Shown here: positions 1 through 64,000 of the stretch, piece after piece | Numbering within the stretch: position 1 is the first letter of the stretch | How the letters are laid out: each line of letters begins with the position of its first letter | NCBI GenBank assembly: GCA_044892525.1 | Contig: CM097885.1 | Location: 19,966,001 to 20,030,000, forward strand | Direction of reading: 5' to 3' | DNA length: 64,000 nucleotides | Source of the DNA: Schmidtea polychroa | Lineage: Eukaryota | Position numbers and translations under genes: made by a program | Notes under the pieces: model-generated | The model's database searches: none | Told to the model about the DNA's origin: nothing | Seen by the model: the letters and a program-made list of their open reading frames with translations, nothing else

Positions 1-829
1 TATTTTACTTTTATTTTTTATTTCTTATGATTACCTTTTCTTTGAACTTGTTTTAATCTTGTTATTTCTTTTTTGTTATGTTTGTATAATTTTCTGCCGA
101 ACTTCTCGCAATGTTATTATTTTAACATTATTTTTATGTTTATGATTTTCTATGTCTGTTTTCTCCATATTTAACGATTTACTTGGTGTTTCTATTGTGT
201 TTTGAGTTTAATTCAACTTAATGATTTTCTGTGTTGTGTCACCGACTTATCTCTACAAAATAATCACTATTATCATTTTATGTTGTCATAACGAAAATAA
301 TTAAAATATCAAAAAAAGAAAACATATCAAAGGTGATCAAAAATAAAGATTTTCATATATATCGTCGGTTTAAAAGCAGAAATCACTAAGTCAAAAAACA
401 TAGTTTTTAGTAAATCGATATTTCTGATTGTATTATAATAGCACGATTGACTTAGTGCAATAAATGTCCGCCTAAAAACCTCAACAATATCAATTTACGA
501 CTTATAAAAAAAGTTGGCATTATAATGATTTAATTTAGTACAAAAAATCAAAATCTTGGAAAATGTACTTAGTGAATTTTGCTTGTAAACCAACGATATT
601 TATTTTTAATTTTTATTTCATTTTAAAGACAATCCGATTACTTACAATTGTATTCAAATTTTTTTTGGTTGATGTTTGTTTGAAATAGCCAAAAATTAAA
701 TGAAAAGTTAATAATATTTTTAATAAAAGTATTGATTTTTTAGCGAAAATAAATTTTTTTAAATTAAAACTAGCTTCTGTGTCTCATTATTTTGAATAAA
801 CATATTTTAGTTTTTTAAACTTTATTCTG

Positions 830-1301
830 CGGAGCGCAAAAAAATCAAAATGCGTAAGTAATGGGAAGACTAGATGGTCAATGGTTACCATTCATTCACT
901 AGTCTGAGAGGTCAATTAAAAGAGCCTCTTATCCTGAAGTATGTCAGTGGATCGACGAATGTTGGTGTGAAGTAACCGCGGATTATATCTGCGAATATCC
1001 AACCGAAGCGCTAACAACTGTGATTTCTCGTCCCACTGATAGCGAAGAAGAATCTGAAAAAGAATCCGAAAATCATATCGAATCTGAAATTCCAGATTTT
1101 TTGGACGAGGTGTCTTTAATATTGAATCTGATGAGGAATTTGATGGATTTAATTAATAAAGATTAATTTTTAAAAATGTAAAATCTTTTTTTAATAAATT
1201 GATTTTGTGTATGAGCTGTATAATCCGATATTCTATTTTTTCTTTTTCACAACTTTTTTTTCCTTCGATAAGCCGCGGCTTATAAACAAGAACTTATGGT
1301 A
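830..1301 (+). mobile_element. pogo/Tigger-like DNA transposon 3' remnant
   Basis: Degenerate translation ..KRASYPEVCQWIDECWCEV.. resembles a pogo transposase C-terminus, followed by an acidic tail and the terminal-like ATAAGCCGCGGCTTATA...TATGGTA; boundaries approximate. Confidence 0.45.
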
Positions 1302-1589
1302 TGTAAAATAAGTTTTGCAAAAGAAATTTTGCACTGAAATGTTATTATTAATGTTTAGAATTCGGAATTGGCTTTAAAGTTGGCCGAATAATGAAAATTA
1401 TAAGTAAAAGAAACCAAAAGAAGTACTTATAAATTGTTGTCGATCTAACTTAAAAATTGTAAATAAAAGACAAACGTTCAAAATATCAAAAAACTTCTGT
1501 AAGTGATCCGCATTCATTTCCCTCATGAACGACATGAATACGCATGAAATAAATGATTGTTAAATCAAATTGAAATTACCTAGAACATG

Positions 1590-1797
1590 TGGTACTTTTG
1601 TCGTATTTCCCCACAGTTAAATAATCAGTTAAATAAAAAATATAATTAAACAAAACAACATCTATAAATAAAAAAATTATATTGAGTTCGACCAGTCCTC
1701 ATGTGACCTGTACCGCTAGGGGGTCAAAATACTTTGTCGGATAAACTTAGACTATATGTAAATTATTTAACTATGAGGAAATACGACAAAAGTACCA
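1590..1797. mobile_element. MITE with ~36-bp TIRs (TGGTACTTTTGTCGTATTTCC...)
   Basis: 1590-1625 is the near-exact reverse complement of 1762-1797; no clear TSD. Confidence 0.65.
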
Positions 1798-1960
1798 AGT
1801 GAATATAATAAAGTACACAACTAAAATCAATGCCCAGTAAACATTTTGTAAATCTTAGAGTATTAAGTAGGATTGAAGAGATTGACGATTAAACGAAAGT
1901 TGTATACACCTAATTCCGAAATTTAATAACTTCTATAATCTAAAAAATATCAATAAATTT

Positions 1961-2407
1961 GAAACCATGTCATCTGCGCGGACGTCAATTGCGCGGGTAG
2001 TCAATTACGGGGGCGTCAATTGCGCGGGTCCAACTACGCGGATAGTAAACTGATGAGGTGGTTAATTACATTTTTCCCTTGTTTCCAAATTTTGTTATTT
2101 ATATTTATATGGTATTTATTTCATTATTTTTCGTCACAAATAACCAAAAATCACACTTTTGCAAAATCAAGTGGGTTATATATTACCTAAATAAACTATC
2201 ACAAAATTAATCAAACAAATATCAATATCAATATAAAAGTCCAATTTAAATAATACTAGTAAGTAATTCCTAAATTGAGGCCTCATAGCAACTGTAAGCC
2301 CATTTAATAATTTATTTAATAATAATTAATTGATTTAATAATAATTAAGCCCATTTAATAATTTATTTAATAATAATTAATTGGCGTCCGCGCAATTGAC
2401 GTGCTAC
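1961..2407. mobile_element. Mutator-like MITE
   Basis: GTCAATTGCGCGG subterminal repeats at the left with an inverted copy at 2385-2403; flanked by (a/g)ATAAATTT duplication at 1952-1960 and 2408-2416. Confidence 0.55.
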
Positions 2408-2719
2408 GATAAATTTATAGTATAGGAACACACAAACTTACAATGTGTGTAAAAATTTAATGTTGCGAAATTCAATAACTTTTGTATTTATTAAAACTTT
2501 TATATATCGATACTTAATTAATATTTTTACTGATTCATAGTCAAGCTTTTTATTGAATACAATGTCAATATTGTTAGTTTAATTAAATAAACAAATTTTA
2601 AATTCTTTATAAAAGATAAAACAATAAAATTTATTGATAAGAGTCAGTAAAATTGCATGTTATCAATAGAAAAATATAATAAATATAAATATGTAAACAT
2701 TATAATCAACAGTTCAATT

Positions 2720-4036
2720 TTAATAATTTACTAAAACTAAATAATAATACCAGAAAAATACGTTATATAAAATAAAACAAGCAGGAAAAATGAATCTACT
2801 ATATCTGTCGACGTCGGAGTCAGTTATTTCAACTGAAAACGGACGATTTCTTTTCATAAATCTCACTTTATCCCGATATTTCAACACATTCTTTTCTTTA
2901 ACCATTGTGCGAAAATCATTTGTGAAAGCCGCATCATTTACGACTGATAAATTGACTTTCAAAAACAATTTATCCAGTCTCTCAATTTCTTGATGGACGA
3001 CCAAATTTACATCCTGATTCCATTGCTTTGTTTTTCGATTCTGCATCGCTGTACTGGCTAATATATATTCTATGAGGGCCCCGATAACAAACATAATACA
3101 GGCGATCATCCACACGTCAATAGCTTTGATATAACTGACTCTTGGCAGGGTTTTCGTGATTCCAGACGCTTGAGTTAAAATTCCTAGTAAGGTTAGCAAT
3201 CCCAACGTCACTCGTGCCGGTGCAGCATCGACTCGTATCCAGAAATTCAACCAAGAAACAACAACAATCAAACTATTAGGAATAAATGTGCTGACTAAAT
3301 ATGATCCTAATTGTCGTTTAAATGTGAAAATAACTTTTAAACATGTATAGGACCCAGTTGTTGTTTTTGAAGCACTTGTGCAGTCCAGTGTATCAACTTT
3401 TGTTGGTGAATTGAATTCCGGTATTTGGACGGTTTTCCCAATATTTATAGGATCACTGGCTCGCCAAAAGAATTTCAATTCATCTATAGTATAACCGTAA
3501 CTTCCGATATCCATTTCACAATGTTGAGTATCCATGGGAAACGTTTTCAAATCCATTTGACAAGAGAATCCCATTGTTATCTTTTGACTATAGAGAATTT
3601 CTCCTTTTGGATTGAGCCGCATTAAGTAATTCGATCTCGTCATTTTGTGAACATAGCCAGCTTTTCCATTTCTGAAAAATAAATCTGGCAGCCAGACCTT
3701 GTCTTTTAATGCCGGTGTCACGATGTTTGAGTTGAAATAATTCAAATCCTGCAAATCATCCCATCTGAGTCTCGGGTCCACCCATTGTTGACGTAAATAT
3801 AAATCTGTGGAGTAGTCCATATTACTGACATTGACAGAGTCAATTGCCAAAAGTTTCATATAAACCATAACTCTTGTTTGATTTGCATGCAAAGGTAGGT
3901 CAGTGTTGGTATAATTGGTGAAGATGACTTCAAAGATTTTCTCCTGATCATTATTTTTCGTTTGTATTTCTACAATAAATCCCATCAATACCAAAATGTA
4001 CTTTCCGAGATTTCCAAGAACTCTTTGTCGAAACAT
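2720..4036 (-). CDS. Cys-loop ligand-gated chloride channel subunit (lophotrochozoan GluCl-like), single exon, 438 aa from first ATG
   Basis: WLPDLFFRN loop A, Cys-loop CQMDLKTFPMDTQHC, second Cys pair, PAR anion-selectivity motif before M2 (AAPARVTLGLLTLL), four TM segments; uninterrupted ORF. Confidence 0.93.
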   Translation of the reverse strand: MFRQRVLGNLGKYILVLMGFIVEIQTKNNDQEKIFEVIFTNYTNTDLPLHANQTRVMVYMKLLAIDSVNVSNMDYSTDLYLRQQWVDPRLRWDDLQDLNYFNSNIVTPALKDKVWLPDLFFRNGKAGYVHKMTRSNYLMRLNPKGEILYSQKITMGFSCQMDLKTFPMDTQHCEMDIGSYGYTIDELKFFWRASDPINIGKTVQIPEFNSPTKVDTLDCTSASKTTTGSYTCLKVIFTFKRQLGSYLVSTFIPNSLIVVVSWLNFWIRVDAAPARVTLGLLTLLGILTQASGITKTLPRVSYIKAIDVWMIACIMFVIGALIEYILASTAMQNRKTKQWNQDVNLVVHQEIERLDKLFLKVNLSVVNDAAFTNDFRTMVKEKNVLKYRDKVRFMKRNRPFSVEITDSDVDRYSRFIFPACFILYNVFFWYYYLVLVNY

Positions 4037-4778
4037 ATATATTTCTGAAAACGTGTTTTCACTTATTTTCAAGACCTACAGCGATTTTCTCGCGATTTGT
4101 TCTCAATCTTACAAATCAATCAGTTTTTTTGAGAAATAATCCGAGGAAAAAATTGAAAAAAATTCATCCAATCTTAAGAGATCTAGAGTTGAAACAAGAG
4201 CTAACCGTTGGAAAAGTCGACAGAATCAATTCAAACTGAGCTGTACATTGGGTAAGTTGCAAATAAATTTTTGTACTGCAATCAAATTTATGTATTTCAT
4301 TTTCCTCTGGAGATGCTCAAGAAAGCATAACAGACATCTAGAGCTCTACTTTTGAAAAATAATATTTTTTTACACATCCAATCGAAATAGAGTTTACTCA
4401 TCGTCACCTGAATTTCTCGATCTTTTGTTCCCACTAGATGAGGTAACTTCCTCCTCCCTAGTCCCCATGTTAGTAAGCTCGGTTGCGTTCATTCACAAAT
4501 TTGCAAAAAAGTTTGTGTGTTTTATTCGTAATTTTATTCATAATTGACGCTATTTGTTAACTAGAGGCACAAACTTTAGGTACACTATGGCCCCCCTTTA
4601 GTATCATGATATTATCTTTCTCTTATTTATTTATTGTTTAACTCGTTTCACGAGTGTATTATATCATGGTTCACTGACTTTTCTAACTCACTATTCAAAA
4701 GATTCATTTAACCGTTATTTATACACAACTGTAAAAATAATTTTTATTATTTTATATTTTTTACATTTTTATAATGCT

Positions 4779-5060
4779 TAAAATATGCTTAATATTATAC
4801 ATACTATAAAATATATACATATTAAAATATATAAAAATATATAAAAATATATAAAAAATATATAAAAATATGTAAAAATATATAAAATATATAAAAATAT
4901 ATTAAAATATATAAAATATATAAAAATATATATAAATATATAAAAAATATATAAAAATATATTAAAATATATTAAATATATTAAAATATATAAAATATAT
5001 AAAAAATATATAAAATATATACATATTATAAAATATACATATGCTTTAAAATATACATAC
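4779..5060. repeat. AT-only low-complexity minisatellite (ATATAAAA-type)
   Basis: Direct inspection. Confidence 0.85.
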
Positions 5061-5449
5061 ACCGAGGGCCGGCACTAACAAAAGTGGGGAAGGTGCAAAG
5101 TTTCATTGCGGGGCCTTGAAAGAAAGTTCATAGAAGAAATAATAATTTATGGCAATTTGTGATCTATTACTTTCAGAATAGTAAGGAAAAAATCTGAAAT
5201 TAATAAAAATAAAATTAAAATTTCAAACAAAAAACTTTATAATTATGACACATATTATTATTTATTTATGATTATTTATACTTTTATTATTTTATCAATT
5301 CTACATACATGGATTTATCATTTTCTCATATATTTTATTACAAATTCATTAATAATGTCATCATAACTTAAACTTATGGTTAATTATAAGAACTTTTTTC
5401 AATTTTCACCACTGATTTCTTTTCAATTGACATTGTATTTATCATTTTA

Positions 5450-6163
5450 ATAATTTTGCTACACAGAGCTTCTTCGTGCACAATGCAATGTATTTGTTAT
5501 ATTCAAGTTTTGTTGTTTGGTACTCACTAATACAACGACACCAACTTTTTGTGAATACATAGCTGGCTATCATCTTTCTTAGCTCAAAACTTGTTTTTAC
5601 AGAATTTTCTGCAAACTTGCTTACATTCGAAAATAAGTTTCGTTGCTTAGAAATCCTATCTTAAGCTGGTTAACTTTTTCATTCCTGAGTTTTCCAGTAA
5701 ATTTATCATATTTTTTTCGGTGCATGGTGTCTTAGTGACAGCAAAAGTTGAACTCCTTTGATACTGCGATTGTCTGCTGACATATAAGACACTGAATTTT
5801 ATCTTTAACTTCAGTGAAAAAATATAAATTCTCCTACTTTTCTAGGAAAACCCTTTTTTCATCAACTAGTGTTCCTTTTTTTAGATAACGAAGTCATTTT
5901 TGGATGAGTTAAAAATTTAAATATAAAAATTATTATTTTTAATACAATCGAATTTTTTTGAATATAAATATTTTTCGATAAAATTCATAAAAATGCCGTA
6001 ACGAAGCTTTTATTAATTTGCAAGTGGATGCCATCTGTTCAAATAAAAATAATTTGAAGTTAGGTTTTAGGTTAGTCAATTGCGATTTTAATTGTTAGAT
6101 GAGTTTGGTTAAATTACAATATCTGTGGGGTTCACTGAGGGCCGCGTATTTTTGACCCTTGAT
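5450..6163 (-). mobile_element. SPIN/Buster (GTF2IRD2-like) hAT transposon remnant
   Basis: Fragments translate to FFTEVKDKIQCLICQQTIAVSKEFN and IHCIVHEEALC; hAT-like terminus (rc TCAAGGGTCAAAAATACGCGGCCC) at ~6140-6163. Confidence 0.6.
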
Positions 6164-7668
6164 CTAACCTAACAAAATCGGGAAAAATCTAAGAAAATAA
6201 CTCGAACAAATGGATACAACACATCGCCAATTACGTGAAATCGGCAATAGGCTTTGTTAGGAGGTTTCTATTATATTTGTGCGTATTATATTTGTCTTAT
6301 ACTATATGTATTATGCTTGTATTTATGTTCGTGAATGCTGTAATAAATATGGTAGTACCCAACCGAGTCTCCAGTAAATAAACTGTTTCGGGACAGCTGG
6401 GGTGAATGTATGTAGGAATGTATATAAAAATACAATAATAAATTAACAATAACGGCTACCAAACAATAAAAACTTTTATTAGTAAAATAAATAAAATAAT
6501 ATGCACTTATATGGACTTTGTTTCGAATATAATTCTATTCTCAGGATAGTTAGGTTTCCTTTAGTTTCACGTATAATTTAGTTCTCAGGGTATTTTTGTT
6601 TATTTTAGATCTGAATATAGATTGATCCGAAGGATATTTTGGTTTCGGATATAAATTAATCCGAAGGGTATATTGGTTTTCTTTAGTTTCGGATATAGGC
6701 AAATTCGAAGAATATTTTGTTTTCGGATATCTTTTGCTTTCTTTTATTTCTGCTATTTATTAGGATCTTCGTCTTTTATTCTTTTTTAGTCTTGTCGATT
6801 TTATTTTAAAGCTGTTTCTATCGTTATTTTTTTGGTTTATTTCAATTGTATTTTTTCATGGAGTTATTGATTTTTTTTCTTTTTGTCGATATTTGTATAG
6901 CGATAATTTACCATAGTAAATTATCGCTATATAGTATTTTTTATTCATTTGCCATTGCGGCCTACCCTCAATAAAATAACAAGGCGTCGCAAAACCTTGT
7001 TTAAAAATAAATAAAATGTATTACTGTACATTTTACCTGAATTAAACACTTTTTGTAATATATGGTTTTCTCCTAATAAACATATCCTCCAATTCGTTAC
7101 CAATTAAACAATCTCCTTATTATTGTTTTATAAAATGAAGCCATTTAAAAATAAAATAAATAAATAAAATCAAAAACATTATAAAATATTTAATTTAATT
7201 ATAACATATTTCACCAATAAAAAACGACCTGGGGCGTTTTGTTTACAATTTGATTCAATGTCATAATATAAATATAATAATTTTTTATTTACAAATAAAA
7301 GAAATCGAACAGCTTGTCATACTTTCTGCACAATAAAAATGTATTTTTTACAAAACGGTTATTTATTTTGATTCTATTGTATACATGTTATGCAAGACTT
7401 TATATAGTGGGACAGATTTTCCATCATGTTATCATTATTATTGGAAGTTTGTAACGTTGATCAAACCTTTTCCTGAGTTTGTCTTTTATGTATTTTTATA
7501 AAATTTGGAAAATACAGACATTTATTGCTATTTTAAGTTAAATTAAGCAATCAAGTTTCAAATAGACTTAACGTTCCAACACGCAATATGTTAAAAAATA
7601 TGTTTAAAAAGTAATTTAGTGCATGCAATTAGAACTGTCCCATGACTATATGTCACCATAGGTAGTTA

Positions 7669-8642
7669 TGTTGAGGATACCTAAATGATAAATAGTATAA
7701 TAAATAAATAAAATTACCTGGGGGAAGATCGTCATGACAAACGGGACAATCTGTGGGAACTCAGAAAAGAAAGCGGAAGCAAAAAGAAATGAGAAGTGAG
7801 GAAGAGGAAGAAATCAAACATGAAAATAAAAAAACCAAGGTCAGTACTAATTAATTAGTACAAAAAGGGAAAGGAATTCAAAATCGGGAAAACAGAAAAA
7901 CAACAATATTCTTATCTCGACAACTTGTAAGAGATAAGGGAAACAAAACAAAAACATGCCGGAGCAGTAAAAGGAAAAAAATTATAAACATTGCGACAGC
8001 TATCAAAGATAATTCGGTCGCAGGGAAAACTGAAAAATCATGTTGGGAAAAATGGTGGAGTTGGAGATAAACTGAAGTGCAACAAATTAACGAGGTATAA
8101 AAGAGGTGACACAGCAGAAGCAAGTAGAAGAAAGGATAGAGAAGAAACTATAGAAGAATTATAGGTGAGTAACTATATAGAGGACGAATTATCAAATTAA
8201 GAAGATGTGGGAGAATTGTATTAGCGAGCAGTTTGGAGAAGCCATTGAGAGAACAAGTTAGAAGAAATATTTGAATAAAGTTGAAACAGAGAAACTAAAA
8301 AGAAAACAGAATTTAAGAGAATCAGCAAGAGTTTATTCAGTTGATAATAGAATTAAAGTAAGGCGAGTAAATCCCAGTCAAAATTAGAGAACAACCAGCT
8401 AAAATTACCAATTATTACACTCCTCAGTTGTGAGAGATTTGTCAAATCAAAGTTATACGAGTGTGCTATTCCTCACCATAGTGTAGTAATAATAGTTAGT
8501 TTGTTGAGTCAATTGTAACATCGTGAAAATATTTGTGATATTCAATAAAGTTTCCAGTGTTAATTGTTATTTGTGGGTCAGTCAAAGACATGCTTGAAGT
8601 CAGAGTAACATTTAAATTTATCACCAACCCAATAACCCAACA
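7669..8642 (+). mobile_element. solo LTR (~970 bp), family A
   Basis: TGTTG...CAACA ends; both ends homologous to the inverted copy at 59715-60654; flanks GTTA/ATTA (imperfect 4-bp TSD); strand is relative only. Confidence 0.7.
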
Positions 8643-9201
8643 ATTATATATAAAAGCGCCATCATTGCACATTTAGTAAGACAAAATAATATCACGATAT
8701 TTTATTAAATACAACATTTCCAATCTGATTGTATTTGCGGAACATTTTGGTGTCCATTTTTCTGAATTGAAATATTATAAACTTCCATCTTCTTTTTCTT
8801 CTTTTCATTTTGAAAATCCTCTTCAACTATTTGATTTGTTATCTAAACCAAAATAAATAGTTTATTTTTAATATATCTAAATATATATAAATATTCAAAC
8901 AACTGCGCAGATAGTAAAAAGTGAGAAATATGAATAAATAACATTATGTTAGGCAGTCAGCGTAATTGATTATTTAAAAGAAATTTACTATATTGATGTT
9001 TTATTAGTACGAAAACAAGTATAAGATAGTGCAAAAGATTTTAGATTAGTACGACAGTGTCCAAATTATAATCAAAAATGATGTCATTTGCTTGAATGCA
9101 AGAATTGAGGTTTCACACTGGTCTGAAGAGATTAATAATTGTTGTCAAGATTTTGAATTAGCATGAAACATTAGACTTAGTTTCAATTATCTAACTATAA
9201 A

Positions 9202-10097
9202 CGTGTCAGCCCCTTGTTAGGAAGTCACCTTGCTAGGAAAAAAATTTCAAAATTTATTCAATTATAATAAATATTTTCATTACATAAATTTTAATATTAC
9301 AGAAATTTATTATTAATTTAAAAAGTATAATTTAAATTTGCAAAATAAAAAATAATTTAAATAGAAAAATCTATAAATTAAATAAATTTTTTATTTAATT
9401 TCCTAAGCTAAGTTTAATAGCTCCACTCATTGCTTTAATCAAATTAGCAAAAGATAAAGTACCAGAATTATATCTTTCCTTTGTATTAGTCATATATTCA
9501 TGGGGTTTTATATATATTTTTGGTACTTCCGTGTTATCTTACCCCCCAAAAATTAAATTAAAAAAGAACACAGTTACAAACTCAGCAAATGTTTGTAAAG
9601 AGTTTGTAAATGGTCATCCAGGTGGCCAGAAAACCACAATGTCGTTGAGAATAGTGTCGAACACATCGGCACTGTTGCTTAGAACACGTTTGCGCCACAT
9701 AAACTCACATAATCACATAAATCACAGATATCCTTAATAAATTCATGTTAAATAATGTTCAATAACGTCATCAATAATGTATTCTCTCATTTTTTATATT
9801 GTTATTTTAATTGTATTTTATAATTTAATTTTTGGGGGTAAGATAACACGGGAGTACCATTTTATTTTCTGAACTCTTTCTGAATTGCCTAAAAGAAGTC
9901 CATCAACTTCAACTTCAATAAATATAAATCGTTTATTTTTATGCTATTTTAAGTGATTAATTTAAAAATTAATTAAACTTATAGAAAGAAAATTTTATTA
10001 TAATAGAATAAATTTTGAAATATTTTTTTCCTATCAAAGGGATTTCTTATCAAAGCGATTTTCTAACAAAGGAATTTCATAACAAGGGCCCTGAACC
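9202..10097. mobile_element. Mutator-like MITE with 9-bp TSD, containing a nested MITE
   Basis: AACTATAAA at 9193-9201 and 10098-10106; imperfect TIRs (CCCTTGTTA...GGAAAAAAATTTCAAAATTTATTC and its reverse complement). Confidence 0.7.
9521..9859. mobile_element. MITE with ~40-bp TIRs (TGGTACTTCCGTGTTATCTTACCCCC), possibly Merlin-type
   Basis: Inverted repeat 9521-9562 / 9818-9859; GGTAC terminus shared with the 1590-1797 element. Confidence 0.7.
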
Positions 10098-10200
10098 AAC
10101 TATAAAGTTTTAAAAAAAAGAATCTTTCGTATTATCATAAGATTATTACTTTAAAAAAATTTGTATTTTTGTTTCTAAAATTTGGTGTCCTAGATCAAAG

Positions 10201-10545
10201 AATTTATCATTGTTGAAGATCTTGACCATCATCAGAGATATCATTGTTAATAAGACGAAAACTTCTCTTTCCTGCATTTCTGGCATATTTGATCCATTGA
10301 TTTTGACTCGATTTGATGGTTCTTCAACTTCTTCAGTAACTTCTGCAACTTCTTCAACTTTTTCGACTTCAGTGACAACTTCAGTGACTTCGTTAGACAT
10401 GTTTGAATTTGATGATGATTTTCGATAAAAGTCAAAAAGTAAAGGATAATTTAAACAATCGTTTTTAATTTTAATTTAATTAATTTAATAATATAATTTT
10501 AGTTCAATTATTAAATTGATAAAAGTGCAAGTCAGAAGCACTACA
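10201..10545 (-). mobile_element. truncated LTR, family B (homolog of 20653-21042)
   Basis: Starts TGTAGTGC on the minus strand at 10545; colinear similarity with 20690-21042 including the MSNEVTEVV ORF. Confidence 0.7.
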
Positions 10546-11714
10546 GTCGGATTTTATCTAATTAAGGTTTGGCAGTGACTATTTTGATTAATCTGTTATT
10601 TAAATAAATAATTGTTATATATAATTAAAGGGACAATCACAAATTGCATTTTTTTAATTATAAATTTCAGAACTTCACAGTAATCTTTCAACCGCCAGGA
10701 AAAAAACTGTACATGAGGATGAGAACTTAAAATATTAAAAGACTTTCCTCGGTCATTTAAAGATGAAAAATTGTAAACACCAAAAGTTAACTACGTAACA
10801 ATTCGAGAGTTAGGTAAAAAGGTTTAGGCCAGTCATTAACAGTTTGGGGTCACTTAGAACAAATGGACATAATACATACAACAATACCTTTGTATAATTG
10901 ATTCATGTCCAAAGAGACGAGATTCCTGTCGCCTTTGTCAGCATACCCAACTACGTAGCAAGACCCAAAGCAACACGGAGGAAAAGCTGATTCGATATTG
11001 GAGAAAAATTTATTAACTGTAACAGTTCCTATTTGGATTAATAGTTTATTAAAGCTGACTTATTACCGTTTTAAAGTTATAGTTTTAAAATCGACAATTT
11101 TTTTCGACTAACCGAATAGTAAGTAATATAATTAATATAATTTCTGAGTTTAAATTAAATAATTAAAAATAATTAAATAATAAATACTGAAATTGTAATA
11201 TTGCGATTGCAACTGAAACATTAATGTTGAAAGCCCCTTTCCCTCTATTAAACATATGAAAAGTCGTGCATTAAAATGTATAGGAAATTCAGTGGGGTAA
11301 GAATATAATTCAATTTTGGAAGGACAGCTCATTGCTAAGATGATCTCAAAGGATTTCCGTTACCATTCCAGAACGTACACTTAATTCAATTACTGGTTTA
11401 ATTTTTAATATTCGCCGTTGCCTTTGAAAATTTCGTTCTTGTTCTTCCACTTGTTTTCATCGCACTAAATAGCGAACGCAATTTTGTGTTGCTCATAACA
11501 ATTTGTTAAGGCTTTTACCTAGAATTTTAATAATTAAATTAACGAGAATTTGATTAAATTATCCATTATTGTGTCCAAAGTTTTTACCACTTAAACTTGG
11601 GATGAGCCATGATAAATAAAAAACTCCAGTTCTTCGTCTCTTACGTGTCTTTCTATTCGAAAATTATTTGAAATTTATTTTAAAAGTTTCACTTGAAGAA
11701 ACTGCTTGAGTACG

Positions 11715-12012
11715 CAGAGCCGGTTCTTGGAACCTGGCCATCCGTGTGCTAGCCAATCTTTCGCCACTCTCTTATTTCGTTAAAATAATTTTTGGGAAAA
11801 TACAAAAATATTCATTTTTTAAGTAGGATAGGACGAAAAATATATTAATTTGTAAAAATGTTTTTTTGTGCTAAGTTCAGTTTATTAATTAAATATTTCC
11901 TTACATAGATAACAGGCAGGCTAAATTGTTATTGGAAATTGAGGTTAAGTTGAATCAGCCGCCTCTAGATATTGACCGTCCACGTGTTAAGCCCACACCA
12001 GGCCCGGCACTG
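11715..12012. mobile_element. non-autonomous hAT element
   Basis: Termini CAGAGCCGG / CCGGCACTG; perfect 8-bp TSD TGAGTACG (11707-11714, 12013-12020). Confidence 0.85.
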
Positions 12013-12968
12013 TGAGTACGAGAAGTAAATTTAAAATATACCTGGTGGTCAATCTTCACTGAAGATAGTTTTGCGCGTTTTGCTGTTTTTTCAAAAACAT
12101 TTTATAAAGTTTGGATTTTTTAAAAATTGCTTTGATGATGAGATTTGTTTTAATTAATTAAGATAAATATTTTGGAAGTTGGTTTTTAATAAAATTTTTA
12201 AATGAATTTTTTTTCGCAGAAATTGACGATGAAATGTTTTACAAGAATTTTGTACGTTTACTATTTCAATTTAATTCCAAAGATGAATGCTAATAGTTTG
12301 TGGTTCAATGGATCTATATTTACAGATGTACAAAAAGGTATCTACTGTATTTTGAAATTTAATATTTTTAAACCTATTCAAAATAAAACTGCAAAACGCG
12401 TACACAATGACATTTAATAACGAAAATTTAATATTAAAATAAAATACTTTTTCAACATTAGTACACATTTTTGTAATTTATGATAAAAATGTTTTTGATA
12501 TTTTCATACATTCCCGGTGATATTTCCACTGTTTTAGCTTCAATAAAATCATTTTTGGGTTTTGCGCACAATTTTGTCTCAAATGGTACTGAAAACAAAA
12601 GTTGAACGGTGCTAGATGACTTGGTTGCCAAAACAAATGTCTTTGCTATTTCAATCCCTCTTCAAGGAACTCCAATTTCTTTGAAATTTATTTTTTGTAT
12701 CATTCTGCGCACAACTTTCGATGTGAAGCAAGATCTAATTATATCAAACTAGTTTTTACTATTACAATAATCATGACAAATAATGAACTATGAACACACA
12801 TTTAGAAGGAAAATCTAGGACATTTACTATGTTTATCAGCTAAACATGTATTTGTTGTTTATAATCTAAGTTCTTAAAATCTTTTCGAAATTTGTCTGAA
12901 ATTTGAAAATGAAAATCGATCAATAGTAAAAATGATAAAAGAATCGTCAATAAAATAAAATTTCGATT

Positions 12969-13725
12969 TGTTGGGGTTGTCGGTGAAATGTGAAATTAAC
13001 AATTATTGATATGATTCCAAGCGTGTCTTGAAATAGCAACAAGAATGACAACTTCTATATATTATCAATATTTATTGTCTATTACAATTACAGTCGATTT
13101 GATTTCTGCTAACACAATTACACAAAAGATTCACCACTAAAAACTCTAAACTCAAACTTATTACGAATCACATCCCAATTAATAACCGCCAAACTTCTTC
13201 CGTTATTATCCTTTAATTTCTGTTTGCTTTCTGTTTCGGTAACATTATTTTACCAAAACGTTTAAATATGTTCTTCTGTCTCATTTCCACGTATGTTTTC
13301 TTCTCTGTTTCTCTTCTGATTGCTACAGTTATGCATCTGCCTTTTATAGGTTGTTATTTGCTGGAACTTAAAAATAAATCCAATCTTGTTTTTGTTTTCT
13401 TTTCTATAATCTCCGCAATTTCTACTCATTGTTGTTATCTCCGACAGCTGTCAAAATATGTAAATTTGATTGCTTTTTTCCATTTTTCATTTTTCCACAT
13501 TCTTTGGTAGTTTATTCGTTATCTTGATGAAGCTGTTGAGATAAAGTAATTTCATTTCCATTTTGTTGTTTGTTTTCTCGTTTTAATTTGTACTTATTAA
13601 TTAATAACAACCTTGTTATATTCCATTGTTTAATTTTTTTTTAATTCTCTGCCTTTTCATCGCTTCCTACTTTTCTAAATTCTTGAACAACATACCATTC
13701 ATTTTATAAATTTCCCCCAATAATT
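12969..13725 (-). mobile_element. diverged LTR related to family A
   Basis: Begins TGTTGGGGTTG like 59715; patchy similarity (GACAGCTGTCAAAATA, TTTCCCCCA) to 59715-60654; right boundary uncertain. Confidence 0.45.
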
Positions 13726-14767
13726 TTGTTCATTTTAAAAATTATTATTTAATTTTTATTATCAGATTAACGCAAAAGAATTTTTATTTAAATTTTTTTT
13801 GATAAAAATATCAAATAAAAAACTTTTAAATATTTTAATTTAAATAAATTCATTATAATAAATTGAATTTAGCCAACTGAAATATTTTATGGAAAATAAT
13901 TTAATTTCCTTTTACTATCAATAAATTACTGGTAATTATATGTAAGGAAATTTTTCCAAACAGTCACAAAGTTGCTCTGGAAAAATATATTGAACAGTTT
14001 ACCGAAATATTTATATAAATAAAATTTCATTAAAATTTTTTTTAAAAATTAAAAATTCCATCCAAAAAATAGATAGACTTCTGACAATTCAATTACAAAT
14101 ATTAATTATCTACCAGTCATTTGTTCAAGTCACAGAGACAGCTCACAAATTTCTCGAATAAAAAAAATATATTTATGTTGTTTTAATTGGCAAATTTTTT
14201 TAAGTACCATTAAAAATAAAAAAGCTACTGATTAATTTTTTTAGGGAATAATAATTAAATTCTCATTCATAAAACATAAAAAAACATATTTAGAACATTT
14301 AGAACATTTAAATAAAACAAAATTATCTATCTATTTAATTTTGGTGAAAACAGTTTGTGGTTAATAATTAATTCTTTAAAATTATGCCCAAGATTGGATT
14401 TTTATAAATATTAAGACATTTATTTGAAAATCTGGTATAAAATAATAAAACAATTATTTTTAAATACCTAATCAAATAAAAAGATGTTTACCATTAAATC
14501 ACTGTTTCATAAACTTTGTACAAAAATATACATTTTTCCTTCATAAAGATGAAGTGTCCCAAAAAATTAATTGTTCACATAATTATACACCTAACCTAAT
14601 TTACACGATACCTTTTTACACGTTTTCGTTCTTACACGGTTTCAAAAATTATAATTTTTTTAAAAACTATTTGAACATTTGGTTTCATAAATTGGCTGCA
14701 TTTAATATTTCTTCACTTCTAGCAACATTTATATCAATATCTATATACATACACATACATTTATTAA

Positions 14768-14862
14768 CAAGCTTGACTATGAATCAATAAATATATAAAA
14801 ACATCGATATATTTACTGATTCATTGTCAAGCTTTTCAATTGAAAAGAAATCAGTGGTGAAA
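14768..14862 (+). repeat. dispersed hairpin repeat (AAGCTTGACTATGAATCA...TGATTCATAGTCAAGCTT)
   Basis: Related copies at ~2525-2570, 5383-5442(-), 44260-44392, 61844-61958(-). Confidence 0.7.
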
Positions 14863-15306
14863 ATATCCATAAACAGGTTATTAGAAGCTGCTAACACATC
14901 TTCTAAATTATTTTTAAAATCCGGTTCAAAAGTTAACGATATAATTCCAAGTATTTATCATATCACATATTGTATAATTTTAAACAAATTTTCAGCGTTG
15001 AATAAAATATTTTCAAAACCATTTATTAAAATATTTCAATATTTAAGACATATTTATTTAAAAATTTTTCATTAATAACATTTCTTTTTTAAAAAGCTAT
15101 TTTAATTTTTAATTCAAAAATTTCAACTTAAAAATTCCAATTTAAAAATTATTTAAAAGTTATTTTAATAGTCAATTATTTACAATTTAAAATTATGTTG
15201 ATAAATTATTGAAATATTTAACTCAGCTGAAAACACCTCACACAAGTAATTGCTCGAATTAATTATTCCAGGTTATTGTTGAAATTATTTTATTGATATT
15301 TAATTA

Positions 15307-15340
<34 letters not shown>

Positions 15341-18300
15341 TTATATACTTTGATATTGATTATGGTGTTAAAATGGTGTCTTAGTAATTCATCAAGCCTC
15401 AAACCCTTTCAAAATAATTTTCCTTTTCCACAAAAATTGGTCGCCTTAAACTATTGTAAAATATTCATTTCAATTGATAGAATACGAAACCTATTATAAT
15501 GAATATTTGTGCATAATTTCATTGAAAACGAAATATATCCCAAAGATTTAACAACAAAAAAAATTTATAAATACTCATGCTTACCTCCATATCAAAATGA
15601 GAATCTATATCTGAAATAGAGAAATAAAACGAACCTTTAGGACAATAAACAGATGAGTTTAATTCTGTAACAGAATCACTTATTCAGTTGTTTCAATTGA
15701 CAGTTGAATTTTATTTCCGATTTCGTGTGACCAAGCAAAGTTTATAAATGGCATACAGGAAAAAATGTTTACGCAAAATAAAGTACATTGAAAATTATTC
15801 ATTTTCAAATGCTGAAAAATATAACAGGAAATCATAATGACCATAGTCAATATGATTAATTGAAATATTAGAATTGGTCAAATTTGGGCCTTAAAATCAA
15901 AAGTGGAATTTTATTATTCTACAAACCAAATGTAGATGTAGAAGACAATAATGTTTAATAAAAAATCATTTATTTAACCAGGTCACTGTGGGCTCTATCA
16001 GGCCCAAGTAGAGAGGCCAGATCAGGAGGACCATATGTACTGGGGGCCATTGCAGTATAATAAATAATTAGGGAATATTTGTGTAGTAAGTATAAATGTA
16101 CAAATTGATCTCTGTCAATAGTAACTTTGAAACTAATAATACTTATTTTTAGATTATGCAATTGTAAGCAGTATAAAAAGTGTTTCAAATGTCCCGATTT
16201 GAGTTTTATTAAATATCTGAATATAATATCATAAGATATCGAGAAATCCATTCTAAACATTTATTTATTTAAATGCTTCCATGGTAATTTCCTTATAGTT
16301 TAGCAACTTCATTTGACAAATAATTAGATAATTTTGTAGCATTGCTGATCTAAAAATTGTATACAATATATATTCGCAGAATTGCGGAGAGTCCTTCTGC
16401 CACATGGATGCAAATATTTTTTATAAACCCTTTAATTATATTCTCTCAATTCAAAATACTTTTATGATTAAACTTTTCCTGTTTTACTTTACTGAAATTA
16501 GATTTTTTTCTTTGTTTTAAAATCTCCCTTCCAAATTTTGTCTTTAAATCACAATATTTATCTTCTTTCGCTTTGATTTCTTTGTCAGCCTAGAAATTTG
16601 CATTAATTTTAAATGTTTCCTTTTCTAAAAATATTTCGTTTTTATTGTGAAACTTTGTCTTGATATTAGCGTCTGACTATGATAATAGTTTCTCAGTAAA
16701 AAGCCTATTCTGGTTTCTACATATAGTGTTTTCCGCGCCTCTTTTCTTTATTTCTTTTGCTTTAATTATTTTCTCATTTTCTTCCTCCTTTATTTTTTAT
16801 CTTGCCAGAAAGTGAAAGTATTTCTTATTATAAGGTTGTTGTGTGTAATGTATTTGTGTTTGTATTTTATTTTCCTCACCAAAATTATGTTTCTGCTATT
16901 CAATACACCCAATTCCGAAATTTAGTAACCTCTATAATTCACGTTTGTGTGCACACCAGTTGAGGTGAGTCACCATTTACGTGAAAATGAAGTTATTCAA
17001 TTTCATTTATTCAATTTCTTAAAAATGGTTTTCAGGTAATATTTTTAATTTTAAGTAACTTTAATACTTGAATTTATATAATTATATAATTTTATATAAT
17101 TATGAGATCGTTATTCAAGTTCTTAAATATTACTGTCAGTCATCATTTATAATATAACATATTGATAATTAAATTTCAGGTGTGTTTTTAGGAATTTTAT
17201 AACATTTTATGAATTTATATGGAATTATTTCGATAAAATGTAAGTTAGATATATTTTTAACTATAAATAAATAAACTAATCACTGAAGACATTAATTTTT
17301 TAATACAATTAGGAAAGAAGCGGCGTACATGTATGACATAGTTTTTTAAATTTTTATAATCTTCATTCTGCAGCTCATTTCCCCCATTTTCAAAGGCATT
17401 AATAAGCCCAATTTTGTCATTTTCTGTATATCTATGAAAATATTAATTTATTAAAATAATTTATTTAAATTTACGAATTGCGAATTTCTTTCTACAAATC
17501 AAAATATGTCGAAGGACCTTCTTCAATATTTGTAAAGCTACCTTCACACATACTGTAAAATACTTTAATGTTTCGTAATTTAATGAATAAATCTTACATT
17601 GTCAGATTTTCACCTTCGCAAAGAGGCAATGTATCCTGAAAATTATCTGTAAATCTAAATAGTTTATCTTCTAAATTATTTTATAATTAAATTTTACGAT
17701 GAATTTTCTTCTTTTTCTCTGAAGCTTAAGGTAGAGCTGTCGAATTCTAAATTAAAAGTATTTTCCTGCATAATTTTTTAATAATTTCAAAATAATTATA
17801 TTTAAACAATATGTTAACAATATGTTAATGGTTATTTATTTCGGAACAAAAAAAAGCTATAATAAATTTGCAAGTGGGTGTGTTTAATTTTTCTATATAT
17901 AAATTAATCATGTCATATACTTTACCTTAACTTACCCCCTTTGGTGTAAACATAAAAATTAGTTGAAAATATCCAACTATTTTGATTTCGAGATAAAAAA
18001 AATACAAACTACATTTATTTATCCGGAATATTCAAACAAAGCGAATTTTCTTAAAGTCATTTATTTAACATTTATTCAACATTTTTAATTTTAAATTATT
18101 ACCTAATTAATTAACTGCTAAAACATGAGGTCTTACAATGACGTCTAAAACGGTTAACTCTTACTAAGAAGCCTAGATTAATTCCCTCTCACCAAGAAGC
18201 CTGGAATGGTCAACCCTCAAGAAATATTGATTATTTTCAATGAATAATATATATTCTAGAAAGGTTAAAATATATTTCCCTGTAAAATTCGTTTCAATGA

Positions 18301-18854
18301 CTTGGTAAGGTGCTGAGTTGACAAAAGAAAGAGTCTGCATATCTTCCATTTAATGAAACTTTGATTAATTTATTAAAATTTATCACTTTTTGTTCACTTA
18401 TTACTGTCTACATACTTTTTTTCTATGAATTACCGTAAATGGTAGGGCATTCTCCCTTGAGTAATTAAGTGCCATTCGAGTGACAATGTCTCAAATGTCT
18501 CCTATGGCATCAATGTTAAGTAGAAAACTCATCCATTAATTTTGTCTTAATTTTACTACTATCAATTATAGAAGCGCAAATACTTGAAATATATAGCCGA
18601 GAGAGAATTAGAATATTGGGATAAGAAGGCAATTTGGGAAATAAAAATCTTATATCTAAACAATTAATTAAAATAAAATTGTTAAACAGTCGTTGACTGC
18701 TATTTTAGAAAATATCTATGAGGAAATTGAAAATTTGTTCTTGCGCTCACAAATGGGAGGATGCGGCTCAATGAAATTCTTCATAGATATATAAACAATA
18801 ATAGAAAGGAAACTGTTACATTTTCGATATGAATTTATATTTACATAATGTTTT

Positions 18855-18937
18855 TTCGATGAACTTGTAATTCGACGAACGTGCATTCGATAAACTTGCA
18901 TTCGATGAACTTGTTTTCGATGAACTCAACGTGAATC
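18855..18937. repeat. 15-bp tandem repeat (TTCGATGAACTTGCA), probably a DNA-transposon subterminal array
   Basis: About five degenerate units. Confidence 0.7.
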
Positions 18938-20652
18938 GAATTAGTAAGGGTCCTTGATATTTGGGCGAAGGATAACTAAACACCTTTAACTAGGCGCTGA
19001 TTAATTTGGCGAGAGACAAATTGGTAGTGGGAAAACATTGAATATCTGTAAATGTAACAATAAAATTAATTTAGAAATAACAAACGAAAATTTTATGTAA
19101 ATAAAATTCAAAACTAAAAGTCAAAAAGAAATTATTTGTGGATTTTTATTGTTTTTACTAAATATAATTATGGATATTGAAAGTTATTTTTAAGAATAAT
19201 GCTGATGAATTAATTATAACGTAATTGTTTTGGGATATTTGATTGCTCTAACACATATATTATGCTATTTAGACATGTATATGAATATCTGTAAGTTTGA
19301 TTGATTAATTTTGATTGTCTGTGTTCTCAAATTATATTATTGTTTAATTTTTATCCCAAAGATATATGTAATGTAAATAAATATGTAGTATGAAAAATTA
19401 AGAAATTATATGGCTTGGATGTTATTAATGAAATATTGTTTTGGAATTGTCATTTATTTTCTATATTAGGTTGACTGTCTTTTGGATCCACTTCGTATGT
19501 ATAATTATATATATCAATTGCTTAATTTTATTACATGATAGGTATAAGGTCAGTTATGTCAAGCATTTTGTTTTAACTTTAAAAATTACAAGAAAATATG
19601 TTAATTTCCAAGTTGCATTTTGTTACATGAGCGGAGAGTTCGCCTTGTTTAGCACTATCCAAATTTCCTACAGAACGAACCGATTCAAATCATGCCAATC
19701 AAAAAAATTATCCATCAAAAGACTAATTTCTTCCAAGATCAATAAATATTGTTTTCATTCTTCTTGTAGCGTATATTAAAGTTTTGTGTCCAACTTTGAA
19801 CATCAAACTTGGTTGAAAGAAGAATTTCATAAAGGATTTGAAGGATATAGAAACTCTTGGCAATAAATTTTGAGTTATTAATGACGTTGAATTGAACTGA
19901 AATTTTATTAGGATTTCAAATAAAGAATTTTTTCATTGATATCAAGACAGATTTTCACAGCATAAAATTACACGGGATAAAAATTACACAGAAGAAATTA
20001 CACCAAGACAAAATTACACATTTAATTAATTAATGTAAAAAATATGAAAATTGATAGCGTAGGCCGTTAATATGTGAAGATCCATATAAACTTATAAAAT
20101 AAAACACAATTACATGGCTTTTTAATTTCACTGTTTATAAACACTAAAAATAAAAAGAAATAACACATAAGAAAATTATACTTCATTTCATCTAATAAAA
20201 AATTTCAATGTTGAAAAATGCAGACCTATGTATTAATTGTATTCAAGTTATATTTCTATTGTTACTTATTCCAAACTTCTACAAACTCAAATACATAAGT
20301 ATCAAAGAAATAACAGAGCGGTTGGTCTATTCATCTGAAAGCAATAAGTATCATTGATGGGGAACTTTTCATCGATTGGGCCATATGGTCTAATTTCGAT
20401 TTGAGTGCGGACCAAAAAAATTATTTGTTAAAACATGAGTCATGCGATATTAATTTATATTTTTAATATGACACAATAATTAAGTCAAAACATTTTTGTT
20501 AATAAATATATTTTACACATATATTTGTTATAAAAAAGAAAATGGAAATTAATATATTTTCATCTTGATGGCAGTTCCATACTGTTTAGTTTAGGTAAAT
20601 TCGGTAAATTAGAGATCCTTGCTAGAAATGTGTAAATTATCGTATTTATAAA

Positions 20653-21850
20653 TGTAGAGACATACAATTAACTTGAACACATAATTTATTGTTATTAACA
20701 TTGTCGAAGAACTTGAACATCACTAGAGATATCATTGTGAATACGATGAAGGTTTCTTTTTCCTGTATTTCTGAGATATTTGATCCATTGATTTTGACTT
20801 GATTTGATGATTCTTCAACTTCTTCAACTTGTTCGACTTCAGTGACAACTTCAGTTACTTCGTTAGACATGTTTGAGTTTGATGATTTTTTAAATTGAAT
20901 TTGATAATGATTTTTGTAAAAAGAGAAAGTAAAAGATTATTTAAACAATTGTTTTTAAATTTAAATTTAAATTTAATTAATTCAATAATATATTTTTAGT
21001 TCAATTATTAAATTAATAAAAGTGCTAGTCAGAGGCACTACAATAGCCCCCGCCGAAGTACGCGGAGCGTATCAAAAGATAAAGACAGCGATAATAGTGG
21101 AAGCAGTCACTGAAGATCATAATCTGAGAGGTATTGAGGGAGTTTACGTGTTCGCCTTGAGGGGAATGGCGGATTTTTTTGAAGGAGTTGAACGTTTGAT
21201 GTGTCTGGTGGTGTTGTCGGTTGTTCCATGTCTTCTAATATGTCTTCGTTTATCTTCAAGTCTTTTGTGATATGGGTGTTTTGGATTTGGTCGTATTCAA
21301 GAGTGCAAAAGGTTGGTTTTAATCTGGAAAGGTTGATCATGACGTCGTTGTTGTCAATATCGAGTTTCGCTGTATTTTTTACAGCTCTATGATGCGAAAG
21401 AGACCTTTGAATCTGGGTTTGAGGTTTGAAGAGTCAATAGTTTTCATCCATGCGTGAGTTGCTGAGGAAAGGGACTGTGGTATATATGGTTTGTACGATG
21501 TGGAATATGTGAATGACGGATTAGTATCTAAGCTCAAAAAATGGTTTCGTGTTAGATTGATCTCGTCTAATGGTGAGTCATTGTAAAGATCGATAATTTC
21601 ATTGGGCATGAAAGTGTTCGATCCAAAAAAAAGTTGTGAAGGAGACACACCGCTTGAACGATTGGGTGTGTTGTGCCATCCTAGTAAAACAAATGGTAAC
21701 GCTTTAATCCATGAAGTTGAAGTTGAGAGTATTCTGAGAGATGCTTTCAAAGTCAATTGTTTTTAAATTTAAATTTTAATTTAACTAATTCAATTATATA
21801 TTTTTAATTTAATTATTAAATTAATAAAAGTGCTAGTCAGAGGCACTACA
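20653..21850 (-). mobile_element. internally deleted Ty3/gypsy LTR retrotransposon (family B)
   Basis: 5-bp TSD ATAAA (20648-20652, 21851-21855); complete 3' LTR 20653-21042 (TGTAG...CTACA); PPT GGCGGGGGCTAT; first ~97 bp of the 5' LTR (21754-21850) fused to an integrase C-terminus. Confidence 0.85.
21107..21756 (-). pseudogene. gypsy integrase C-terminal fragment
   Basis: LKASL..WIKALPFVLLGWHNTP..GVSPSQLFFG, KPRFKGLF (GPF-like), INLSRLKP, RKLPQYLSDY. Confidence 0.8.
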
Positions 21851-22975
21851 ATAAATACCTAAAAAAAAGAGTTACGAGTCCTTTACACGATTTACAAAAA
21901 GTTATAATTTTTATAAATAAATTAATTTATATTACATATTTTCTAAGTTAATTTGTTTGTATTTTGTGCGAGATTTGAACGCTAAGGTAAGTTTTTATTT
22001 TTCTATTACGCTATTACATTTGATATTAACGTGCGACTTACCAAATCGAGTAACTCCATGTTCTGCAATATTTGACAGACCCTAATTTGGTTTTTTCGAA
22101 TCAGGAAAACTACGATATTTTTCATATCACCAAAAAAAGCAACAATAATCAAAAGTATTGTGGATATACTTTCGAAGTAGGTAGTTAGGGGCTCCCCGCA
22201 ACAATAGGGGGGGGGGGGGTAAAAAATGTTGCAACTTTTGATAGCATAATTTTTGCCGTAGACATTTTTTGATTACGCAATTGTTCCCAACTCATTTTTT
22301 TGCTTTCCGGGAGTTTTAGTCCAAATTTTTTTTTCACACTATAGTGTGTGGGTCTCCTTGGTCCTGGGATTTTCAATACAAAAATTTTTTTTTTCAATAC
22401 ATTTAGATAGGTCCTATAGAAAAAGGCCAGTATTTTTTCTGACTATAGTGAGGGGGTCTCGATGGTCCTGGGATTTTCAATACAAAAAAAAATTTTTCAA
22501 TAAAAAAAGTGGTCTACACTAAAAAGCATGGAATAATTTAGACTATAATGAGGGGTCACCTTGCTCCTTTGATTTTCAATAGTAAAAGGTGGTATACACT
22601 AAAAAACGTGGTAAATTTTTAAATTAAAATAAATAATGGTCCAAATTTTTCAATTAAAGTAAATTATGGTTCTAAAAAATCGAATTAAAGTTAAATAAGT
22701 AAATTAAAGTAATAATTTTTAAAAAAGTAAATTATAGTAAATTAAAGTAAGATTTTTAAATTTATTAACAAAAAGTTGGAATAATAGTAGGTGTTTGAGA
22801 ATTGAAATTTTTTAATGAAAATTTTTATGAAATATTTTTTTAAGTAATTTTTTTTAATGAAATTTTTTATAGATTAATTGTTAAAGATAATTTTCAATGG
22901 AAATTTTAATGGAATAATTTTTTAAGTAAATTTTTTTTAAGCTATTTTTTTTATAGATTAATAATAATAATAATT

Positions 22976-23043
<68 letters not shown>

Positions 23044-23204
23044 TCAACCAAATACTATACAACACATAAAAATAACTAGACACATAACAAAACATATAAA
23101 CATTAACTAAACACAACAAAATAACTAGACACATAACAAACATAAAAATTTACCAAACAAATAAAAAGAACAAAAGTATAGATATAAAATTTTATTTAAT
23201 AAAA

Positions 23205-26200
23205 TCATTCTTCATCAGATAAAATAATGTCATTAATATCATCTTCTCCAAAATCTTCTCCAACAATTTCTCCAACATTTTCATCATTTTCTTCTCCAAC
23301 AATTTCTCCAATATTTAATTGACTTAATCTTACATGCCCATATGCAAGACTAGTATTTTTCCCCACCCAAACCCTTTTGTCATCTTTGTTAGTTAGTGCT
23401 ATTTTAGTGTTTTTAATTGTAAAAATTTGATGATTTTTGCTTGTTATTTTAGTCTGAGGAACCGAAAAAATCTGGTTAGTGTTATAACAATCCAGGTATG
23501 ACTGATGTTTTATGTCACTACCTTTCAATGTTACACCTTTAGCCTTTTTTGTTTCCTCATCACCCAACAAGCTATAACATTTAGGTCTAAGAAAAACCCA
23601 TTCCTTATATTTAAGACCTTTATTCTCGTCTTTGAACTTTCCAATGACAGAATCAAGGTTCTTACTATATAAGGAATGACAAATATTGTAATTGGAAGTA
23701 TCTAATAAATTATCTCGAATCATTGCAGGTAAAAGAACCTCAAGTTTACAGTTAATTACTTCGAGGAAAAAAGAGTCTGTATCACCTGCAACGATATTAA
23801 TTTTACAATTAAACTCATTGCGAAATGATTCCAAATCCTTATATTGTAATTCATACATTCTAAGTTTAGATAGATCAAGTACAGATTGACCAATGTAACT
23901 TGGTCTATCTAAACATATAGAATCTGAATTCAATAATGCTGCAATTAAATTATCGTCTATTTTAATAGATTTTTAAAAGTCGGCTTTGAAGAATATTTAA
24001 CTAATTTACCGGCAGTAGTACAAAGAGGAAGAATCATTCTTCTCTTTAAATTTTCAACTGTTTTGCCGTATAAACTGTTATTTAACAATTTATAATAATT
24101 TTTATCTAAGTTATTTATGCTTTTTGACCTTAATTCTGTATTCGTATCTATATATTTTTTAAAAATTGGAGATTGCTTAAATCTTACACCTCTATTTACA
24201 CGTGTTACTTTAACAACAAGTTCCAAATATAATTTTAATAATCTCCAATGAATCACATAATTAGATTTTGGAAGATGAGTTAATAATAATTTTTCAACCT
24301 TAGACCCAGCAGGTTTCATTTTTTCAGCAGCTACAGGGAAATCATCCAACTTATCATGAATCTCAGAGGGAATTACAAGATCAACTTCAAGAGTGTATCC
24401 ATAAGACAAAGATTCAAGATTTAAATTCCAACATTCATCCATTATTAAATCAAATCCATCAAGAACCCAACTAAATTCACCACAAGGTAATGGTTGACTT
24501 AAAGCCCAACCGTAAAGATTATTAATATCTATATAAAGTAACTCGGTGTTTTCATCGGTTTTTACATAATGTTTATTGACAAAAGTTAGACCTTCTCTTA
24601 TTCCACCCTCATAAAAGCTAAACATTTCGTTTTCAGTTATCAGTTCAATCGGTTCATCTAAAGACATTAATGCAGAAGACCAAGACATACCAGGAATTCC
24701 GAAGTAATTCAATGGTTCTAATCTATTGTGAGCAATAGATTTCAAACGAAACTGATGAAAGAAATCGGCCAAAAGAAAACAATCGAGTTTTAAGTATATC
24801 ATCATGTAGTCTAATAAAGTTACGCAATTAGTTTCAACCCAAATCTCCTGAGCTTTTTCATACTCAAGTTCCGTGACACCTTCCCAGATTGGTGGTAATT
24901 CATAAGTAGTTTGGAGAATATCTAAAGATGTAGCGAAATTGTATGGAAAGATTCCTTTTTCAGAAACTATAGTGCCAGTAAAAACAGAATTAGTTAAAGG
25001 TAAAGTATTCAAAGTTTTGACTGCTTTAGCTAAAGAATCATTAACAAATTGATAAGAATCAATGAATCTTAAGCTAATTTTTCCTAAATGCGCAATCAAA
25101 AAAATAAATTTTTCAGTCGTTATTGGGATGCAACCTAAAGTCCAATTTTTAAATTTATTTAAACCATATTTAAGTATATGGTGCATATCGTATCCCTTCA
25201 AGTTGTGAAATACGATAGGCAAAAGTTTATTTATTTTCCTATTTATGTTACATGTGCTACAAGCTGCACCCAATTATTTCCCCGTAAAATGATCGTGATC
25301 TCTAACAGGATCGACGATAGATTTCATACAAAGATAACAAACAGATGCACTAACAAATTGACGTTGTTCAATTTTTGTTAATTTCATCATAGGTTTCCTA
25401 CCCATTTTATAATAAAAAGGAAGAACCTTATTTAATGCTATATCCTCTATAGCACTTAAAAACTCTCGACGCAATCTAAACCTATGAACTGTTGATAAGA
25501 TTTAGATCCGTCAAAGTTATTTACAAGTAAAAGACAAGCAGATATTGGCATGTGTCGTTGGAAATGAACATTATCAGAAGGTAAAATAGCCTCAAAAAAA
25601 AACTACAAAAGGAGGAGTTACTGTTTTCGACCAGTCAGTAAACTGTAATAATTTATTTTGAGGGAAAGTATAAAGAGTTGTTCCTAATTGATTACGTTCA
25701 CATAATATTTCATGTTTGTCCAGTGCGTGTTTATACCTAAACCCATTCAAACACCGATGGCACCATAATGATTGTATGCGTGTAGAACAAGTAGTGTTGA
25801 TATGACAATTCAGTAACTTATTTAAATTACTTATAGCAACGTAATGGAAATTGTTTCCTTTATTTAATAGTAGTAAATTAATTACAGTTCCATTTAAAAC
25901 TTTGGAACGATGTATAATATCTAAATGTGGATGTTTTAATACGTAATTATCAGTTAATTGTTTGCTATTATCATATGAAAAAACGTTAATTATTAAGCCT
26001 GGATTTTTAGATTCAAATTTCCTAATATCTTTTAATTTCATAGGTAATTCTAACGGGTCGTATACTAAGTCAGATAAATTATAACTAGATGTCCTATTTC
26101 TAGCATATCTACTAATCTCATCATATTTTAAAATAGCTAAAATGCTATATAAAAAACATGAATCATCAGTGTTTTTTATATTAATTAAACAATATTTATT

Positions 26201-27102
26201 TTTTAGATAAGTAGGTGTTTTAATGAAACTCCTACCACTTAATCTACTTAACCTACTTATTTTAGTTATGGTGAAATGTATTTCAGTAATATTTTTTATA
26301 TTCCAACTGCTTCCTAACTCAGTAATATTAGTAATTTTCTCATTTAATTCCTTAATGCCTTCATCAAAAAATGATGCAGTTAAAGGCTTTGCATAATTTG
26401 AGATATTATTAACCTTTATTTCCCCGTCTTTTTCAAATTCGATTGTTATTCCGAATTGAATTTTGACGGAGCATAATTCGTTAATAATATCTCGTAATTT
26501 TATTATTAGTTGTTCAGGAAATATTATTTCCTTTATATTTAAGTCACTTGTATTTAAGCTTAATATTTGATGGGTACCTCTTAAATCTTTTTGTATTATT
26601 GGAACATTTCCACCTATTTGTATTATATTTAATCCATCCCAAGAATCAAAGGAAGTGAATAATCCATCATTGGATTCAACAACCAATCCATCATCGGATT
26701 CAACAACCAATTCGACCTGGGATTCTACAACCAATCCATCATTGGATTCAACAAAAGGCAATCCGACCTGGGATTCAACAAAACGCAATCCGTCCTGGGA
26801 TTCAACATCTAATCCGTCCTGGGATTCAAAAGAAGAAGTATCTAATTTAATTTTTTTATTTGTATTATTTTTTTCTATAGTTGAGGGTCTTTTAAAAACA
26901 CTATATTTTTTAAAATTAAACCTATCTAAATGATTTTTATGTTTATTATAAAAAACGCTATATGTTACGGGGTCACTAGTCTTACATACGAGACATATAA
27001 AATAAGTTTTATTATAATATTTTTTCGTGTAATAATTCTCCATTATAGAATGTCAATTATTATCATGCTCTTTTGATGAACAATAATTTGGGTAAAGTAT
27101 AC
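23205..27102 (-). pseudogene. protein-primed family B DNA polymerase (Polinton pPolB), left-arm copy, disrupted
   Basis: FHNLKGYD (ExoII), YLKLDC (ExoIII), YIDINNLYG, KLLNNSLYGK, GDTDS, RPKCY, KAKGV, DDKR; split by frameshifts and in-frame stops. Confidence 0.92.
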
Positions 27103-28017
27103 CTATAAAATAAAATTTAATAAAAAAAATATAATTTAAATGAAATATTTTAATAAATGTTTACGCAAAAATTTGCAAATTATTATTATTTTACAAATTT
27201 TATTTACTAAAAAATAAAAATTTACTAATTTAAAAATATTAACATTTACTTAAATAAAAAATTATATTAAATTTCCTTTAAATTATAAAAAGTAATCAAT
27301 ACTTACATTGTAAATTTTCATTTCGATTTATTGACACATTGACATAATTTTTCTCTTTATTCGTATTACCTAAATTATTAATTAATTAAATCAATAAATT
27401 AAAAATTATGTTTACTTTTTCTTTTCAAATTTCCTTTAATCTTCGTTTTTAAATTGTCTTTATTTAATATTATCTAAATTAATTAATAAATTAATTAATA
27501 AATAAATTAAAATTTACCAAATTCCTGAATTTTTTCTCGGACATTCATAACGTTTTCTATTAAAGAATTCATTTTTAAAGGTTAATTATTTGTTAAATGT
27601 GACTAATGATTGATTATTGTTTATAGATTATTATTGTTTATAGGAACAAATTCTAACCAATCAAAATCAAGGAAGGGTAAGAAAAAATTAATATATTACG
27701 TTGCGGTATTTTAAAATTTAAATATATTTAAAAAACACATTTTGACGCTAAAGTCGACTTATGTAACAAAGACATAATAAACTTATTATTTACTACAAAT
27801 ATTTCACCTATCAAATACCTAACTAGAGATGATATATATTGATTGTTCATAAAAGCAAACTTAATCACAAATTTCTGTATATCCTACAATAATTATCAAG
27901 TAAATTTAAAGTTCTTGATAAAGTTAACTGGTTTCTTAGCTTATGTTTTTTTTAAAAAAGTTCATCAATGTGTAAATATTCTTAGAAAATTATTGAAAAA
28001 AATTATTTAGTCAAATG

Positions 28018-28375
28018 CATTACAAAGTCATCTAAAATTAAACCAATTACTCAATTATTAACCTAACAGTCATTAAAAAAAAATTAATTTTTATTTAAAA
28101 TTTAACAAATTATCAAGAAATTCAATTAAAATCATCATTAAAACTTTAAATTTTTTAATAAATCAACATGAAATTCTTAGAAAATATATGACAAAAATAT
28201 TATTACAAAGTCATATCCTATCACGTGATTATTAACCTGACTGTCATTAAAAATAATTTTTATTTAAAATTAAAAACCCAATCAATAAAAATGCATCCAA
28301 TTATCAAGAAATCAATTAAATTTATCTTAGAACTAACTTAAAATTTTTAAATATTCAATTCACATGAAATTCACG
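28018..28375. repeat. degenerate ~185-bp tandem duplication
   Basis: TTACAAAGTCAT...ATTATTAACCT..AGTCATTAAAAA...AATTATCAAGAAAT...CATGAAATTC occurs twice. Confidence 0.6.
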
Positions 28376-28759
28376 AAAATGATAAAAATTCACAAAAACC
28401 ATCAACTCTAAAAAAAATTACTAATGAATACCTTAAACACCAAAATTTATCTAAATAATCTTTCAAATTAATTCATTAAAATTGAAGACAACACGCTCTA
28501 TTTTGTCATTACATTCAATTAAAATTAAATAAATCAAGATAAGAACTTTGATAAAAAATATTATTCTAAAATGGTAAGAATTAACACTGTAGTGTTAAGT
28601 GAAAAGGTAATTATTCTTTAAATCTAATTAACTTAGTCATAATTTTCTTTAATTTAACCCTTTATTTACTTAATTTAGTTCTTGTTTACCAAATATAGAA
28701 GTTTAAAATATAGATCATTGATTACTTTAATTTAAAAATGTATCCCTTAATTTACATAA

Positions 28760-29100
28760 TTTCCATCTAAAATTATTTCAAAAAATTTTTTCTAAAATTG
28801 TCATTGAAAAATATTTTATAAAAGTTTTCATTTAAAATTTTCATTGAAAAATATTTCATAAAAATTTCATTAAAAATTACCATTGAAAAATTATTCATAA
28901 AAATTTCCATGTAAAATTACTTAAAAAATTATTTCATAAAAATTTTCATTAAAAAATTTCAATTCTCAAACACATTCTATTATTTCAACTTTTTGTTAAT
29001 AAATTTTAAAATCTTACTTTAATTTACTTTAATTTACTTATTTAAAAATTATTACTTTAATTTACTTATTTAACTTTAATTTAAATTTTTTACCATTGAT
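28760..29100. repeat. internal copy of the Polinton subterminal (TIR) sequence
   Basis: AAAAATTTCAATTCTCAAACAC..TATTAT.TCAACTTTTTGTTAATAAATTTTAAA matches 34540-34700 in direct orientation. Confidence 0.75.
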
Positions 29101-29220
29101 TACTTAATTTTAAAATTTGGACCTTAATTTACTTTAATTTAATTTTTTAGACCTTAATTTACTTAATTGAAAATTTTAGACATCAATTTATTTAATTGAA
29201 AATTTTAGACCTTAATTTAC

Positions 29221-29621
29221 TTATAAGATAATGCCAATCAAACATTTTTTTCACGATTAATTTTGACAGTTTTCCTGTCATCATCAGGTGGGATATAATA
29301 CTCATTAAATAAAGGATTTTAAACAAATTTAATTATATATAAAAATCTTTTATTTTATAAAAATATTATTTTTTAAAAACTTTAACATTTAAAATTTAAT
29401 TTAATAATTTAAAAATTTTAAATTTTTTTATCAATTATTAAATTAAATTTTAAATGTTAAAGTTTTTAAAAAATAATATTTTTATAAAATAAAAAATTTT
29501 TATATATAATTAAATTTGTTTAAAATCCTTTATTTAATGAGTATTATATCCCACCTGATGATGACAGGAAAACTGTCGAAATTAATCGTGAAAAAAATGT
29601 TTGATTGGCGTTATCTTATAA
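29221..29621. mobile_element. foldback/MITE-like near-perfect palindrome (~190-bp arms)
   Basis: TTATAAGATAATGCCAATCAAAC... / ...GTTTGATTGGCGTTATCTTATAA; related terminus at 48958-49011. Confidence 0.85.
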
Positions 29622-29659
29622 TTAAATCATTGCCATGTATGTTTAACTATTTATTCATT

Positions 29660-30060
29660 AATTTACTTAATTGAAAATTTTAGACCATAATTTCATGTAA
29701 AATTTTAGACCATAATTTACTTATTTGAAAATTTTAGACCTTAATTTGCTTAATTGAAAATTTTAGACCTTAATTTGCTTAATTGAAAATTTTAGACCTT
29801 AATTTACTTAATTGAAAATTTTAGTACTTAATTTGCTTATTTATCTTTAATTTACTGAAGTTTAAAAATATATACCATAATTTACTTTAATTTAAAATTT
29901 TAGACCATAATTTACTTAATTGAAAATTTTAGACCTTAATTACTTAATTGAAAATTTTAGACCTTAATTTACTTAATTGAAAATTTTAGACATCAATTTA
30001 TTTAATTGAAAATTTTAGACCTTAAATTACTTAATTGAAAATTTTAGACAATAATTTCAT
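29660..30060. repeat. ~31-bp tandem array (AATTTTAGACCTTAATTTACTTAATTGAA), also at 29105-29220
   Basis: About a dozen visible units. Confidence 0.85.
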
Positions 30061-30061
30061 G

Positions 30062-30441
30062 TAAAATTGTCATTGAAAAAATTTTCATTTCTCAGGCGCC
30101 GTTTAGTAGGTAGTTAGGGGCCCGCTGCAGCAATGACCCTCCCCCCAGGGGGGGGGGGGTTCTGCTGCAACTTTTTTTTTGCTGCAACTTCTTTTTTGCT
30201 GCAACTTTGATTACGCAATTGTTGCAACTCGTTTTCTTTTGTTGTTCAGTAAGCAACGCTAATTTTTTTTTCTAAGATTTTGAATACAAAAAAAAAGTTG
30301 CAACAATTGCGCAATCAAACGTTGCAGCAAAAAAAGATGCAGCAAAAAAAAGGCTTGCATTTGCATCGGGCTCCTACTAAAGTATCTACTAATCTACTAA
30401 AGGGCGCCTGAGAAATGAAAATTTTTTCAATGACAATTTTA
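30062..30441. repeat. small palindrome containing a Polinton terminus in both orientations
   Basis: TAAAATTGTCATTGAAAAAATTTTCATTTCTCAGGCGCC and its reverse complement bracket AGTAGGTAGTTAGGGG (30105) and CTACT repeats (30374-30398). Confidence 0.8.
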
Positions 30442-33400
30442 ATAAACATAAAAATCATTTAGATAGGTTTAATTTTAAAAAATATAGTGTTTTTAAAAGA
30501 CCCTCAACTATAGAAAAAAATAATACAAATAAAAAAATTAAATTAGATACTTCTTTTGAATCCCAGGACGGATTAGTTGTTGAATCCCAGGACGGATTGT
30601 CTTTTGTTGAATCCCAGGTCGGATTGCCTTTTGTTGAATCCCAGGTCGGATTGGTTGTTGAATCCGATGATGGATTGGTTGTTGAATCCAATGATGGATT
30701 ATTCACTTCCTTTGATTCTTGGGATGGATTAAATATAATACAAATAGGTGGAAATGTTCCAATAATACAAAAAGATTTAAGAGGTACCCATCAAATATTA
30801 AGCTTAAATACAAGTGACTTAAATATAAAGGAAATAATATATCCTGAACAACTAATAATAAAATTACGAGATATTATTAACGAATTATGCTCCGTCAAAA
30901 TTCAATTCGGAATAACAATCGAATTTGAAAAAGACGGGGAAATAAAGGTTAATAATATCTCAAATTATGCAAAGCCTTTAACTGCATCATTTTTTGATGA
31001 AGGCATTAAGGAATTAAATGAGAAAATTACTAATATTACTGAGTTAGGAAGCAGTTGGAATATAAAAATTATTACTGAAATACATTTCACCATAACTAAA
31101 ATAAGTAGGTTAAGTAGATTAAGTGGTAGGAGTTTCATTAAAACACCTACTTATCTAAAAAATAAATATTGTTTAATTAATATAAAAAACACTGATGATT
31201 CATGTTTTTTATATAGCATTTTAGCTATTTTAAAATATGATGAGATTAGTAGATATGCTAGAAATAGGACATCTAGTTATAATTTATCTGACTTAGTATA
31301 CGACCCGTTAGAATTACCTATGAAATTAAAAGATATTAGGAAATTTGAATCTAAAAATCCAGGCTTAATAATTAACGTTTTTTCATATGATAATAGCAAA
31401 CAATTAACTGATAATTACGTATTAAAACATCCATTTTTAGATATTATACATCGTTCCAAAGTTTTAAATGGAACTGTAATTAATTTACTACTATTAAATA
31501 AAGGAAACAATTTCCATTACGTTGCTATAAGTAATTTAAATAAGTTACTGAATTGTCATATCAACACTACTTGTTCTACACGCATACAATCATTATGGTG
31601 CCATCGGTGTTTGAATGGGTTTAGGTATAAACACGCACTGGACAAACATGAAATATTATGTAAACGTAATCAATTAGGAACAACTCTTTATACTTTCCCT
31701 CAAAATAAATTATTACAGTTTACTGACTGGTCGAAAACAGTAACTCCTCCTTTTGTAGTTTTTTTTGAGGCTATTTTACCTTCTGATAATGTTCATTTCC
31801 AACGACACATGCCAATATCTGCTGGTCTTTTACTTGTAAATAACTTTGATGGATCTATATCTTATCAACAGTTCATAGGTTTAGATTGCGTCGAGAGTTT
31901 TTAAGTGCTATAGAGGATATAGCATTAAATAAGGTTCTTCCTTTAAATTATAAAATGGGTAGGAAACCTATGATGAAATTAACAAAAATTGAACAACGTC
32001 AATTTGTTAGTGCATCTGTTTGTTATCTTTGTATGAAATCTATCGTCGATCCTGTTAGAGATCACGATCATTTTACGGGGAAATAATTGGGTGCAGCTTG
32101 TAGCACATGTAACATAAATAGGAAAATAAATAAACTTTTGCCTATCGTATTTCACAACTTGAAGGGATACGATATGCACCATAAACTTAAATATGGTTTA
32201 AATAAATTTAAAAATTGGACTTTAGGTTGCATCCCAATAACGACTGAAAAATTTATTTTTTTGATTGCGCATTTAGGAAAAATTAGCTTAAGATTCATTG
32301 ATTCTTATCAATTTGTTAATGATTCTTTAGCTAAAGCAGTCAAAACTTTGAATACTTTACCTTTAACTAATTCTGTTTTTACTGGCACTATAGTTTCTGA
32401 AAAAGGAATCTTTCCTTATAATTTCGCTACATCTTTAGATATTCTCCAAACTACTTATGAATTACCACCAATCTGGGAAGGTGTCACGGAACTTGAGTAT
32501 GAAAAAGCTCAGGAGATTTGGGTTGAAACTAATTGCGTAACTTTATTAGACTACATGATGATATACTTAAAACTCGATTGTTTTCTTTTGGCCGATTTCT
32601 TTCATCAGTTTCGTTTGAAATCTATTGCTCACAATAGATTAGAACCATTGAATTATTTCGGAATTCCTGGTATGTCTTGGTCTTCTGCATTAATGTCTTT
32701 AGATGAACCGATTGAACTGATAACTGAAAACGAAATGTTTAGCTTTTATGAGGGTGGAATAAGAGAAGGTCTAACTTTTGTCAATAAACATTATGTAAAA
32801 ACCGATGAAAACACCGAGTTACTTTATATAGATATTAATAATCTTTACGGTTGGGCTTTAAGTCAACCATTACCTTGTGGTGAATTTAGTTGGGTTCTTG
32901 ATAGATTTGATTTAATAATGGATGAATGTTGGAATTTAAATCTTGAATCTTTGTCTTATGGATACACTCTTGAAGTTGATCTTGTAATTCCTTCTAAGCT
33001 TCATGATAAGTTGGATGATTTCCCTGTAGCTGCTGAAAAAATGAAACCTGTTGGGTCTAAGGTTGAAAAATTATTATTAACTCATCTTCCAAAATCTAAT
33101 TATGTGATTCATTGGAGATTATTAAAATTATATTTGGAACTTGTTGTTAAAGTAACACGTGTAAATAGAGGTGTAAGATTTAAGCAATCTCCAATTTTTA
33201 AAAAATATATAGATACAAATACAGAATTAAGGTCAAAAAGCATAAATAGCTTAGATAAAAATTATTATAAATTGTTAAATAACAGTTTATACGGCAAAAC
33301 AGTTGAAAATTTAAAGAGAAGAATGAATCTTCCTCTTTGTACTACTGCCGGTAAATTAGTTAAATATTCTTCAAAGCCGACTTTTAAAAAATCTATTAAA

Positions 33401-34156
33401 ATAGACGATAATTTAATTGCAGCATTATTGAATTCAGATTCTATATGTTTAGATAGACCAAGTTACATTGGTCAATCTGTACTTGATCTATCTAAACTTA
33501 GAATGTATGAATTACAATATAAGGATTTGGAATCATTTCGCAATGAGTTTAATTGTAAAATTAATATCGTTGCAGGTGATACAGACTCTTTTTTCCTCGA
33601 AGTAATTAACTGTAAACTTGAGGTTCTTTTACCTGCAATGATTCGAGATAATTTATTAGATACTTCCAATTACAATATTTGTCATTCCTTATATAGTAAG
33701 AACCTTGATTCTGTCATTGGAAAGTTCAAAGACGAGAATAAAGGTCTTAAATATAAGGAATGGGTTTTTCTTAGACCTAAATGTTATAGCTTGTTGGGTG
33801 ATGAGGAAACAAAAAAGGCTAAAGGTGTAACATTGGAAGGTAGTGACATAAAACATCAGTCATACCTGGATTGTTATAACACTAACCAGATTTTTTCGGT
33901 TCCTCAGACTAAAATAACAAGCAAAAATCATCAAATTTTTACAATTAAAAACACTAAAATAGCACTAACTAACAAAGATGACAAAAGGGTTTGGGTGGGG
34001 AAAAATACTAGTCTTGCATATGGGCATGTAAGATTAAGTCAATTAAATATTGGAGAAATTGTTGGAGAAGAAAATGATGAAAATGTTGGAGAAATTGTTG
34101 GAGAAGATTTTGGAGAAGATGATATTAATGACATTATTTTATCTGATGAAGAATGA
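30440..34156 (+). pseudogene. Polinton pPolB, right-arm copy, 5'-truncated and disrupted
   Basis: Inverted near-identical copy of 23205-26948; lacks the start; TAA at 32084-32086; ExoI YAD lost. Confidence 0.92.
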
Positions 34157-34317
34157 TTTTATTAAATAAAATTTTATATCTATACTTTTGTTCTTTTTAT
34201 TTGTTTGGTAAATTTTTATGTTTGTTATGTGTCTAGTTATTTTTATGTGTTTAGTTAATGTTTATATGTTTTGTTATGTGTCTAGTTATTTTTATGTGTT
34301 GTATAGTATTTGGTTGA

Positions 34318-34385
<68 letters not shown>

Positions 34386-35140
34386 AATTATTATTATTAT
34401 TAATCTATAAAAAAATAGCTTAAAAAAAAATTTACTTAAAAAATTATTCCATTAAAATTTCCATTGAAAATTATCTTTAACAATTAATCTATAAAAAATT
34501 TCATTAAAAAAAATTACTTAAAAAAATATTTCATAAAAATTTTCATTAAAAAATTTCAATTCTCAAACACCTACTATTATTCCAACTTTTTGTTAATAAA
34601 TTTTAAACTCTTACTTTAATTACTTTAATTTACTTATTTAAAAATTATAACTTTAATTTACTTATTTAACTTTAATTTACTTATTTAAAAATTATTACTT
34701 TAATTTACTTATTTAACTTTAATTCGATTTTTTAGAACCATAATTTACTTTAATTGAAAAATTTGGACCATTATTTACTTTAATTTAAAAATTTACCACG
34801 TTTTTTAGTGTATACCACCTTTTACTATTGAAAATCATAGGACCAAGGTGACCCCTCACTATAGTCAGAAAAAATACTGGCCTTTTTCTATAGGACCTAT
34901 CTAAATGTATTGAAAAAAAAAATTTTGTATTGAAAATCCCAGGACCTAGGAGACCCCCACACTATAGTGTGAAAACAAAAAATTTGGACTAAAAATCCCA
35001 GAATGCAAAAAAAATGAGTTGGGAACAATTGCGTAATCAAAAAACGTCGACGGCAAAATTATGCAATCAAAAGTTGCAACATTTTTTTACCCCCCCCCCC
35101 CCCCCCCCCTATTGTTGCGGGGAGCCACTAACTACCTACT

Positions 35141-35572
35141 TTTCGATTATTGTTTTTGATAGTCAGATTCAGTTAAATCATACTAATTTGGATACCAGTT
35201 TAGAGTCAGATAATAAAAATATTGACACTTCTATAGTTAATGTAGAAATGCCTATAAAGCAAAAATTATACAATCTGATAAAACAAAAAAACATAATGCC
35301 AGGAAAGATCAGTTCCACAACAAAAAAACAAAAAAATGGCAATATATTGTTAAAAAGAATTGGAGTACTTTCGCCAAGAGAAAATACGAGGAAAGTATAT
35401 TCAAATGGTATATGATTATTTGATGACAATTCGTCCAACAAGTGTTGATTCAGAAAGGGTATTCTCGGGCTCTGGGTTATTTTGTACAAAAATAAGAACA
35501 AAATTAGGAGATATCACTTTAAATAATTTAAGTTTTTTGAGGAACTATTTTTTAAAAAATGTTAATAAATAG
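35141..35572 (+). pseudogene. hAT transposase C-terminal (dimerization domain) remnant, interrupted by the Polinton
   Basis: YDYLMTIRPTSVDSERVFSGSGLFCTKIRTKLGD; apparently continues from ~22080-22175 across the TSD. Confidence 0.75.
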
Positions 35573-36019
35573 AAAACTATTAGTTAATAAAGCTATTTCT
35601 GTCTCATTATTATTTTTTTTACTTTATTTTTATTTGTTTCTACAATATTATTATAGTTTGTTTAGATTTATAATAATAAATTAATCTTCATATTTTTCAT
35701 ATTTTATATTTTTGAAATAGAAATGATGAAATGGAAACTTGTTTTTTGTCAATTTTATTTTATCTTTTAGAAAAAAAAATTTCCCGGTAATTTCGCAGTA
35801 AACCGATAACTTTATTTTCATTTACCGATTTACCGATTTACTAGTTCAGTTCTATTCCATACTGTGAAAATAATACAAATAAATTTTTATTTTATTTTAA
35901 AAAAAAATCTTACAATTACTAAAATTATATTGCTCTTATTTTTAAAAGAGGATGAAAAATGAAATTATGATTGCTTTTCTATAATTTTATCGAAGTTAGG
36001 TTCCATTTGAGAAGAACTT

Positions 36020-36660
36020 ATTCTTAAAATTGAACCAAGGTGACTATCAGTAAGTCTATTTCGGACTGATTTCATCTTTTAAGTGCCAAGCCCTTTCGAA
36101 TAGCTTACCTGCACTTAACCATTGTGTAAAAAATTAACTTTTGTGTAATAAATCAGGTCGAATATTCAGCATCTACAGATTGTTGAAAATCTTGAAATTG
36201 TCTATGATTAAGTGCTCTGGAACGTATAAAATTGATAACAGATACAATAATTTCAAGCACTTCTTTCACGTTAAGACCTGCGTTGCATAAAGCATCTTGG
36301 TGAATTATACAATGCAGAAACACAACTAAAACTTCTGGATATTCTTTCTTGAAAGTTACTTTGAAGCCAAAAACTTTGCCAATCATATTTGTATCACTGA
36401 TATCGGTACTTTCGTCCATTGTTAGAGAAAAAAAATTAAAATTAGTAGATTTTTTAACAAACCCAAGTATAAATTTTCATCTATTTTTCTATTCTTTCGG
36501 TAATAACCCTAAGCGACAACGACACTGATTGAAAGCCCTTTTCTTTCTCAGAGCAGATAAAACACAGTCTTTAACAAATTCACCATCAGAAAATGTCTTG
36601 TTAGCTTGTGCAATTTTGAACGCCACTGCATAACTTACTTTTGTAGCTCTATATACGTGG
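36020..36660 (-). pseudogene. SPIN/Buster (GTF2IRD2-like) hAT transposase fragments
   Basis: KIAQANKTFSDGEFVKDC, MDESTDISDT, LHCIIHQDALC, INFIRSRALNHRQF. Confidence 0.8.
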
Positions 36661-36984
36661 CTCTATAACTCTATTTGAATGAGAAAGTAATAGGAAATTT
36701 TTTTTATGAGTCATGTTCTTTGTTCTCCCGAGGTTTGACTCACTCGATGATTAGTCACCGTTGTTCTCTCAAAGTATGGCTCATTCTCTTTGTCCGTCAA
36801 GTTATGATTCATTTCCATTGTGCGGTCTATATTGGTTATAATTGGTTTGGTTCATTTTAATAAAATTATTGTCAAGAACTCTTTATTTATACAAATAATG
36901 GATGAATCTGATTGGTTTTCATTTATTTTGGATTTACTTTTATGATTTTCGATTTGTTGGCTCATTTATTAAGTGATTTCTTAA

Positions 36985-37474
36985 TGTTGACACGGCTAAT
37001 AAGATCGCGGAAATAGACGAAAGCATGTTTTTGGCGAAAAGAAACTCGTGACCGGGTGTTAAATGGGAATTGGTATGTTGGTGGCATTGAATGGGGACTC
37101 TTAATTATTTCATTGTTCATGTGTCTAAAAGAAATACAAACACTGGTTTTAATTATTTTAACCAATGCATGAACAAGAAATTTGATTGTCCCTGATTTGC
37201 AACGGGAATATTATTATGAGCTTCGAATCCTGGACAATTATGAACTTTCGATAATTAAAAACATTAAATACATTTTGTTGATACAGTATGTAGCGCGATG
37301 TACACTCAAAAAATTAAAGGGTTGTCGGCACGCTTAAATCAATGGTTTCGTATAAAGAAGAAAAAGCCGAGAGAAAAATAACGTGAGTATTTAGTTAAGC
37401 TTTCCTGAAGGTATAGTGTCGTCAAAAAGAGGAAGAGATTTAAAACGTTTTTTTTATATTTTAGTAATATTTTG
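36985..37474 (+). pseudogene. Merlin/ISXO2-like transposase remnant (gypsy insertion target)
   Basis: KIAEIDES, WYVGGIE, HFVD...TQKIKGL motifs with frameshifts. Confidence 0.6.
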
Positions 37475-37765
37475 TGTTAGAAGCTATAACATTTAATTCT
37501 TCTGTCATCAAAATAAATTACTAAGACTATTAAATCCAAAATTATATTTCATTAAATCTGATTATATAAACAAATATTCTTGGGACATTTTCTAAATTTT
37601 AATTTCAACCAAATATCAACATACCATCGCATTCATACTTGAATTTCAATTTTATTAAAAATTATTTTATTTTAAAATTTCAATTATCATTTCAATTTTA
37701 ATATCTTAAAATAATTTAAGTTTCAATTAAAATTTTTACAAATTTTAATCATGAACTAATTTAAT

Positions 37766-40700
37766 TTAGTATTTTAATTTTAACTCCTCACATCCCACTT
37801 TTTTAAAATGTTTGATCTTCTCAACATTTCTGACTACCATCTTCCCATTTTGATCTTTAAGTAAGTAGCTCCGTTCATGTATTTTCTTTATCACTTTGTA
37901 CGGCCCTTCCCACCTTGCATCGTCTTTATTTCGAATTTCTTGTTTGATCAAAACCACATCTTCCATTTCAAAATCTCTCGCAGTTTTGCTTATTTTTGGT
38001 TTTAGTGTTTTATCCTCTATTCTCTTTTCCATATCTTCTCTATTTATTTCTTTATTCGAGTACAATTTCATTCTGTCGATTTTCCTCCCAAATATAATCT
38101 CTGCTGAGCTTACTCCCGTTGTTTTTTGAACTTTTGCATTTAAAGTATATTCTATTTCTGGCACTATATCAGCCCAGTTTTTCCTTCCTCCTTCATTCAA
38201 TGACGCGTTAATATACTCTCTGATTGTTCTGAATTGTCTTTCAATAATACCATTCGTGTTATGGTGATATGGGCTTGAGAAAATTAATTCAATGCCAGCT
38301 GCCTTTGCTAGTTCTTTTATACTTCTTGCTTCAAAGTTCTTCCCACAATCTACATGAAGTTCTTTTGGAGCTCCAAACTTTAATATTCATTTATTTAATA
38401 ACGTCTCACTAATTGTTTTTTCGTCTTGCTTGTTTATGGCCGTTAATGAGATGTATTTACTATAGTGGTCAATGATTCCGCAAATATATTTCTTTTTGTT
38501 GAACGTTTCTTTCAATGGCCCACATATATCCATATATATCTTCTCGAATGGTTCTGTGCTCTTTATTGTTTGAGTTTCCTCCTTTGTCTTGGTTGTTATC
38601 GTTTTCATTTTCTGACATCTTTCGCAGTTCTCAATTACCTTTTTTACTTCCGTTGCTAAATTTTCCATGTCGCAGTTATTCTGGATATATTTCGTTACTT
38701 TCTGTGCACCTGCATGGCACAGCAATACGTGTACTTCTTTTATCATCCTCTGTCTATTATCTGACGGTATCCATATTTTACCTTGCTTAGTTAGTACCGT
38801 GTTGTTTTCCATTATGAACTTACAATCTTTATTTTCTAACTTATTCTTTATTTCTTGGACCTCCATATTGTCATTTTGCCACTTGTTATATCCGCCTTCT
38901 GCTGTTACTGTTAATATTCTGGTTTTAATTTTGCCGGTTTTTGGGTCTTCGTGTTCCATCATACACTGTACACATGTTCCGCATGTTTTCCTGGATAGCA
39001 TATCCGCGTTTGTATGGCTTGTTCCTTTCCTGTATTCCATTTTAATATCCAGGCTGCTTAAATAGTTGATTTATGCCTGGAATTGAGCAGTTATTGGTTT
39101 CTTCGTTGTTACCATAAACGTAATAGCTTTATGGTCCGTTCTCAGTACGAATCTCTTACCATATAAGTAATGGTTGAAATGTTTACAAAAATAGTATATT
39201 GCCAATAATTCTTTTCTGGTAATGCAGTATCCTTTTTCGTGGCTGCTCATCGCATGTGAACCATATGCAATGACATGTTCATGTCCTTTTTCATCCTTTT
39301 GCGAAAGAACTGCTCCAATAGTATCGAAGCTCGCGTCTGTGTCTAATATAAATTCTTTTCTGAAATCTGGAAATACCAATACTGGGGCGGTTATCAATGC
39401 TTCTTTCATTTCCCCGAAAGCCTTTTCACACATCTCTGTCCATCTTATTTTCTCATTGTTTTTTCCGCATATTCTTTCTAGTGCTCTTGCCTTCTTTGCA
39501 TAGTCTTTTATGAACCGTCGATAATAGTTACAGATACCCAGAAAGCTCCTCAGATTCTTTACACATTTTGGCTTTTGAAATGATTGTATTGCTTCTATCT
39601 TAGTATTATCTGTTTGTATGCCGTCTTTATTTATTATGTGTCCCAGAAACTTCACTTCTTTTCTAAATATTTGACATTTTTCGGGGTTCAATCTTAGTCC
39701 TGCTGTTGCGATCTTCCCTAGGACTTTTTCAAATATGTTATAATGGTCTTCTTCTGTCTTTGTGAATATTAGGATGCCGTCTAAATATACCATCACTCCA
39801 TCTTTCCACAAATCTTTCAATACTTTCGTCATTAATTCTTGAAATGTTCCTGGTGCCGCTGCAATACCGAACGGCATCCTGTTAAAACAGAACTGTCCTT
39901 CTTTTGTTGAGAATGCTGTTTTCTCTTGAGATTCTTTATCTAACTTCACTTGGTAATAAGCATTTCCCAAGTCGATTGAGCTAAAATATCTGGATCCGTG
40001 TAGGATGTCTAAAATTTCATCTACATTTGGCATTGGAAATGCTTGTCTTTCTGTTATCTTGTTTAATTGTCTGAAGTCTAGACAAAGCCTGATGTCTTTT
40101 TTCTCTTTCTTCCATACACAAACTAAAGGTGTGTTCCACGGTGAATTACACTTCCTAATTATTCCGTTGTTTTCTAGATTTTTTATTGCTTCCTCAATCT
40201 TGTCTTCCAAATTTATTGGCTGACGTCTCGGTTTAATCATTATTGGCTCTCCTTTCGTGATGATCTTATGTTTTATCAGATTGGTACACCCAATGTCCCA
40301 TTTATCTGCCATAAAAACATTCTTGTTTGCCTGAAATATTTCTAACAGTCTCTTATTTCCGGTAACCTTTAAAACGTCGATGGCATGACGTAATCTTTCT
40401 TCATCTGTTATAATCCGCCCAAATCTAGCTTCTATTTCGCAAATGAAATCACTACGTTTTTCATGTTCTCTATTATACATTTCAATTCTATACCAAATAA
40501 CCTTTGTAGTTCTACTCCTCCAATAATTTCTGGTATTAAATTCTTTAATATAATGAATGTTACATTTCTTTCAATACTGCCCATTTTAACATTGATGCTT
40601 ATTTTACCCATAGTTTCTAATCTACTGTTGTTTGCACATCTTAGCGATTCCCTTGTTTCTAATATTTCGATATTTTCTAATCGATCAATTACAGATTTAG

Positions 40701-41181
40701 CCATCACATTAATTCGCGCTCCTGTATCCAATAAACAATCTACTTTCCGCCCTTGGATATCCAGTGCTGTACTCGGTCTACCTTGCATTATATTATATGT
40801 TATTACTGGACTTTTTTGTTCTTCTACTGACAAAATATTCTGCTCTCTAGTATCTTCTACAATTTCATTAATACACACGTCTCCATTTTTCTTGAGGAAT
40901 TTGTAAATTTTCTCTATAGTTCTTTCCTCGTGTTTTACTAATTCATTTACTTTACACTCCTCTTTAAATTTTTTCTGAATTTCCTTATCATTCGACTTTT
41001 TGATTTCTACACTACTATTATTAATATCACGTTCAAAAACACTACAATCTTTATCAATCATACAATCATCATACATACTTAAATTACACATACCGTTAGC
41101 ATTCATTCTTTGGTTGAAATCAATATTACTTAGTAAATTGCTCCGATCAATGTCCCGTTTGACGGAGCGTGCTCGTTTGGG
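37766..41181 (-). pseudogene. pol: gypsy pol (protease, RT, RNase H, integrase), disrupted
   Basis: LLDTGA; RMPFG and YLDG (canonical YLDD altered); DTDAS, KELLA, TDH; HHCC; WEGPY; frameshift near 40480, stops at 39071-39073 and 38387-38389. Confidence 0.92.
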
Positions 41182-42215
41182 TCATTCTCCCTGTTATACT
41201 CGTCTGGCTGGCTTGACTGTTTTGTATTCATCATCTCATCATCAGACTCGATAGCTGCAATATCTTTTCTGTTATATTGTTGGTTTCCCCATTGTCTTTG
41301 ATGTACGTTCCTTGATTGATACATATCTTCCCTTTGTTGATAGGTATTTCTTTGAATTCTTCCTCCTGACATCTTCCTTTGGTCTCGATCTCTTCCTTGA
41401 TTTCGTCTTTCCATATTTGTGTAGCACTCTCTTTCTTTGTGTCCTCGTGCATTGCATCTATGACATTTGATTGTTGGGCATTCTCTTCGTATGTGACCTT
41501 CAACACCACATGCATAACATTGAAATCTTCTTTTTATATTACATTCTCTGCTACTGTGTCCCGGTTTTTGACACGTCCAGCATTCTATCACTTTAATTCT
41601 TGTCTCTGGTTTCCATTCGTTGATTTTTCTCTTCGTGGCTCCAACTTGTACTACATCTCTATAAGTTCTTCCTCCAGTTGTAGGTCGTATTGATCTCACC
41701 GTGTTTACTTGTTCAATAACCTTGTTAACTTTTTCTATCTTCTTTATAGTTTCTTTAATTTGTTCCGCCGTTTTGAGATCTTTCATTTCGATTTCTTTCC
41801 TGACTTCTTTATCTTTTACACAATGTGTCAATAAACATTTCTGAATTTCTTCTTCATTCCAAGTGTGTGAGGCCAATTTTTTAATCATTTTTGATATTTT
41901 CTCTATAAATATTTCCGCTGATTCGTTACCTTGCTCGTAGTTTAAAGCTTCTCTTAAGTCATCAATCAATGACGTTGGTCGATGAAAAGCTGCTCTTAAT
42001 TTCTGTTCAACGGTTTTACCTTCTGCGGTTTCATATTCTTCAATCAAAGTCCTGTCCAGAAGTGTAATAACTAGTACCATTTGGGTCTTCACTGGTGTCT
42101 TCGTTATTTCAAAGAACCTCTGACATTCTTTGATAAATAATTCGAGGTCATCTCCTCTGTGGAATTTTTCTGGAAGTAATCTTCCAATAAGCAGATCCGT
42201 TGGAATGGTCGCCAT
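41130..42215 (-). CDS. gag: gypsy Gag with three CCHC zinc knuckles
   Basis: CWTCQKPGHSSREC, CYACGVEGHIRREC, CHRCNARGHKEREC; start uncertain (ATG at 42215, or 42248 within the LTR). Confidence 0.88.
   Translation of the reverse strand: MATIPTDLLIGRLLPEKFHRGDDLELFIKECQRFFEITKTPVKTQMVLVITLLDRTLIEEYETAEGKTVEQKLRAAFHRPTSLIDDLREALNYEQGNESAEIFIEKISKMIKKLASHTWNEEEIQKCLLTHCVKDKEVRKEIEMKDLKTAEQIKETIKKIEKVNKVIEQVNTVRSIRPTTGGRTYRDVVQVGATKRKINEWKPETRIKVIECWTCQKPGHSSRECNIKRRFQCYACGVEGHIRRECPTIKCHRCNARGHKERECYTNMERRNQGRDRDQRKMSGGRIQRNTYQQREDMYQSRNVHQRQWGNQQYNRKDIAAIESDDEMMNTKQSSQPDEYNRENDPNEHAPSNGTLIGAIY
41140..41181 (-). promoter_or_regulatory. -1 ribosomal frameshift signal (gag-pol)
   Basis: Heptamer C CCA AAC (41181-41175) directly after the upstream stop of the -1 pol frame; 6-nt spacer; stem GCTCCGTCAA...TTGATCGGAGC (41168-41140). 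Confidence 0.8.
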
Positions 42216-42891
42216 GTTAGAAGCTATAACATTTAATTCTTCTGTCATCAAAATAAATTACTAAGACTATTAAATCCAAAATTATATTTCATTAAATCTG
42301 ATTATATAAACAAATATTCTTGGGACATTTTCTAAATTTTAATTTCAACCAAATATCAACATACCATCGCATTCATACTTGAATTTCAATTTTATTAAAG
42401 ATTATTTTATTTTAAAATTTCAATTATCATTTCAATTTTAATATCTTAAAATAATTTAAGTTTCAATTAAAATATTTACAAATTTTAATCATGAACTAAT
42501 TTTATTTTAGTATTTTAATTTTAACTCCTCACAGTGATATTTTAGTTTTACCGGTGTTTAAATAATCAATTAGGACTTTGATAAAAAAGAGAAATTGTAA
42601 TAAATAAATGACGGAAATCAAGTCTTTTAGAATTGAGTTGGATTTAACTGTTGACCATGTCAAAAAATGATAATATCAACGCAGTTTCAAAAGCAACAAA
42701 ATCCTTAATGAAATGTTTGCCAAAATCATGACAAGATATGCTTACACTAAACAACTGGCGACGCTCTGATATGGGTCACCCGATTTTCAAAAAAATATTT
42801 AATTAAAATTAAATTAAAATGAAACTATTATAATACTAACAACATAATTACAACTATATTTATATACATACAAACAAAATTAAATTGCCGT

Positions 42892-43467
42892 TTATTTAGG
42901 AGGACAGTATCTACTAATTAATCCCCAATAGATTGAAAGGATATTAGTATTTTCGTAATCCTGACGAGATAACCATAATCGAAAATCCAGATAATTGATT
43001 TTTTGTTCGAGAGACATCCCTCTCCGTTTCCGCATGTCCACCTTAATATTTCCCCACCAACCTTCAGCCTTGTTGGTATGCACACCAGTGACTGGATCTT
43101 TGAAAAATAGTTTGTGGTTAACCGACAAATGAATATAATCAAACCCATCAAGCATTTCAAGATTGTAATTTTCTGTCCAGTACGCTGGCCACCGATTCGA
43201 ATAAATAATTGAATTAGGTCTTATGAATTTTTTTATGATATCAATAAGGGTCTCCCTATTTCGTATCATGACAACTTGACCAAATCATTTTCCGCTGCCT
43301 CTTTCTGTACCTCCAAATAACCATATTTCTCGATACCACCTACCCCTGTAGTATTTGGGCTTTTTCGAAATCAACGTTTCATTGATTTCCACGATGATTC
43401 CTTCTCCACCGATTTTCCTTTCCTCTTCACTTAAATCACATAAACAGACGGAACAAACCTCATACAA
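42892..43467 (-). pseudogene. Merlin/ISXO2-like DDE transposase, decayed
   Basis: IGGEGIIVEINE, WLFGGTERGSGK, IRPNSIIYSN, VNHKLFFKDPVTGVHTNKAEGWW; internal stop and D>N changes at catalytic positions. Confidence 0.85.
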
Positions 43468-43809
43468 ATAATTCTGCCGATCTGCTAAAGATTTTAATAT
43501 ATGTGAAGTTTAGTTGATTATTATTATTACTACAATATATATTTTGGTCTTTTTTATTAATTATACATATTGATTTTCTATTAATTTTAAAATACCGATT
43601 TTTGAAAATTTACCACTACTGTTTTATAACATAATATTTATTCAAGAGATTTCTAATAGGAACATGCAGTTGTAATAATATTACGAGTTTAAGATATAGT
43701 ATTGATACAGATAACATACATGTTTACTTCACCTCACTCCACAGACAAACATTTTCACATCAGTTATCAAACGTCAAGATCACAATGACGTGGTTATGTA
43801 AATGTTTAT

Positions 43810-43829
43810 TATCAATTATTATTATTATA

Positions 43830-43928
<99 letters not shown>
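43810..43928. repeat. (TAT)n microsatellite
   Basis: Direct inspection. Confidence 0.95.
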
Positions 43929-44259
43929 GTCAAAAAAAGGAAAATAAAACAAGATTTATGAGTTTTATTTCCTTTTTAAAAACGGAAAGAGATAAAATAA
44001 AAGTTGACATTTACACAAAAATATTCCAGTTTATTTTCCAGAAGAATTTATATATGAATTTGGGTCAAAATAATTTTTCATCAGCTAATATCATATATTT
44101 ATATCAAATTGTAAGGGTATTAAATTAAAGAAAAATTAGGAAAAGAGCATAATTAATAAAATAATTATTTCATAGGATTAATTAAAATATATAAAGTAAT
44201 TGATGAATTATATGAATTTTTGAAATATTAATTAAAAATAAAACATTAAAATAATTTAT

Positions 44260-44392
44260 TAAAAAGCTTGAAGACTATGAATCAGTAAATATATCAAAAA
44301 CATCAATATATTTACTGATTCATAGTCTAAGCTTTTTAATGAATACAGTTGAAAAGAAATCAGTGGTGAAATTTGAAAAAAAGTTCTTATAA
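44260..44392 (+). repeat. dispersed hairpin repeat, fullest copy
   Basis: GACTATGAATCAGTAAATATAT / ATATATTTACTGATTCATAGTC stem followed by GAAAAGAAATCAGTGGTGAAAT..AAAAAAGTTCTTATAA. Confidence 0.75.
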
Positions 44393-46154
44393 TATTAAAA
44401 TAATTTTTAATAAATCAGCAAAAGTGATGAAATTGGAGTTTATGAAGTAGTTAAATAAAATAAGAAAATAAAGTGCTGGGGTGAAAACCTAAAGTTCAGT
44501 ATTGTTTGGTTGACTGTCATAATATTGTTAAATTAATTTTGTCTACGAGACGATGTTTTTGGAGTGCATAACAAGAGTTCTTAATTTCGTCTTCGTTACA
44601 AGAGTCCAAAAGTAACGCCTCAACGGATCCCTCCTTTCATTCTAGATACTCTAATGAGCACCCGGTACTATTGTTGGGTTATTATTGTAAAATAGGCAAC
44701 AATTTTGAAGACTCAACACAAATAACTTTTACAATATCGTCACTTTAAATTTGACCTGTCTTTTTAATCATTAATCTTTTATTTAAGATAGGTGGCCTAC
44801 GTATTAGGTAGATAATCTTTAACTGATTAATTTTCCTTTTCCATAGTTTTCTCGTTTATGTTTTCAACCATACTGGTTACTAATTACCATTTTTACTCCT
44901 TTTTACAGTTTGCTCTCCTTCAAAATTATTAAACTGTATAACAAAACCAATTTGGTAAATGGAATCTCTTTTAAAAGCAAAATAATTAAGTAGGCAACAT
45001 TTCAACTTCATGCTCACGACTCTATATGTAAATTACTTTTGAAGAAAAGCTAATTCAATTTTTGTTTTTAAAGGAAGACTAATGTCATATTTTCCAGTTA
45101 TCGCGCGGCTTTTCTACATAGGTCAGGGTTCTTAAATATCAATTAAATATATTTATTTTTTCTTAATTATTTTATATTTTTTGAATATATGTTTATGGGG
45201 CCTCTCATTGACTTTATATTATTGTACTTGTATTTGTCTCATTATTTGCCATCTGCTAATACCTGTTTCTCATGCAATACGTCAATTTTTAATTTTTCAA
45301 TTTTTTAATTAATTTTTGTATTTTATTTATTAATTTTAAATGTTTGTAAATGTTGCCATTTTTATAGATTTTCACCACTCTAAACAAACCACAACGCAAT
45401 GGTTCGTTTTTTTTCAATTCTAGATGGAGAATCTTTAAACAAATTTTTCAACAGATTGTTTTTAAATTTATTTTTAACATACAATATGAATGCTAAAAGA
45501 TGAAAGAAATATTTTTAAAAATAAAATTATATATAAATTATATATATAAATTATATAAATTATATAATTAAAAAATATTTCAGATTTATTAGTTTTAAAG
45601 GAAAAATTCACTCATCAAAATATTCAAAATAAATGTCAAAATAATTATTTAATAATCACCACAAAATTTGTGTAATTCCTGTTAGTAATAAAAGTACAAA
45701 AATATAAAATTAAAAATATAAAATCAAGTATATTTTACTATTAATAGTATTTATTTTGTAAAATTATTCTTGCCCGATTATTTCAATTATAGAAAATTCT
45801 ATAATAAAAAATTTCTAAACTTCAAATTATAAATAATATTTTAATTTAAAAATGGGATAGAATTTCCGGTTATTTTCTCATTGTTAAATTGGATTTCTGA
45901 ACAATTTCTCCTTGATTTTATAAAGAAATTATTGAAAATTTAATAACGTATATTACTTATTTAATTAATTAACTTTCATCATTAATTAATTTAATTCAAT
46001 TTTTTAAATTTAATATTAAATTATATTTATAAAGTTATTTTATTAGGTAATTTAAATTTAAATTTAATATTACATTATGTTTATAAATTATAGTTATAAT
46101 AAACAAATTATAATTATTTATTTAAATAAAAAACTTTTAAATTTAATATTAAAT

Positions 46155-46161
<7 letters not shown>

Positions 46162-46244
<83 letters not shown>
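46162..46244. repeat. (TA)n microsatellite
   Basis: Direct inspection. Confidence 0.95.
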
Positions 46245-46248
<4 letters not shown>

Positions 46249-46404
46249 TTCTATGTTGCATGGAAATCACAGAACAAATAAAATAGCTATTTATTAATAG
46301 TAAAATATCAAGTGTGAAATCATCTAAATCTGCGAATAAAAAGTTACCTTTTATTTTCTCTAAAATATCTAAATTTATGAAAAAAGGTTATTTTAAAATA
46401 TTCA

Positions 46405-47751
46405 TTAGGAAATATTCTGAGCATAATGGACTAATACTAAATAGTATAACCAATAAAAACAATTATATAAAAGAAAACATGCTGGGAAGAGAAATCGGCT
46501 ATAACTATCAATATCAGAATCTTCAGTTGGTGTTGTCTTGATTGTTTTCTTGCCCTTGTGAGCATCCAGTGCGTGATTAATCAGTAAAGATTCAAGTTCC
46601 GAACAAAATTCCAACCTATTTCTGTCTAGAGTATTTTGTTCCTGGAGATGAAAGAATTGCTGTCTTTGACAAGCTGAGCACCATCTAGCTAATTCATGTC
46701 TCACAATTTCTCGGACGTCCTTTTCCCAACCGTTAGATTTTTTCTTTCTGGCAAGAACACTGGCAACTACATATTCCAATAGAGCTCCAATCACAAACAT
46801 AATACATGCGATTACCCATACGTCAATAGCTTTTATATAACTGACTCTTGGTAAAGTAGACGATATTCCGGTAGCTTGTGTCAGCATACCCAATAGCGTA
46901 ACAAGACCCAAAGTAACACGAGCAGGAACTGAATCGACATTGATCCAAAAGTTTAACCATGACACCATCACAATCAATATACTAGGAACAAATGTACTAA
47001 CTAAATAAGACCCCAATTGTCTTTGTAATAAGAATTTCGCTTTTAAACAAGTATATTTCCCAGTTGACGTACTCGAGTCATTTGTACAGTCAATAGTGCT
47101 GACTTGATGAGGAGAATTAAATTCAGATATTTGAAGACCAGTTGAGATTAAGATCGGATCCTCTTTTCTCCAAGTGAATTTTAATTCATCTAACGTGTAA
47201 CCATAACTGCCGATATCCATCAAGCATTCTTGACTGTCCATTGGAAAGGTTTGGAGATTCATTTCACAGGAAAATCTCATCGTTATTTTCTGACTGTAGA
47301 GAATTCTCCCATTAGGACGGAGTCGCATTAGATAATTTGGAAGAGTCATTTTATGGACATAGCCTTCTTTTCCATTCCGGAAAAACAGATCAGGCAACCA
47401 CAATATCTTTTTCAAAGACGGTGATACGATATTATTATTGAATGATCGAAATTCTTCTAAATTTTCCCAAGTCAATCTCGGATCTGTCCATTCTTGTCGG
47501 AGGTAGACGTCTGTTGAATATTCCATTTTTGTAACACTAACCGAATTGATAGCCAATACCTTCATATAAACCAATACATTTGTTTGATAAATTTCACTTG
47601 GACGTTCATCCTTTTTGTAACGTTTCTTATCGACTATCCTTTCCATAATTAAATCCCTCTGTTGAGCCATGGGGCTTTTTCTTCTTGGAATCGAGAGCAA
47701 TCGAAGAGAATTCAAAAATAAAATCAAGACAATGAAAAAGAACGAATTCAT
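46405..47751 (-). CDS. Cys-loop ligand-gated chloride channel subunit (lophotrochozoan GluCl-like), single exon, 448 aa from first ATG
   Basis: Signal-peptide-like N-terminus, WLPDLFFRNGK, CEMNLQTFPMDSQEC, SVPARVTLGLVTLL, four TM; paralog of 2720-4036. Confidence 0.94.
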   Translation of the reverse strand: MNSFFFIVLILFLNSLRLLSIPRRKSPMAQQRDLIMERIVDKKRYKKDERPSEIYQTNVLVYMKVLAINSVSVTKMEYSTDVYLRQEWTDPRLTWENLEEFRSFNNNIVSPSLKKILWLPDLFFRNGKEGYVHKMTLPNYLMRLRPNGRILYSQKITMRFSCEMNLQTFPMDSQECLMDIGSYGYTLDELKFTWRKEDPILISTGLQISEFNSPHQVSTIDCTNDSSTSTGKYTCLKAKFLLQRQLGSYLVSTFVPSILIVMVSWLNFWINVDSVPARVTLGLVTLLGMLTQATGISSTLPRVSYIKAIDVWVIACIMFVIGALLEYVVASVLARKKKSNGWEKDVREIVRHELARWCSACQRQQFFHLQEQNTLDRNRLEFCSELESLLINHALDAHKGKKTIKTTPTEDSDIDSYSRFLFPACFLLYNCFYWLYYLVLVHYAQNIS

Positions 47752-49700
47752 TGTTGATTTCAAAAAAATCCTCTAGGATTTCTGTAGGAATCAATCGGAA
47801 TAAAGAGATCACTTAAATAAAAATATAATTAGTATTAATTTCATCTCTTGAAAATTTTATTTGAAAAATTTAATAGTAGCACATACAGAATTTTCTCTGC
47901 CATTCTACACAGTGAAGCAGAAAGCTAATTATTTATTTTCCATCAAAAACAATCCTGACGTCAGAAAATTTTCCTGCCTAGGAAATCTGTCTCAATGCGA
48001 ATAAAAATCCAGAGAAATTCTCTACCAACTCACCAGAATGGGAGTTTGCAGAAACCAGCCCGTTTAGGCGCTGAGTAAAAGTACGATGAAAAAATTTGAA
48101 ACTTTCGTTGTGTCGAAGACTTAAAAACGGAAAAGGGGAAAAGGTAATTTCTTCAATTAAAAGTACACAAGAAATTGTATAGTGAAAACAAATTATTCAC
48201 GAGGCTTTATTTATTAATGACTGTTTAATAGTATTGAAAATAAAAAATTAAAATTTTTGTTGTAGCAAAATAAAATTTCGGGGGAAAAAATAATAAAAAA
48301 AATAAAATTTACACAATTTAAAGTAAATAGAAAAATATGAGTTGTATAAATTAATTAAAAATAATTTGAAAAATTAAAATTAATATCTAAATAAAAAATA
48401 TAAAAGTAATAAAACAATTTTTAATTCATGGAGATAAATAAAAAATCCAATTTATTTAATTTATTAAAATTATTATTAAAATTAAATTATTAAAATTATT
48501 TAATTTAATAATTTTAAAATTATTTATCAGATCAATCATCAAGACAAAACTCGATTGTAAAAAAAGGAACTCGCAATGCCAAATAAGAATATTATATAGA
48601 ATTAGAATGTAAAATCAAGTGTCTCCTTGAAGAAACCTCTGGGGAAAAAAGAAATTACCGGGAATCATCGATTGGGGAATACATTATAAAAGCACGGTGA
48701 ATTTATTTTATACTTGTCACTTTCGGAACGAAGGACACAAGTTTTAAATTTTGAATTGGTATATACTAGCCCGATTTGATATTTTAGGATTCTCTAACAT
48801 GACATAGATACTTAGGATTCATAATAAATTCCTCAAAAGTCTCTTATCATCATTAATAAAGGTGATTTTGAATATCCATTCTTTATGAACAAATCAAACA
48901 ATTTTTCAACACTTTTTAACATTACCCAAACTTTTATTTAATACATCATTGTTATTATTATAAGAAAGCGCCAATCAAACATTCTTTTCACGATATATCT
49001 CAACAGTTTTCAGTAGGTAGTTAGGGCACCTCGGACGCAATTACCTCTCCCGGGGGAGGGGTCTGTGGCAACTTTTGATTACGCAATTGCAGCAACTTAC
49101 TTTTTTTTGCTTTCTGGTATTTTCAGTACAAAAATTTTTTTTCAGACTATAGTGAGGAGGTCTCCATGGTTCTGGGATTTTCAATACAAAATGGCAGTCT
49201 TCAATAAAAAAGCATGGATTTTTCAGACTATAGTGAGGCTTTTTTTCAATATTGGGTTTTTCAATACAAAAAGCATGATAAATTAAGGTCTCAGGATATT
49301 TTCAATACAAAAAGGCGGTCTTCAATAAAAAAACATGGTAAATTTTAGAATTACAGTAAATAATGTGCTCAGATTTTTGAATTAAAGTTAATTAAGCGCC
49401 AAATTAGTAAAATAAGGGCTAAATTTTTAATTAAAAGTAAATTATGGTTCAAAAAATTAAATTAAAGTAAATTAAGGTCCAAATTTTAAAATTAAGTAAT
49501 CAATGGTCAATAATTTTAATTTAAAATTAAATAAGTAAATTAAAGTAATAATTTTTAAATAATTAAAGTAATTAAAGTAAGATTTTAAAATTAATTAACA
49601 AAAAGTTGGAATAATAGTCGGTGATTGAGAATTGAAATTTTTAAATGAAAATTTTGATGAAATAATTTTCAAAGTCAACTTTTAATGGAATAATAATAAT

Positions 49701-49803
<103 letters not shown>

Positions 49804-49976
49804 GTAATAATAATATTATTTCAACCAAATACTATACAACACATAAAAATAACTAGACTCATAATAAAACACATAAAAATTAACTAAACACAAAAATAAC
49901 TAGACACATAACAAAACACATAAATAGACACATAAAAAGAACAAAAGTAACGATATAAAATTTTTATTTAATACAA

Positions 49977-52900
49977 TTAATCTTCGTCTGATAAAATAAC
50001 GTCATCAATGTCAACTTCTTCATCATCTTCTCCAACATCTTCTCCAACAACTTCTATATCATTTAATTGACTTAATCTTACATGGCCATATGCAAAACTA
50101 CTATTTTCCCCACCCAAACCCTTTTGTCGTTCTGCGTTAGTTAGAGCTATTTTAGTATTTTTAATTGTATAAATTCGATGGTTTTTGCTAGTTATTTTTG
50201 TTTGAGAAATCGAAAAAATTTGATTAGTGTTATAACAATCCAGGTATGACTGATGTTTTATGTCACTACCTTTCAATGTTACACCTTTAGCCTTTTTTGT
50301 TTCCTCATCACCAACAAACTATAACACTTAGGTCTAAGAAAAACCCATTCCTTATATTTAAGACCTTTATTCTCGTCTTTGAACTTTCCAATGACAGAAT
50401 CAAGGTTCTTACTATATAAGGAATGACAATTATCGTAATTGGATGTGTATAATAAATTATCGCGGATCATTGCAGGTAAAAGAACCTCAAGTTTGCAGTT
50501 AATAACTTCCAGGAAAAAAGAGTCCGTATCACATGCAACGATATTAATTTTACATCTAAACTTATTGCGATATCTTTCTATATTTTTATATTGTAATTCA
50601 TACATTCTAAGTTTAGATAGATCAAGTACAGACTATCCAATGTAACTTGGTCTATCTAAACATAAAGAATCTGGATTTAACAAAGCGGCAATTAAATTAT
50701 TGTCGATTTTAATGGATTTTTTAAACGAAGGTTTTGAAGAATATTTAACTAATTTACCGTCGGTAGTAAAAAGACGAAGATTCATTCTTCTCTTTAAATT
50801 TTCTACAGTTTTACCATATAAACTGTTATTTAATAATTTGTAATAATTTTTGTCTAAACTATTTGTACTTTTTGCTCTTAATTCGGTATTAGTGTCTATA
50901 TATTTTTTAAAATTTGGAGATTGTTTAAATCTTACTAATACTTACTAATACTTACTAATACTTACTAAATCTATTTACGCGCGTAACTTTAACACCAAGT
51001 GTCAAGTATAATTTTAATAATCTTCAATGAATCACATAATTAGATTTTGGAAGATGAGTTAATAACAATTTTTCAACCTTTGACCCAACAGGTTTCATTT
51101 TTTCAGCAGCTACAGGGAAATCATCCAACTTATCATGAAGCTCAGAAGGAATTACAAGATCAACTTCAACAGTGTATCCATAAGACAAATATTCAAGATT
51201 TAAATTCCTACGTTCGTCCATTATTAAATCAAATCCATCAAGAACCCAACTAAATCCGCCACAAGGTAATGGTTGACTTAAAGCCCAACCGTAAAGATTA
51301 TTAATATCTATATAAAGTAACTCGGTGTTTTCATCGGTTTTTACATAATGTTTATTTACAAAAGTTAGACCTTCTCTTAATCCACCCTCATAAAGGCTAA
51401 ACATTTCGTTTTCAGTTATCAGTTTAATCGGTTCATCTAAAGACATTAATGCAGAAGACCAAGACATACCAGGAATTCCGAAGTAATTCAATGGTTCTAA
51501 CCTATTATTAGCAATAGATTTCAAACGAAATTGTTGGAAGAAATCGGCCAAAAGAAAACAATCAAGTTTTAAATATATCATCATGTAGTCTAATAAAGTC
51601 ACGCAATTAGTTTCAACCCAAATCTCCTGAGCTTTTTCATACTCAAGTTCCGTGACACCTTCCCAGATCGGTGGTAATTCATAAGTAGTGTTTGGAGAAT
51701 ATCTAAAGATGTAGCGAAATTGTATGGAAAGATTCCTTTTTCATAAACAATAGTGCCAGTAAAAACAGAATTAGTTAAAGGTAAAGTATTCAAAGTTTTG
51801 ACTGCTTTAGCTAAAGAATCATTAACAAATTGATAAGAATCAATGAATCTTAAGCTAATTTTTCCTAAATGCGCAATCAAAAAAATAAATTTTTCAGTAG
51901 TGATAGGGATACAGCCTTAAGTCCAATTCTTAAATTTATTTAAACCATATTTAAGTATATGGTGCATATTGTATCCCTTCAAGTTGTGAAATACGATAGG
52001 CAAAATTTTATTAATTTTCCTATTTATGTTGCATGTGCTACAAGCAGCACCCAAGTATTTCCCAGTAAAATGATCGTGATCTCTAACAGGATCGACGATA
52101 CATTTCATGCAAAGGTAACATTTATCAGCATTATTAAATTGTTGTTGTTCAATATTAGTTAATTTCACTATAGGTTTCCTAGCCATTTTATAATAAAAAG
52201 GAAGAACTTTGTTTAATGCTATATCCTCTATAGCACTTAAAAACTTTCGACGCAATCGAAACCTATGAACTGTTGATAAGATTTAGATCCGTCGAAGTTA
52301 TTAATAAGTAAAAGACCAGCAGATATTGGTATGTGACGTTGAAAGTGAATATTGTCGGAAGGTAAAATAGCCTCAAAATCGGCATAAACTACAAATGTTT
52401 TCGACCAGTCAGTAAACTGTAATAATTTATTTTGAGGGAACGTGTAAAGAGTCGTTCCTAACTGATTTCCTTTACACAATACTTCATGTTTGTCCAGTGC
52501 GTGTTTATATCTAAACCCGTTCAAACACCCTGGCACTATAATGAGCGTATTTGTGTAGGACAACTAGTGTTTATGTGGCAATTCATTAACCTATTTAAGT
52601 TGCTTATAGCTATGTTTCCTTTATTTAATAATAATAAATTAATTATTTTTCATGTAAAACTTTGGAACGATGTATAATATCCAAATATGGATGTTTTAAT
52701 ACATAATTTTCGGTTAATTGTCTAGTATTGTCATAAGTAAAAACATTAATTATTAAACCAGGATTTTTGGCTTCAAATTTCCTAACATAAATTAATTTCA
52801 TGGGTAAATCTGACGAGTCGTATATGAGGTCAGATAAATTATAACTTGATGTCCTATTTCTGAATTGTCTAACAACCTCATCATATTTTAAAATAGCTAA

Positions 52901-53874
52901 AATGCTATATAAAAACACGAATCATCAGTGTTTTTTATATTTATTAAACACTTATTATTTTTTAGATAAGTTGTTTCTAAATAACTCCTACCACTTAACC
53001 TACATAACCTACTTATTTTAGTTATTGTGAAATGAATTTCGGTTATATTTTTTATTATCCAACTACTACCTAACTGTGTTATGTTTGTTATTTTTTCGTT
53101 TAATTCTCTAATGCCTTCGTCAAAAAATGACGCAGTTAATGGTTTCGTGTTATTAGAGATATTATTAACTTTTATTTCCCCGTCTTTTTCAAATTCGATT
53201 GTTATTCCGAATTGAATTTTAACGGAGCATAATTCGTAAATAATATCTCTTAATTTGATTATTAACGTTTCTGGAAATATTATTTCCTTAATATTTAAGT
53301 CGCTTGTATTTAAACTTAATATTTTGTGGGTACCTCTAAAATCACGTTGTACTATTGGAACATTTCCACCTATTTGTATATTATTATTTAATCCATCCCA
53401 AGAATCAAGGGAAATGCTGTCTAATCCGTCTGGGATTCAACAACCAATCCTTCCCAAGAATCAAGGGAAATGTTGTCTAATCCGTCATTGAATTTTTAAC
53501 AACCACTCCATCCCAAGAATCAAGGTAAATGCTATCTAATCCGCCTAGGGATTCAACAAAAGGCAATCCGACCTGGGATTCAACATCGAATCCGTCCTGG
53601 GATTCAACTACGTCTAATTTAAATTTTTTATTTGTGATATTTATTTCTACGGTTGAAGGTCTTTCAAAAACAGTGTCTTTTTTAAAATTAAACCTTTCTA
53701 AATGATTTTTATGTTTATTGTAAACCGTAATATATGTTACGGGGTCACTAGTTTTACATATGGGGCATATAAAATAAGTTTTATTATAATGTTTTTTAAT
53801 ATAATAATTTTCCATTATAGAATGGCAATTATTATTATGTTCTTTTGCTGAACAATAATTCGGGTAAAGTATAC
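49977..53874 (-). pseudogene. Polinton pPolB, third copy, many frameshifts
   Basis: Colinear with 23205-27102; retains VYADFE (ExoI) and GKYLGAAC; 10-bp CTTACTAATA expansion at ~50931-50968. Confidence 0.9.
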
Positions 53875-54599
53875 CTATAAAATAAAAATTTCAATAAAAA
53901 TTGACTTAAAAATTTAATAAAAAATATTATAATTTAAATGAAATTTTTAATAATTTTCCTAAATATTGTATGCAACCAATCAGATTTTAATATTCGATAT
54001 ATATGAAAAATTTAATTAACTAAATTTAAAAAATTGATTAATATAAATAGTATCCTATTAGAAGAAAATAGTACATCTGTTATAGGTATGGTATGTAAAC
54101 CTCCTATTCAGTTCCTTCAATATAATATGTACTATTTGAAATATTCTATTACTTATTCATTCAAGGTATTTTTTATTGATTGATTTAAATTATTAATTTT
54201 TGTAGGAACCAGTTAATTTAAAAACCTATCAATTCAATATTCAAATTGGAGATATTGGGGAAGAAGATAGGAAAAATCTTGGAGAAATTCTCAGATTAAT
54301 TAATAAAGAAATGTATTTTAATGAAAAATTTACATTTACCAACTGTGAAAAAGGTTGTAAAATAGATGAAGGTAAAAAGTCAAAGTTCGAATACTTATTC
54401 AGGGAGTCAAGATAAATGGAGCTATAATTAAACCAATTGGGAAAATTACAAATGTTGTTGAATAAATTTATGTATTTAAGTGCTCTTTTTATTGTTATTT
54501 AAATATTTTAAAGTTATCTTTAAAATTGTTATTTTCGCATACATTATTTAGTAAAATTATTAAATTTAAAATTCAATTTCAATTAAAAAAATTTTTTTT

Positions 54600-55050
54600 T
54601 GCGAGGGATTTCCCCTTATCATTACTAAATATCATCTAAAAATATGAGTGATTTCCTCTTATCATCAAAATAAATTTGCGAGAGATTTCCCCTTATCATT
54701 ACTAAATATCATTAAAAAATACGAGGGATTTCCTCTTATCATTACTAAATATCATCATGTAAAAATGTGATGGATTTCATCTTATCATTAATATATATAT
54801 CATTAAAAAAATATGAAATTTCTATTTATCATTACTAAATATCATTAAAAAAATACGAGGGATTTCCTCTTATCATTAATATATCATTAAAAAATACTAA
54901 AGAGATTTCATCTTATCATTACTAAATATCATCTAAAAATGTGATGAATTTCATTTTATCATTAATATATCATTAAAAGATATGAGAGATTTCTCTTATC
55001 ATTACTAAATATCATTAAAAAAAATACGAATGATTTCCTCTTATCATCAA
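54600..55050. repeat. ~40-bp minisatellite (GAGGGATTTCCTCTTATCATTACTAAATATCATTAAAAAATA)
   Basis: About 11 degenerate units. Confidence 0.85.
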
Positions 55051-55559
55051 AAAAACTGCTTAATATAAATTTATAAAAAATATATTGATAAAAATTGAAT
55101 AAAATTTAAATAAAAAATTATTAATTTAAAAAATACTTACAGTTGTTTTGATTTAATTTTTTCATAATGGGCATTTTTTTCGTTAATTTTTTGACATTAT
55201 TTTTGGGCATAAACATTTTCTTTATCTAAAGAAAATATTTTAATTAAAATAATAATTAAAAAAAAATCAAAAATCTTACAAGCTTTGGTATTAGTAAATT
55301 ATGACAAAATGAAAAAAACTAATCATTTATATACTATTGATCCTTCTTAATAATTACGTAATAATTAAAGGATTATGTTTCTTATTTAGATGATTGTTGT
55401 CATTAAAGATAGTTTCATGTGCTATTTTAATCCTTAAAGATAGAGGATTATCATCATTACATAATTCAATTAACAACAAATTATTTACTCTAATATTACA
55501 ATATTCTTTCATTAACATCATTTTAAATACAAAAAACAATACATTTTCATTATAAAAAT

Positions 55560-55938
55560 TTATTTCATAGACTTTAACCAAGCCAAACAATGTTGTCCAC
55601 ATGTTTTTGTCATTGGAATTTGGTAACGTATTCGATTGTATTCAATTGGCATGGACATTGATTGTAGTTTATTGATTATTATAGGCGGATATTAGAATCC
55701 CATTAGATCAAATGCATATATTTTGTCTGGTTTTACATGTATTGCAAGTCAATGTTCACCATTCAGATTAGCAGATTGAGTATTTACAATTATTGCTTTG
55801 TTGACATCTAAATAAGGTATTTTGTCTAATGGGAAAACACCTGAAAATTCTTTTCCTAGTAATTTTCTTCCAATAATTTGTATCTGAATAGAACTAAATT
55901 AATAAAAATTAAATTATTTAAATTATTGCTTACTTCAT
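55560..55938 (-). pseudogene. Polinton adenain-like cysteine protease, with a 40-nt intron (55933-55894)
   Basis: Spliced MNSIQIQ..FSGVFPLDKIP..IIVNTQ..GEH*LA..AFD..YQIPMTKTCGQHCL; contains stops and a frameshift. Confidence 0.82.
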
Positions 55939-55969
55939 ATTTGATTAATTGATTTTCTATATTTGGTTT

Positions 55970-56140
55970 ATATTATACCAAAACAGTACGAGTAGATGTA
56001 ATTTGAATTTCCTTTTCAAAAACTTACAGAAACAGCTTCAGTAAGTGAAGATAGAAATTTAATATTTAATCGTAAATTTCCACTTGGTGCTAACTGACTT
56101 TGATGAAGATCAAAATCCGGTGCCAATACAAATGCTTTTT
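55970..56140 (-). pseudogene. Polinton major capsid protein C-terminal fragment
   Basis: FVLAPD....SGNLRLNIKF..L.EAV pattern; position between minor capsid and protease. Confidence 0.6.
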
Positions 56141-56149
56141 CGGTAAACT

Positions 56150-56647
56150 CAACATCGTAATAATATTGTATAGTTAATCGAATTGTATCAAACTTTATTT
56201 TTCTATTATTTGGAGGAATAGTGATTTGATTCAAGTTTTCTTTAAAATTTATTTCTTTTTCTGAAAATCCTAATTTTTGTGCTTCTTTAATACTATCGAA
56301 TTCTACTTTAAAAGGAAATTATTTTCAATTAATGTTCAAAGTATTTCCATCAATATATATTAAATAAAATGGAGAGTCGTGACTGATTGTATATTCATTT
56401 TTTCTTGGTTAAAGTAAAAGTATTCATAACTTGTATGTAATACACTTTTACTGTATTTAACATTTGAATTATTGTAAAAATGAAAATAATTATACACAAA
56501 TGTAAAGTCCATGAGAGCTACTTACCATTCACCATCCAAGTAAATAGGATTTTGAAGTTCGACATTAAATTTGGTAGATTCATTATTTGGATGAGTCTGA
56601 GGACAACTATTTGAAGGCAAATTCACATAAAAATCTTTTTTAATCAT
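56150..56647 (-). pseudogene. Polinton minor capsid (penton)-like gene, N-terminal part
   Basis: FYVNLPSNSCPQTHPNNESTKFNVELQNPIYLDGEW*VALMDF. Confidence 0.65.
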
Positions 56648-57145
56648 TTATTTTACGAAAACGTAATGTCAAGTGCGTTTTTGTATCTTTACTAAATTTT
56701 ATTAATTTTCCATTATCATCACATATATTGATTTCAATGTTGTTTATAGAAGAATTAGAAATTGGTAGATACATTGGATTCTTCATTTCTAATTGCACAA
56801 TTTCCTCTTGTTCGTATTTCTTTATCCAAATAGATTTCAATAACGGAACTCTTACATATCCAATTGTTGATGATGATTAAAAAATTTTGGAATTTTTGAA
56901 CCAATAATTTCTTTCTCTGTAAATGTTTGTTTCTTTAATCCCAATGTTTTTGTTAAATTTTTATCAAAGGTTATTGATGAAATGTTATCAGCAAGACTTA
57001 TTTTAACCAATTCATTATTTTGTATTTTAAAATCTTTAAAGGGAATAACTTGGAGTTCTTGTTCATAGAATTTACTAGTGATTGGTTTGTTTTCATGATC
57101 AACTATCACATACATGACAGGATTCTGCTTTGTATCAATTTTCAA
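56640..57145 (-). pseudogene. Polinton minor capsid (penton)-like gene, C-terminal part
   Basis: NPMYLPISNSSINNIEINICDDNGKLIKF..THLTLRFRK. Confidence 0.65.
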
Positions 57146-58300
57146 AATTTGATATACTTCATCACTCCAATTATTATCAAAGGTTTTGATGAATGGTGAA
57201 GAATTGATTTTACTAATTCTTACATGATCACCAACCTTGTATTTCGGTTTATTGATTTTTTCTATGTTTGTTTTTTAGTAAAATCAACAGGTATTTGTCT
57301 TTTTAATCCTCTATGCGGCGAATGATTGTAAATGAAAATAATTTTTGGCAAAACATTTATCCAAGTTTTATTACCTTGATATACAAAATATTTTTTCAAT
57401 CTTTCTCTTTAAGTTCGATTAAATCGTTCTACATGAGCAGCATTGAACTGAGAAAATACGGAGTAGTGGTTTATTCCTTTGATAACCTCTTTAACTTTGC
57501 TGTTATAAAATTCTTTACCTAAATAAAATATTTAAAAATTAATTAATTAAATTTAATTACCTAAATCGGTTTGTAAATTAATAGGTTTGCCATCTGCAAA
57601 CATTTTTTTTATCGCATCAGCCATTTCATTTGCAGATTTAGTTTTTGTAGGAACAGCACGAGCATATCTATTAAAAACATCAATACAAGTCAGAATATAT
57701 GTGTACCCCTTGTTAATTTTTGAATAAGGTATCATTTCCATCAAATCCATTTGCCATACATCATTGTTTCCAATTGTTTTGTATGGTCTTGTTGGAAATC
57801 GTTTCAACATTGGTTTATTTAAACCAGGGGTGCCCACTAATGTTTCTAGGAGAGCTACATTCACATCCAAAATGTGTATGCGATCTACTTTTTTAATACT
57901 TACATAATATTTAACAAAATTAAATTAAACTAAATAACATTTTGGAAATGGTGAAATCAAAATTAAAAAATGTTATTTATTATTACCATAGAAATGGAAC
58001 ACAGAACATGAAAATTGGCAAAAAATTTAAGCATAAAACAGAAATTTTATATAAAATCTAAGTTTATATAAAAAATATTTTTTTATGAAGATCTACTAAA
58101 AAATCCTTCGCGATCTACCGGTAGATCGCGATCGACCTTATGGGCACCCCTGATTTAAACTATATGCTAATTGATTAGATAACCATTTCTGAGTTTCTTT
58201 CTTTGAATTATTCACTCGTTTTGTTAATTTTTATCTACACCACCAAAACCATTTGAATCTTTTGGGTTTGTCCATATTGTTTTGAACTTTTTTTCTTTTA
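57146..58300 (-). pseudogene. Polinton retroviral-type integrase, with a 42-nt intron and a hAT MITE insertion
   Basis: NPKDSNGFGG..WLSNQLAYSLNKP, WQMDLMEM, YILTCIDVF, LQTDL|GKEFYN, VERFNRT-like, YKVGDHVRIS. Confidence 0.88.
57825..58152. mobile_element. non-autonomous hAT element inserted in the Polinton integrase
   Basis: TIR CAGGGGTGCCCA / TGGGCACCCCTG; perfect 8-bp TSD ATTTAAAC (57817-57824, 58153-58160). Confidence 0.9.
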
Positions 58301-58439
58301 TTTTCTCGTTTCACCTTTTTCACTTTTTTCATTTTTATTTTGTGATACGTTTCCTTCATTATTACAACACGTTGTCAAAATATTAAAATCTACAATATTT
58401 TTATTTGGTAATGAACTCTTGATACCTATTAAGAACTGA

Positions 58440-58715
58440 ATGATGAGATTGCACTAATTGCAGATAAGACTATAGGAATTAATGCACCCAAGAACCCTCA
58501 TTTTTGTTTATATATTATAAAAGTGATCTTTTATGTCTTTGCAATACTAATCTTTTACCTTTAGTTATATTTACATTACCACGGACAACATTTATAATAA
58601 CTTCAAGCAAATCATCAATAACAAATGATGGAAAAGACTGTAAAATCGATATTCGTTTCGAATTTGGTGCCTTTATTAAAGCATTAAAATATGGCAAACT
58701 CCGTTCAAATTTCAT
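58440..58715 (-). pseudogene. small conserved Polinton protein (uncharacterized)
   Basis: ALIKAPNSKRISIL..IDDLLEVIINVVRGNV..L plus a downstream GFLGALIP-like segment; lies between ATPase and integrase. Confidence 0.55.
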
Positions 58716-58889
58716 TATTATTATTAATTAACGCGACGGATTGTTTATAATTTGATCCACTTCTTGATTTGTTTCTTATTTTTCGTACTTTTTGTTTTCT
58801 TTGTACGTTTTGTTTTCTTGTTAATTTTTTTCGAAACACTTGGAAGATTTTTAACAACTACTTTTTTAAATGACATGATTAATTAAATT

Positions 58890-59461
58890 AACTTTTCAGT
58901 TTTGTTTATAAATCGTAACACCGTTTATATAAAAAATATCAGTTCTAATACGCATATCATTTGGACATTGTTGTGTAAAATCAAAAAATAAATATCCATG
59001 AGGAATTTTTGTCGCATCTTGGAATGAATCTATCAAATATTTTCTATTATTTGAATAAGCTTGTGGACATTTAAATTACGAGTTCTATGACTTCCACCTT
59101 GATGAAAAAGATTTTGTGTTATGAAAATAACTGTAACTCCACAATGTCTACTGATTTTTGTAAATAAATTATTAAAATCCTTTTCTTTATTTGCTTCCTG
59201 GTACAAATCGTCGATAATAATAACATCACCTTGGCGTAATCTAGATGACCAATTTTTATCAAATCCTTTAATTATTGTCATTTTTAATTTACAGAAACCG
59301 CTTTGAGTCAATCCATACTCTTCATCTGCACCTCGATACCAATATGTTTTATTAAATTTTGATTTAAACATTTTTGATTGTAAAAAATTACATACAAAAA
59401 AGGTTTTTCCGCTTCCACTAGGTTCTACAATTTGATATACCGCGTCATTTCTTAAGTCCAT
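58890..59461 (-). pseudogene. Polinton A32/FtsK-like packaging ATPase, decayed
   Basis: Walker A-like EPSGSGKT, Walker B IIIDDL, FTKISRH..IFITQNLF, PHGYLFFDF..RIRTDIF. Confidence 0.88.
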
Positions 59462-59714
59462 TTTAATTTAAATATTTAATTTATTTTTTTATAATTAGAA
59501 TAATTAGAATGATTAGCAACATTAATTATAGAGGAAGATGTGTAGTAAATGGAATAAAGTTCCCATCAGGAAAACCTCAACATGTTGTGGACAGAAGTGG
59601 AAAATATCCAATTTTATTCTTCAAGAGCGGGAAATGTAGGAGAAATGTAGGAGAAATGTAGGCACTTGCCCCCTCCCCTGAATTTTCCAAACCATTCTAT
59701 TTTTCGATTAATTT

Positions 59715-60654
59715 TGTTGGGTTATTGAGTTGGTGTTAAATCTAAACTTTTACTCTGACTCCAATCGTATCTTTGACCGATCCACAAATAAAACTTGACA
59801 GCAGAAATCTTTATTGATAGTCAGTCACAAATAACTTTCACTTTTCACTGACAATCAATTCAACACTCTGCTTGGTGACTATACAATGCCTATTACAACA
59901 CTCAGTGAGGAATAGCACTTGTGTATAACACCGGATTAAAAGATCACAAATTACTGATTGGTTTATCAACTGGGACTTTGAGCTGGTTGTTTTCTTTGAC
60001 ATTCTTCACAATTTTATTCAAATACTCGAGTAACTTCTTTTCGTCGAATTTGTCAACTAATTCTTCTCCTCAAATTTTCTCCAATAATTATTCTTCAAAA
60101 TTATTTTCTTTACAATTATTTTTCCTAAATCGTTTCTCCAATAACCTTTCGTCGACGTTGTCTAATTTTGTTTCTAATTTTGTCCCTACTTCGATCCTAA
60201 TTTTGTTCTACTTTTGTTCTGATTTCTCAGTCAACTGTTCAGCTTTATATAGTCTGTTTTATTTGGGGCACTGGCGACAGATTCCCTTTACCATTTTCCT
60301 TTTCCTCTATGTCAGCCTTATCTCTGACAGAAATCAAGATATTTTCCTTTTTTGTTAAGCCGCCTTCTGACGACAATTTCGCTATCTTTGACAAGCTGTC
60401 AAGATACGGCTTTTCCCCCTATTTTGTTTTTCTGGAATTTGAAATTCCACCTTCATTTGTACTTCTTAATTAACAATGACCTTTGTTTTAATTTCTTGTT
60501 TGTTTTCTTTTATTTGATTTCTGTTTCTCATTTTTCATTTCTTTTTACTTCCGTTTTCTTTTTTGAGTTCCCATTGATCGTCCCGTTTGTAACGATCTTC
60601 CCCCAGGTAATTTATTTATTTATTATGTTATTTATTATTTAGTTATCCTCAACA
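59715..60654 (-). mobile_element. solo LTR (940 bp), family A
   Basis: TGTTG...CAACA; perfect 4-bp TSD ATTT (59711-59714, 60655-60658); homolog of 7669-8642. Confidence 0.8.
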
Positions 60655-62049
60655 ATTTAAACACATTTTAATAGATGCGCTCAAAAATGTTGGAAAAACC
60701 TGCTTCTTAATACAAAAATTTAATTTAAAGAGGCTTCCTGTTTTTTTAATGTTATTAATTATATCTGGATATCAATTATTTCAAATCATCTTATTTGTAT
60801 AAAAACTTTCAATATTAACTGACGTTCTGGTTTTAAAAAGTGTTCTATTTTGTAAATAAACGAAAAAAAGTTCTATTTTGTATAATGTCCCAAATATTTA
60901 TTTTTTTTCTATTCTCTTCACCCCTAGAAAAATTGTGTACTTGGTAAAAAATATTTTTAACCTCCCCCCCCTTTGAAAAATTCCTGCGGACGCCCATGAT
61001 TGTATAGAATAGTAACAATACAAGAATAAACATTTGAAGAATATAATCATTTATTGTTAGCTACACATAGTTACAAGTTATCCCAAGGGCAATTAATGTA
61101 ATTTTTTGACAAAAATTGAAAGTATATTTAAATGTTTATTAAAAGAATATTTGGCATGCAATTTTCAGTAAATTAAGGATAATTAACAATGTAAGTCAAA
61201 GAAAATGTTATAAGCTGACATTTGTGATGTATGAAATATTTCACTAAAAGATGAAATATCAATGCTGGAATAAGTAATGCTAATTTTCTATTTAAAAGAA
61301 AAAAATTACTTTTACAAATGAAAAATAATTGATTAAAATTAAAATAAATTTTTTCAACTTTAAATTGGGATCGGGTGAAATTTAGAACCATATAAAATTT
61401 ATTATGTTGTTTGATTTAAAATATAATTTTTACAATTTATTTTTTTAAATTTATTTAAATTTAAACACGGACTTGCTAAGAGTTTTACAAACATCCATAA
61501 TCCAAACCTCCATAAATCCACGAACTTGCCAAAAATAAATACAAAAATAAACTCATCCAATAGAGGCGGGATTATTAACATTTTGACCAAGGCTTTATCG
61601 GCTTATAATTGGATGATGATTTGACAATATTTTGCATATTATTTTCGACCGCTACAAATATCCGTTAATAAAATTATATTCCCTTTTATTAATGACAATT
61701 TCTAATTAAGAGGTTATTCATAAAGAATGCTCGCAGATAATATCCATTTTCGTAACTAATTCTTGAATTGCAAATACGCCTGATTGTTCATGAAATCTGG
61801 CAGTGTAATACTCGATTCTTCAAAAATCCATAAATCTATAAAATTATAAGAACTTTTTTTAAATTTCACCACTGAATTCTTTTCAAGTGATCCTGTATTT
61901 ATTAAAAAGCTTGACTATGAATAAGTAAAACTTTCGATGTTTTTTTGATATTCACTAATTTTCGGCACTGTGTTATGCACACCATCTGATGTAGCCACCC
62001 ACTTCTCCACTAGAGGGTTACATTGTATTTTCCATTGTTCCAGAGGGCT

Positions 62050-63140
62050 ACGCTATATTTTTTCAGATTTAAATTATAGTGAGGAGTTCTCTTTGGACCA
62101 TTAGAATTTCTGTATACAAAATCGGACTGTCTCTCAAAAAGTCAAAGTTTTTTAAGGGATTCAGATTTTTGAAGAATTTATGGTCAAATATTTACATGAA
62201 TCGATGACAAAGTTAAATTTTGGTAATAATTTCAAATTAAGTAAATTAAGGCAATATTTTAAAAATCAGTAATAGATTTTTAATAAAGTAATATTTTTAA
62301 ATTAAAGCAAATTAATGTAATACTTCAAAATAAGTAAATTAAAATAATAATTTAAAATTTATTGTCAGATATTTTCAAAAAACCAATGGCCCCTGCGAAT
62401 TTTTATGAAGGAAAGAAATTTAAATGCAAATTTTTATGAATTAATTTTCAAAATGATATTTTTAAAGCAAAGTTTTATGAAAAAATTTTTTTTGAATAAT
62501 AATAATAATAATAGTATTAATTCAACATACAGATACCAAGTACTTACAATTAGATACTAACAAACACATGAAAAATAACAATTAAAGACAAAATAAAGAT
62601 AAAAAGTTTATTCAATAAAAGTATTCATCATCATCTGATAGCAAGACGTTGTCTATGTCTAAAAGATCGTTTTCTCTGACATCCTTTTCCAAGTTTTCAT
62701 TAATATTATTTAACCTTATATTTCCATATGCACAACTATTACTTTTACCCACCGAAACCTTTTTATCATCCTTATTAGTTAACGGTATTTAAAAATTTTT
62801 GAAACTATTGTACCAATACGAAATTGTGGTATAGAAAAAATCGCATTTTTATTGAAACAATCCTTATAAGATTTAAGGTTCAGCTTAGTATCTTAAAAAA
62901 TCCCTTTAGCTTTTATATAATTTGATTTACCTAACAATTTATAAATCTTAAGAATACTCACTCATCATATCTTTCACCCATACTCTCATCTTTAAATTTG
63001 CCTGTAACAAAATCAAGTTTTTTAGAATAAAGAGGGTGATCAGTAGGATAATTAGAAGTGTCCAAAAGTTCATCTTTAACCATTTCTGACAAAAGTTTTC
63101 TAATTTCTAATTAGATATTTCTAAAAAGATAGTCTGATAT
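62050..63140 (-). mobile_element. old Polinton remnant: subterminal sequence plus pPolB C-terminus
   Basis: TATAGTGAGGAG TIR-like motif, AAT run, then LLDTSNYPTDHPLYSKKLDFVTGKFKDE and LTNKDDK..VGKSNSCAYG at ~62620-63100. Confidence 0.75.
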
Positions 63141-63248
63141 ACCATGAACTTCATATCTTCTACTAAACATCTCTATAATAAATGATTCTTATCATTTTTT
63201 GATATTATTCTAATTAAAAACAAAAAGTAATAAAATAATTAATTTAAA

Positions 63249-63860
63249 ATGGAATTAAGATATGATGCACTATATCAAATTTTAGAACCCAATGAAAGTG
63301 GAAAAACGTTATTCATTACGTTATTTTTTACGACCAAACATGTTTAAATCAAATTCAATAAAATTTATTGGCATATAGGTGCAGATGAATAGCACGATTA
63401 AACTCAAAGCAGTTTCTGTAAATTATAAATGACAATAATTAAATGATTTTATAAAAATTGGTCATCTAGATTACGTCAAGGTGATGTTATTATTATTGAT
63501 GATTTATATCAGGAAGCAAATAAAGAAAAATATTTTAATAATTTATTTACAAGAATTAGTAGACATTGTGCAGTTAGTTATTTTCATAACGAATCCTTTT
63601 CATCAAGCAAAACTCATAAAACTCCTAATTTAAATGTACAATATTTGATTATTTTCAAAAATCCTCGAGATTGAACAATTATTGATTTTCTTGTAAGACA
63701 AGCTTATCCTAATAATAGAAATTTTTTAATAGAATCATTCCAAGATGCAACAAAGTTTGATATGGATATTTATTCTTCCACTTTACACAACAATGTCCTG
63801 ATGATATGCCTATTAGAACAGATATTTTTAATGCAAATGATGTTAATGCTTAATTAAAAT
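63249..63860 (+). pseudogene. Polinton packaging ATPase, second copy, decayed
   Basis: MELRYDALYQILEPNESGKT, GDVIIIDDLYQEANKEK, IFKNPRD; inverted homolog of 58890-59461. Confidence 0.85.
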
Positions 63861-64000
63861 CAGCAAATGGTAAAGTCATTTAAAAAAGTAATTGTTAAAA
63901 ACTATCGTTCCAATTGTTTCCAAAAAAGTTATTAAGAAAACAAAACGCAGTATGATAAGTAAGAAACCAACTAAGAAATGGATGAAATTATCAACATTCT

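Follow-up and report, generated by a model that had tools for sequence, protein, structure and literature searches.

Identity of the Element and Its Surroundings

The locus raises the question of where its protein-primed family B polymerase (pPolB) begins: at the first apparent ATG, Met 53815 on the minus strand, or in upstream exons that would be joined to the gene by splicing, as the first-pass annotation proposed. Within the window, which here means the whole 64-kb stretch of DNA analyzed, the surroundings consist of AT-rich animal DNA with Cys-loop channel genes, one Ty3/gypsy element, and three pPolB copies. The studied copy is a dead Polinton on the minus strand, in which pPolB, integrase, ATPase and protease genes were found on one strand. 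Downstream of Met 53815, the rest of pPolB (50031..53815, minus strand) is present as nine tblastn segments interrupted by frameshifts and stops, and the statements made here therefore concern the family while it was active; protease, integrase and ATPase occupy 55560..59461 (minus strand). The polymerase profile PF03175 was matched with E-values of 3e-24 (copy 1) and 2e-4 (a fragment of the studied copy), the retrovirus-like integrase by rve (E 5e-9, 57556-57924), the A32-like packaging ATPase by Pox_A32 (E 1.6e-4, slightly below the curated cut-off; 59036-59461), and the adenovirus-type protease by Peptidase_C5 (E 2e-5) in the relative L127, which is 95% alike to window 55382-56134. For double jelly-roll major and minor capsid proteins, three candidate frames of L127 were compared with Pfam profiles and had no match. 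One end of the studied copy was located by its AGTAGG terminus (49012..49024, plus strand) and a second end was not found; in one type A relative, the ends are inverted and ~1.1 kb long. On the profile matches of the four genes tested, the studied copy is a Polinton; the absence of introns from core genes, which belongs to the usual description of Polintons and is not a strict criterion, does not appear to apply to it, to judge from the DNA.

Several neighboring features were recorded as well. A second ATPase region of the Polinton is inverted and diverged (window 59064-59562 and 63146-63999), followed just past the window end by a pPolB fragment of a third family (L125); a small basic open frame without Pfam match lies between integrase and ATPase (58518-58727, minus strand). 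Two intronless open reading frames for Cys-loop ligand-gated ion channels (2720-4036 and 46405-47751) are ~70% alike in DNA; the Ty3/gypsy LTR retrotransposon (37475-42533) has LTRs 98.7% identical and a gag-pol broken by stops; and a transposase fragment (42895-43509, minus strand) is ISXO2-like, of the Merlin type.

Candidate Exons and Introns Upstream of Met 53815

The sequence features on which the spliced N-terminus had been proposed held up on inspection. The acceptor at 53875/53874 reads TTTTATAG/gt, with the exon beginning at 53874 on the minus strand; the 59 nt from there to the ATG at 53815 are open and in frame (ILYPNYCSAKEHNNNCHSI), base for base as described; the phase-1 donor at 55141/55140 reads ACT/GTAAGT, with the intron beginning at 55140; the intron given as ~1.27 kb measures 1266 nt, and its phase-1 join would yield an in-frame TGT codon for Cys (split T/GT); and the 54-nt intron-like segment at 55279-55226 has GT-AG borders. 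The synonymous changes relative to copy 1 (CCG/CCA, GAA/GAG) were confirmed, but in this stretch copy 1 (L061) also carries two non-synonymous changes and one stop.

Read along the minus strand, the predicted pPolB promoter of the type A leader would have its TATA box at 55326..55331; in relatives, the same box lies ~51-52 nt before the first donor. Exon A (55280..55312), a putative non-coding first exon without in-frame ATG, has a start guessed from a TCATT initiator-like site; it is followed by intron 1 (55226..55279; 54 nt, GTAAGA..TTTAG; 41-54 nt in relatives), which is assigned to a putative 5′ UTR because the segment upstream of it offers no usable ATG. Exon B (55141..55225; 85 nt) encodes a low-complexity leader rich in M, K and N, with the first ATG at 55216 and 76 nt from this ATG to the donor, and ends in T (phase 1). 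Intron 2 (53875..55140; GTAAGT..TATAG, phase 1) contains a tandem repeat of 11 copies of ~43 nt (54595..55060; repeat family D7). Its donor and acceptor occur in cis, 843-1300 nt apart, in 8/10 and in 6/13 loci; the background frequencies are 0.23 per kb for GTAAGT and 0.08 per kb for TTTTATAG.

Exon B of the studied copy is weak by itself, as 10% of shuffles are stop-free, and support for it comes from the other copies. Contigs of four runs, taken as RNA by guess, were aligned on 50000-56500; among the 15 of 19 joints displayed, none coincides with 55141^53874, with the 54-nt intron, or with the intron of the nested gene described below. Exon B is scarcely covered by these contigs, and one of them covers 54203-54450.

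Coding Constraint on the 59-nt Extension

In 47 of the 64 distinct strings, the distance from the acceptor AG to the Met is exactly 59 nt, a regularity beyond chance. The strings are drawn from 126 loci that overlap and are related and hence are not independent; most of the other strings have indels or come from the third family. The ATG of the Met is retained in 60/64 distinct strings, and extension lengths of 56 and 62 nt, which keep the frame, were also seen, besides several private frameshifts. The extension (53816..53874, minus strand) bears out the coding role claimed for it in the first-pass annotation: pN/pS ranged from 0.14 to 0.44 in 13/13 pairs, which include the third family (~70% identical). 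Among 39 distinct indel-free extensions, the common alleles (seen at least three times) comprise five synonymous and five non-synonymous changes, compared to 18% synonymous sites (p 0.022); the control frames gave p 0.91 and 0.67 in the same allele test. Rare alleles look neutral (7/32 synonymous, p 0.36), and common and rare alleles do not differ significantly from each other (Fisher p 0.096). In the common-allele test, the 19 codons that follow the Met gave a result like that of the extension (p 0.025). Judged by these substitution patterns, the 59-nt stretch that precedes the apparent ATG is coding sequence.

A Predicted Zinc Motif Across the Junction

All seven close relatives with a readable N-terminus (L158, L159, L160, L163, L166, L167, and P0014) share a C-x5/6-C-x3/5-H-x3/6-C motif, for which zinc binding is predicted from the residue pattern; its best Pfam match is a zinc finger below threshold (E 0.005). 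The extension of the studied copy encodes the last three ligands of this motif (C..H..C), the first Cys being the would-be split codon. In the unspliced frame, Gly occupies the position of the first ligand and no ATG lies upstream; the phase-1 join would give Cys at x6 spacing, as in P0014, L158, L159, L166 and L167. The junction Cys of pPolB is likely the first Cys of the predicted zinc motif, a role that the first-pass annotation had missed.

The relatives also point to an internal position for Met 53815: 6/7 of them have a Met four residues after the motif, matching Met 53815 as an internal Met, and P0014 continues beyond the homologous Met in an alignment that spans the extension (42% over 72 aa, E 1e-16). 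In six metagenome loci, selected from the best matches (five show 42-50% identity to P0014 in their best segment), a Met of their own precedes the first Cys by 2-7 residues without interruption of the frame. A second motif, C-x2/3-C..H-x2-H, follows motif 1 in these six loci and in P0014; its predicted counterpart in the studied copy (C-x2-C..H-x2-H; 53702..53767, minus strand) lies downstream of the internal Met 53815. The double zinc pattern was found in 7/80 loci; the rest are mostly distant or have matches that stop short of the N-terminus. A search with the 71-aa N-terminus yielded no protein of similar length, and region 30-110 of P0014 matched P0002 only.

Two Candidate Leader Families on One Acceptor

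In type A copies, the leader varies in length and sequence and tends to keep its phase. Among the 39 type A loci, 13 without an anchor or a donor were left unscored; exon B is in phase 1 in 19 of the 26 scored copies, with lengths from 45 to 226 nt, and out of phase 1 in the remaining 7/26. Counted by distinct exon B length, 11/18 are in phase 1 (p 0.014); among stop-free exons, a subset picked after the data were seen, 16/17 copies and 10/11 distinct lengths are in phase 1 (p 1.3e-4), and both p-values are optimistic in that the copies share descent and independence is overstated. A T directly precedes the donor in 25/26 type A copies, which may be plain inheritance. The leader sequence is not conserved and is repeat-expanded, reaching 16-75 codons in stop-free type A copies; in L238-L248, exon B has grown by in-frame repeats of six or seven codons, each with a Met at its start or inside it, to at most 75 codons.

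The homology between copy 1, which belongs to the type B sister family, and the studied copy stops ~60 nt upstream of the acceptor. Further upstream, type B has a leader of three exons of 55, 57, and 63 nt, all in phase 1 and stop-free in 44/65 loci; the 44 are mostly near-identical young copies, a few of them included twice, and the remaining 21/65 failed the site match, had no leader, or carried an indel. In copy 1 (27102..27572, minus strand), the leader exons lie at 27572-27518, 27473-27416 (frameshifted), and 27369-27307, and the acceptor exon begins at 27102. The type B leader is stop-free in 17 of 20000 shuffles, and 6/8 differences between the type B leaders of L087 and L026 are synonymous (p 0.0006). 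Type A and type B leaders have no BLAST similarity to each other; their last bases at the donor may be related. In the third, fragmentary family, 11 loci inspected over 1.5 kb showed no leader.

Type B elements have the form of ~14.5-kb palindromes whose arms are 99.7% identical; each arm holds a single uninterrupted polymerase frame of 1301 codons and no other long ORF. Their ends read AGT..ACT, with 6-bp target duplications at 3/3 loci. Polymerase-only giant palindromes of this kind were observed at window 22176-35140 and in the pairs L121/L122 and L123/L124, with dozens of inverted pairs among the 150 matches listed; palindromic loci are up to 99.9% alike, and the palindrome in the window is older and rearranged, with a hairpin at 29215-29627 and an extra terminus at 30105. 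The palindromic Polinton derivatives are likely the product of fold-back replication, integrated by the integrase of a helper.

A Nested Antisense Gene in Intron 2

Intron 2 holds a second gene on the strand opposite to pPolB, with ~130 codons in two exons. Its exon 1 (54037..54165, plus strand) has 44 codons in relatives and lacks an intact start in the studied copy; a 40-nt GT-AG intron in phase 0 (54166..54205) separates it from exon 2 (54206..54460), which has 86 codons in L058 and is frameshifted in the studied copy. A CCAAT box upstream (53976..53980, plus strand) is also present in the third family. The 44-codon first exon together with a 39-41-nt intron recurs in 11/42 rows; the gene is present in the third family at 48-79% identity and absent from type B loci. 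Exon 2 has matches in two outside proteins (E 7e-13 and 4e-4); the nested protein had no Pfam match (best E 0.011), no usable Atlas match, and no match in 80 metagenome loci, and a single-sequence fold of exon 2 reached pLDDT 36. This conserved two-exon antisense gene inside a pPolB intron is new here and had escaped the first-pass annotation. As a guess, its product could be a replication cofactor such as a DNA-binding protein. The far-upstream location of the polymerase promoter is likely due to the presence of the nested gene on the other strand of the long intron.

Relatives and the Origin of the Intron

In a quick tree of 32 rows, 18 fell into one clade (SH-aLRT 100), which splits into a metagenome group with the Met beside the motif (SH-aLRT 96) and a group with the studied family, P0014 and P0044 (98). 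The N-termini of P0014 and P0044, seen as amino acids only, read like translated short phase-1 introns. In the sister metagenome group, L162, L166 and L167 have short GT-AG segments just after the zinc motifs, with in-frame exons; the exons between these segments are multiples of three in L162 and L167. Scans for the DNA around P0001, P0002, P0007, and P0014 found nothing in viral contigs or, with a single query, in metagenomes. On the quick tree, a gain of the intron in this subclade would be the simpler reading, since intact vertebrate elements are intron-free: according to the available text of PMC8097293, the genes of 134 such elements are without introns, in accord with Kapitonov and Jurka (2006) as cited there.

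A Probable Spliced Leader and Its Alternatives

Coding constraint on the extension, conservation of phase, and the Cys needed at the junction make it very likely that the N-terminus of pPolB came from an upstream spliced exon, as originally suggested; for splicing of the leader by the host spliceosome in active ancestors, a reading taken from DNA, we estimate a probability of roughly 0.86. Transcription would begin at the TATA box that lies behind the protease gene; after removal of the introns of 54 nt and 1266 nt, translation would start in exon B, making Met 53815 internal. The leader exon would provide the start codon and the T of the split TGT, the first Cys of the predicted zinc motif; it could act as an exchangeable spacer whose sole requirements are an ATG, phase 1, and a T at its end. 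In the palindromic sister family, which has the polymerase only, another leader, made of three exons, would be joined to the same acceptor.

A local bidirectional promoter serving the nested gene as well, with pPolB starting at Met 53815 and the acceptor and extension reduced to relics or 5′ UTR, would account for the CCAAT box at 53976 and an AT-rich TATA-like sequence ~100 nt upstream of the acceptor, and for gene callers beginning P0002 and P0013 at the homologous Met; one putative-RNA contig also runs 14 nt past the acceptor into the intron, which is below the 31-letter bar and may be DNA or pre-mRNA. This is improbable: constraint on the extension equals that on the codons following the Met, most of a motif translated in relatives falls within the extension, the homologous Met is internal in relatives encoding the whole motif, and type B, without the nested gene, nevertheless retains the acceptor and an in-phase leader. 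Translation from a non-AUG codon without any splicing could draw on the unspliced frame, open for six codons upstream of the extension in the studied copy and for 13 in L122; since these open codons are a polypyrimidine tract, Gly replaces the first ligand, and the in-phase leaders of two families would be left unexplained, such a start is most improbable.

If splicing is accepted, its main purpose could have been the addition of a basic nuclear localization signal (NLS), an idea that goes back to the basic, possibly NLS-like leader of the first-pass annotation; exon B has 7 K+R in 25 residues, and basic residues also cluster in the second type B exon. The count is reached by 17% of base shuffles, the leader varies freely in length and sequence (16 to 75 codons of unrelated repeats), the sister family has an unrelated leader, six relatives have none, and in P0002 and P0014 a basic motif with the look of a classical NLS follows the zinc motifs; the NLS role is unsupported and, as the main purpose of splicing, unlikely. 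A common origin with the adenovirus E2B splice would accord with the proposed derivation of adenoviruses from Polintons (available text of 10.1101/2024.03.18.585575) and with the two-exon ORF of adenovirus pTP and the 5′ exons common to pTP and Pol mRNAs (available text of PMC11304566). The sister subclade encodes the motif beside its own Met, intact vertebrate elements lack introns (PMC8097293, available text), and the apparent junction of P0014 lies two codons away from that of the studied family; inheritance of the junction from a common ancestor is highly improbable.

Comparison With Known Systems

In adenovirus E2B, an upstream exon supplies the first few residues, the introns span genes on the opposite strand, and the leader consists of a few conserved residues. 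The studied Polinton would resemble E2B in a distant promoter and in short 5′ exons joined to a large coding exon (PMC11304566, available text). The adenovirus-like spliced polymerase of the first-pass annotation stands as a likeness of architecture, but only as an analogy: in six relatives the motif follows their own Met after 2-7 residues in an uninterrupted frame, the terminal protein (TP) of adenoviruses is a separate gene, and the variable repeat leader contrasts with the short adenovirus leader. A separate pTP gene sharing its leader exon with Pol, combined with absence of an integrase, would define an Adenoviridae E2B unit; unlike these, the uninterrupted sister copies have one 1301-codon frame, and an integrase is present.

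The elements agree with animal Polintons/Mavericks (adintoviruses) in PF03175 pPolB, rve integrase, A32-like ATPase and C5 protease, and, in the type B sister family, in AGT..ACT ends and the 6-bp target duplication. Animal Polintons carry a TP-vOTU-pPolB polyprotein (available portions of PMC8502044; 10.1101/2024.03.18.585575). In contrast to vertebrate Polintons, the polymerase described here appears to need splicing for its start and for a zinc ligand, and an antisense gene is nested in the intron. The available text of the structural preprint 10.1101/2024.03.18.585575 contains neither "splic" nor "zinc," and pPolB splicing is unmentioned in the accessible parts of PMC8502044, 10.1101/2024.03.18.585575, 10.1101/2023.08.22.554363, and 10.1101/2024.03.25.586562; the titles and abstract openings of the papers listed in literature searches report no spliced animal pPolB leaders or palindromic Polintons. 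Leader exons of this kind may already be annotated in Repbase, the 2006 paper, or supplements. The introner-containing Polinton-like elements of dinoflagellates (PMC11957031, available text) also have spliceosomal-type introns inside the element; introners, however, are intron-generating transposons mostly inserted after integration, whereas the introns studied here are family-wide and appear to be under selection. In a planarian, Polintons are de-repressed after smedwi-2 knockdown, according to the available part of PMC8532177.

Implications for Polinton Biology

Polinton polymerases are annotated as a single ORF from the first ATG. In this subclade, such a start likely cuts off the conserved zinc motif, so that catalog entries and models of the structure would be cut short. 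Close relatives, some with the intron and some lacking it, form a compact case for intron gain, and with many young copies in uninterrupted frames the junction is easily tested by RT-PCR. As a tentative extension, and a doubtful one at present, the phase-1 acceptor may serve as a docking port at which the choice of leader rewires the polymerase to new promoters, which could have enabled the origin and spread of the mirror-doubled polymerase-only satellite; replication would then hang on one host splicing event, which could restrict activity to certain cells as with the P-element intron, and the nested gene could encode a replication cofactor that the satellite borrows from full elements. Family-wide introns under selection would imply nuclear Pol II transcription and dependence on the host spliceosome in the active life of these elements, and nuclear transcription and splicing bear on whether Polintons live as nuclear viruses like adenoviruses.

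Follow-up and report, generated by a model that had tools for sequence, protein, structure and literature searches.

Do the core genes of a Maverick/Polinton element in the genome of Schmidtea polychroa contain introns that the host spliceosome has to remove? The question arises from a 64,000-nt stretch of contig CM097885.1 (the window), in which two short segments, of 42 nt and 40 nt, break the integrase and protease frames of such an element. Vertebrate Maverick/Polinton core genes are reported as intronless, and 'intact' copies defined by intronless open reading frames (ORFs), in the accessible parts of Barreat and Katzourakis (PMC8097293). Nematode Maverick core genes are called 'intronless', with introns only in cargo genes, in the accessible parts of Widen et al. 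(10.1101/2022.07.12.499685). An earlier note on this DNA had started from the premise that Polinton genes are usually uninterrupted ORFs, and both sources, as far as their available text goes, agree with it (PMC8097293, 10.1101/2022.07.12.499685). Here we argue, from comparison of DNA copies across the genome and in metagenomes, that the 42-nt and 40-nt segments are very probably real GT–AG introns removed by the host spliceosome.

The element and its copy in the window

The element is a Maverick/Polinton. Its integrase matches PF00665, its packaging ATPase PF04665 and its protease PF00770, the latter two over the cut-off, and the polymerase profile PF03175 matches part of the polymerase of a sister copy at E 3e-27 and the window copy at E 6e-06. 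The whole 1398-aa polymerase frame alone matched only Endonuclease_7, a PDB sequence search with the polymerase gave 0 matches, and in integrase exon 2 of a sister copy rve_3 and Chromo appear as below-cut-off matches only. On moderate evidence, the element probably encodes a double-jelly-roll major capsid protein: the ESM Atlas score is 0.98 to clusters with PF21738 in 22–30% of members, at an Atlas recognition of 2172, which is below 2300, and with no Pfam or PHROG match. Two related 338–341-aa frames between the integrase and the major capsid protein match no family and are candidates, labelled by position only, for the minor capsid protein.

Terminal inverted repeats were found by BLAST in 5 of 6 copies, and the three copies with both ends found all have identical 6-bp flanks and span 14.5–17.7 kb; the definition of Maverick/Polinton elements in the accessible parts of PMC12747079 and PMC5718144 comprises terminal inverted repeats, a 6-bp target duplication and 15–20 kb. 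As far as the available descriptions of vertebrate and nematode Mavericks go, the element has in common with them pPolB, RVE integrase, A32-like ATPase, C5 protease and capsid genes, as well as terminal inverted repeats, the 6-bp target duplication and a length of about 15–18 kb; it differs in that its integrase, protease and polymerase are split.

The window copy is not an intact element: it is decayed, with stops in integrase exon 2 and in protease exon 2 (two in the latter), and with an insertion of about 330 nt in integrase exon 1, beyond which the 5′ part of that exon lies from about position 58150 upward. The 3′ end of the integrase and most of the capsid region are deleted. A first look at the 781-Mb AT-rich assembly gave 1,101 candidates for the integrase stretch and 775 for the protease stretch, and some copies with open ATPase, capsid and polymerase frames still carry both the integrase and the protease segments. 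The features of the window copy are collected in Table 1.

Table 1. Features of the Maverick/Polinton copy, in positions of the window
Feature	Positions	Strand	Remarks
Right terminal inverted repeat	49012..49600	.	Ends in family's AGTAGG terminus at 49012
Main exon, protein-primed family B polymerase	49977..53874	-	PF03175; fragmented in window copy
Putative long polymerase intron	53875..55140	-	1266 nt, GTAAGT...TATAG; tandem repeats and antisense gene inside
Antisense accessory-gene intron (candidate)	54166..54205	+	40-nt GT-AG, phase 0
Putative polymerase leader exon	55141..55225	-	ATG at 55216, 76 coding nt, ends phase 1
Candidate polymerase-leader 5′-UTR intron	55226..55279	-	54 nt; 44-46 nt in other copies
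TATA-like motif before putative polymerase leader	55326..55333	-	Function inferred
Protease exon 2 (adenovirus-type cysteine protease)	55560..55893	-	PF00770 E 1.4e-05 in sister copy
Protease intron (candidate)	55894..55933	-	40 nt, GTAAG...TTTAG, phase 2
Protease exon 1 coding part (start codon and two bases)	55934..55938	-	ATG AA in sequence
Integrase exon 2	57042..57518	-	Stops; deletion-shortened in window copy
Integrase intron (candidate)	57519..57560	-	42 nt, GT-AG, phase 1, in-frame stops, inside catalytic TD-x-G-x-EF
Integrase exon 1, 3′ part (rve core)	57561..57824	-	PF00665 E 5e-09; alignment blocks
Packaging ATPase (A32-like)	59033..59467	-	Cut short in window copy
TBP-like gene remnant	59467..59661	+	Interrupted near 59644

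Three further genes accompany the core set. A TBP-like protein of 158 aa (PF00352, E 8e-16, in sister copy L081:619–1092) also occurs in other families and among metagenome relatives; a 360-aa RING-finger gene (L081:7631–8710) follows the protease in antisense orientation in some family-A copies and is missing from others, the window copy among them; and a 108-aa basic protein before the integrase (L081:1968–2291) gives a match to PF05829, adenovirus core protein X/mu, at E 2e-06.

Two segments at fixed nucleotides

The earlier note had described a 40-nt segment at 55933–55894 after ATG AA in the protease, and a 42-nt, stop-bearing segment at 57560–57519 splitting the integrase motif. Both are borne out: the former runs GTAAG...AG in phase 2, and the latter, GT...AG in phase 1, is 95% AT and interrupts the Gly codon of TD-x-G-x-EF; translated with X in a sister copy, it is a 14-codon insert with three in-frame TAA. 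Within the window, GTAAG...AG at 40–42-nt spacing occurs at about 0.01% of positions, and GT with AG exactly 40–42 nt later at about 0.2%. The empty integrase site, seen in a sister family (family B), reads AG/GT, so a duplicating insertion there gives GT...AG ends by default, and the 0.2% background is therefore a weak control for the integrase. GT–AG ends are thus of little weight by themselves; what carries the argument is conservation and selection, and several lines of evidence bear on it.

First, sister copies keep both segments with GT–AG ends; the earlier note had named their loss, or the loss of these ends, as what would refute its reading. The ends are kept at the integrase in 66 of 67 distinct family-A sites (all 67 begin GT) and at the protease in 55 of 58 distinct sites (55 begin GT and all 58 end AG). 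The integrase intron is nearly invariant within family A (52 of 67 identical), so that conservation within the family says little.

Second, the positions are kept in diverged families. The protease intron of family B stands at the same place, with 37 nt and an unrelated interior and upstream DNA. A gapped genome-wide pattern for the layout ATG-xx/GTAAG...AG gave 2,394 matches and its reversed control 0, a count that measures breadth and not conservation rate because the pattern demands splice ends. All 30 of the pattern loci inspected have a 36–41-nt protease intron, with many different interiors and always ahead of a protease exon, and their exon 2 is mostly 60–70% identical to that of family A; intronless family-A protease starts in the genome numbered 0. 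Of the five metagenome loci with a protease, four have the intron layout (37, 39, 47 and 47 nt) and represent three lineages at 52–57% identity. The most distant metagenome protease (42%) has a start without an intron, and the homologue P0125 begins MNSVQI with no gap.

For the integrase, the exact junctions in the genome comprise 257 with the segment start and 12 intronless ones, which belong to family B at about 73% nucleotide identity. Seventeen of 20 further loci across protease types were scorable at the integrase; 16 have inserts that begin GT at the same base, of which 13 end AG as scored and 1 more on inspection. Intronless integrase families coexist with these in the same genome, and loci L300 and L302 have an intronless integrase. 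Three unrelated interiors, those of families A, A2 and E, occupy one nucleotide: the A2 insert is 43 nt long and shifts the frame, and the family-E insert (loci among L289–L306) is almost pure (TAT)n of 42–156 nt. In all 11 copies its length is divisible by 3 and it contains no stop, so that splicing is not forced there by sequence alone. The integrase donors GTAAT, GTAAA and GTATT are weaker than GTAAG, and the branch-point motif is indistinguishable from a 90–95% AT background. As expected of U2-type introns, position and phase are kept while interior and length drift.

Beyond the genome, the integrase site is continuous. Integrase homologues at E ≤ 1e-20 number 3,828; of the 120 best, which are ORF-called proteins and biased toward intronless ones, 119 are continuous at the site and 1 lacks the region, and those 119 have 3 residues between D and EF, making the segment an exact 14-codon gap. 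All 27 scorable metagenome loci, of 37 found by tblastn, are continuous as well. No database protein was near-identical and continuous across the site, the best full-length one being 68% identical, and an IMG/VR scan with integrase exon 1 gave 9 pattern matches and 0 relatives. The protease intron appears old and clade-wide, and the integrase intron appears confined to families of the S. polychroa genome. In a tree of integrase exon 2 only (57 rows, those with an open frame below 150 aa dropped), the intron label needs two changes, and no well-supported branch stands against one origin. An 11-nt direct repeat flanks the insert in most family-A copies and was not retained by the other two families; a recent family-A gain by 11-nt target duplication is weakened as an origin by the introns of other families, which are without that repeat.

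Third, coding sequence downstream of the segments bears the mark of selection. Every scored family-A copy has stops in the integrase insert. Variants in integrase exon 2 common to at least 3 of 66 family-A copies comprise 21 synonymous and 10 non-synonymous ones (pN/pS 0.11), as against a pN/pS of 0.72 for singletons (Fisher p 8e-06 for shared against singleton); in protease exon 2, pN/pS is 0.13 for shared variants and 1.0 for singletons. By these ratios the shared variants downstream of the integrase stops are under purifying selection, which is the strongest evidence for the integrase intron.

Fourth, all 30 loci read Met-X-stop at the protease start when left unspliced. The unspliced frame closes just upstream in 26 of these, and in 28 of them no Met precedes the catalytic His in exon 2.

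Fifth, the introns of host chaperonin genes, as inferred from DNA at 10 loci, are 42–49 nt long and 81–91% AT (in a sample of 13 rows that includes one 72-nt and one mis-sized candidate). Judged by size and composition, the mini-introns of the element are of the same kind.

For RNA, contigs of four runs (X1, X2, X3 and X6), none recorded as RNA, were checked on a 10-kb copy, and no splice joint at the candidate introns was among the matches listed (15 of the 39 rows on joints, 12 of the 39 on gaps). Run X1 has the best cover (29 of 30 bins), looks like DNA and has variants in common with X6, a probable DNA run. In run X3, which has poly(A) ends, the integrase intron is uncovered and the protease intron nearly so; 13 nt of the accessory-gene intron occur in one X3 contig, which is hence unspliced or antisense. 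As RNA cover is lacking at both sites, the absent joints are no evidence either way. Poly(T) loose ends in X3 lie inside a capsid-region gene (L101:5398–5612) and may reflect polyadenylated element transcripts or internal priming. In a planarian, knock-down of smedwi-2 is reported to raise Polintons (PMC8532177).

From these comparisons we infer that the segments are removed from RNA. The idea of host-type mini-introns and a need for the spliceosome, put forward when the locus was first read, gains its support from diverged families that keep the positions with other interiors.

Alternative explanations and related systems

A different reading takes the segments as disabling insertions, in carrier families that are non-autonomous and moved by the enzymes of intronless sister families. 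Intronless integrase families are indeed present (the 12 junctions, L300 and L302) and could supply integrase in trans; however, all of the in-genome families examined that could be scored have the protease insert, even where the integrase is intronless, so that no helper family was found, and it is kept in relatives at 52–57% identity. A duplication at AG/GT would give GT...AG automatically, and most family-A copies have the 11-nt repeat, but three unrelated interiors at one integrase nucleotide speak against such an event. The window copy is dead and no RNA joint was seen; against this, purifying selection acts downstream of the stops, as the shared variants indicate. We consider disabling insertion very unlikely.

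It is extremely improbable, in our judgement, that the proteins are made without splicing, the protease from a non-AUG or internal start and the integrase by read-through, as two pieces or, in the microsatellite family, with a poly-Ile loop. In all 11 copies of that family the insert keeps the frame and has no stop, as this would require, but a run of 14–52 Ile residues beside the catalytic Asp seems implausible, and family A has three in-frame TAA and family A2 a frame-shifting 43-nt insert. Some database proteases are annotated from a nearby or internal Met; nevertheless, protein synthesis without splicing gives no reason for the layout ATG-xx/GTAAG...AG/T to persist while flanks and interiors diverge.

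Introns of groups I and II are far larger than 36–50 nt. That the segments, 36–50 nt long and so far below group I/II size, are recent invaders of the introner or self-splicing kind deserves hardly any credence, even with introners inside dinoflagellate Maverick-Polinton-like elements (accessible parts of PMC11957031) and a direct repeat at the family-A integrase site, since interiors differ by site and by family within the element and the repeat is absent from the other two families.

Spliceosomal introns thus remain our preferred reading, and they have counterparts elsewhere. The dinoflagellate elements, as described in the available parts of PMC11957031, likewise have spliceosomal-type introns in integrated elements; those introns are repeats that move, most of them inserted once the element had integrated, whereas the ones described here are position-conserved, have a non-repetitive interior and appear inherited across diverged families. 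Mirusviruses, according to the accessible text of PMC12768974, likewise have GT–AG spliceosomal introns in DNA-virus core genes, with genes inside introns, and there the introns are read as a tie to the nucleus. They differ in being Duplodnaviria with giant genomes, protist hosts and introns of about 80 nt, many with homing endonucleases, of which none was seen in the S. polychroa element. Ginger1 DNA transposons (PMC2836005, in its accessible parts) likewise have enzyme genes related to Gypsy integrase with introns (1–4, mostly GT–AG); they are, however, single-gene cut-and-paste transposons without polymerase or capsid. Cryptophyte PLVs contain group I introns (PMC12220804). We found no literature report of spliceosomal introns in Polinton core genes, although subscription journals, Repbase or supplements may hold one; the available portions of 10.1101/2023.08.22.554363, PMC8502044, PMC11296320, 10.64898/2026.10.13.758929, PMC6431247, PMC12747079 and PMC5718144 describe none in core genes.

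Surveys that require uninterrupted core ORFs for 'intact' copies, as the accessible parts of PMC8097293 indicate, would score intron-bearing lineages as fossils. The earlier note had warned that ORF-based screens would miscall such copies, and likely cases of this are the database entries P0122, P0123 and P0127, which begin at an internal Met or run on through an intron. The proteases and polymerases of intron-bearing lineages would get wrong annotated starts, and in this one genome the copies concerned number some thousands. That core genes have introns also argues for nuclear expression by host polymerase II of the never-observed 'polintoviruses', and the families with and without the integrase intron make a rare, datable case in which a virus-like element gained an intron, or gained and lost one, at a single proto-splice site.

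A putative polymerase leader and splicing as a possible switch

The earlier note listed two mini-introns and missed three further candidates in the window copy. A conserved phase-1 acceptor (53875/53874) marks the opening of the polymerase frame, and the genome has 1,098 matches to it with one mismatch allowed. The putative leader before it has the order TATA-like motif, candidate UTR intron of 44–54 nt and short ATG exon ending T/GTAAGT. This exon is open and ends in phase 1 in all 13 copies parsed, with 11 different lengths from 52 to 265 nt. Thirty acceptors were examined; the unparsed ones differ in layout or motif or have too short a flank, and the decayed copies L141 and L171 among them have altered splice sites or leaders. 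Three leader introns are seen in family B too (1 of 2 parsed loci frame-consistent) and in a palindromic polymerase-only derivative (17 of 21 loci frame-consistent, many of these being the two arms of a single element), and metagenome locus L208 has similar polymerase-leader intron candidates. These layouts suggest that the start codon of the polymerase lies in a separate, spliced leader exon.

Nested in the putative long polymerase intron, at about 54040–54415, is the antisense accessory gene, whose phase-0 intron measures 39–47 nt in 32 family-A sites (31 of 32 inserts with GT–AG ends) and 38–50 nt in other families; an ESM Atlas search with its exon 2 gave nothing at ≥0.9. Accessory genes between protease and polymerase and beside the TBP-like gene hold many more 40–55-nt GT–AG candidates in L287–L306, and the ATPase and capsid frames of these loci showed no break.

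On the reading that we prefer, host RNA polymerase II would transcribe the element in the nucleus, and the major spliceosome would remove the introns, a step needed for integrase, protease and probably DNA polymerase: splicing would join the catalytic motif of the integrase and bring the start codon to the main exons of the protease and polymerase. The introns may have originated as AT-rich fillers gained at proto-splice sites. The protease intron would have been gained early, before the families of this genome split from their freshwater-metagenome relatives, and the integrase intron later, once or twice, at the AG/GT site, after which its interior would have drifted freely and, in one family, turned into a (TAT)n microsatellite of 42–156 nt.

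A more speculative proposal, which we hold only as a tentative possibility and think rather less likely to be right than wrong, is that a whole Polinton clade, environmental contigs included, keeps its protease and polymerase start codons behind introns, with splicing as the switch. As unspliced protease RNA would yield a two-residue peptide (30 of 30 loci), the enzymes of maturation and replication would under such a switch need host splicing. If so, the long polymerase intron would be a safe berth for antisense cargo genes, the size of the mini-introns would tie the element to hosts that splice 36–45-nt introns, and an integrating relative of adenoviruses would have an adenovirus-like spliced expression programme. 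In the adenovirus E2B polymerase and terminal-protein mRNAs, the protein-primed polymerase has its start codon in a small exon farther upstream. Adenoviruses, which do not integrate, mainly splice long leaders, and their protease frame is not known to be split by a mini-intron. The two systems have a similar polymerase leader layout and a related protease, and the likeness may be one of layout only.

The window itself has an example of the palindromic polymerase-only derivative at 22500–35000, with two inverted copies whose arms are 98–99% complementary and point out to terminal repeats; many divergent polymerase pairs 3–6 kb apart occur genome-wide. A further Polinton fragment, an ATPase at 63146–63947 with 81% nucleotide identity and in opposite orientation, adjoins a polymerase C-terminal remnant at 62600–63110. 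The window also contains an LTR retrotransposon at 37475–42507 (99% identical 293-nt repeats, gag-like and RT frames), followed by an ISXO2-like transposase fragment at 42892–43284, and a single-frame neurotransmitter-gated ion-channel gene of 455 aa at 46405–47772, with a 72% similar copy near 3050–3760.
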